The notes beneath the pieces were generated by a model, which saw only the letters and a list, made by a program, of their open reading frames with translations, did not search any database and was not told the DNA's origin. Made by a program: the position numbers and the translations under genes. A stretch of DNA of 52,826 nt. It comes from Perkinsus olseni. Lineage: Eukaryota. This document shows positions 1-52,826 of the stretch, one piece after another (position 1 is the stretch's first letter; the number at the start of each line of letters is the position of its first letter). Location: contig JABANN010000209.1 of the NCBI GenBank assembly GCA_013115125.1, forward strand, positions 1 to 52,826. Direction: 5' to 3'.

Positions 1-27
1 CTGGGCGAGCGCGTCACGGACCAATGT

Positions 28-1700
28 TTGCACCACTCTACACTACACAAGTTTCGTGTAGGGTATCAGACAAGGGCTACAGTATCGCATAGTCGAGGAG
101 GCTGCGAGGGAACCTCAAACCTTGCAGTCTCGTCCTTGCGAGAGCGGTACTCGTCCAGTGCTGGCGTAGAGCACCGCAGAATTATAACTTTGCACGTCTC
201 TCGTGACTGGCCAAGTGACAACTGGCCGAATAGGTAGGACCGAGTGAAGAACCGTTGGCGCGCTAACTTCCTCGCTTGTTTCTAGGGACTCCCAAGTAGG
301 GAGTGCGGACCGTCTTCACTCTAACGTTCAACTTTACCATGTGAGTGATAGTAGTACAAGACGCGTGCATGCCAATCTGGCGCGTTTGAATGGCTAGGAG
401 TTCGGCGGCATGTAGTGAGTTGATGGTGGTGTCTTCGAAGATGGACCTGAAAGCCGAGTCTGCCACCGCGTACAGATGCTAATGGCCCTGTGTGAGGCTC
501 TATGGGCCAACTTTTAATATTCATGCAGCTTGTCCTATCGTAAGTGGTTGAAGACAGTGAATACTGAGAGATAGGACGCCACACGACAGCAGCAAGGTGT
601 TGTGCTCCTGTCATCATCCGAACCCGGCATGAGAGATACTGATAGAAGATGCCGATCCTCATGAGTATGGCAGGAAGAACTACTACCACTGGTAGTCTAC
701 AGACCGTGCGTTTTCGATAAGTAAAACAGAAATTTCGTTGGTTCTTCGCTACTAGTCCACGTGTGAGTTTATTTGGAACCCCTGTAGACTCAGAGAACTC
801 ACACTGATTATATATCTGTCCCACACGCGAAACGGCTGATCGATCGTAAATATCTGGGCGCGCGACGAAGTTTCAATCATTTTCACCGTGTTCTTTTTCA
901 CGAGTTTGTGCCTCCACAATCACAGCTCCTAGCCAACTGGCGTGTTACAAGCTCGACTACAATCTGCGATTCAACAGAACCGCAACATGGATCCATCTCC
1001 TTGGATCAACAGACATCTTCAACTCCATAGTAAACTCATCCATGCTTCCGCAGAACGACGCTCCACTCGTATTGTTGCCGTGCAAGAAAGCGTGTTGCTG
1101 ACTCGCTGCCCCCGAGCGTTCTCAACAGCTGCACACACAAGGCCTTCAACTTCACTTCGTTCGCGGAGTCCGCGACGCGGACTTCAGGCTCAGTTGCAGT
1201 CCAAGCGACTCCTCGGTGAGAACCTCGAAGATATCCAAAACGGAGTTGCCAGTGAGAACCCCGTCCACGCTTGTCCGTTGATAATGTAGCAGTTCTATTG
1301 GGCTGGTCATGTTGATAGAGCGATCTGTGTTTGCGAGCTCGCATATCTTCTTACCGAAAGTCGAGATGGGAAGGTGTTCCACGCCCCGCACGAAGGCATC
1401 CTCAACAGCTATTACAGAAGTAGTTGAGTTAAATCGCAGTAGGACGAAGGTGTTCCATTTATTTGGCAGTCTGAAGAACGACCGCAGCATGGACCCGGGT
1501 CCCTCGGTCATAACGAGCCTGCCGTGCATCAGTCCGGCATCCGAGGCAGTGAGCAGCTTTAGTTCGGATATTCCATCAGGGAGATCGTCCTTAGGGGCGG
1601 TGAAGGTGGCAGAGGGAAGCACAGGAGGGGCCGCGCTATCAACGAGGATAGTCGGCAACAGTACGAGAAGCACGAAGGGAGGGAAGGACATAATAAAGCC
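28..1700 (-). mobile_element. Degenerate LTR-retrotransposon pol remnant (RNase H-like and integrase-like fragments)
   Basis: Minus-strand broken ORFs contain 'LLTASDAG' (RNase H-like, 1152-1691) and 'YHSHGKVER' (resembles integrase YHPQSNGxVER, about 321-350). There are many stops and frameshifts. Confidence 0.45.
609..924 (+). mobile_element. Solo-LTR-like element (TGT...ACA, 316 bp) with 5-bp TSD GCTCC
   Basis: Starts TGTCATC and ends CACAATCACA. GCTCC lies at 604-608 and 925-929. Both ends are homologous to the elements at 6525-6641 and 13028-13136. Confidence 0.75.
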
Positions 1701-2386
1701 GCACTGAGCAGGGAGCTCAACTCATGCCGCCAGAAGGCGCTCCTCCTTCGGTGAAACGCCGATCAGCGTAGGCTAAAGTGATCTACACCGATTTCACCTC
1801 AAGTTGATGGAGAGTGATCTCGAGGTGAATGTCCTGTTCCGTGAGTAACAAAGTGCGCTGGTTTTTCGCGCTCGCCATTGTGATCGATTTGGGCGCATCC
1901 TCGTGTCGGGCGGTTTCGGGAAATTGTTGTTGCTTGTTCGTTCCCAGGTCGAACTTCTTGCATCTTCGACAGGGCGCAGGTCCACCGGGAAAAGTCGGCC
2001 GATGTCAATTGAGCAGAGGTCCTCTGCCTCGAGGGAAGCCAATCGGAGGAAGGGCACAGCCCCGGGGACAACGACGAAGTAGTAGCGGTATTGGAGAGTG
2101 AAAAACGATATTATCCATCAGTAGCAGCGACAATACTCTGCAAACTCGCGGTGGGATCTTTCAGATAGGGAGGAGGATTCCGGTGTGTTAGAAGAATGCT
2201 GTGTGATGCTTTGTTAATGGCGCTGACGAAAAAACTAAATTTTCGAAAAAAAATTGCGGAAAAGTGAAATTTGTTTGATGATTGATAGATGAATTTTCGA
2301 CTATGTATTGGTACGGCAAGAACTCTCAACTCGTTACTTGTTGGAGTCCTTGAATACTTAAAGACAGCGGATGAACACTCGGGAGG

Positions 2387-2745
2387 TTGTGGTCGAGAAA
2401 GTAGCATATTTTCAATGACGAACAGCGGATGAACNNNNNNNNNNNNNNNNNNNNNNNNNNNNNNNNNNNNNNNNNNNNNNNNNNNNNNNNNNNNNNNNNN
2501 NNNNNNNNNNNNNNNNNNNNNNNNNNNNNNGAACACTAGGCAGGTTGTGGTCGAGAAAGTAGCATATTTTCAATGACGAACAGCGGATGAACACTAGGCA
2601 GGTCGTGGTCGGGAAAGTAGCATATTTTCAATGACGAACAGCGGATGAACACTAGGCAGGTTGTGGTCGAGAAAGTAGCATATTTTCAATGACGAACAGC
2701 GGATGAACACTAGGCAGGTTGTGCTCGGGAAAGTAGCATATTTTT
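2387..2745. repeat. 58-bp tandem repeat array spanning an N gap
   Basis: Unit GAACACTAGGCAGGTTGTGGTCGAGAAAGTAGCATATTTTCAATGACGAACAGCGGAT starts at 2531, 2589, 2647 and 2705, with one more copy before the gap. Confidence 0.95.
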
Positions 2746-5700
2746 TCTTCACGAGCCGCGGACGATTCAAACGGGCGTGCAGTTGTTGCTGGTATCGTTA
2801 AATGGGTTGTGGTTGTTCAACACCGGAGACCATCGAGGACCTCGTCCATCATCACGCGGCGTCTCCCGTCGACAGACCGAAACAACGGCCACTGGAAGGC
2901 ACTCCCTCCACGGAAGCGGTACTGGCCTGGGGTTGATCGTTATGGAAGCTTCGGTATCATGCAGGGCAAACGGGCGCCACGCGGTAGTGTGCAAGAGCAG
3001 CGGAAGCGTGGTAGTGCTGCAGTGAGTCAAGAGGATCGACGAGAGCCGCCGCCGGGTAGGGATGGATGAGGGGTATTGGGGGTAAATAATTCTCCTTCAG
3101 AGCCCACTAATAAGGCTAAGTTGGAGCTGCTCCATCTAACATCGGAGGACGTGTCTCATCCCGGCGATGACAGTACGCCGGTGGACACTAATAGTACATC
3201 AACTGATGAACAGTATATGGACCTAACGGTAGTACAGAAGTCAGGGACTGCAAGACATAATCGTCAAGTTTGTGTGTTGGTCGATGGTTCCCCTTGTGCT
3301 GTCGTCTCGCCCCGCCTGGTGGATTGCCTTTCTTTTAGCTAAAGTCGCTCGGCACTCGGTGTTCCTTTTTTTCGGAACGCTGGATGACTTCTGCAAATTT
3401 GTCACGTTTTCGAGTGGCCGTCGTCCAGTGTGGACCTGATCATCCTTGTGGCGCGAGAATGATCTTTTTGAGCGGGAATTTTTCCGAGTGAGGTGATTGT
3501 TCGTGTACCAGGTACCAGTGCGGTCGGCCAAAGCGGAGCTGATGGCGATCCCGGCGGCGACGAGCTCAGAATTTTCGTCCGACGTTTACAGTTTGGAATC
3601 CTCGGAAGAAGCGGCTCTGGAGGAAATAGTGCGGCCCCCAAAGAAGGGGTAGTAGGGGATGTTTTACTCGATTGGTTATTGGGGTGCGTATCTTAGGTCG
3701 ACCCTGGCATCGAGCGGAAGGAAAGATACGAGAAGGTAGTTTGTCGGGGTTGGGCATCTTACGTCAGAATTATCGTCGGTCCAGAATAGTTTTCTCTATT
3801 GAGTTTCTCTACTTTTTGGCATTCGCCAGGGCACAACGGAATAGCCGCCGAAATATCCAAGGTTGAAGACGGCATGATACGGATTAGGTCCCTGAACCCA
3901 CATCTTCTGACTGAATCTTGTCTGACATTCGTTGAACTGCAAATACAGTAATGAAAAAGATCCAGCAGGAAAACACGGGGCCAGTATGCCACGCGACAGG
4001 AGCAGGCAGCACTCAGCAGATACTGCCTCAATAGCTCTACTATTCTTCGCTCGGTCTTGCATGTACCATAGTGGCTACCTCATTTCTGCATGTGGTATTT
4101 TCTTCGTTAGAGACTGTATCACCATTCTCAGGCGGCCGTCACCTACCGCTGCCACTAGTGGCGAAGCAGAACGGCACCGGAAGCCGGAGGCAGAGGCAAC
4201 AGTGGACCCGGAGGACGTTGTGTTCGAGGAGAGGTACTGCAGGCTTATCAGGGGTGGGCCCTTTACAGTGTACACCCGAGAGTTGGTAGGAGATAGAGTT
4301 CAAAGGAGGGGCGCGGTTAAGCAGGATTGGGGTGTTGGAAAACTCTGGGGTTGGGAGTTGACTGGGTTGTTCACGCAGGCCTGGGAGTTGTGGCTGGTTG
4401 AAGTCTCTTTGAATCTGAGGTTGATGCGTGACACTTATACGTGTCAAAGATTCCCCTGTTTAGTGATGTCATCATACCCGTTAGAACTGAAGTGGAGGGC
4501 GAAATATCTTGGGATAGTTGCCGAAATTGAAGAAGCTGGGTGCCCCCGATTAGAATACCAATACCACTCTTTCCCCAAATCACATTCTCGTATCAGTTGC
4601 GGGACGCTATTGGCCGCCTCTACGGGTAAAAATGTCCGATTCCGTCGAAACTTTTCCCATCCATAATCGTTGCTGTCGAAATGTGGGGTGACCGTTCTAG
4701 TGACCCTAGTGTTCCCCCTTCAGCGTCCCGTCTTCCCCCGTCCATCGCCGGCCGCCACCAGCCGTCCCCGCCGAACCTGGTCCGGAGAAAATATCTTCTT
4801 CATCGTAGCTGTCGTGTAGAATATCGAAGTACTCTTACCGTTCCTAAGTCGGATGATTCAAACCAAAGTCCGCTGTTATTTTATTATATAAAATTAACCC
4901 CTCCTTCCTGTTTACGTCTCTTGGGTTCTGTCAATGTGGTTTCACAACTCACAAGTCGCCGACAGTAGCAGGCGAGCATGTTCATTCTACCTACAGTTGA
5001 TCGGGCTGTGAGTGCGGCCGCTGTTTGGTCGGTTAGTAGGGCTGATAAACGTTCCGCTTGTGATCGTGGAATCTACCGGGCGTGTGTGATTCAGTTTCCC
5101 GCTCAGACACTGCCACCTGGGCTGTGGGGCCTATCGTACGGCGTCAAAGAGCGTATACGAGATACTCTTCCGCAGAATTCCCTATCCTCTGTTCCGCGGT
5201 CGGGGCTTAGTAGTGCTGTGAACTCGCCAGTATCCGAGGTTGATGCTTTCACTCTGCGCGTATGAAGATCTCAACTTCCAAATCGTTCGGCCGCTGCGCT
5301 TGTCTCCTTTCACTTTAAGCGCGTGGGAGGAGAATCTGCCAAGATCAGGAGCTGGATGCTCTACTACATCGACACAGTCGCCATCTCTGACGCTTCGATC
5401 GGGTCTTCATGTGCTCTCAGAATTGTGAAGGTCACGCTGATCGTCGTCAAGGTGTTATGTAGATGGCCTCACTAGGCGTTTCATAGCCTCTTAACCTGGA
5501 AGGTGTTCAACACGTCAAGCAACCCCGTCGCCGTCACAGATGTTGTCATCATCGTAGTTGATGTTATTTTATAATGATCGGGGTCGCGCAGAAAAGAACA
5601 GATACTTCGCACGGCAACTCGTTGATAGCTCGAAGGGAGTTTAAAAGGCAGCAACAGAAGCATCGGGAAACGATAAGACGAATGCAGCCGAGCATAGGTT

Positions 5701-6260
5701 GGAGCGTATCTTCGACCTTCACGGATAGTGCAAGCATCGACCTTAGATACCAGGCGCCCGGCCGACCATAAGCATCTTACTTTGTACGGCCGAGACTACT
5801 ACGCGAAGAAGCGTAAGCAGCTTCCCTCAGGGGGCGTATCTTAGGAGGTTAAAGCAGGTCAAATAACGGAATCAGCTTACAACGATCTGAAGATGATACA
5901 GAGCATCGCCCAGACTATGACGCGATCTCCGGAGCTTCTGGTGGGTTCGGTGGCATCTGTTGAGCTGCGAGGTGACCTCTCAGGGCTCGGCCAGGAGGCC
6001 GGGGCCTGTCAGTTTGAATCGGGAATACAGGAAACGGGAGCTCTTCAGAATCACACTCGTGAGGGTTTCGAGGACAGCGGGGGAATGGATGCCTGAGTTT
6101 AGGAAAATCACGCGCTGCTGAGTCGATTGGAGCGACTGAGACCATACTACAGCACTGCTAGGCTGGAACGCGATTATCTCCGGCATATGAGGTAGACAGG
6201 AGAAAGAAGGGGGTATTGAAGTTTGGAACTCTCCTCGCCCGGCTACTTGTCGGGTTAGAC

Positions 6261-6680
6261 GTTGGGAATTTCTATTCGGGTGTGTTGGTGTTATCACCCG
6301 ACAATACAGAGTGATACTGATAAGAGCCTGCNNNNNNNNNNNNNNNNNNNNNNNNNNNNNNNNNNNNNNNNNNNNNNNNNNNNNNNNNNNNNNNNNNNNN
6401 NNNNNNNNNNNNNNNNNNNNNNNNNNNNAGGGGACAGGTGTATTGTGTGCTCTCACAATCACAGTAGGTCTTCGTCAAACGTCGACAGTAGTGGACGTTG
6501 GGAATTTCTATTCGGGTGTGTTGGTGTTATCACCCGACAATACAGAGTGATACTGATAAGAGCCTGATCCTTTCTGAATACAGCAGGAGCGAATACTACT
6601 AGCGCTAGGGGACAGGTGTATTGTGTGCTCTCACAATCACAGTAGGTCTTCGTCAAACGTCGACAGTAGTGGACGTTGGG
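6261..6680. repeat. 178-bp tandem duplication around an N gap, containing a short TG...CA element
   Basis: AGGGGACAGG occurs at 6429 and 6607. GTTGGGA occurs at 6261, 6497 and 6675. Confidence 0.85.
6525..6641 (+). mobile_element. Short (117 bp) TGT...ACA element related to 609-924
   Basis: TGTTATCACC...CACAATCACA, flanked by GTTGG and GTAGG (imperfect 5-bp TSD). Shares GATACTGATA and GCAGGA...TACTAC blocks with 609-924. Confidence 0.65.
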
Positions 6681-7691
6681 ACAGCGGCGTCTGTGCATTG
6701 ACGAGGCGCCCCTCTCCCAACGCCCACTCTTCATGGCGATGCACGTCACTCTTCCTCCCTTTGAGAGCCTATCAGGTTGTTATGGTACGCTGCATCAGGT
6801 ACATGGTTCAGTCCAGCGCGCATGCGTACAGCAGAAGCCGCCAACACCATCCCATGGTGGAGAAGATAAAAGCGCGGGAGAAGGCTGCCAGGTAGGAATC
6901 TTTTTACAGTCGAACCTTGTCCGTCATGAGCATGGGTGAACCTTAGATCCTCCGAGATGCGGAGTCGCCCAGGGGTTGATCAACAGACGCGGCGGTCGCT
7001 TGGGGGGAGTAGGTCGTCACCAAGTTTGAGGCAGAACAGTTCTGTGATGAGTGTCGGGGTAAGGCAGCTATATCCTTTTTGAACGATCTTGGGCGACCTC
7101 TTTGAATCTGGCAAGCTCAACCTCTGCAGGAATCTTGTTGTTGCCTCCCAGCTCACACATTTCGGTGTTGGTAAATTATAATTTCGCATACCACATTTCC
7201 CCGAAATACCCTGCTTTGAGATCACCCTGTCAGGTTCCGGTATCAACTACGTCATCCTACTGCTACCTCCCTCCTGATGACCATCCAGCAGCCACGAGGG
7301 ACCTAGCCCGGGTTGTGGTGGCACGAGTATTGGGAGGAGTACTCGGCGCTGCAGAGGCTCTCCGCATCAAGTAGGCTTCCACTCGGCACTGACTAGCAGC
7401 TCATCTCGCGGCCTTCAGGCCCCTCAGCAAGGGTACTCAAGACTTCGACGAGGAGAAGCTGCAGTTCGGGCGGCATCGGGTGAGATGATGGTGTTTTTCG
7501 GTGGTGCAGTTATTCTTGGGCTGAATTATGATATTGAAGAAGCTGACAACACTCTCTCATATGTAACGCCTTAGTGACCAGCGGTGGAGAATCAGTCGGT
7601 TGAAATCAGTAACAAAAGCATAAAACAAAATAAAAATAAATATAGAACAATGGGATTTTTCAACGAAAATATCAGTTTCGCGAATAAAACA

Positions 7692-8030
7692 ATGAAATCG
7701 GTTAACATAGCGGGAAGATATCGCCTGTGCAGTTGGCTGGCCTTCCTTACGGTTGGTCTTCTTCCCTGCTGTCAGGCACCCTCCTCGGTGATCTCGTCCG
7801 TCGATGACAGTAGTGAGGTTGTGGACTATTCAGAAGGGAATGTCGAACACGAAACAGCCAGCAGGACCGTAGAGGATCTCATAGACGCTGCCGCTGATCT
7901 ATTCACGGACATGGATGGTGGGTAACCCGTCTCCTCCCTGCTGTGCGTTGGTGAATCTCATTCGATAGATGATTATTCGGGAGAATTTGATACCGAGGAA
8001 GAGGAAGAAGCGGAAGAGTCGGTGTTGTAG
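7692..8030 (+). CDS. Small acidic, probably secreted protein (2 exons)
   Basis: MKSVNIAGRYRLCSWLAFLTVGLLPCCQA is a signal-like N-terminus. A GT..AG intron lies at about 7922-7969. The last exon reads DYSGEFDTEEEEEAEESVL*. Confidence 0.5.
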
Positions 8031-8490
8031 CTGATCATGGTCATCACCATGTCAAGTTCTTTTATTGTTGTTCGTCTTTGAACCTGTCTTGTGTGGGAAG
8101 TGTCTATGATGATAACAGCAGCAGCGCTATCGGGCAGTAGCTGCTTTCACTTCGAATGGCGATCGTGCCTGCCAAGCATCCTGCTGAAGCCCCTTTCGAA
8201 GAGGCAGAGTGCGTTTCAATTGGGAAAGTCTGCTCAATCTCCTGTGCGTACAGCCACCTTGTGTTCAAAACAGAAATTCGATTTTTACCACCGCCTGAGT
8301 CTAGGCGACCGTCAGAATGAGCTCAGTAGGCTCAGTATCTTGTCGTTGCAACCTCTTCTTCGACGGCCTCGCTGAGAGTATCTTTGGATACTCTGATATA
8401 ACACTATGAACACAAAAAGCTTCACAGACATATACAGCATCATCAGCACACGCATGTGATGAGTTTCAGTGAAGACGATTAGAGTCTCTT

Positions 8491-8946
8491 CTAAGGGCGC
8501 CTATGGGCCACCCGTTCACGTCCCTCATCGAATCGAACTGAGAATCTATCTCGGTCTGGATGGTACTCGACAGTGACCAAAGATATGTTCGGTCTTGAGA
8601 TCAATCCAACGGCCATCAACCGGTCAAGAACGTCGTTCCACTCCAACTTCATATCATCCGTTAAATTCACGAAATCCACCACCGTTGTATTGGGGTGAAA
8701 ATAAAAGTGGGTTCTAGGTGTCTCAACTTTAAGACGACGGTTCCAACTAATCACCTTAATCGTGATCAAGTCACCGCGGAGGCAAGACTGGCAATGCATC
8801 CATATTCCAACGTCATCTGTCTCTTCAGCCGCTGAGGTTTGGTAAGCAGCTGAATATTGCTGTTCCCTGGGAAGAAGGAATCCCAGGTACCCTTCCACTG
8901 TTGCCGCAGTAGCGAGAAGAATCCGAACGATTGATAAGATAGTCAT
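8491..8946 (-). CDS. Uncharacterised secreted protein, family A copy 1 (intronless, about 150 aa)
   Basis: Signal peptide MTILSIVRILLATAATVEG, then YLGFLLP and DFVNLTDD. Clearly paralogous to 12520-12978 and 10234-10750. Confidence 0.75.
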   Translation of the reverse strand: MTILSIVRILLATAATVEGYLGFLLPREQQYSAAYQTSAAEETDDVGIWMHCQSCLRGDLITIKVISWNRRLKVETPRTHFYFHPNTTVVDFVNLTDDMKLEWNDVLDRLMAVGLISRPNISLVTVEYHPDRDRFSVRFDEGRERVAHRRP

Positions 8947-9214
8947 TAAGTCGAAAACAACTAGTCCTGAGCGAAGCGAGTACTTCCTGATATCTTGAAG
9001 AAGCTTGCTCTGTGATGGAAATGAACTTCGAGCGGCTCGAAGTTGGAAATGTGCGCGTGGCGACAGTAACTCGCAAGGGTGCAAGATGATGCTGCCTTGA
9101 CCCTCTAGCGCGGAAAATGATAATCTCAATCAGATTTCCGTGTTAAAGCTACACGGTCGAAGCACTAATTGCAATCGTGAGCGGCCCTGAGGAGAGCTTC
9201 TTGAGAATCTGTCC

Positions 9215-9316
9215 GATTGTGCTGCATCTCAACGCTTCAGAGGGTCCCTCAGTGTTTACATCGGGTTCGAGTCTAACTGAGCCGTTACCGTAGGCGGTGG
9301 ACTATAAACTCACACA
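9215..9316. repeat. Dispersed 102-bp repeat (copy A)
   Basis: Matches 15972-16073 with 9 mismatches in 102 nt by manual count. A partial diverged copy lies at about 13457-13510. Confidence 0.9.
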
Positions 9317-10233
9317 CACACGAGCCGCCCTTGATGAGCTGCGGTTTCTCAATCAGCATCCGCGTACCTACCCAGCTCGGAGAATGACCTTCTCGAGCGC
9401 TAGTTCGAGGCTGGTCGGTCTGGTCTTGAGATCATCTTTGGGGTGAACATGAGTCTCTCATCGCATGTAGTCGGCTTCGTCGTTTGTTGCCAATAAACGG
9501 TGGAGTTGAAATCTTCAATTTAAGAGACTCATTGGGGCAGCAGTAAAGGAGCTCAGGACGAGCTCAATCGACGCGAAGTTGTTGCGAGTGAGGGGGTGAC
9601 CTCCATCTTGCCTCCACGCTTGCGTTCTCAGGCAACTTGCGGCAATTTGGTAAAGTCGGTCCACTATTATTCGTACGCTACTTTTTTGTTGAGAATATGG
9701 TACTGGAATGCAATACGAGCGGATGTAGCTCATAGCGAACGAGACCATAGATCAGACGATAAGTGGTTGAGTATGTGAGTTGAGCAAGTGAAGCTAGCAA
9801 TGTGACAGCAGCATAATGCTGTAAAGCACAGCTCGAGCGTGCTGGCATAGCAAGTACGAGGACCGGAAACCAGACACCACTTTGAAACAGCCCGGACACG
9901 ATCCCTAATGTGACCAGCTACCTCCTGGGAGGCTCTTGCCATATGATACAGGTTATCGTACACCACCCGTAACCATTTTAATCTGAAATTTCGCATCTGA
10001 GAACCCTCTAGGGGAGGAATTCTGCTTAACTTGCAGGACATGTCATCATCAACAGTGGCCACCATTAGTATTACACAAGTTGGGATATAAGGAACTTGCG
10101 AGGCTAACGGTTCGCTGGAGTCCGGGAATGATTTCCCTAGCAGCGCGTTAACCATTGGGAACTCCAGCAGAGAAGAGTGGAATTCGGAGACTCTACCTCC
10201 CTAAAACGACACTGAATAAGTCATCCGTCAGCG

Positions 10234-10750
10234 TCAGGCTGAGCTGAGGTTCCGTAGTTGTGCGCCTGCACACCTACACGGAGGGTCTAGTGGACGGCAG
10301 ACGCACGATCGTCTTTGGTACTGGACTCTGCTCAACGACATGTCCGGCTCCGGGATCAACCCATCATTCGTCAAGTCCTGTAAGAAGCTCGTCAAAGAGC
10401 TGTGCACAGCACCAGTGGTCATGCGCGCTTTCGTCTCGTCAGTCAAGTTAATGAAGTCTATGATTTTGCTTGTATCAAAGAAGTGGAATGGGAGGCCTGG
10501 TGTGTATGCAGTGCGATCCCCGTAGGGTCGCTGCACCCGCATCTTCATGTTATCACCCTCCTGCCCGGAGAAGAAGAACAATTCTACGCCAAGACCATTG
10601 CCAGCCCCTGATTGAACGCCATTGATGGCGTTCTATATGTTGCCCAGTACGCTGTTTCACTTGGGAGTAGGAAGCTGAGGTGGCCCTCAGCCACGGAAGC
10701 GAAAAGATGAACGATTGTGAATGACGATCTAAATGACGATTAAAATGGAA
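10234..10750 (-). pseudogene. Family A secreted protein, frameshifted copy 2
   Basis: 'EGHLSFLLP...YRTP' is in one frame and 'SGQEGDNMKMRV...IDFINLTDE...GLIPEPDMSLSRVQY' is in another. No clear ATG. Confidence 0.7.
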
Positions 10751-12519
10751 ATCACTGACAAATCTGTCGGGGACGGAGGCGACGTAGAATGCCGTATGCA
10801 CTTTGGTAAATTCTCATGTCCCTGAGAATGGGTCGATTGCAAGGCGTATTATGTATTCGTGTATTCCCATCATCGAGAGGGGTTTCGACTTCCGCAATGG
10901 GAATGACAACTTGAGCGGCGCCGCGGAATTGTGCATGGTATGAGCAGGTTAAACAAGGAAGCAAGATGCAACCATCAGAGTGCTCGAAAACTGGAGATCT
11001 CACTGCGTGTTTCCCCACTGCACTCGAGTGTATGCTCGACCACTGGCTAAGAAAATCGGTTAAAATCTTCCTGCAGCGCGAGGTTAAAATTGTACGTACG
11101 TGTGAGTTTCAAGTCCAACGCCGAAGAGGCTCTTCGGAAGAGCGGCTCAGGCAGACTGGCGCATGTGAGGAAATATTGTACACAATTGACTGTGTCGCTT
11201 CATTGTTCTTCGTGTGACTGTCTCCCTTGCTAGCCTAGCTCACGTGTTGATATTGTTACTGTAACTACAGCTCACGAGCCACTGTGGACGAGTCTCGTTG
11301 AGTTATCTAATCAACAGCATCGATGTATCTTTGAAAGAATTGGTTGGAGGCAAGTTCATCAAGCCAAGATTGAAGCGTTCTCTCCCTAGGGAGAAACTAC
11401 GTACATTGTCATGACAGACTATACCAGTATATGTGCTTTTAGTATTGTTAGTAACAATTGTTACTGTCTTTAGTATGAGTCCGGAAAGTTGTGGTATCCA
11501 TAGTAGTGTATTACTCTCTTCTGCTCTCTGATTGCTAAGGCGACTACAATGACAACAATAACAAGCACTGGCACAAATCAAGTGATATACTATTGAAATA
11601 TTTATCAGATAATATCATTAATAATATACCATTTGATATTGGTATCTAATTATGAATCATAATTTATGATTAAGAGGGGGTATTATAACTATTTATATTT
11701 TATTTGGGCACATGGCTATGTTTAATATAATATTATTTTTATGATAAAGGCCTTATTGATAAATATATTAATATGTGCATATACTTCATACCTCGGTGGA
11801 GGCGATTTTTCCCTGCTACAGATCGGTGGCGGAGTGGGTAGGGTCCCACGAAGCCGTTGCATATCAGGTGCCGCGAGCATTCATCAGGAACGCTGACTTA
11901 ATCGCTGTGTTGGCGGGAGTAACTTTTGCCTTTGGCGCCGGCAAGATTCGGGGAAAATGTGGTATACTGTAGTAGGACAGATACGTCACTATGGTGTTGC
12001 TCAGCCAATCTAACGCGAGCGGAAGAGCTCATCAAAAGAGACGTGCACGAGAAATCAAAAGCTTGCGTCAATTGACTCTGATGCCTCCGCCTGCTGCTCG
12101 TTCCAGTCCCATGGTGAGTGATTCCGAAGTTCTTTTCTACTGGCAACCTTCTTCTTCTAGTTTCTTCTTTGCAACATGCATTTTCACCCTCTCCTTACAT
12201 CAGCAATGACTTTCTTCGTGTGTTTTTATAGTCAAGCGCTGGTAATGCCGGCTCAGTTCGACTCTCACCACCGATGTGCTGAGTTCGTATAGGGTTGTTG
12301 ACGCACAAACTATCGATGATGGTCCAGCTAGGGCGGTTCCGGCGTTGGACCATGAAGTCTTACTTACTTTGTCCTCTAGGATTTCCGGAGTCTTCTCGAC
12401 AATCCCCCACTGCTTCAGAACTATCAACCAACTGCTGCACAGCTGGCCAAACAACACACGATGCTAAATCATCATCATCATCATCATCATGATCACGACC
12501 GCAGAGCAAACAGAAATCA

Positions 12520-12978
12520 CTAGTGTCGAACACTCGCGGCGAATACTTTTTCACCATCACCCAGGCATACTGAGAACAGGTTTGGCCTACGGTGGTATCG
12601 AAGCTTGATTTGAGACAATTCTGCTTCACGGATTAACCCAAGGTCCCTCAAGACTCTAAGGAAGAAGTTCATCTCCGCCTTCTGGTCGTCTGTCAAGTTG
12701 ATAAACTCCACCCTCTTTGTTGTAGGGTCCAAGCCGAAAAGAACATCTGGGCTGGTGACTTCGCTCGTGGGAACCGTGACCTTCATCTTGACGTGATCTT
12801 CCCCCTGCACGGACTTGAACGTCAGCTCGACAACTGCCTCGTCATGCCTTTCCCACAGCGGTGTTCTGTACTGGGCGAAGGAGATGTTTCGACGAGGCAG
12901 GAGGAAGGATAGTTGCCCTTCTACCAACACCACTACTGTGGCGAGGAGAGCGACTAGGAACGGCGATGATCTAGACAT
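12520..12978 (-). CDS. Uncharacterised secreted protein, family A copy 3
   Basis: MSRSSPFLVALLATVVVLVEGQLSFLLP...VEFINLTDD...GLI, collinear with 8491-8946. Confidence 0.75.
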   Translation of the reverse strand: MSRSSPFLVALLATVVVLVEGQLSFLLPRRNISFAQYRTPLWERHDEAVVELTFKSVQGEDHVKMKVTVPTSEVTSPDVLFGLDPTTKRVEFINLTDDQKAEMNFFLRVLRDLGLIREAELSQIKLRYHRRPNLFSVCLGDGEKVFAASVRH

Positions 12979-13027
12979 TTGAACAGGGAAGTCCAGCACC
13001 GAAATAACCACCTGGTCGAGCTTCGTG

Positions 13028-13136
13028 CGTTATTAACCAAACTCGACATAAGTGATACTGATAGAAGCCTGATCTTCACAGGTACCGGAGGAACGGATTT
13101 TAGGGTACCGGTGAATTGTGTGGTGACTCAATCACA
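13028..13136 (+). mobile_element. Third diverged copy of the TG...CA element family
   Basis: Contains AGTGATACTGATAGAAGCCTGATC and ends TCAATCACA, as in 6525-6641 and 609-924. No clear TSD. Confidence 0.55.
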
Positions 13137-13904
13137 GCGGAACTAGATTGTGTGCCTAATGGGGTCGTTGGTAGAAGAGAAGAATAAACTCACCCAATCG
13201 AGCAGTTCTCGATGGGTCGATGAAATTAGCAGGAATCACAGTTACTTCCACTGTGGTTTCTATAGCCACGGCCGAAGTCCCGGTAGCTGGAAATTAATTT
13301 CGAGCGAGATGTCGGAGACGCGCCTGTTGAAAAATGACAAGTTTCATCACCAGCATATTTTCAACACTCGCTCGATTCTGCATTTCCTGACGGACCATGT
13401 GAACATATTATGAATCGTTACAGAGGGTAATCCCTGAATGAACATAAAAAGTTTGGCTAAACTGGAACCGTGAGCGTCGGACTATAAACTCGCCCACGCC
13501 CCTTGCTGGTCAGCAGGATGGACAGCACTCGAAGTCCTGGCACTATATTCCTGTATATACCGTTTGATACTCTGAATGAAGGCAACGGGACCGGAGGTGC
13601 GAGTATGCTCTCGTGCGGGTCCAGGGCGTACCACACCAATCTTATTTCATCCTCTAGGGGGTGGGGGACTGCGAGAATCTACGTAAGAAGCATAACCAGG
13701 CCGTCCTCATCTGCTACTCAGGACTCATCACTCTGGGTTTCCGTCACCTACAAACCGCCAGTGATTATTGTGCCGTGACGCCCTGTCTTTCATAGTCCCT
13801 CTTGCCACTATTGTAAAGCTTTTGGTTGAGTGAAAAGTGTAAAAGTGGTAACATGGTGGACCCAAGATCGAATCGAGGGCGTTTAGTAGTAGCGCTCTCC
13901 ACCG

Positions 13905-16900
13905 ATGAATGACAAGAAGCCACCACGGGAGGTCACCAGACTTCAGCTAGTTCACGCTCTCGGAGGCCTCACCCCGCCAGACGATCGGACGCCTCTCAAG
14001 AATAGTCCAGCAGCCCTCTTCCCTGATGAGAGCGGACACTTCGTGGTGAGTGCTGCTACGGCGGCGCTCCTCCCCTCCAACTCCCCGCGAGGTACACGTA
14101 TCCGGAAAGCATGCAAGCATTAGACACGTTGACTCGAACACAGTCAACTTCCTCGCCCCCCTCGAGGAGGACTGTGCCGAGATGGTCACTGCCCTAGCCA
14201 AGACCCCAGACTGTCGGGTCCTTGCTGTTGGCCAGCTCCTTAGCGGTGGTCAGGTTAGGCCTTCCACCTGGTACCAACGCTAGCAGCGGCTGTTCTCAGA
14301 TGGCTGTGTTGTTATACAACCCGACGGTGCCCGGTAACCATCCCCAGGACGTCTTCCTTCTGCCAAAGGTGAGGGCGGATCGCTGTGGTGCAGTACGACC
14401 AGGTCCTGATTCAGGAGAGGAAAGGGGACAGAGTTGTGTCGATAGGACTGTCAGTGGATGGTCGAACACTAGTCCTGCTCACGACCACCGGCCACCTCTA
14501 TCACATCACCGGTTGGCAGAGAAGAAAGGTAAGTTAAGTGATCTCCGATATGAGCAACACTCGAGCTTCTACTAGACGGCCTTCAGGCGGTCGGATCTCC
14601 TCGGCGGACAAATCTTGAGGTCAACAACAGTACACAGTTGACGCTTGATGGCCTCTTCGCTAAGGTAAGCCCTGGAACTCCAACGCTGCTTGAGAACACT
14701 GCAGTGGGAGCCCAGCCGTTCCGAGCCTCTCACTGGACCCAGCGTCTTCTTTCCTCAATTATTGCGGGACTTAGTACTGAGGCGAGACCGCCATCAATAC
14801 CGCCGAGAACAGAAATAAAAATAAATACTGCCAGGTCACTGTATGTCCGACTGACTCATCCCTCATCTGCATCACCGGTCGTGATGGCTGCAAGTTCATC
14901 AAAGGCAAGGGTGGAGGGGAGCTGAAGGAAGTGCCTCCCTCTGTGAGCAACAGTTGATGGCAGCGGCGTGAATGGTCGTTATCAGATCTCAGGGCCAGGC
15001 GACGAGGGACCCACACGGCTCATCGATCACATCTGGCTGGTCTCTTCGGCCGCCTCCGATTGCCCTCTTGTCGTCGCCGTGGCCGAAAGCGGGCGGTGAG
15101 CAACCCGTCCTCAGTGACCAGTGGAGGGGCGTATCTTAGGTTGATGCTTGTATCATCCAAAACGGGTACCATCACCCACCATCTGCCTTGCCCCTCGCCG
15201 GACTTCCATCCCCGAGCGTTGTGTCCACTGAGCGGAGGGTTCATCGCGGTCGGGGCCGGCGGGACCATCACCGTCTGGGAGGAGACCAACAGCTCCGACG
15301 CACAACAGTCCATGCCCTACAAGTGCCCCTACACCTCATCCCAGTTGTTCATCATCACCTACCTCGCCCAGGCTCCTTCGGAAGGTGGTCATTGCCAAAC
15401 CGAAGGCCAGTCTGGAGTCAGTCGACATCAGCGGCACTGGCGAGTGGCTGGTGATGGTCACAGACACTAGGGAGATCATCGGTGAGCTCCCTTCACCACC
15501 GAGTCAGTGCATCTTCGGCCCTTTCAGTGCTACCAGCCACGTCAGTGTACACCTCCCCTGAGTGGCAAGAGGGCGATGCCCCAACTGAAGCCCTCCACCC
15601 GATCGTCCTGTCCGGGGGCTTCCATTCAGGCCCAGTCACCGGTGGGTCGTCAACAACCCCAACTCGCACCAGCACCGCCGCTGTGCAGGTCTGTCGTCGT
15701 GCCCTCTCCGGGAAATGATGGTAACCGTGTCGAGCGAGGACAGGAGCCTGCGGATCTGGCGTGAGTCCCCCCGACCCTCCTGCTTGCGAAGACCATACCC
15801 CCCATCAGGCCTGCCCTCAGCGTACATGGAGTTCAGTCGAGCTTTCCTCGGAGATGAGCCTCTCGACGTCGCCGTCCATCCCGTCGGCGGCTTCATCATT
15901 GCCGTAGCGTTCGTGGAGAAGATCAGAATCTTCCAGGTACCCTCTCAGCCCTGCCTCCCTCTGACCCGCCTGATTGTGCTGCATCTCAACGCTTCAGAGG
16001 GTCCCTCACTGTGGACACCGGCTTCGAGTCTAACTAAGCCGTTACCGTGGGCGTTGGACTATGAACTCACACAAGCTGTCTCCCTTCAGTTGAATAGAAA
16101 AATTACGAAACTCAGAATAGATTTTTGAGCGTGCTAGGCGATGGCAGAATCGATTCCGAACTTCAGAGCGATTTCATTCACCACTCGTCCCCTTTCGGTT
16201 GTCCAGGTGGTAGATGATGATCTGGCCGTCCTCAAGGAGCTCCCTTACCGCAGAGCAACGCCACTGGCTTGGAGCGCTGGTGGTCACTACCTCGCCGTAG
16301 CACAGGCGGGAGACAAGGGGGATGCCAAACAAGTAGGTTTCCCGGGACCAACCCGTGTGTCCACGAGCTCGAATCTGGTCAGATAATAGTCTTCGGGATG
16401 CACCGGGGCCTGGGCAAAGTTGCCACCCTGAAGGCCCAGTCTCAGGTTGGAGGTGGAGGAGGTGAACACATGATGAGTCTCTCCTGGTTCGAGTACCATT
16501 GTTTTACTCTGCCCCAGCAGTCCTTCATGAGTGTTCCTGGCGTTACTACGATATCATACCACACTTCCCACAACTCCTGCTGACTACTCTACCTAGTCTT
16601 CATCACATCGAAGCTAAAGTGCAATCACTGAGTATCGCGTCAGCTGTTATTAGGAAAGCTTTCGCGTCCGGAGGCCGCCGCCCCTCCGATGGCGGTCTCC
16701 AGCCAATTGTCCCATCCCCCTTCAGGCAGGCTAGGAGATACGCCCCAGCCTCTCTCCTCTATAACCGGAATATGCGGCCTAGCGTTCGACCAGGACGATC
16801 GTCATCTCGCCGTCGTCACTTACAGTGGGTCATCGAGCACTGTAGGGTAGACCTCGGGACCGCTCTCCCCCAACCCTGTCAGCAGGTCACCGAGTGGGAG

Positions 16901-19387
16901 TGTGGTTCCTGGTCGAGAACGTCCGAGCACTCCACGACGAAGGAGTGTATCTACACGTGCCTTGCCTACCGTCGGTAAGCCACCCCTTCAGCTGCTCAGT
17001 CGTCCCCTCTTGCGCAGGTCTGACATCCTCGTTGGTGGGCTCATGATGAAGCCAGGCCCTGGTAAGTACTGCGACCCAGACGTCGGTGACATTCGGTTAC
17101 TTAGGCGGGTCGACCGAGTATCGAGGTGTCATTAGAAAGCTATTGGACGGCGAGGTGACCGGGCATGGTCTCTCCGACGCAGTCACGAGAGGGTGATCAG
17201 GTGGTCGAGGAAGCCCTACCCTGGCCCGCAGCGACGGACCATCCCGCAGCCGCCTACCCCACAGCGATAGCCTGTTCAAGTACTTCAATCGTTTCCCATC
17301 CTCCAGCATCATCGCCCCTTCGCAGACGGGGACGCCTCGACCGTCGCCGCCGCCGCACTGCTGGTCGGGACCTCCCAAGGCTCGGTCTGTGCCCTTAGCC
17401 ATCCCCTCACCGCAACGTGTCTCGACCAGTACCCCGCACACATCGGCCGAGTCACGAGGCTCCATCTCATGTCCGCCGTTCTCACGACCATCAGAGTGCT
17501 CCAAATGCTGTCCCCTCCAGATTGTGTACTGGCCAGACGATGGCGACCACCGGGGACGACGGGGCTGTACTGTTCTTCAATATCGGCGACTGCAGCGGTA
17601 GGGGGCCGCTGATTTTCGGCAAGTCCCTCCCCTTCCGAAGGCTCCTCTCAGTACCCACACGCTCCGCCGCGATGCTCTTCCCCAACGACATTCTCACTGT
17701 GACCAGGAGTCGGCTGGAAGTGAGTTCATGACGGTTGCAAAACTCAGAAGGCGGCTGGTCTCCGGCAGGCCCACGCTGAGGAGATAGCCGAAGCTGAGAA
17801 GACGATCGTCGCCCTTAAGTGACGGTCATCTCGCAGTAGGTCGAGGTGACGGTGCCCATCCTCTTCTTCAGGCGGCAAGCTGCGGCGACCGTATCGGAAA
17901 TAACGGCTCAGACCGAGGAAAGACTATCGAAGGCACGAGATGGTGACCGAGCCAAAATCGAGAAACTGCAGCGACGGTACACTGCCTTGGAGACAGCGAG
18001 CACTGCAAAGGTTAGTCCGGTATGGTCGGCGAGGGCGTAGGGGTCCTGGCAGGAGAGCGAGGCCTTGAGGGCGATGAAGACGCTGGAGGCGACCCAAGCT
18101 GAGGCGACGGAGGAGCTTGAAGGTCAGCATGATGGGACTGCGTAGGGGCCTGTGCAGTACTCTGCCTCAGCCTTCTACGAGAAAAAACTGTCACAAGAAA
18201 CTGCGCGATTTGAAGAAAGTGAGAAGTGCCGGCGAGAGGAGATGCAGAAGAATCAGGAGCGCCAGGTGGGTGGGGAAGGGACCGTCAGGCTGATGGCTGT
18301 TGGCAGGCTGAGCAGCAGTACCGATCGAGACGAGAGAGGGCTGCCCTGCAGGAAGAGTTCGAGAGTCGACTACGGGAGGCCAGGGCTGCTAATGAAGCCA
18401 GTCAGGGCTTGATCGAGGACCTCAAGAAGAAGTGGGTGGGGGAGGGGGGGCTCACTCTGGTCCATGTGGCCAAAGGTCCAGAAGAGAGTAGAGCAAACGA
18501 GAGCGAAGAATGACGTTGGGGGTTCTGACTGTGCTTAGCACGGGACGGCGACAGTACATGCTTGTGACCGAATAGCCTACTCAGTCGCAATCGGTCGAAG
18601 CCCAATCGGTTAAGGTACGAATCAACGCTAGAGGCCGAGGCTCGGGAAAGGGAAGAGGAGATCAACAAGATCATCGCCGAGAGGGACGAGAAGATCCATG
18701 AGCTCACCAACAGCTGTGGCGTCCCTCGGGTGCCTGCTGCCGTTAGACGCTCTTGTCGTGGCAGGCGAAGAGCGGCGCAGAGAACAAGAGAGCGCGATGA
18801 GGGCCCTGCAGGAGATCCTGAAGGAGAGAGTGAAACTGTCGAATGAAACGGCCGAGGCCTCCAGCATCATAGCCGCCCTCAAGGCCAGGGTTGAGGAGCA
18901 GGCCCGCAAGTACCACCTCAACTTAGCACTCTGCCTTCGCTGGCCGGGTCGTGATTATTAATAGCTAGGCTGATCGATAGAAGCTTTCCTTAGACATCGT
19001 GCTGTATAGCAGGGCGCCGCCGCCGCCGCCGGCTACCAGACCGATGCCACAAAATAGCGCCCTTCTGAAGTCTCCGCTGGCCGGCTGCTACGGTCTTCTT
19101 GGTATGAAGTCCTGAGCCCTCTCGCCCTTGTGTCACACAGTCCTCTTACTGTCTGCCGAATATCCTCACCCATTGAGATTTTTCTTAGTCGGGCTAGTAG
19201 AAAGATCTCGAATCTGGACTGTGTTTCAGTATGGTCGACGGACTTCAGGTTAGAAGGCTCCAAGTCGCGTAGCACCCAGCAGGGTAAGGTCCGGCAGCGG
19301 AAAGAGCAAGAGGTCAGAACCCTGCAGGACAAGATAGTCTCTCTTGAGCAAGTGAAGGGTGTCCTCGAGTACCGACTGCGGGAGGTG

Positions 19388-19420
<33 letters not shown>

Positions 19421-21453
19421 TTGCAGTAAGGTTTGGACGGTAGGTGAGCGAGGCTGAGGGGCCGAGGGAGGAGGAAATACACAGGCTGAGAAGGAAGATA
19501 TCCGACGCCCAAGGCGAGCTCGAGAAGCAGGTAAGGTGCTGTTACGCAGTAGGGAGAGGAGGGACGGGTTAGTCGCATAGAGAGGGTATCTGCAACCACA
19601 TTTGCACGCGAAACGAAATCAGCAAGGACCGATTCACCTCCAGTGTGAAGCGACAGGAGCGTTTCTGATAAGACTCGTAAACTATTCGACATGACAGGAC
19701 GATTACTACTGGGCTGCGTCCCTACACGGTCACCCGGGCCAGGGCCGCCTTTCGGTAAAGCCGCAGTATTGTCCCCTGTAGGGTCTACCGCAGTTGTGAA
19801 GTACCCGACAGTTGTCCTGTCGGGTGATTTGAGAATCGTGTGGTATCAATTTTCTTCGACTGATTTTCCATTACGCAGGCTGCGGTGCAGAAAAAGTTGG
19901 AGGGAGATCTTGAACGGAAGGCAGCGCTGGCGGGGCAGCACAGAAACGAAGTGGCGACGCTGAACGAGAGAATACAGGACGGCCAAAGTTGGATACTGCA
20001 GGTTGCAACACTCGTGAAAAGCATGCTTCAACCTAAGATACGCTAGCGGAATTGAAAAGGGAGCTCACGGCGGTTGTAGAGAACCCGAACGTGAAGGAAT
20101 GGCCGACCCTCCTGAACAGGATCTACCAAGAACGAATCGTTGGTCGGAGCGCCCATCGGCCGCTCGACTTCGTTATTACTAAGCATCCCTTCAGATAAGA
20201 AGCCCTCTAGAAGCGCAAAGGAGGAACGGGTGAGTGAACCCTCGTCCGTTGATCACGAGTTGATACAACAGATGCGAACATCTCCGTCGACCTCCAATCT
20301 GGGGGACTGTCTTGGACCGCTGGAAGCTCGAAGACAGATGAAGGCACTTGACAAGAAAGTGGGCGGGCCTTTCCTCCTCGCGTCCGAGTCTTATAATAGG
20401 GAGGTTAAGTCTGATGAATCCTTCGCTTGCCTGTCGGTGACGGGCCGTAGGGCTTGCTGAGGGAACCATCTCGCTTTATGGGAGGGGCTTCGATGAACTT
20501 GAGTGCCGAGTATCAACGGCATTAGCTCCGCTCCCTTGTGGGTTGCCAGACATTGACTGAACCCAACAATTCAGAACTCGAGCCAAGATGGCTACGGACT
20601 GACTTATACCAATCTCATCAATACTGATCGCACAACAACCAACCAGTGTTACCATAGCTGAGATTGGGAGATAGACTACAATAAGACATCCATCTAACAG
20701 AGGCTCATCAGCGCTGCCTTACGATCGTCCCTATCTGGCGGTCAGTTGCACAGCCTCGCCGCGCAGTCTTCCCGAGCCAACGCAGCCAGCAGGAGAGATC
20801 TCAGCAAACGGGCTATGGAGAACGCGACACTCCTGAGTGAAATCAACGACACTCGAGTCAAGAAAAAGAATCTCGAGGATCAGGTGAAGATCGCTATGGC
20901 TGCCCTCTTCCGTTGGTCAGCACGGCCGTCAGGTGAAGTCCCTACAGATCGAGTTACGAGAGATCCGCGGCAAGGAGGCCCAACGAGGGGGCGAGGGAAG
21001 GGCTAAGGCGAGGCCTCAGGAGAAGGGCACAGCAGATGGCGGTAAGGAGCCTGTCCGAAGACAGTGTCCTGTGGAATCTTGAGCAGGAGCTGCTCGACTC
21101 CCACGGCTTGATAGAAAGGGTAAACAGCGGAGCGAAGAAACGAAGGGGATGCAGCATCTTCGTATGACGATCGAGCAAAAGTCTGAGATGATCCGCATGC
21201 AAAAGTTGGAGATCAGTATGCTGCAAGAGCAGGTGAGAAGGGGGCCATCTGCCCTCGCCGCTGAATATCGTTGCTTCTACGCCGTCCTCCCCGGCTTCGC
21301 AAATCGCGTTTCTCTGGCCGGCGTGCCGGGGTAACATCGGCTACGGTGGTATTCACACTGGGAAAGATCGAGACCAGGAGAACTGGCCTGGGAGGAAGGG
21401 GAGTTGAAAAAAAGGTGAAACTCAGGAAGCGTCGAAAGGTGCATTTGTACTGA
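13905..21453 (+). CDS. CFAP57: Cilia/flagella-associated protein 57-like (WD40 repeats plus long coiled coil), many short introns
   Basis: Exon peptides SEDRSLRIW, DEPLDVAVHPVGGFIIAVAFVEKIRIFQ, DDDLAVLKELPYRRATPLAWSAGGHYLA, LEQVKGVLEYRLRE and MENATLLSEINDTR parallel known CFAP57/WDR65 motifs in order. Ends are approximate. Confidence 0.8.
15972..16073. repeat. Dispersed 102-bp repeat (copy B) inside a CFAP57 intron
   Basis: About 91% identical to 9215-9316. Confidence 0.9.
19389..19420. repeat. (CAG)n microsatellite at an intron 5' end
   Basis: About 10 CAG units directly after a GTGGG donor. Confidence 0.9.
20577..20598 (-). ncRNA. Degenerate spliced-leader (SL) exon copy, probably an SL RNA pseudogene or relic, antisense in a CFAP57 intron
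   Basis: Minus strand reads TCCGTAGCCATCTTGGCTCGAG, a 21/22 match to the SL consensus DCCGTAGCCATYTTGGCTCAAG. It is followed by TT rather than GT. Confidence 0.7.
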
Positions 21454-22265
21454 GCAAAGCACTTAATATTTCGGATTGTTAAGACTGATACCCACTCACT
21501 TCTGGCGAGAGTCGAGGTTGTCTCCCATTTAGGTTGAATCTCTTTTAAGAGCGAGAGAGAAAGAAAGAAGCAAATGGTAAGCCATTCTGCTGTCATGCCT
21601 CCACTCGGCTGAGCTCCCCTTATGGACGTGTGCTCTATCATGACTCGTCTGTTGTGTTGTTGCGGTACACACCGGAAACGTATTACTTCACGCGGCTATG
21701 AAGTACAATTACACGTTCCAGTCCAACCAAAATGCTCACCATCGATGCCAAACCGAATCACGAGGCGGCTGTTGTGGTTTAGCAAAATAAGTAAAATAAA
21801 CTCATAGTAAAACCTCATTAACTCGTAGTAAAATATCACTCCGAAATAGCTCATCGCCTGATGATGCACTTCCGAGTGAAACCCCCACTTGAAGTGCCTC
21901 TATTGTTAACAACAATTGTTGTACATCTTCGCGAGGTGGCTTCGATAGAGTAACCCATGCCACTACAGGAGGAATCAAATACACTCGCCGGTCGCTCCCC
22001 GTCTGATGTGTCTAGTCAGGCAGGCGGGGGCCGATTCATAGCGTCTGGATGTACCCCACTGTCACCAACAGGCGGCATTCTTTGCCTTCTACAATAGACC
22101 CGTGCGGGTATTCATGCTCACGTATCATGATAATTTGTCGTGCCTGGTGTTCCTACTACTCGCATAACGCAATGACAAACTGGGTGAAAACGAATGAATA
22201 TCCGCTCTGAATGAACGTTATCATTAATATGACCAAATCTGATACAACTACTACGACCACAGCCT

Positions 22266-23677
22266 TCAACGGCCACCAGCGTCTTCCTCACACGACGTCC
22301 GAGTCGAAGTCTCAGCAGGTCTTTCCTGCTGTTGCCTGCCGGGCCTCGTACCACCATGTGGGCCTCCGGAGCTCCTCGGCTCCTCTTTCACCGCTGCGTT
22401 GGCGGCCTCCACGAAGTTGAACGGCATTATCCGCTGAGCCCGGCCACCGAACACCTGCCCCACCATTGGAGTTCTCTCATCCTCATCAGAATCATAACTC
22501 CAGTCATCATCCTCGTCCACCGTGATCTCTACACCATGCGGAGCCAGGCCAAACTCCGCTCCCATGTCGTCAGCCAGGGACTCGCCGTTCTCCTGATGAT
22601 TTCGATTATGATGGCTCTCCCGGGGCGGCGGGGTAAATGGTAAAGTCGCAAAGTCAACGCCATTGAAGAAGGGATGCGCCTTGAGCTCCCCGAGGTTGCC
22701 AAAGCCAAGCCTGTCCGCAGGCTCAAGCACCAGTAATTTTCCTATAAGATCCCTCGCCGCATCAGACACGTCATCCGGCATGTCGTACTGTCTCGCGAGT
22801 ATCATCTGAAATGTCTGTCCCTCCGAACCCGACTGGAAGGGCGAATAACCAACTATCATTTGATAGACGATACACCCCAACGCCCACAGGTCCGAGGCGA
22901 AGCCCGCCACAGCAGAGTCGCTGAGCATCTCGGGCGACACATACTGTGCCGTCCCGACGAACGTGTTCATCCGCCGTAGTTGGGAGTCATCATCGCTTTG
23001 CGTAGAGGCTGACTTCGTATCGCCACTGGCAGCGCTCTTCTCACATCGATATGCCAGACTCGGTGAAATTGCCTGAGGATCACAGGCCCGACGATGCCTC
23101 CTGGGCGTCCCTATTACCTTGGCCACGTCGAAGTCTACCAGTTTCAAGTGTCCCTTATTTATTAGAATATTATCGGGCTTGAGGTCACGATGGGCCAGCC
23201 CTTTGGACCGAAGTTGGACAAGCATATTAACAATCTCTGCGGCGTAGAACCTCGCGAGGTCCTCGGGGACTCGTCCCCACCTCCCGATCTCCTCCGCGAG
23301 GTCGCCCCCTTCACAGTACTCAAGCGCAAAGTAAAGCCAAGTTCGGTCCTGAAAAACGCACCATGCCGGGATCGAGCCTGCGCCTTAGCACCTACCTGAA
23401 ACGTGAAGTACAATTTTACTATATTATCACAGTCTCTCAGTTTCATGAGAGTATCCCTTTCATTCAGCACTTGCGGCGTTTTATCGAGCTGACGACAAAA
23501 CCGATCGCCATCGCCGTGCCTTAGCCACCCTACTACCCGCTCCAGTGTCTTCTTATCTAGAATCTTCAGAGCGTACTCCTTCCAATCAGTTTTGTCCCGC
23601 ACATGCACGACCTGTGCAAAGGCGCCGGTCCCCAGTAGCGACCCGAATTCAAAATCAGACCGACTGTAGTGCCTCAT
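22266..23677 (-). CDS. PDPK1: 3-phosphoinositide-dependent protein kinase 1-like AGC kinase
   Basis: Motifs DFEFGSLLGTGAFAQV, YALKILDK, IVKLYFTFQ, HRDLKPDN, TFVGTAQYVSPE, SDLWALGCIVYQM and LKAHPFF. A PH-like segment (VVRGP...RRVRKTLVAVEG) lies near 22270-22357. The DFG motif reads DFD. The 3' end is uncertain. Confidence 0.8.
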
Positions 23678-23801
23678 CTCAAAGCGCCATGCAAACCTAC
23701 TGCCCAGGAGTCCGCCCAGGGGTCACCAAAATGAACGCAAAACGACAAAGTGAGGAAACGGAAGGAGGGGATACTTTACCGACTTATCTGCTGAAGGTAC
23801 G

Positions 23802-24417
23802 TTAGAGGTAGGGGTTGATGGCGACGACGCCCTTGTGGACCTGACGGGGCGAATTGGGCGATGGATGGTATGGAAGTGTGAAATCTCACCTGCTCGTAGG
23901 TCTTGGTGTAGGTAGAGTCCTCCCTAGGCTCGGTTACCAATACCACCGAAGCAGCCCTCTTAGTCTGGCAAGCAGTACCTGAATAACACCCCATCCAGGG
24001 ATCGAACCGGGGACCTTTCGATTACCCAAAGCCTGTCTTGATGGTACGTAGGCGTAGGGAATACCCTTCTTCTCACAGTAAGCCGGCACATGAGCGATAA
24101 CATCAACCGGATAGACATCAGCAGCCAGCAGTACCATACCCTTTTGACCTGATCAACAACACCACCCTTATCGAAGTACCCCCCCGCCACGCTGAAATTA
24201 CCTTTTCTGATGGCCTTCAATACCTCAGGCACGCCCCTCCGTAAACTCTTACACGTGGCAGCTAAACAAAAACAAAGATACGACCGCAAAGCTGATATGA
24301 GCTCCCCTTACCCTTTTTAACAAGCTTCATGGCCCTAGCGTTCAACTTGCCTCCCATTAGAGGGTCGGCAATAGGGGAGACGTAGAGGGTCGTGGAGGGG
24401 GTCTCATTATCGGACAT
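23802..24417 (-). CDS. NHP2: H/ACA snoRNP subunit NHP2 (L7Ae family), copy 1, 5 exons
   Basis: LYVSPIADPL, LRRGVPEVLKAIRKG, VLLAADVYPVDVIAHVPAYCEKKGIPYAYVPSRQALG and TKR. Confidence 0.88.
23979..24025 (-). other. 47-nt intron consisting largely of a tRNA 3'-half-like (B-box) sequence
   Basis: Sequence GTAATCGAAAGGTCCCCGGTTCGATCCCTGGATGGGGTGTTATTCAG. Confidence 0.7.
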
Positions 24418-24912
24418 CGTCACCGGAATACACTAGAAGGCCTCATGGTTCCCCAGCCTATAACAATACACCGGGCCAGCCGGAAAAATGAGAGGTCCAA
24501 GCGATGGTAGAGACAGCCCGGCCCTGCGCCGCCCGAGGACAGCAGGGGCTCACCAACGCTAAGGAGACAACTGGTGCAAATGTAATTTTAACAATGTGAT
24601 GTCACGAGAAAAAATTTCCTTATGAAGCTGATAATCTCAGCATGAAACACGTTAGTGACAATATCAATTCTTGACAATAGTAATGTTCATAAGATAGATC
24701 CCAGTATGGGTCCGTTACCAGGATAACAACAACGATGAGGGCTGTGAACTACCTCCAACCCAGAAGCCCAGCAGCCTTATCCGTGCGTCCCAAGGGAAAG
24801 GAGATGAACTCAACCACGCTGGAAAAGTGATAGAAACCATCGTCTAAGTGGTGAATACTATTGCTGGTAATGGATGGGATATGACGTTGGGTGAGAGGGG
24901 AAGGGAGAATCC

Positions 24913-25661
24913 TTACAGGTAGGGGTTAATGGCAAACACGCCCTTGTGGACCTGAGTCGGTGTATAATTTCGTGGCGCGCGGTCAAAATTCAGGGTCGAT
25001 TATAGGGCTCACCTGCTCGTAGGTCTTCGTGTAAGTAGAGTCCTCCTTAGGCTCGGTTACCAATACGACTGAGGCGGCCCTTTTAGTCTGGCAAGCAGTA
25101 CCTGAATAAAAACCCATCCAGGGATCGAACCAGGGACCTTTAGATTACCCAAAGCCTGTCTTGATGGTACGTAGGCGTAGGGAATACCCTTCTTCTCACA
25201 GTAAGCCGGCACATGAGCGATAACATCAACCGGATAGACATCAGCAGCCAGCAGTACCATACCCTTTTGACCTGATCAATACCATCTTTCCACCAAATCA
25301 CAGCAACCCTCCCCTCACCCTTTCTGATGGCCTTCAAAACCTCAGGAACGCCGCGACGAAGGTTCTTGGAAGTCGCCGCTGAAAAAACAGACAAAATCCG
25401 TCGAAAGTGACAGAGTCGATGACTTTTGAACGCGCTACTCGAAGGGAAGCTATATGAGAAAGCCTGATTAAGCCCACGTCAGGCATCGGGTATAACCACA
25501 ACACCAACAACCACTCGACCGAGGCTCAGTGAGCTCCCCTTACCCTTTTTAACGAGCTTCATGGCCCGAGCGTTCAACTTGCCTCCCATCAAAGGGTCGG
25601 CGATAGGGGAGACGTAAAGGGTCGTGGAGGGGGTCTCAGTAGGGGTCTCGGTATCGGACAT
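24913..25661 (-). CDS. NHP2: H/ACA snoRNP subunit NHP2, copy 2 (tandem paralog), 5 exons
   Basis: Same peptides and intron positions as copy 1. Ends VHKGVFAINPYL*. Confidence 0.88.
25102..25148 (-). other. 47-nt intron consisting largely of a tRNA-Phe-like 3' half
   Basis: Sequence GTAATCTAAAGGTCCCTGGTTCGATCCCTGGATGGGTTTTTATTCAG. ATCTAAAGGTCCCTGGTTCGATCCC matches the eukaryotic tRNA-Phe(GAA) sequence as recalled. Confidence 0.72.
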
Positions 25662-26044
25662 TGGACGTAGTAGTATGCAACACCACCAGATGAATGGGCT
25701 GCAGCAGTCGATTCACCCGGGTTCAAATCCCCCCAAGGACAACTACTGCTGATTGTAAGGAGACAAACAACAGCAGTAAAACGTCAAAGTGCTCAAACGA
25801 GAATTAAAAAACAAGCTCGCGTAGATGTGGTCAGAGTTGGCCGCACACAATTTCCCACCTAAAAGACCACACGCCCAACTGCGCAACAAGCTTCGACTCA
25901 GAACAGACTCAGAGAAAAGCAATCCTGTACACTGGTAAGAATACAACTAGTAAAACAAGGAACCCTTTTTTGCGAAAATAACGATATTATTCGCAAAGAC
26001 AAAAAAATCACTCGGGAAGGCGCCTGCGCTGTCTCACTGGTGAC

Positions 26045-29000
26045 CTACAACTTGGAAGTAGCTAGGAAGACTTCAATATCCTCCCTCACGCGCGTAGCAT
26101 CAGCAAGCGCCTTCTGGCAGACCTGATAATAGCGAAGATAATACTGACCGTTAATAACGGCGACCTAACACCCTCGATTGGTACACAAAAATGTTATCTG
26201 TTTTTCTTTACGTAATTTCATACCAAATTTCCCACGTATCATGACGGAAAGGCTCTCGTCAACTATTAGCATAACACTATCCAGTCGCCCGGTCGTAAAG
26301 ACTATAATCACCTTGTTATCAGCGGCAGCCTCATGCGCCTCGGTGTAGCTTTTGCCGATGATACGAGCACCTCTAGCGTCATCTCGAGACTTCGCAGTTA
26401 CACAAGACTGAAGGGAAAAAGATATTACGAAACGGCCAAAAGATACGCCCTCGTACCTTGGCTATGGCAAGGTTGGTGTCCGCGTACCAGCGGAGGAGCG
26501 GTGCGAGATTGAGGGGGTCCTGACACTCCGATCGGAGGATCTGCCACGAACAACAGCAATCGCCATTCTACTCCTCAGCACTACTAAGGCCCCAAAACAT
26601 CGGAATGGAAGATCCATGATCTATAGTACTTAAGTGATAATCAGTTTCCTACTATATTACTTCCCTTGTCTAATAATAAGTATTCTTTAATATCTTTTTA
26701 CCTATTTATAGCAAGGTTCAACCTTAGATATCGACGATTTCTAACAATGATATCCCTCTTGTCCATCTCATCACCAAATAATAATTTAACCGGTGAGAAC
26801 TTCAACCGCTCACAATCTAGTTGCTCATGATTGCTCGACGCACCACGACAGCCCAATTATCAATCCACAATTAACTGCCCACCTTGCACTCATGAGCCCA
26901 CTGAAGGTCTCTGAGTTCCGCCTGGGACTCCTCGTCGCGGTAGGCACAGGCTGTGAGGTTCTCATAAAGCGGCGTTAGGTCGATAGCTGGAGGGCACTTG
27001 AGGTAGGCCAAAGTGCTCGATACCTGAGAACACATCTATGCCGGTGTTCATTGGACTCAAGCATCACTGTGGAATATATCGATTAAGAATCATATCTTCT
27101 CATGAAAAATAATCTAACTACAATCATCGGTACATTTCCGTATAATATCATCAATCATCAACTTGAAGTATCTTAGGTCGACCCTAGGCAATCACAGGCT
27201 TACCATCTTGGCAGCATCTTCAGGTCTTCCCGTGCTCATCTTCCTCTCATCCGACGACAGCCTCCTCCACAAACCTCTTATGGCATACCTAATTTTGCAT
27301 AACTCCTAACCTTCAGAGGGCCACCAAAATCTATCCTCACCATTGAAGGAAGGTGGTGTAGGTCTTAATGGCGGTAAGCCTGGCCGAGTCATGCATCCAA
27401 TTCTTACCGAGAATCCGGATCTGTTTATCTGATCGATTCTACAAGATACCATACCCAACACACCCTAGGTTGACACGAGTAGCTAAGATACCATACCCAA
27501 CACACCCTAGGTTGACACGAGTAGCTAAGATACCATACCCAATACACCCTAGGTTGACACGAGTAGCTAAGATACCATACCCAACACACCCTAGGTTGAC
27601 ACGCGTAGCTAAGATATCAATGCGTTCTAACCGAATATATAGTGTTTACTAATCCGACAAAGATACGCTCTCCCCTCACTCATGCAACCCACAGACTGAC
27701 CTGTAAACACCGGTTGTCCCTTAGCGTCCTTCAGCTTGGTATCCTTGGGGTCCGCAGCCTTAAGAATATCTCTCGCCTTCAGAACCCTGTCCATTATGTC
27801 CGGCCGAAAGACAGAGTACTGGTACCTACTCCTGAGGATCATCAAACGCCGACAGGAGAGGCCGATCTCACATCACGCCTTCCTTGGGAAGATTCCCTTG
27901 CCGGGATTCGAACTTGGCTTCATTCCGATACAGCGAGTACATATTATCGCTCAACATCCACCCCGGCGTCACTTCATTAATAGCCGGAGACAGACCAGCG
28001 ATGCACTCAGTAGACTCGTTAACGAGACTGAACGGCAACTAAAAAAAGAAAATTTGCTTCGCTCCGCCGTCGACCCTTCCCTCCCGCCTACCCCTATGGC
28101 CTGGGGCAAACAGCTGACTCCAGTGGCGATCAGAGAGTAAGGCGAGTCCACCAAATTACAGGGGTACTTGATGTTGGTAGCCAACCCAAAGAACGTCCCC
28201 TCCCCCGGCCAGTTCTCCTGGTCCGGCGCCTTTCCAGTATGGTTAGAGCCCACATTAGCACCGTAGCCGATGTTGCCCCTCCCCGCCGGCCAGAAGCACG
28301 CGATGAGCAAGGCTTGGTGGTGGAAGCCTACGAAGGGTCCGACCAAGGAGGCCGTCACCTCACCCTGACCAGACCAGAATGAACGCACAAAATCTCGCAC
28401 TATAACTCACCTCAGCAATCCCCGAGCACGGCCCGACGATAGAATCAAAGACTTTGCCGTGTCGCTCGACATGTACTGTAGGGCAGAGGGTCGCGCCTTC
28501 TACTATTCCAAAGGACTCCACGCCCGCCTCTGCCACGACCAAGCCTCAACACTCCCTCAATCACCCCCGGACTACCTTTCTGCAGAATGGCAGTAGTCAG
28601 ACTGCAGTCCGCGACACGGTTGCCCTCTAGTAAAGCACTATCATGAATCTTTGAGTTCACAACTCTCGCGCTTCGACCTATGTAGCTGCACTTCACAGAG
28701 GAGCACGATAGAACCTAACAAAAGCGTCCCGCCGGATCTGTGTAGAAGACCATCGCCTACCACTGCGTTCTCATCCACGATCGTTTTCCCCTTCCCGGCG
28801 GCTTCGACCGCAGTCATGTACTCTGACACCGCCTTTTGGTAGGCAGGAGCCAACCCTCGATTAGAGGCCACCTGAGGAGCATCTTCTCGCCATCCTGTAC
28901 TGCGGCGAGACTACCTTGGCAGCTATCTCGATCGATAGCTCAGAAAACTGCTTAGTGTCTCTGCTGCCGGTCTCCTCGGCCAAGGGAAGGGTATGGCCGT

Positions 29001-29630
29001 TGGCGTAGGTGCAGTCGGGATGCGTGGATCCTTCCACTACTCCACATCGTATAAGGGCCGCCCCTAGAGACAACCTCTTCTGCAATCGGCACGAGTGACA
29101 CAAAGATACCTTTCCGAACGATGGTATTGGCAACCAGGCCGCAGTCCTTGACCAGAGCGCCCTCATCTATCACAACATCTTCAAGGACAGTATTAAAAAT
29201 ACCGCATCCGAGCTGTCGGCGTCCGTCAAGGGTAACCTAAATTCGACACCTACCAGGCCTCCTCTCGACCAGTGCTGAGCACCTTAGAGCCCTTCACTGC
29301 TGCTATCTCCACACGACCTTGGAAACTGCATCCCCTGATGAGGCCCTTCACTCCTAGGGGACGCTGTCCTATCACCCACACATTAGCCCAGTCATCAGCA
29401 GTACACCCAGCGGCTTCCAAGGCCTCAACCTGAGCTCAGCATACGGTTACTCTTTCAGGTAGAAGTCCGGCCCTTACCTCTTCCACAGTGACGGGTCTGA
29501 CTGTCCTAGGGGCGTTGGCTTCTCGCAAGGCTGTTAGGAAGGGCGACGAGTAAACGGATTTAGACACGAAATCAGCAGGGGTGTGGTGACCGCTGAAGGA
29601 AGCTGCTCTGGTTCTCGGCAAGGCGGACAT
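26045..29630 (-). CDS. DUF4954-like protein with left-handed beta-helix-like repeats, multi-exon
   Basis: Peptide GEVTASLVGPFVGFHHQALLIACFWPAGRGNIGYGANVGSNHTGKAPDQE and hexapeptide-like IDEGALVKDCGLVANTIV and IVDENAVV. Further spliced exons run down to VCQKALADATRVREDIEVFLATSKL*. Attachment of the last exons is inferred. Confidence 0.6.
27443..27615. repeat. 42-bp intronic minisatellite, about 4 copies
   Basis: AAGATACCATACCCAACACACCCTAGGTTGACACGAGTAGCT repeated head to tail. Confidence 0.95.
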
Positions 29631-30582
29631 AGTAATGGCAAACAATCGACTGAGGGAAATGTGGGGCAAGGAAGACTGGCGATGATAGGACCCAACTCAG
29701 AAGGAGCCAAGGGTCATCGATCACGAGGGCGAGCGCTAATCACCACGATGACCCAGACTCCAGACTCCTCAGACTTCCTAGACCTCCGGGCTGGTCAATA
29801 AACCGTTCCTGAGTTTCAGGAACGAAAATGCACTAACGGCACACGCCCCCCATTGGTCCCAGTGCCTGATTGTGGCTGATGGGGGTCACTGGCCAGCATT
29901 GCTGGCCCAGCAATCGGCCGAAACTGGGGCCGGGCTTGCCATCACTCGTGTGTGATGACCGAGGATGGCTCGACGGCAGTGTGCGCCCTCTTCTCTGTTA
30001 TTTACTCTCTCATTACCTCCGAAGATTACTCCTTTCGCGTCTGCAATGCTCTAACGCTAGGCAACAGACACGCTGAATAAAAGTATTGGCGAGTCACATG
30101 GGTGTAAGGACTGCTACGAGCAAGACGTGAGGGTACATCTTGCGAAGGACAAATTGAGCTGTCGAGAAGCAAGACGGAGCTTCAACCGACGGATACATTC
30201 TGACCACCATTTTCAGTGTTGCCTGCAGAGTTCTTCATTAAAGCCCTCGCTGCTGCTGCTGCTGCTGCTGCTGCTGTAGTGCCCTCCGGTCTCGCGCGAA
30301 GCCTTTCCGGTCGCATAGACTTCAGCCCCCCTGCAGACGTAAGACTGATGATGAGGCTGACTCTTATTCCTCGATCATCGACTCATCATCTCCATGCTTT
30401 CTCGAATGGAGTGGCGTGAAACCCCCGATATGTTCTGGTTCCGGAATTTCCCGTCGCTATTGTTCACAGAATTTTTCTTGTTATTATCGCAATTGTCGTT
30501 GTTGTTGATGATGATGATGATGATGCGATTATTGTTGTTGTTGGTGTTGTTGTTGATGATGATGCGATTGTTATTGTTATGT

Positions 30583-32277
30583 TTACAGTAATACTAACGC
30601 TACGGGAGTTACCAATGGTAACCTAGCATGCTCATACTCTCAGAGACTACGAGTGTGGATTTCGTGCATAGCCATCGGAATTCCGTGATAGGAGGGAGCG
30701 GACTCATCTTCCTTGGCACGCACTTATGGAGAGACCTGTTCAGCCTCAGGGAACTAAATGAAATGATGAGGCAGAAGGGTGACTCCCAGTTCGCAACAGC
30801 ACCGAACAGGCTGAGAATCGGTGCTCAGACTCCCGACGACATTGCTCGATTCCGCTCTCGTGTTGTTGCTGAGGCCCCTGCGGATTGCTTGAGGCTCTTT
30901 CGAACAAATGCGGCTTGTGAGTCCTTCAAAAACCGCATGATGGATCGGATACGAGGAACCCTTTACGAGGTTACTGCAGTAACCTCGCCGGATCTCAACG
31001 TGACTGACGTGCAAGCAGGTGGCATTCGCTCTCTTCTCAAATTTAAGGTTGGTGCCCGGATAATGGTCGTTCGGAACATTGACATCAACCAAGGAATAGT
31101 CAGCGGCGCTTCTGCGACGATTGTGAAAGTTGGGCTCCGTAGAGGTGAAGATCGCGAGAATGTGGGGGCTATGAAGATGCACTGTCTACATAACACAATG
31201 GAATTGTGCTCATACGCTACTACCTGGTTCATTGAGACGGTGAGAGAGTCGTATCGCATCAACGAGAAGTCACGCTACTCAGCCGCAGAGCGCACCTTGG
31301 TGGTCCTGGCTCGAGTCTAGCTGGGTATAACGACCAACAGTCACCCCCTTCTCTTTCCATCGAATAGTCTCGTACGCAGCCTCTCATGAATCACCAGTTT
31401 CCTCCGTCATGACAGTTTTCTCTTCTGATCTTGCGTTTCCCCGAGAAGAGGGGAATCTGCACTGTCTACATAACACAATGGAATTGTGCTCATACAAGCC
31501 TCGCATTGTCATTCCATTCTCTCAACAATTACGCTCCCTATCTGCTCTAGTATCTCGTTCACTATGAGCTCAATCCACTTATGTTGTGTTCTACAACTAC
31601 ACCTACTGCAACGAGATAGTGCAAAGATCTGCTGTTCGAGTCGCGATATTGTCTACGTTGCGGTTGCTATGGATGAGTCTGACGAAACCATACATATATA
31701 ACCCGCAACAGTGAAGTTTATGGTGGGAAAGCGGACGGTGGGATGTCTGGCAGACATTGTCTGCAATTACCTTTCGTGCCGGATTTCGGGTGCACAATAC
31801 ACGAATCGCAAGGGAAGAGCTTGAGCTCCGTAGCTGTCGACCTTCGCACACCAACACCCTGCCCGACACCTGCCGGTTTGATATATGTCGCATTCTCCCG
31901 CGCAAGGTCCTTGTCTGGACTCCACATAATTTAGTTGCGTATTTTGATGAGAAGTTTATCCGAACCTCACCTAAAGCCCTTGCTGAGATGGAGCGCCTCC
32001 GTGGCCGGTGCAACTAGCTACGCATCTTTATCATGTACTGACATTTGTCACCTTTTCGCCAGCGCTTTGATTTCCAGTTGAAAAAATTAAGTTCAAATGC
32101 GCCACTAGTAACACTTCACGCGCCCTTCCAAAAAGGTTTCAGCGAGGACGTCTCTTCGTAGCCCTTGTTGCTATGTGTTCACAGTAATACTAACGCTACG
32201 GGAGTTACCAATGGTAACTTAGCATGCTCATACTCTCAGAGACTACGAGTGTGGATTTCGTGCATAGCCATCGGAAA
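30583..32277 (+). mobile_element. PIF1-family helicase C-terminal remnant (Helitron-like) bracketed by about 95-bp direct repeats
   Basis: Peptides LWRDLFSLRELNEMMRQKGD, LKFKVGARIMVVRNID, QLPF...CTIHESQGKSL and YVAFSRARSLSGL. Near-identical repeats lie at about 30583-30680 and 32180-32277. Confidence 0.8.
31177..31710 (+). mobile_element. TRIM/LTR-like insertion interrupting the PIF1 ORF
   Basis: TGCACTGTCTACATAACACAATGGAATTGTGCTCATAC occurs at 31178 and 31458. The purine tract GAGAAGAGGGGAA precedes the second copy. The insertion ends in CA and is flanked by ATGAAG and GTGAAG. Confidence 0.55.
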
Positions 32278-33017
32278 TCGATGAACGAAATCTTCCCCAT
32301 CCTCTCCCTAACTATCTCAGTGAGACTCGCCTCTTCGCTGATGACGGCCTTCTCTAACACTCACCTCTTGCCCTCCTTCAACTCCGGCTGTTTCATAGTA
32401 AACCGCGTTGGAACATCACAAGTTCGACTTTTACTCGCGTCAACCTAAGATTCTCCTAACTACTAGTTAGTAACTAGCTCAAAAGAGAAAACTCGCCTAA
32501 AAGTGCTGCCCGATCTGGCACTGCCCGAAATATGGTGTCTGAGCTGAAAATTGCCTAAGAAGAAAATGCTTTAGTTGACCGCGGCCTGGAACACCATGTC
32601 TGGGTTCGTCCACAGACCAAGAGGGTCCTCCGGGCGCAGCGGTCATCGACGACGATGAACTCGACTACTGCTACCAACATGCGAATTCGAAAGTCCCACC
32701 ACGGAATTGAAGGTTCTACGTGCGGAATAGATATTCCCGTTTCAGATTCGTACATCCAACTTCTCTCGCCTCGGCGAACTTAATGGATCCATTGTCGAAA
32801 TAGATGCTGAAAAGCTGAAAGGGTGAACTCAACAGAGATTGAGTTCAACAGGAGCAGCGCGGGCCCTGTGCCGGAGAACAGGTGATCTTTCTAGTGCGGA
32901 CTAGGTTTTACCTACCGTTTCAAATGCCACCTGCATTTGCACTCAGTAATGGCTTCGCCTTCTCTGGTCATGAGACGACCGTCGAGAAGAGAACAATCAG
33001 TCAGATCGACTTCAGCC

Positions 33018-33050
33018 TAGAGGTGGGCACCAAAGCAGTGCCCACCCCTA
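33018..33050. mobile_element. 33-bp minimal hAT-type element with 8-bp TSD CTTCAGCC
   Basis: TAGAGGTGGGCAC-CAAAGCA-GTGCCCACCCCTA, with CTTCAGCC at 33010-33017 and 33051-33058. Confidence 0.8.
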
Positions 33051-33681
33051 CTTCAGCCTTCCTGCTGATGTAAGATTGACGGCGATGCTCATGCCTCGAC
33101 CATCGACTCATCACCATCCTCATTCGGGTTCCCAAGTCCATAGGGTTATCCCGATGTTGTTATCTACAGTATTCAGTATCGTCTACTGCTCAGCATAGCA
33201 GTTGCACACTCCTCCCGATTTCGTTTTATCTACCACTCGTGATCCATGTTAGAAGAGATTTCTTCGACTCATCAGAGAAATCCTCGCTTGAAGAGTAGCC
33301 CCAAGTCGGTACGGACCGAGCCACCCGGGCCGAATTCGCGTTCAGTGTTCCTCAGTGAGCTGCTATTGCCAAGATAAGTATCTCTCGACTCACCCAACGA
33401 GCATCATATCGAGATGAGTTCAAAAAGAATAATGGTTTCCCATCAAACCAAATCGTTTTCTCAGGACTTAACCAGCCGCCGAACGTGAAATGAAGAAAGA
33501 AACTGTTCACTCTACTCTGTGAGGCTGCCCACTGCTGAACAGAAGACAAGATGAAGTGTTTATTCTACTAAAGGAGGCTTTCCGCCGCTTGAAATACAAT
33601 GGAGATGGATTGTTCCCACTGTCTCAAAGACAGTTATGGGAGTCTCAAATAGATGAAAGAATCACCAATGAGGCGGCCTTC

Positions 33682-35510
33682 TCACACCTTGGGGGTGCCG
33701 CCAAGCAGCTGATTTTCTATCCCGCATTGACCGAAAGCAATCTTGCAGAACCCATGGTCACCCCAATCTCCATTCCAGGAGTTAGCAACTAGCCAGTAGC
33801 CCTCGCCGTTCTCCTCGCCCCATCCGATAATCTTCACAGCATGTAGACCGATGCCAAACTCAGAAGCTTTCTTCATTGTAGACGCCGGACTTGTAGGTGA
33901 GGAAATCTTCGTAAATGACGATGACCGCAGACACCTGATTGACTAAGTCACTACCCGAAAGATTGACCCCGACCGTCCGGGTTCAAAGTCAATTTGTCTT
34001 TGAATTCAGACGAAAATAGATCTTTCCTCACCGGCCCATCAGTTGCAATGGCTTTCTTGGCGTCGTCAACACTCAAGTATTGATACGGCGATGACTCCAC
34101 CATGAAATGACGATCGCTGAAACCGATGATCATCATACATCCCCCGGGAGTCGCTCTGGGCGAGGCCCTGATAGAGGGACTCTCTTACTCTTTAAGACTG
34201 GTTGGATACCTCGCATTGGGGCATTGTTGTACACACACGGGTGTACTGTATCTGGCCTAAGCTTGACAAATATTATCGACCCAGCAATGCCTTCTTCCAC
34301 TCACCTCCTGACATGCTGCATATTTTGTGCTTTTTTCATAATGAGCGCATGGGGGGAAGTCGTACGGCCAGCATCCATCAGCTTCAGTCATCTCTCTCTT
34401 AGCAACATAATCTCCGCCTGAGAAGAGGGACAACTGCCCATCGAGTAGCCCGGGAACTAGGGCAGTGAGGATTCACGGCTCGACCGTGTGATGTGTAGCT
34501 GTGTAGGGCTAGGTTAAGACCTGGCCGTCAGCAACTTGCTGACAGCAAGGGGGAAACTATACTCACCAGTTGCGATGCCTGCGTCATGCAACCACCGCCA
34601 CGCCCGCACAGGGTACCCGCCCTCGCAACCAAAGGATCTAAGAAGGAATACATCGTCAAAAACAGAGGGAGGAAGATCCCAGCTATTAGGGCCTAATAGC
34701 TGGGATCTTCCTCCCTCGGTTTGGCCTCGGCCTAATAATTAGGCTGTCTTACGGTGCGCAGGCATTCATCTCGCCAGCCGAGAGTAGCGCTGTGTAATTC
34801 CCATCCGTTTTGATACACAGACGATCGTTGAAGGCCTCAGTGGCGCCGAAGGCCCAACAGCTGCCGCAGGCCGATTGGTCTCTGAAAGCGAGGTACCCTC
34901 GATAAAGGTAGCACTCACTCGGAGCTGATAGTTTCCCACCTGATGTGGCCGATAACACCCGAGCACTTGGGAAATCCACTGCGTGCGTCGAAGTCAGTAG
35001 GCAGGTTTTGCAACTCCTCTGGGGCATACACCTTCTTAGTGAGTCCACTCGCGGCCTCGCGTAACGTCCCACATAACCTCTTAGCGTCACGAAGGCTGAA
35101 AGCTGAGGACAACTAGCTCAACGTCTTGACAGGAGCTCTAACGGAGTTACTCTTGAGTCTTCCTTGCTCGATGGATGCAGTCCACGTCTTCTGCTTGGAG
35201 TTGATCTCATCAACGAAGCTCTGCATAATAGCCGGTCTGGTATTGTCGTATAGGTCGGCCACATCTTCTGTCGAGATGAACTCGGCCTGTGCCTTCAACT
35301 CCTCCTCGAACCGAGCGAGGTGCTGGGCCTCTTCATCGGGAGTGTACACCAACCCTGAGACCTTGAGGGATAGATCATCCAGCTATTGAGGCTGGTCGCA
35401 CCTTTCTGGGTCTTGAGATCCTCGAAGGTGCTCTTGAGGTCCCTTATAGCGAAGACTGGTGTTCCGTAGAGTAGCCACAAGCCGATACTTGCAACGAAGT
35501 GGTGGACCAT
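33682..35510 (-). pseudogene. Cathepsin B-like cysteine protease (C1A), multi-exon, with an apparent frameshift near 33877
   Basis: Signal peptide MVHHFVASIGLWLL, then LPTDFDAR, RDQSACGSCWAFG, GCEGGYP, YKSGVY and [29 protein letters not shown]. The YKSGVY frame hits TGA before the catalytic His, which lies in another frame. Confidence 0.8.
34665..34717. repeat. Perfect 26-bp-arm inverted repeat with 1-nt spacer in a cathepsin B intron
   Basis: GAGGGAGGAAGATCCCAGCTATTAGG-G-CCTAATAGCTGGGATCTTCCTCCCTC. Confidence 0.95.
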
Positions 35511-35734
35511 TCCTGTCGACTGAAATGGACTCGATGACTGTGTCACACCCTCCAATGTTCTTCATGGGTTTATTCGGTAGCAGCAGGCTGTCTGAGAGAT
35601 AGACCGCCCTCTCCTCGTTAGTACCCCGCGATATGTGTCGGACTATGCGCTGAAGCCCGCCTCGAGCCCCACTGCACGCGGAGACAGTGACGCTAGCAGT
35701 ACGGTGTTGCTGTTCGATGCCTCTGGGTGGTTAC

Positions 35735-35815
35735 TGGAGTCAACACGACCCGACATAGCTGGAGAGATGCGTCAACCAAACGTACACTGAGACCTTGAGC
35801 CAAGATGGCTACGGA
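35735..35815 (-). ncRNA. Putative spliced-leader RNA gene (SL exon 35815-35794 followed by a GT donor; 3' end uncertain)
   Basis: Minus strand reads TCCGTAGCCATCTTGGCTCAAG|GTCTCAG, a perfect match to the dinoflagellate/perkinsid SL consensus. Confidence 0.75.
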
Positions 35816-36452
35816 ATTAACAGCTATCGACGCTCAATACTCAAGGCTCATAATAATCCCACGCTAGCACAATAGCACGCTAGCACAGGAGACCATCTGC
35901 ACGCATGTACAGAGGGAGACAATCTCTACCAAACTAACTGATCGAGCATCAATAACGGCCACCGTTCGGCCGTCCACTGATAGCCCATGGAGCCTCGCTC
36001 TCTTTCGCCTATCGAGGTAGACACTTGCAGGTGCGCGTTGAAGGTATGACGACAGATTGTCGCAGAGGGTGACTGCTTTCCTGCTCTTCGCTGGACTAGA
36101 TGTCTCACGTGATGTCAACAGACTAGCTCGACCCGAATCTGACTAACTCAAGCCGAGACAGCGAGAGAGCACGTATGAGATTCTGTGGCGGAGCCTTCGT
36201 TAATAACCGTCTTCATGAACAAGCCAATCCTGGGTGGCTGGTCGGAGCTTTCTGTCGAGGCGCCGTCTTAACTTTCGATGTTGCGGAGGCTTCGATGAGA
36301 GATGAACCCTGTGGTTGGCGGATACACTATTATCTGGGTCCATCTTCATCACATATTTCGCATCGCATGCAAGAGGGGCGCTTCTTACTAATAAACTCAA
36401 CACCGTCGGAGTTCAAAGAATTGTGAATAACAATCATCATAAACAGTTCACT

Positions 36453-37173
36453 TCACGCCTTTTCTCCTTCTTTCTCAGAGCCGGCAGCAATGATGTTCTC
36501 AACTTTATCAACTTTGTCCTTCAGCGTCTGATGCTTATCAATCCGCGTACCAAACCTCATATTGGAGTTAACGCGCGGGCAACCTGAAGCAGCAGCACTA
36601 GCACGCTGACGGGAAACACAAAGCCTCGCGACTCCCACCCATCTCGTGAAGCACTTCGTGAGCTAACTTAACAGCTCCCATAACATCCGACCATTGGCCT
36701 TCGATGTTCGTACCGTAACCGTGTAGTGTCGTAGACACGCCAGGGTAGTTCCTGTCACAATAAAAATCATAACAGCTTTGAAAGCGGCAATGACTAACCT
36801 CAGCACTTTTTCAACTTCACTTACATACTTCGATACACTGGTACCAACCCCCAGAGGAACTATGCAAACATCAGCTAGTACCTACCAGAACGACGACCAT
36901 GAGCAACACTAGGAAGGCTACGAAAGCTACCGGCGTGAAACCGTTTAAGTTTAACTAGCAACAGTGCCTAAACTCCCAGGCTTCACTCACCCATTCATTG
37001 CCTTTATCTCCCCAGGGCTTCGGCGCCTTTCCTTCACTAGTAGAATAATGACGCATGAAGTTAGGAGCAACTCCGATGAGGGAGGCTGCCGGGGTGTTAT
37101 GCGCCACAAGATTCAACACTGTGGGGAGAACAACACGGCCAGCAATGGTTGAAGATGATGATGATGCAGACAT
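36453..37173 (-). CDS. MTH1187/UPF0045 (thiamine-binding, ECM15-like) family protein with an N-terminal extension, multi-exon
   Basis: Exon peptides VLADVCIVPLGVGTSVSKY, TLHGYGTNIEGQWSDVMGAVKLAHEVLHEM and GCPRVNSNMRFGTRIDKHQTLKDKV. Confidence 0.8.
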
Positions 37174-38245
37174 AAGTCTTAACTTTCTCTCAGTTAAAAA
37201 CACTGTAAGCTTCAAAACTCTATCCAACCTTCCGAAACTAAATCACTCTAACCCAAAGGAAACGAGAAGTTGAAAATGTCTGGGACACAACGAGCGGGCC
37301 CATTTTAGTAGCGTTGGTGACACGCGCATTGTGTCAAGAGAATCGTCACGCGCCACGAAATTGCCTGCTGAAAGCAGGCTGCTTTCTCTCTACAATGAGA
37401 GCTTAGTACAGGAACGACAAACAAGCAACAAGCAGGAAGGCACAATATTAATACTATTGATATTGGATATATCAGTATGCTTGGAACCTCCATCGACAGC
37501 CCTCCTATCGCGATAGAAAAGGTTGTGGAGAGCACACTCCTGATCATCGTCGATGATTAACCCCTGGCGGTGCGTCCCTCGTCGATAATGTCACGTAATT
37601 CTGGTTAGCAAGATAGGCAATACTTTCAGCGACCAACAAGTGGTTCGAGAGACCAGAATGCTCTCCTGGTAGCCAGATACGACTAGGTACCCTGTAGCCT
37701 GGGGGAATCGCTCTCAACGAGAGGGTCCACCGATAACATCTGCAACAGCGGTGGAGTTACTCTACTTGGCAACGTGGCAGCCAGCTGAGGGCAACTGTTA
37801 TCCATACTTCAAAATCATGGACATGGGCGACATAATTGCGTCCATCGAGCAACCGAGCAGCTGACTCGAAGACAGGGCGTGGGAGGGGTGTGAAGGGCGC
37901 TAGTAGCGCCGCGCTACTGTGAACCCCTACTGAAATTCTTGAATAGTCGTTGAAATCACCAAGCAATACCGAGTGGCATCACAACCGATACTACCTTCGA
38001 AGCCGCCCGCAGTCCTCCTTAGCGTCAACACGGCGCGAAAAGGAAAGCTGCGCTCATCCGTTATCATCATACCAACCACCCACAGCATCGGTCATAGTCC
38101 ATTCCTACTCTACTATTAACAGACTACAACTCGACACAGAGCAGAATGAAAGAAATAGTTCCCTTGCTGGTAAGTCCAGCATGATCGTCTTCTAACTAAC
38201 GTTGACTACTACGACTACTACTACTGCTACCTAACGCTCCATTTA

Positions 38246-41200
38246 TTAGTAGTCTCTCTTCCTACTCTCCCTGTAGTCGCCATAGGAAGCCGATCGTGAC
38301 CTCCGATTCCCCCCTCGACCGCCGCCACTGTAATAACTATCTCTACGATCTCTCGAGCTTCCCCACCAGTCGCCTCCTCGACGCCCTTCGTAGTAGCTGT
38401 CCCCGCCGCCCCTACCGTGGTAGCTATCACCACCGCCACCACGACCATAGTACGATGATCCACCGTAATCGTTGTACCCGCCGCGAGAACGGCCATAATA
38501 ATCATCATCGTAACCCCTACCATAACCTCCTCTGCCGTACTCGAACTGCCGCAGAAGATCTTCGATCTGCAACAAAGACAACCCATTCCATAAAAAGCAA
38601 GGTTCAACCTAAGATACTTACCTGGCGGATTGCCTTCTCTCTGTTAGCCTGACTGTATCCGAACACCAAAAGCCTCTCGTCACTTTTATCCTCATTATAC
38701 GCCATGAAACAGAAGGTGCTAGTGTCCTCCTCGACACGTCTCAGCTCCTGTCCACGATTGCCAGCCAACTGCGAACGAAGCTCTCTCTTCACCTCTACCC
38801 TATCCCAATCATCTCTCCCCCTGAAAGACCAGCATCTACCACAACAACCCTCACGACGAGGCAGCCCACCTCAAGTCTCTGCTGCCCAGACTGACAGGTC
38901 CGTGTCTCTGCGCCGTCAGCCACTTGAGGTACTTGCGGCACCGCTCTCGTTGGGGCTCGGTACCAGCCATGAAGCACCATTGACCAACATACTCCAGTAT
39001 ACACCCCGAAGCCGCGGCCAGCTTCTTCCTAGTAGTCCCTCGCTTGCCCAAAGCGTAAGAGAGGTCGTCAGAGGACAAATACATCCTGTCGCAAAAGCAG
39101 CTGATGAATGGACTAACATCAACATTTCTCACCTATCAGTAGCGAAGCCCTTGACGTCCTTATGGCGTTTCTCTGTGCAGCCATCAGTGAACCATCCGGG
39201 ATTCTTGGTTTCAACCGAGGACATAACCTGAAGGAGCACACCGAGTCAACGCTTGAGCTGGTTGTGGTGGGCGGACCTTCAGAAGGGCACCACGACGGCT
39301 CCTCTGGGCTCCGAATATGGTAAGTTTCTCAGTGCCTGAAAAGTGAACGTGCAAGGAGTTGAACCGACGACCTTCCGATTGGCTAATACCTGAGGCATCC
39401 TTCAGAGCTGGCTTGTCTCTCTTGTCCTTAGCCTTGTCCATGAAGAACATAAGGCATCCCCATTCCTGTTCAATACGGCCAAGCGTCTCTCGTCTATACC
39501 TGTGTCGACGACGAAGACGATGAGGACGTCCATGGCCACCTTCTAGTAGGAGTCGTAGTAGCTCAGGACGTGGTGGCCGAGAGGTATAGGGTTCGAATCC
39601 CAGTAAGGGCATTTCTACTCGATGATGCCGATTTTGCTCTTGTAGATGAATCGTCGCGGAGGCGGTGGAACTAGGCTGTGTTCGATATGATGATGCAAGT
39701 GTCGTCCTCAGAGGGTGGGCGTGGGTGGCGTGCGGAGGCCTCTAATTATGCTCGAAATTCTCGTCGCGGTCCACCACGCTCGTCAAGACGATGATGAGGA
39801 CGACGACGAGAAGGCTCAATGAAAGTGATTGTTGTTCAGACGATCGCCCGTACTAGTCTGGAGAAATAACAAATAATCACAACGGTAGTCGACAGTAATT
39901 CAGCGACAAAGGGAAAGGTCCCCGGTTCGAATCCCACACCCTGCATTTTTACCCAGTAATATATCCGACACATTCCCTGGGGACATCCACAATAGTGCAG
40001 TCGTCCCTTCCAGTAGCATCAACAAAGACCGGTCCCTTCAGTTGGGCGAAAAGCCAGTCGATGTACTCCTTAGCCTTCTGCCTCTCCACCAAAGTACCAT
40101 AAATATGAACGTAATTTCCAACATATTCGACCACCGCTCCGCTCGACGCCGCGATCTTCTTCCTAGTACCACCCTTCTTGCCGAGAGCGTACGAAATCTC
40201 ATCGTCCTGAGTATAAGGAAAGTTCTCAAAAAAACCAAATGCCCTCTAGGAGGTCACCTCAAGTCTGATGATGTCCATGCCTCCGCCCTCGTCATGGCAT
40301 TCGGTGAGTTCAATATCGTTGGTAAAGTGACCAGGGACCTTGGTCTCGACGGCCGACATAACCTGAAGGGCTCGAGGATGATGAAGAGGGCGATAGGAGC
40401 ACTCCTGCTTACCTTCAACATGGCCCCCTCTCGAGACCTCTTCGCACCGAAAATCGCTAAAGTCTCGAACTCCCTCTGAAAAGAAGCGCGTCGAATACTA
40501 AACGACGAACCCTATCCGGTGAGCTCACCGTCTTGTCCTTGTTAGTAGCATTAAAGTCGGCAAAGAACATAATAGTACTCCACTCCTCCTCGACAGCCCT
40601 CAAGAAGGACCCACCGGCGCCCGTCACGAAGCCGGCAGCCTCCCGAGGGACCTTCAAGATCGTCAAATCATCGTCATCGTCAGCCTGATAGCACCAACTC
40701 GACTTTCTCCTGACCCCTTTCGTCCATTTACCTCTTCGTCAACCATAACTGGCCCTGTCCTCTGCGCTATGACGCATTTGATGTACTTGATAGCTCTCCT
40801 CCTGACGTCCGGGGTACCGCCAATCTCAATAACATCACCAGCGGCCTTGTCCCCCTGGACCTTCTCCCTCAACTCGATATCTGCTCGGCTGACCTTGGCC
40901 AGCTTCTGTTTGGTACGGCCTTGGCGACCGAGCACGAACGCAGCGTCCGCGTTAGAAACCTGAGGGCGAAAATAAAATTATCCGGTTAGCGAGAAATTCT
41001 AAGGACCTCCATTTGCTCGTAATCGTATCCCTCATCTCGCTTCTTGTCGACCGAGGGAGAGGGGGTACGACCGATGCTGCCATCACGCAGCCTGACGATC
41101 TCCTCCTCGTTACGTCTTGGGTCAGCTGAACGCCTATGACCCCGATAAGAGCGAGACCTGAAGGTGACGGTGTCCGAGGGAAGGAAGGTAGCGGCCCTAC

Positions 41201-41400
41201 CTGGAACGCCCCCTGCGGCCACCCGACCTGCTGTTGCTGCGACCCCTACTGTCTCCTCTACGCGAGCGGGAACGACTCGAGTAGGAGGATCGGGACATAC
41301 TCCGGGCACGATCAGCATCTCCATCGTTGTTGCCGCCACCTCGGGGCGATCGAGAGGACCCCGAGGCTGAGCGAGACCGGGATACTGATGAGGAGGGCAT
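38246..41400 (-). CDS. Multi-KH-domain RNA-binding protein with RS-rich N-terminus and RGG/Y-rich C-terminus
   Basis: Repeated KH-like motifs: LGRQGRTKQKL, VPREAAGFVTGAGG, VPRECVGYITG and ALGKRGTTRKKL. SR repeats lie at 41197-41400 and GGY/RGG at 38246-38581. Confidence 0.75.
39567..39614 (+). other. Truncated tRNA-like sequence (A-box joined directly to B-box) in a KH-gene intron
   Basis: GACGTGGTGGCCGAGAGGTATAGGGTTCGAATCCCAG. The start resembles a tRNA-Ser/Leu 5' end and the anticodon arm is absent. Confidence 0.6.
39913..39950 (+). other. tRNA 3'-half-like B-box module plus T5 at the 5' end of the same intron (antisense to the host gene)
   Basis: GAAAGGTCCCCGGTTCGAATCCCACACCCTGCATTTTT. 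The first 18 nt are identical to the NHP2 copy 1 intron. Confidence 0.65.
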
Positions 41401-41630
41401 TGTAGGCGACTACAAGGGCTACCAGAGACGGTCCCCAATGAAAGAGTTTGGTGATCTAGCGACTTCACCTAGTTCCACAGCTAAGGCAGTGAAAGTGGAA
41501 AGTTGAGGGAGAAGAGGGTCACAGGCTCTCAAGACGGCAGGCGTGGTTTGACAAGGAGAGTTTCATGCTAACGACTCGATGCTTTGGCGTCAATCTCGCT
41601 GATCCTATCGATCGGTGGGAATAGAATGCA

Positions 41631-41672
41631 TAAAAAAGGCCAAGGGAAGGGATCGAACCCCGGACTTAAGGT
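41631..41672 (-). other. tRNA 3'-half-like B-box module plus T6 upstream of the KH gene
   Basis: Minus strand reads ACCTTAAGTCCGGGGTTCGATCCCTTCCCTTGGCCTTTTTT. Confidence 0.55.
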
Positions 41673-43132
41673 AAATGCAAATCGATCGTCGAGGCGAGCG
41701 CATTTCACACGTGCGCTTCTGTGGGATTCCATGTCACATTCTTTTGAGTGGAAACGGAATTATACACGTCTGGCATGGTAGATTATACGGATTCACAAGT
41801 GCAAGGTTTATCAACACCCTTAACCAGCCATGCCGCACGATTACCCCGTGTTGACAAGCATCCCACAGCAGGGGCAATTTTCCTAACATATGCAGCACGT
41901 GCGCGAGACAGGCTGGGATCATTCGAACTACTATAGGATTCCCTAAAGTATCTCTAGCCTAGAAGACTAAACTTGTCCTCAGCACACGTTGTTAACGTTA
42001 AGCACCGTTATGGCGGTTAAATGAAGTACCAGAGGAGTGTTGGCTGCTGTCGCTGTTCTTCACAATCCACACTTTGGCAACGCCGCCATGCGCACGATCA
42101 GCTTCGGCCCTCCAGCTGATGTAAGAACATCCTTGACGGCGGCCGTTGGTGATTCTTCTATGCGGCCCTGAGTGACGAAACAGCTTTTGCTTTCTCAGAA
42201 ATACCCTCAGTTGGCGGAGGGGAGATATTGGGGCGACACCAATGCGACTAGATGTGAATATAACAGTGGTCATGGACTCCGTAGGCTGACCATAGACGTC
42301 GGTGGTTCCTTTATCCCAACTAACGAGCTCCATTCTCCAGAGACTGTTGACCGTGATTGGTTCATAGCGAGGTGGGCCTCGATGCGAACAACTACGGGGT
42401 GACCCGCTATAGAGGAAGATATTTGCATCTGTGAAGATCGGAGGTTCAAGGAAAGTTGCTTAGGGGTTTTCGCCGTTGCTGAATTCAATAGGACCGTCAC
42501 CGTGGTGGGATTTGCAACTCCGAGATTCGTCCATTATCGAGTTTACGCACCGCTCTCTCGAGGGATCGACCGACATCATGCGGTTGGCCACGTTGCTCCT
42601 ATCAACGGGACCTCGAGCAGGTCAGAGTCGTGCGCAGTGGGCCGCGCAGCTAGTCTGCGTATCGACTCGAAATGAAAGTCGGCGTTGGCAGTAAAATTCG
42701 GCAAGCCGACCGTCGGCGGCCGAAGGTTCCATTGAGTCCAGCAAGAATGTTGTTGTGAGTCCGATCTCCCCGACGCAAGAGGAGATAGAGTGCGTGCCCG
42801 TTTCGCCCGAGTCCGACTGGCAACACTAGACATAGGGAAAGAGATAAGTACGTACTGACAGCATAGCCAATAAGAGAGTAAGCAATGTAAGCTCGAGAGG
42901 GCCGAGCATTGACAGGACCGAGAAATACAGAGAACAGATAATAGTGCGCGTACTATCATAACTAATAATAAGACTGGCGCGCATGCGTGCGACCAACAGC
43001 AGCCAGGCTGATGCGCATGCGTGCACAGACGAAGAGACAGCGCAGTGGCATCGCATCAGCATTCAAGGTCTCCAACCCCTACGCAACCTTACTTGAACCT
43101 CAGATCTCAATAGACGCAAATTTCATCCTCTC

Positions 43133-43480
43133 TTGGATCCATCCTGTTTGCGTGTCAGATATACGCATTTGGGCGACTTTTTCTCTGTTCACGTGGAATA
43201 TGGCAATGGTTTCCGCCGGGACCACCACAACACCGTTGACAAGTGTGATCCACTTCACAACATGGATGACTCGATGTTCCGCCAAGAAAAGGACAGACTT
43301 TACGCGGCCACTAGGGACGGCGGAGAACGCATCTTCGAACGCGCACGAGAACTCTGCTCGGCTGTGATCGAGGCCATTGAGCACCGACACGGGCCGAAAT
43401 TCAGGCAACTGTGCGATGAGTACCACGCGGTCACGCTGAGATCTTTGGCGGAGAACTGGCACTACGGGATTCCCGTCTAA
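43133..43480 (+). pseudogene. Uncharacterised protein family B, C-terminal part (5' end not found)
   Basis: PLHNMDDSMFRQEKDRLYAA...LCSAVIEAIEHRHGPKFRQLCDEYHA aligns by eye with 46660-46870. Confidence 0.55.
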
Positions 43481-43849
43481 GAGTTGTCGTCGAATACTCG
43501 CTATTTATGATGTTTCATCTTCACCTTTTTTCTCGCCGATACGTGTGTCTGGAGCAGCAAGCATCAGGTGGACATGATGATGTGGCTGTTGTTGTCTGTA
43601 GCCGCTCAGTCATTGTGTTCGGCTGAGTATCATACTAAGGATCTAGTTTTCCCCATGTATCATAGCGCTCGTAAGCTGGGGAGTCTCATGCAGTCATCAG
43701 CGGCGCTGATGACTTATCATTGACGACGCCGAGTCTGATAACCTCTCCGGTTGCCCGTCCACCGACGACGGGCCGCGGCTCCAAGGAAGATGCCCTTCTC
43801 ATTAGCGCCGCCCGAGATACCGTCGTAGCACTGCTATATCCGCCGTCAC

Positions 43850-44079
43850 TAGAGGTGGGCGACAGGACGGGTATGGTCTTGTACGGTACGGGTACGAGTG
43901 CGGCTCCGTAACCGTACTACCCGTCGCAGCGGTTCCCAAGTACCGTACCCACTCTATACCCGTATGCGCTATTTAATATATTGAGTACGTACTAGTTCTC
44001 TGTACCCGTACTAGGAGCCGTATTTGAAACGTACTCCGTACCCTACTTCCCTCAAGCCCAGTACGTTTGCCCAGCTCTA
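43850..44079. mobile_element. hAT-family MITE (230 bp) with 8-bp TSD GCCGTCAC
   Basis: TIRs TAGAGGTGGGC and GCCCAGCTCTA. GCCGTCAC lies at 43842-43849 and 44080-44087. Internal GTACCCGTA/TACGGGTAC-type repeats are present. Confidence 0.9.
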
Positions 44080-44581
44080 GCCGTCACCTAATGCGTAGTC
44101 TATCCAGCATAGCATCGATCCTATGATATGGCAAGTAATCCATGAGCCGTCACAGCATGACCAGCATGGCGCTGTTTAATCAACTTGTCCGCCTGGACTC
44201 ACTGTCCTTCTCGACGCTTCTCCGATTGGTGTACTCGTTCAAGTTCGTTACCGGGAAACTATACAGTACATCTGAGGCATGTCCTCCTGCTGCACGCATT
44301 CGGGCTGTCTCTTGCGACAGAGCGTCGATTGAGAAGAGTGCATCGGATTCAGCACCCCCTCAATCGCGGCTCCACAATATCAGGCTTTTTAAGACACCAC
44401 AGAGCCTTGAACACTGAAGATTGGCATCTGGATCTTGAAGATCTCATCTGATACCAACCGCGCTCGCGCCAGAACAGGATATCTTCTCGAACTAGCAGCG
44501 TGGCCTATCTTCTGATCCCCTGCACGCACTCATGAGAGACCTGGGCGACCGGCAGTGAATCTTCTGCTTTGTCCTCTCCCC

Positions 44582-45673
44582 ATGATCGGAAGACTTTTCT
44601 GCATCATCATCGGGCTCAGCGTTGGGTCCTCTGGCACTAAGCTAGTGCGGATAGCCATATTCCCTCAGAAGGCGGTAGCCAGTGCCGTTACGGTGCAACT
44701 CGTGGGACAGCTGAAGGTCGACGGCGAAGAGATCAACGCTCTGGTGGACACCCAGAGCCCGAACACCTTCTTCGTATGGAAACACTGGTATGAGTCCCTC
44801 TCCCCAGGAGGGTGCCAAGAGCTCCTCTTCAAATGCTATGAATGCAACCCGCCGCCATGCACTGAGGGCCTTATCACCTACCTAGATACTCTCTCGACAG
44901 GGTTGAAGTGGGCATCTACCATCAAGCAGGGAAGGTCGATTTCGGCACCGTCACAGCTGATGGTGTCGAGTTCGGACTGGTCGCCGAATGCGACGGGCCG
45001 CCTTACGCTTCCCTCGGCCTGGCTCCACAACAATACGACCCGTTCGACCCCTTTGTTCCGTTGGTTCAGCAGCTGCTGGCTCAGCCTGAGCCAAAGCGCC
45101 TCATCGAGAGCAGCAACTTCCCGCTCTACCTCAGTGCTGGTGAGGGCTCTGCTGGTGAGCTCATACTCGGTGGTGAAGATAAGGAAAAGTACAGCGGCCC
45201 TCCGACCTACGCCCAAATTGCCAACCCGGTTGACCGTACTGTAGTGGTCTCAAACTTGGGTATTGGAGACGTCTCGAAGCATCGAGTCCCGGCGAAAGAG
45301 CCTGGATCATTCGACAGCGGTGCCAACATCATGATGATGGCCGAGGACTTCAAACCACAAGTGCTTCAGCTGCTTACGACCGCCGGCAAGAAACCCGTAA
45401 CCATCACGGAGAAATCTGGCCTTTACGAGACTTTCTGTGGAGATACTGAGAATTTGCCGCCGATAACTTTCTTCATCCAGGGGTTGGAGGGCGAGGATGT
45501 CGCTCTCGAGGTCCCCCCCTGCCAGCTACGTTTATAAGAGTACAGAAGCCATTTGTATTTTGGCAATCACTTTTGGTGACAGATGGATTCTCGGGTTGCC
45601 CACTATCACTGGGCATTACTTTTTCTACGACTGGGATAAAGCTCGCATTGGCTTTGCTGGGGTGAAGTGGTAA
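44582..45673 (+). pseudogene. Pepsin-like (A1) aspartic protease, intronless, two frameshifts
   Basis: Signal peptide, LVDTQS, GELILGG, FDSGAN and a C-terminal YDWDKARIGFA-type motif. Frame changes occur near 44880 and 45520. Paralog of 51009-52091. Confidence 0.8.
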
Positions 45674-46130
45674 CATTTTCTAGACACGATCGAGACCGAT
45701 TTTTTAATTATTCTTTTCGATTTGACCTAGCGCATGGCTCCTCCCAAAAAGGAGGGTATACAGGGCAAGACCCTTTCACCGTTGATGAAAGGCGCTCACT
45801 ACTGCGATTCATTTGGTTTAACACTGGGTGAGACTTCAACCTTCTCTTTCTCTCTTTCAGTATATTTGAACTCAACTTATTCCCTCAGCTCGATATGATC
45901 AGAGTTTTTGATACGGAGGAATGTGTCCTGTTCGCGGAACAGTCCCTCCCGATCCGAGCACCCATCTTCTCGCGATGATTCTACGTCTTCAAGACACTGG
46001 AAGCAATAAGTTAAAGTAAGCCACTCAGCTTGACAGGCGATCACTGATTCTGCGACACCCTGTTGACGCCAATGCCGCTCGGAAGCGTAGACAATACTCG
46101 TTACGGGGATTCACATATCCAAGTTCAACC

Positions 46131-46930
46131 TTGAAATGCCAAACGTCTGAACAGAACATCACCAGAGCGTTGGGTGCAGCGATATTCGTGTTGAACTTAT
46201 TCCTCGGCGAAGCGATACGTACGATAAACCCAGACCCTCCCAGCGATGTAGGGTTTTTTACAATGAGAACGACGAACTTCATCGCTCGTGAATCACGAGC
46301 GACGATCACGAGACGTGATCGTCATATGGTATCCTGAAAAGAGTTATCGAGCTCAGAAATACTCAAACTTGGAAGATGATTGATTTCACCAACGAGTCCA
46401 CTTCCTTCAAAGTGGCTATATCTGTGGTGATGGGCTTCGTAAGTTTCGACGTGAGAGACGATCGTCGAAAGAGACAGGCTCACTTGACCAGAGACGGATG
46501 ACCGCTTTGGTTCCACGCGAGGGTAGGCTTTGGTGAGTACCAACCCAATGTTGCTTTTCACGCTTTGGATAAACGCACTTCTCTTACCGCTCGGCTATTA
46601 ATAACGAATATTCGGTATGTCGAATTGCGTAGCAGCTCAGATGAGTTTGATCCACTGAGTGGATTCCACTCTACAACCTGAAGAGTTCGACATTCCGCGA
46701 GGTAAGGAAGAAACTTTACTGGGCCGCTGATGCAATCGGAGGGGGTGCATACGAGTACGCAGGACCCGTCTGTTCCGCTGTGCGAGGTCATGGATTATCA
46801 ATTGGGCGCGGAATATAGCAAGCTATGCGATCAGTATCATGCACTTATCATAAGACCTCTAAGGAGAACATTGAATCGCTCGCGGAGAGATAGAGTTCAA
46901 AACACTGGTGCCCAATCGGCACGCTCATGA
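46131..46930 (+). pseudogene. Family B paralog, degenerate
   Basis: IPLYNLKSSTFREVRKKLYWAA...VCSAV, then a frameshift to EVMDYQLGAEYSKLCDQYHA. A hydrophobic signal-like stretch lies near 46170, followed by in-frame stops. Confidence 0.5.
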
Positions 46931-47533
46931 TGATAGTTAGAATTATGTTGCTTTTTCAGGTACTCAGCTCGTGTATCCAGAATGGAGAGAATCTCTTAAG
47001 TCTTGAAAGAATGACTGAGTTATTTCCGTGGTTTGTAGTTTTTAGTGTTTCTAGTGCTGGGGTGGGATAACACTGTCGTCCTCGACCATCCTACGATCCC
47101 CAGCGCTCGCCGATCTGTCCATGTCCCAAACGATGGAGCTAGCACAGTCTCCGTGGTAGAGAACAAGTCGGTCAACCACTTCTGACGATTGGAAGTCTCC
47201 CACAGAGTCGGTCGGCAAGGCTTCTCGGAGTAGTGGCTACTAGCTAGCAATAGTTACCCCGGAGTTATTATATTGCGATCTCGCGCTCCCCGGGTCGCGG
47301 AGTTCCGCACCGCGATAGATTCCCGATTCCTCTATGGGAGCAGCCAGATCACTCCTTCGTGATCCGACTGAAGGCTCGGTAACTAGGGAATGAGAGCCTC
47401 TCTACGCTTCCCGGAAGCGGCTTCCGACATTTCCACTGAGATCATATTAGGCCACCTACGCACGAACGCAAGAATGACAATAATGCAATAACCTCTTGAC
47501 AACATCAGGTTGAGTGGAGTCACGGAATAGGGA

Positions 47534-49630
47534 TCAGCCTTTCTCAGAAGTCTTAATGAGCATACCAGTATTATCTTCTCTCGTCAGCAGCAACTCACTC
47601 CCACTTCTCCACACCAGCCTGCACCGCCACTCGTCGACATCTCGCCCCGGTTCGATGCGCTGTAGCTGTCGCGTGAGAACAAACTTCCCAGCGAAGCCGA
47701 GTATTCCACCAAAAAAACCCGTCGAGCCGCACTGCCACACCCGCAGGGTGGCATCCTGTGCAGAATAGGATGCCAACTGAGTCCCTGCCGGGTCGAACGC
47801 AGTGGCCGAGACGTCCCCTCGGTGGCCTTCCAGCACCCGCCACTTGGTTGCCGTGCGCAAGTCGTAGACGATAATGGTGGAGTTCTTAGCAACAGCGAAG
47901 CGTTGCGTCGGCTGATCGAAGGAGGTGTTCGGGAAAGTCTTGACCATCTCGTGAAGGGCGGTGGTGGCTGGTATAAGGCAGTTTCTTCGGCGAAGCGGAA
48001 AGACTGGGTCTAAACACCGCAGTACCGCAGCTTCCGCGAACTCCGGTACACAATGTCGAAGTCGTCGTGGATGCTTGTGTAGCAGCGACACCAGCACGAG
48101 CACCGCTGTTGTGCCATCATCCCCCTCGACCGCGAGATCAGAGAACGTGCTGATGAAGCCCAGAGGGTCGTGCAAGCCACCCCGGAGCAGCACTTGAAGG
48201 GCCATGCTAGCCTTTCTGGGTTCATGAGCGTACACTCGGTAGGTATCCACAAGCATCGATCTTCGCCGCTCGGGCTTCCACACCCGGGCCACCAGCCTCG
48301 TATAGCCACGTATCAGCGTCTCGGCAGCCGCAGCGTCTCCCTCGCTCAGGACAGCTTGTAAAAGACGATGACCAACCTCGGCTGCCTTCTGATCATCGCG
48401 GAGCAATTCCCCGAATATAGTCGGCGCCACATCAGCGCATACTCCGAGAAAGTAAATACACTTCATATCACTGAAGTCGAGGGAGACCCTCCGGGACAGC
48501 GACATCACCGCTTCACGACACTCATCACAGTGGTCCATGACATCAAACTCGAGGATCCTCAGAAGCATTCTGAGGTCTCCAAGCACTGCGGCGGATTCTC
48601 TCTGACCAGCCTCACCAACCACCGCCTCTTCACACAACCAGACGACGTCCACGAAATACGGACACATGCGAGGGCCGTAGAGCAGGAAGTCGATGATCGC
48701 GTTGTACGACATGTGAGCCTTCGGTCTCAGCGAGCTGCAGCTGGTCCTCGGCTCCGTCACTCGCCTCGGGAAGCTACTCGTTTCGGACCTCCGCAGACGT
48801 CGCTGAGAGCCTCTCTGCCGTCTCTCCTTCTCGGACCGATAACTGTCTCTCAGCCCCAAAGGGCTCTTAGGATGCACCGTGAGTCGTCGGGCCAGCTCTG
48901 GCTTCTTGCCTGCAGTGCTGGCTAGGTTAGCCTCGACAGCCTCCCGGGGCTCGCGGTCAGCAGGAGCATCATGAACCCCACTCTCGACGGTGGACCATCC
49001 CTCCGCACTTCGCAGGCCAGCGTAGCAACACTTCTCCGCGAGCAACCCATTGATGGTAGCTTCCTCGTTCAGACTGCGCATCGACCTCATACCGGCACCC
49101 GGTACGGCCGCAGTGAGCTCGAAGCCGTTCGCTTCTGTTAGTGTGAGTGTGAAGGCGCCAGCGGTCATGGTAGGAGGACCGAGGTACCTGCACAACCGAC
49201 GGTCATCCAATACGATTGGGGGCCCTGGGAAGACCTCGAGCGTTCAAATTCGACACGGATCCAGCAAGTCAGCAAGAAATACGGCGAGGCGGCGGGCACC
49301 GGGGAGACACTCAGCCAGACTCCCCACCTGTCCATCCCTCTCGGCCAATCATTCTCACTCTCCCACTGCCAGTCTCTCTCCCCAGTAGCCACCACCCATG
49401 CCTCGCTGTACACCGGATGGCTTCGATCCACCTCAGCGTCGGTGCTACGCCAGGAACAGCTAAACACGACTGATTGGAACTCGTCCGCTACGTCGTGGTC
49501 GTCCGAGGCCCTGACAGCGGTACGGTCGAGTGCGACGCCGTGACGTGGAAGGAAGATCTCACCTAGTGTCAGAAAATGAATCCACAGTGGAGTGGTCCAT
49601 GAGGGGCAGCAGCTCCACCACAACGCCAAA
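47534..49630 (-). CDS. WDR7/rabconnectin-3 beta-like WD40 protein, C-terminal portion
   Basis: A 558-aa ORF ends RCLDP...RRNCL...TFPNTSFDQPTQRFAVA..IIVYDLRTATKWRVLEGH...LASYSAQDATLRVW, typical of the WDR7-family C-terminus. The 5' end is unresolved. Confidence 0.7.
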
Positions 49631-51008
49631 GTTCATGCCCAGAGTGTAGCTCGAGCTCTGCAGTCTAAGAGAGGACGGGCTGAGGTGCTATTTTGCATTC
49701 GTTGTGAAAGTTTTGGTATGGTCAACTTCGATATGGAGAAGAATCTCCTGTTATCGATCCAGGAGTGAAGCACTTTCCAACCACGAGTCAATGACGTATC
49801 TCCGGCGAAAATCAGGAGCATGTGGATTATCCAAGACTTTACGGTATGGATGAAATGTCGATAATGAGAACAATATCCGCATAGTTGATACTAACTCGGT
49901 ATATTGGTTAATACATTCATCGGCTGGATGAGCAGTGGTGAACTAATCCCTTTTGGGAAGGTACGTCGGTGATGCTAGGGTAACCAAGCTGTACTATCGG
50001 CAGTTTGAACTCGCACACACTGTGAATTGATGCCCGACAGCTCAACAGGAGTACTCAATTCACACACACCAATACGGCACACTGGTATAGTATATGGCAT
50101 GAGTATCATGAAAATACAGTGTGTTCGATTGTGATAGTCCGAAACGAAAAAAGCGCATAACTTCTCGAAAATGCACAATTTTACAACCAAACTTTTACAA
50201 AACGAGGCTGAGTAGTTAAAATCTGACCAGATCATTTTTAACAACATATCGATCACCGTTTCACTTCTAGGACGCGCGAGAGTGATAGACCTATCGCGTG
50301 CTGTCCCAATTTGATACTCATAGTATACCTAATCCTTTACATTCAAGCATCTCATACGTGCCATCGGTTCTGTTTACGACGCAAACTTCGTGTAGAATAT
50401 CATCTTTGGTTCACTCTCACTTTTAAGTTACACGTCTAGTCCTGGAACAGTTTGCAGGTGTTAGAAAAACTGTGGGGGATAAGTACCCCTGCCTTCCGTC
50501 ACGAGATTCATAAAACCGCCGAGCGCCGGCCTAGTGGTATCGAGTCAACGTAGGGACAGCAGTCCGCTCGCGGTAGCGCACGCCCTCCACGCGAGACGAG
50601 ACACGCCCTCATCGCTGCGAACTGCGGGCTCTGTATTCCGTATCACGTACGCACTACGGGTTCCTCGATCTTGCTAGCTCATCCGGTGAGGCAAGAAACA
50701 AGCTACCTCTCGTTTAGCTATAAACGCTGCACACCGAGCCCCATGTTAATATGGACGTCTGCTCGTGCGTGTTCCTTGAGGACCCTCTGCTGCCTGACCG
50801 GGCGAAGCACCACGTCCTTTCAGAACAGCTTCGCTCGGCATAGATGGGAAAACCTACTCCCGAGCGGATAGACCAGTGGAGGAGACGATGACCAGTAGCC
50901 AGTGCCTGCCACCGCGTTGTTGCGCTCGGGTGCCGCGAGCCATGTGGCTTTGTGACGACCCTGGAACTCCCGGCTGATGCTCCGGTGAAGCAGTTGTGAT
51001 CATATTAA

Positions 51009-52091
51009 GTGACCCTATTCGCCCCGATCATCCTCGGCTTCACCCTAGTGCTCGTCATATGCTGCGCCGAGAAGCTGGTCAGGCTAGCCATCTCGCCTAT
51101 CGCTGAGGAGACTCATGCGGTGGCGTCCCTCATGACCCAGCTCAAGGTCGACGGTCAAGACGTCTACGCCTTAGTGGACGCAGGCTCACCCTACACGTTC
51201 TTCGTATCCAAGCACTGGTACGAGGGTACTCGTTCAGGAGACTGCAAGGAAATCGTCTCCAAGTGCTACGAGTGCCGTCCGGAAGCCTGTCAAGAAGGCC
51301 CCGTGAGAAGTATCCGATACTCAGATAAAACGACGGTTACCATGTTCGAACACTCCGGCGAGATAAACTTTGGCAGGGTTACTGCAAGCGGTATCGAATT
51401 CTATCTGATGACTGAGTGCAACCGGGTCCCTTTCGCCAGTCTCGGCCTCTCGCCCCCTGACCCTATCTACGGGTCATACCTTCCCACAATCCAGCAGCTA
51501 CTAGATCGGCCTAGATCGCAGAGGCTCATCAAGCGCAATGCATTCTCGGTGTACCTCCGTGGTGGAGATCGCCCGACTGGCGAACTCATACTTGGTGGTC
51601 AGGATAAAAGCAAATACCGAGGTCCTCTGGAGTATGTGACGATTGTCGACAAGGCTTTCCCGAAGATAGTCCTCTGGGGCGTGGAGATTGGTACCACATT
51701 TTACCCAATCAAGGGCAACAACGAAGCCTCTATTGACACAGGCACCAACACTTTGACGATGCCCAAGAGCTTCCAGGCGGTTGTCATGCATTTGCTCCGC
51801 ACGAGTGGTGAGAGGCCAGTAAACATAACGGAAGCCTTCGGAATGTATAAAATCTCATGCGGAGACGCTGAGTACTTGCCATCGATTAGCTTTCTCATGA
51901 GAGGGTCAAAAGGCAAACTGCTGTCCCTGCGAGTGAAACCGTCCACTTACGTGTCTGAGGAGACTGAGGGGCGCTGCATCTTGGCCATCCTTTCCGACGG
52001 GCCGTGGACGATCGGACTGCCCGCATTAATCGGCCGATATTTCCTATACGATTGGGAGAAATCACGCATCGGCATCGCAAAGGTGAAGTGA
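51009..52091 (+). CDS. Pepsin-like (A1) aspartic protease, intronless
   Basis: Signal-like N-terminus, LVDAGS and IDTGT catalytic motifs, GELILGG, and WTIGLPALIGRYFLYDWEKSRIGIA. The ORF opens with GTG right after a TAA. Confidence 0.85.
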   Translation: MTLFAPIILGFTLVLVICCAEKLVRLAISPIAEETHAVASLMTQLKVDGQDVYALVDAGSPYTFFVSKHWYEGTRSGDCKEIVSKCYECRPEACQEGPVRSIRYSDKTTVTMFEHSGEINFGRVTASGIEFYLMTECNRVPFASLGLSPPDPIYGSYLPTIQQLLDRPRSQRLIKRNAFSVYLRGGDRPTGELILGGQDKSKYRGPLEYVTIVDKAFPKIVLWGVEIGTTFYPIKGNNEASIDTGTNTLTMPKSFQAVVMHLLRTSGERPVNITEAFGMYKISCGDAEYLPSISFLMRGSKGKLLSLRVKPSTYVSEETEGRCILAILSDGPWTIGLPALIGRYFLYDWEKSRIGIAKVK

Positions 52092-52826
52092 CAGCCGCTC
52101 CAAAAAGGTCCATTAAGGCCTCTTTGGGACTTCATGCACTCACTGTTGTAATTCTTGTTGTAACTTCTCGCCCAGCGCTTCGAGTTGCAAGAGTTGTTGA
52201 CCAGGGATGGGGCAAGTAGCAACACCCCAGGCCCTTACAAGACGCCTCACGGCCAAGAGGTGGTGTCTCGTAAAGAACGTTCAGGTCCCGATGCTTTGAC
52301 ATCTTCAATCACGTTTTTCAGGTACGTGCCTTCGTTAGGGGTGCGCAGCCCAGTCCGCAGTATTCTTTCGTCCTCCGCCGCTCCGCAGTGCTCAGGAACA
52401 TAGCGGTTCTACTGACCATGCGATCACCCGCAGCGCCTCCGGGTAGATGTCGAGTTCACATGTAGACAGACTGTCGACGACAGTGGGAATGCTCAGTGTC
52501 ATGAAGGAGCCCTTCAGAAGGGTGTTTCAAAATTCCGCGAACAACTTAAGGCCTTGTAATTCCGAAGCCGAAGTTTTCAGTACGGCTAATATTATTAAAC
52601 GCTGCCACAAAATGATTCCACATCGCATTTTTGCCATTCTTAACGATTGGGAGTTTGAGACTTAGTATATGAGATAAAAAGACCTTCACAAAGCTTTCTC
52701 ACAAGAGTTCAAGAGTACTCACGAAATTTTGAAGCGTCCTCCTCAGTACGGTCAATACACCCCTCCACAAATTCTTAGCATATCCGGTTTTTCGACTCGT
52801 GCACTGCCACCTGGACGAGTACGGAA

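Follow-up and report, generated by a model that had tools for sequence, protein, structure and literature searches.

Front-truncated tRNA-gene tails in and near introns of a Perkinsus olseni contig: probably neutral debris, in part serving as introns

Results

On the minus strand of the window (the whole stretch of Perkinsus olseni DNA analysed here, 52,826 nt), a tandem pair of NHP2-type genes of the L7Ae family was located at 23800-25700, next to a protein-kinase gene, and a multi-KH-domain gene was located at 38242-41420. The NHP2 pair was recognised by Pfam Ribosomal_L7Ae, and its best matches among solved structures were H/ACA subunit 2 / NHP2. The KH gene has an R/S-rich head and a G/Y/R-rich tail. 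Pfam KH_1 was found in three of its exon translations, RNA-contig pieces supported the gene model, and the model kept an open frame with 10 introns (I1 to I10) in the first 11 exons and at least two more downstream. Spliced-leader tags in the RNA contigs were recognised by the leader sequence quoted in PMC9399869 and mark the organism as Perkinsus. These genes were accompanied by short modules resembling the rear part of a tRNA gene, which were numbered M1 to M8 in this analysis.

The modules were called with what we take to be the B-box/T-loop consensus. Over the whole window, five strict B-boxes were present compared with 0.11 expected, a number reached in none of 100 shuffles, and seven loose B-boxes were present compared with 0.96 expected. 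When the B-box was combined with a T-run at +13 nt past the T-loop, eight matches were found versus 1.11 expected, and again none of the 100 shuffles reached this number. The recurrence of tRNA-like modules described in the first-pass annotation was borne out. Read directly, the T-rich run of M1, M2, M4, M5, and M6 begins exactly 13 nt past the T-loop, presumably position 74 of a tRNA gene, and M3 has CTTTT at the same distance. The modules are made up of the 3' strand of the anticodon stem, the variable loop, the T-arm with its B-box, the 3' acceptor strand, the discriminator base, and a Pol III terminator; they display the B-box/T-loop consensus and the T-run right after the discriminator base that mark a relic of a tRNA 3' end. 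Front halves, judged by A-box-like matches as a class, were not enriched in the window (24 versus 20.7 expected). ARAGORN found no tRNA gene in the window, and Rfam RF00005 returned no tRNA at the gathering score or at E values up to 10, in the window as well as in short stretches. The modules are tRNA-derived, incomplete, and present in both orientations without a complete tRNA, as had been stated before.

An exact 18-mer was found at 24002-24019 (minus strand) in M1 and at 39913-39930 (plus strand), where it forms the first 18 nt of M4. This is the 18-nt identity between the KH and NHP2 introns that had been noted earlier, and it is complete. A further copy with two mismatches was located at 25125-25142 (minus strand); 0.03 matches were expected. 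Seven B-boxes were exact, and the total with at most one mismatch was 29 compared with 22.9 expected, so one-mismatch copies were not in excess. In M1, M8, M5, and M6, the T-stems have 12 pairs that fall outside the B-box, of which 4 were broken when counted by eye. Since neutral decay should give more half-decayed B-boxes, some constraint on the B-box is possible; because the copies were located through the B-box, this all-or-none pattern is a weak hint.

Folding of the corresponding RNAs gave no stability signal, as none of the eight pieces was stabler than its own shuffles (z from -0.22 to +1.62), and a structured tRNA-like RNA was dropped as a candidate for this reason. Flanking direct repeats were suggestive in three of seven modules, namely M6 (8 nt, p about 0.02), M4 (p = 0.06), and M8 (7 nt, p = 0.06), with p values that lose significance upon multiple-test correction, and no target-site duplication was found at M1, M3, M5, or M7. 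A BLAST search of E. coli genomes with M4, intended to reveal its tRNA type, returned no match. A metagenome scan with the family pattern returned two unrelated loci, in neither of which ARAGORN found a tRNA. An exonic match at 27889-27914 was judged to be chance, having two mismatches, coding sequence, and neither variable loop nor T-stem, and a profile match at 24694-24714 (E = 0.4) is doubtful. The tRNA-like position numbers, the idea of an NGU anticodon, and the chimeras referred to below are inferred.

M1 constitutes the entire 47-nt intron of NHP2 copy a (23979-24025, minus strand): it begins at tRNA-like position 35, extends through the discriminator base, and closes with a T-rich trailer and CAG. 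In RNA-contig run X8, a loose end at 24023 reads into the upstream exon. M2 is the same intron in NHP2 copy b (25102-25148, minus strand), identical to M1 at 43 of 47 positions, and an RNA-contig joint in three of four runs (X7, X9, and X14) skips exactly these 47 nt (CT..AC, cut +3). Comparison of copies a and b gave 4 differences over the 47 sites of the module intron and no possible alignment for the other three introns; in the next exon 8 of 89 sites were changed (7 synonymous changes), and the preceding 120-nt exon is identical. The preservation of the module intron could be due to constraint or to gene conversion, the latter being possible because the preceding exon is identical. None of the 13 other RNA-confirmed introns carries a module. 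Upstream of copy b, the loose B-box M7 (25712-25740, plus strand; B-box 25720-25730) precedes the NHP2b spliced-leader site by 20-30 nt; the RNA contigs mark this site by a loose end at 25700. M7 has no variable loop and no T-run. Given that about one loose B-box match is expected by chance and that tail features are absent, M7 is doubtful and possibly fortuitous. Among the modules originally described, M7 is the questionable one; M3 and M8 are added here.

M8 is a 47-nt GT..AG intron of the protein-kinase gene (23349-23395, minus strand), predicted from sequence, with a one-mismatch B-box at 23368-23378 and a T-run ahead of its CAG acceptor. Pfam Pkinase positions 2-67 match the upstream exon and positions 71-155 the downstream exon, in different frames. 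We found that M8 and M1 are identical at 32 of 47 positions without a gap, compared with a score of 24 for the best of the other 459 GT..AG 47-mers. Among the 190 pairs formed by 20 short introns, M1-M8 was at the top with an alignment score of 18 (mean -3.4, sd 5.2), and M1-M3 ranked between second and fourth. Identity reached 25/30 over the last nucleotides, including the acceptor strand and trailer, and 7/17 over the first 17. The exons flanking M1 and M8 are unrelated, and the likeness stops at the splice junctions. A whole module intron common to two unrelated genes argues for insertion or intron copying and not for a promoter-type element. The commonest intron length in the gene models is likewise 47 nt. 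M1, M2, and M8 all lie inside 1.8 kb, with M1 and M8 630 bp apart, so that purely local copying is possible. Since M8 sits in a kinase intron, the modules are not confined to RNA-processing genes; the earlier assertion that all of them adjoin such genes rested on two loci and is broken by this intron.

In the KH gene, intron 7 (39500-39952, minus strand, 453 nt) is the only long one among the 10 modelled introns and contains M4 and M5 antisense to the gene. It interrupts KH repeat unit 2; in the paralogous units 1 and 3 the corresponding place is uninterrupted, and the intron looks gained. At least four different tRNA-gene fragments lie inside it, and BLAST found no other match to its body in the window. 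Exon pieces were recovered around it, together with retained-intron unitigs in X7 (39471-39979) and X9 (39499-39967). These unitigs resemble a retained-intron path of the k = 31 graph and are uninformative on a Pol III transcript. Rfam gave weak C/D snoRNA-like matches to the intron (E = 3.7 and 5.7), which were taken as chance.

One of the fragments is a piece resembling a tRNA 5' stub (39552-39566, plus strand) that ends in TAGCTCAG. It is followed directly by M5 (39567-39614, plus strand), in which a class-II-like acceptor strand and D-arm are joined to T-loop, acceptor, discriminator, and TTT. The A-box-like TGGCCGAGAGG at 39574-39584 agrees at 10 of 11 positions with TRGCNNAGTGG, which we assume to be the A-box consensus, and the B-box (39590-39600) begins 5 nt after it, followed by 13 nt and TTT. 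M5 appears to be an internally deleted or chimeric piece of a tRNA gene, and the A-box joined to a B-box that had been reported at this place is real. M4 (39913-39950, plus strand; nhmmer E = 0.006) is a tRNA tail with a B-box at 39924-39934 and a T5 run at 39946-39950. The complement of this run, together with 39951-39952, reads GTAAAAA, the donor of the minus-strand intron, in agreement with the previous description of a tRNA 3' half with T5 at the donor site. Because its T-stem 3' strand pairs with the 5' strand at only 2 of 5 positions, M4 looks chimeric.

The neighbouring KH intron 8 (39336-39389, minus strand, 54 nt) is M3, a diverged sense copy with a loose B-box at 39355-39365 (nhmmer E = 0.45); the exon lengths around it fit the X9 contig. 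A common ancestry of KH introns 4 and 8 was considered and dropped, as they occupy nearly the same place but not exactly, and their phases differ. M6 (41632-41669, minus strand) is a tRNA tail with a B-box at 41649-41659 and a T6 run at 41632-41637. It precedes the KH ATG (41400-41398) by about 230-270 nt, where a third 3' half with T6 had indeed been placed, and the KH spliced-leader site, seen as a loose end at about 41420, by about 215-250 nt. The X9 and X14 contigs gave no cover in 41496-42100 and are uninformative on a Pol III transcript.

Discussion

Every convincing copy lies in RNA that is spliced away, either in introns or in the stretch ahead of a spliced-leader site. This location fits neutrality, since spliced-out RNA is where neutral insertions survive. 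Our best reading, which we hold to be probably correct by a modest measure, is that the modules are neutral tRNA-gene debris, some of it serving as introns. On this view selection does not maintain any Pol III or TFIIIC role of the modules, although an intact B-box could well bind TFIIIC. The Pol III/TFIIIC regulatory or chromatin system tied to RNA-processing genes, as envisaged in the first-pass annotation, gained no support here, given the position of the convincing copies in spliced-out RNA, the whole intron common to unrelated genes, and the kinase intron that breaks the gene-class link.

According to PMC3706591, five tRNA types are present in more than 500 copies in P. marinus, five families of Dada transposons are inserted in tRNA genes, and one-ended transposition, as described in zebrafish, leaves tRNA fragments at foreign sites. 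A source genome of this kind, with highly amplified tRNA genes cut by tRNA-specific Dada transposons, may have supplied tRNA pieces without their front, some of them chimeric, which would have been inserted or recombined here in either orientation. Such pieces would persist where they are harmless, in sequence that cis-splicing or spliced-leader trans-splicing takes out. A sense copy would be a nearly ready-made intron, with the GT at tRNA-like positions 35-36 becoming the 5' splice site, and the terminator T-run and the next AG becoming the pyrimidine tract and the 3' splice site. This sense route may have yielded the 47-nt NHP2 intron and its look-alike in the adjacent kinase gene. In the antisense M4, the complement of the terminator would provide the GTAAAAA donor of the 453-nt KH intron.

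It is also conceivable, if unlikely, that the front-truncated tRNA tail is a mobile or copyable intron that spreads either through reverse splicing or through insertions leaving short target duplications, and that the remaining modules are failed or antisense insertions. In its favour, unrelated genes carry M1/M2 and M8 as complete introns that are alike up to the splice junctions and not past them, M3 is a third, weaker example, a 7-nt repeat surrounds M8, and KH intron 7 is confined to one KH repeat unit. Introner families have tens to thousands of copies in fungi, Micromonas, Aureococcus, and Amoebophrya, whereas here the strong independent copies are only two, 630 bp apart, and a profile search of the whole window found no further ones. 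Moreover, the first 17 nt are identical at only 7 positions, the equal length of M1 and M8 is the modal intron length, and the fold is unstable, unlike that of fungal introner-like elements, which are said to fold stably. Neither a stable fold nor terminal inverted repeats with a duplication were found, the flanking repeats being only suggestive. In its full form, this proposal holds that the rear half of a Perkinsus tRNA gene, with an anticodon GU donor and a terminator plus AG acceptor, is a ready-made spliceosomal intron, that an introner family of such pieces arose by copying into the coding exons of unrelated genes, and that its B-boxes may load TFIIIC inside Pol II genes; we consider this improbable.

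If the relics were retained for B-boxes that bind TFIIIC without Pol III, and acted at the DNA level as orientation-free insulators or chromatin organisers around these genes, they would be extra-TFIIIC (ETC) sites, a candidate role that we regard as rather improbable. Perfect B-boxes occur in five copies, one-mismatch copies are not in excess although the T-stems have decayed, most copies have no A-box partner, M6 is situated in a spacer between co-directional genes, and the NHP2 module intron is better preserved than its sister introns. These observations are weakened by ascertainment through the B-box, and four copies, out of seven or eight, are introns in the sense orientation. The likeness of M1 and M8 also exceeds the B-box, covering acceptor strand and trailer (25/30 over the last nucleotides), while the B-box of the kinase intron is mismatched and the link to a gene class consists of two loci. 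An ETC site is defined in PMC12409998 as a B-box locus with TFIIIC and without TFIIIB or Pol III; the modules do carry a B-box motif without a functional tRNA gene.

That the modules are by-products of Dada activity or decayed intron-nested tRNA genes, with intron 7 as a degraded tRNA-gene/Dada site and the rest produced by one-ended transposition or excision repair, is very unlikely. The TAGCTCAG directly before M5 contains TAGCTC, given in PMC3706591 as the Dada-tI/tY target duplication, and would be suggestive of such a site; intron 7 is pieced together from fragments of different tRNA types, and the zebrafish case reported there is a precedent for tRNA fragments carried to foreign sites. 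Yet no frame of transposase size is present in the window, where stop-to-stop frames reach 569 aa at most, the body of intron 7 has no second match there, and most modules begin near the anticodon instead of the A-box target. We dropped a SINE or MITE sharing one core, because intron 7 and the KH upstream spacer share only the modules in BLAST against the window.

The origin of new spliceosomal introns is an old open question, and the known introner families are transposon-derived or of unknown origin. Perkinsozoa, the sister group of dinoflagellates, combine trans-splicing with heavily amplified tRNA genes. If a tRNA-tail intron was indeed gained by two unrelated genes, this would be a simple route of intron gain in which Pol III signals are reused for splicing. 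If the B-boxes bind TFIIIC, they would be, as far as we know, the first ETC-type case in an alveolate. If neither applies, the modules are ordinary tRNA debris that still matters for annotation, since tRNA finders miss such pieces and they may be confused with regulatory elements.

The modules may finally be compared with known systems. Similar to tRNA-derived SINEs, they are dispersed tRNA-type B-boxes in both orientations and often intronic; SINEs have a head with A and B boxes, a common body, and a tail, whereas A-boxes show no enrichment here and the flanking sequences are unique. Fragments linked to Dada (Kojima and Jurka 2013, PMC3706591) come from the same organism group, with amplified, rearranged tRNA genes and mixed types side by side. 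A Dada insertion consists of a Dada body or transposase flanked by a 6-7-bp duplication of a tRNA target site. In the window a Dada body or transposase is not apparent, and the modules break near the anticodon or T-loop, away from the A-box target TAGCTC, save for the one beside M5. With introners, the modules may share the occurrence of similar whole introns in unrelated genes, ending at splice sites. In contrast to introners, they comprise two independent copies in the window, form no stable fold, and originate from a tRNA gene, an origin for which no report was found in the literature searched; introners of Amoebophrya carry inverted and direct repeats, according to PMC7789003. Tailless retropseudogenes of mammals, described in PMC5322556, are likewise dispersed partial tRNA copies, some derived from unprocessed precursors, with break points in single-stranded loops and short flanking duplications. 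They are 5'-complete and 3'-truncated, whereas the modules show the reversed polarity, keeping the 3' end and terminator and losing the 5' half, with duplications that are only suggestive. Like the ETC sites of yeast and human, the modules are isolated B-boxes without a working tRNA gene, in either orientation, with some placed between Pol II genes. What defines an ETC site is TFIIIC occupancy, for which the modules are sequence-based candidates, and most modules are intronic and retain the acceptor strand and terminator of the tRNA gene.

Results

The first-pass annotation had described incomplete tRNA-like modules, with no complete tRNA, around a KH gene and NHP2; the hosts are here a gene with multiple KH domains (KH gene) and a tandem NHP2-type gene pair (NHP2a and NHP2b). 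Direct reading of 39000-42200 and 23500-25900 bore out its motif positions. An 18-nt stretch of the NHP2a intron recurred without a mismatch at the end of the long KH intron. No tRNA was found by ARAGORN in the window, nor by Rfam in the window and short stretches, whether at the gathering score or with E as high as 10. A strict B-box consensus matched five times versus 0.11 expected (0 of 100 shuffles reached five; minus strand: 23998, 25121 and 41649; plus strand: 39590 and 39924). A looser form gave 7 matches versus 0.96 expected, the extra sites being 25720 (+) and 39355 (-). One-mismatch B-boxes (29 versus 22.9 expected in the window) showed no excess past the 7 exact; the B-boxes are all-or-none, and the observation of the modules is real.

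The Pol III terminator of a tRNA gene comes after the discriminator base, 13 nt past the T-loop. When the modules were aligned in register, a T-rich run began exactly 13 nt past the T-loop in M1 (23979..24025, -), M2 (25102..25148, -), M4 (39913..39950, +), M5 (39567..39614, +) and M6 (41632..41669, -), and a pattern requiring this B-box/T-run spacing matched 8 times in the window versus 1.11 expected. A variable-loop-like AGGTC lay ahead of the T-arm in M1, M2, M3 (39336..39389, -) and M4, the equivalent in M6 being AAGTC. A-box-like matches were not enriched in the window (24 versus 20.7 expected; 32 of 100 shuffles reached 24). Only rear halves of tRNA genes recur, and the pieces are tRNA-gene tails surviving in spliced-out sequence. 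M5 departs somewhat from this, having a class-II-like acceptor strand and D-arm fused directly to a T-loop and an acceptor strand unable to pair with the first. In M4, the first 18 nt are those of M1, but the T-stem 3' strand is unable to pair with the 5' strand (2 of 5 pairs). To judge from their sequence, M4 and M5 may be chimeras or internal deletions.

RNA contigs from four runs (X7, X8, X9 and X14) were placed on 23400-42100. A joint skipping 47 nt (25102-25148) was seen in X7, X9 and X14, so the NHP2b module is exactly one small intron; the NHP2a copy (23979-24025) was backed by a loose contig end at 24023. Loose ends at 41420, 25700 and 29651 carried the spliced leader of P. marinus (sequence given in PMC9399869) in reverse complement. 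This places the window in Perkinsus, with trans-splicing of the KH and NHP2b mRNAs near 41420 and 25700. These tags mark trans-splice acceptors of three minus-strand genes, and the KH 5' UTR is short (~20 nt). Separately, a single high-depth X8 contig connected 38619 to 41742, with ends AC..TC, and three X7 contigs broke at 41742; in other contexts, sequence from 41742 on may be a repeat or belong to a unit with high expression.

Exon translations matched KH_1 in three pieces, and also Ribosomal_L7Ae, whose piece has NHP2 as its nearest solved-structure proteins, and Pkinase. The KH model (38242..41420, -), with ten introns of 43, 47, 47, 53, 50, 51, 453, 54, 49 and 47 nt in order, gave a single open frame of 546 codons, in agreement with the exon pieces and with the length of one X9 contig. 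Intron 7 (39500-39952) contains M4 and M5, both in antisense orientation relative to the gene. The GTAAAAA at its donor site complements the terminator run of M4 together with the next two bases. Intron 8 (39336-39389) bears M3, a diverged sense copy. The protein (38242-41400) has three internal repeat units, in each of which a KH domain is accompanied by another conserved block; its N-terminus is R/S-rich and its tail G/Y/R-rich, and units 1 and 2 have some intron positions in common. Intron 7 interrupts unit 2; since units 1 and 3 are unbroken at the same place, the intron was probably acquired once the repeats existed, or else lost on two occasions.

The spacing pattern also matched 23353-23378, inside a 47-nt GT..AG segment (M8, 23349-23395, -) of the kinase gene adjoining NHP2a. 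This segment lies outside the RNA-contig-covered stretch 23400-42100; the upstream exon carries the Pkinase profile as far as position 67, and the downstream exon takes it up again at 71 in a different frame, so the M8 intron is real. M8 and the NHP2a intron were identical, ungapped, at 32 of 47 positions (25 of the last 30), the best unrelated 47-mer among 462 GT..AG 47-mers of the window scoring 24. Among 190 pairs of 20 short introns, with M2 (the M1 paralogue), intron 7, four long introns and two NHP2a introns left out, M1-M8 ranked first (score 18; mean -3.4, sd 5.2), and M1-M3 and M3-KH intron 4 were tied at ranks 2-4. The exons flanking M1 and M8 were unrelated. Searching the window with a profile from M1, M2 and M8 gave no additional full copy; the only sites picked up were M4 (E = 0.006), M6 (0.085), 24694 (0.4, doubtful) and M3 (0.45). 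Among the RNA-contig joints listed, 14 of 15 were GT..AG introns, and the module was absent from 13 of those 14. A propagating intron family derived from tRNA is a reading we hold to be rather unlikely.

None of the 8 folded pieces exceeded its shuffles in stability, and a tRNA-like role at the RNA level therefore appears unlikely. Of the 12 T-stem pairs lying outside the B-box in M1, M8, M5 and M6, 4 were broken. All-or-none B-boxes alongside broken T-stems favour some B-box constraint or young age, an argument weakened because the copies were found via the B-box. ETC-like occupancy by TFIIIC, akin to the dispersed TFIIIC/Pol III system first proposed, is in our estimate an unlikely reading, slightly less probable than the intron family. 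Between NHP2a and NHP2b, the module intron differed at 4 of 47 sites, the preceding 120-nt exon was 100% identical, the next exon differed at 8 of 89 sites and the other three introns were unalignable; either gene conversion or constraint would fit these data. The mosaic divergence of the tandem pair (23800-25700) looks like a gene-conversion tract. Flanking direct repeats of 8 nt at M6 (p ~0.02) and 7 nt at M4 and M8 (p ~0.06) are suggestive only.

A second dispersed motif, GTATCTTAGGTYGA, had 10 matches at up to 2 mismatches versus 0.5 expected, on both strands (3688, 4411, 5230, 5737, 15131, 20028, 26718, 27168, 32440 and 38604), with unique flanks around a conserved core of ~22 nt. At least three matches lie within confirmed introns, one of these directly at the donor site of a KH intron further downstream (38567-38619), past the 10 modelled. 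The motif could be a protein-binding site or a transposon-end relic. Elsewhere, an almost perfect inverted repeat of 31 nt around a 1-nt loop (34660-34722) matched mir-583 and mir-550 of Rfam on both strands, below threshold (42.7 bits versus gathering 80; E = 1e-5); five copies of a 42-bp tandem repeat (27401-27652) lie within an intron of 272 nt (27429-27700) that RNA contigs confirm; triplet runs of CAG and CTG (19389-19420 and 30249-30276) occupy opposite strands ~10.8 kb apart; and an N run at 2435-2470, inside a 58-bp tandem-repeat array, is an assembly gap.

Discussion

The most likely account, which we favor somewhat over even chances, is neutral debris from a genome where tRNA genes, and transposons that cut them, abound, with some of the pieces serving as introns or splice sites. 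According to Kojima and Jurka (2013, PMC3706591), P. marinus has >500 copies of five tRNA types, and five Dada transposon families insert into tRNA genes, three with a TAGCTC target duplication; they also describe one-ended transposition in zebrafish, with fragments of different tRNA genes at an element's two ends. In the window, TAGCTCAG immediately precedes M5. In open-access papers and bioRxiv, we found no report of Perkinsus tRNA-like modules or introners, or of introners of tRNA origin. Among known systems, ETC sites are loci where TFIIIC occupies a B-box and Pol III is absent (PMC12409998). The tailless tRNA retropseudogenes of mammals, as described in PMC5322556, are 3'-truncated, a polarity opposite to that of the modules here.
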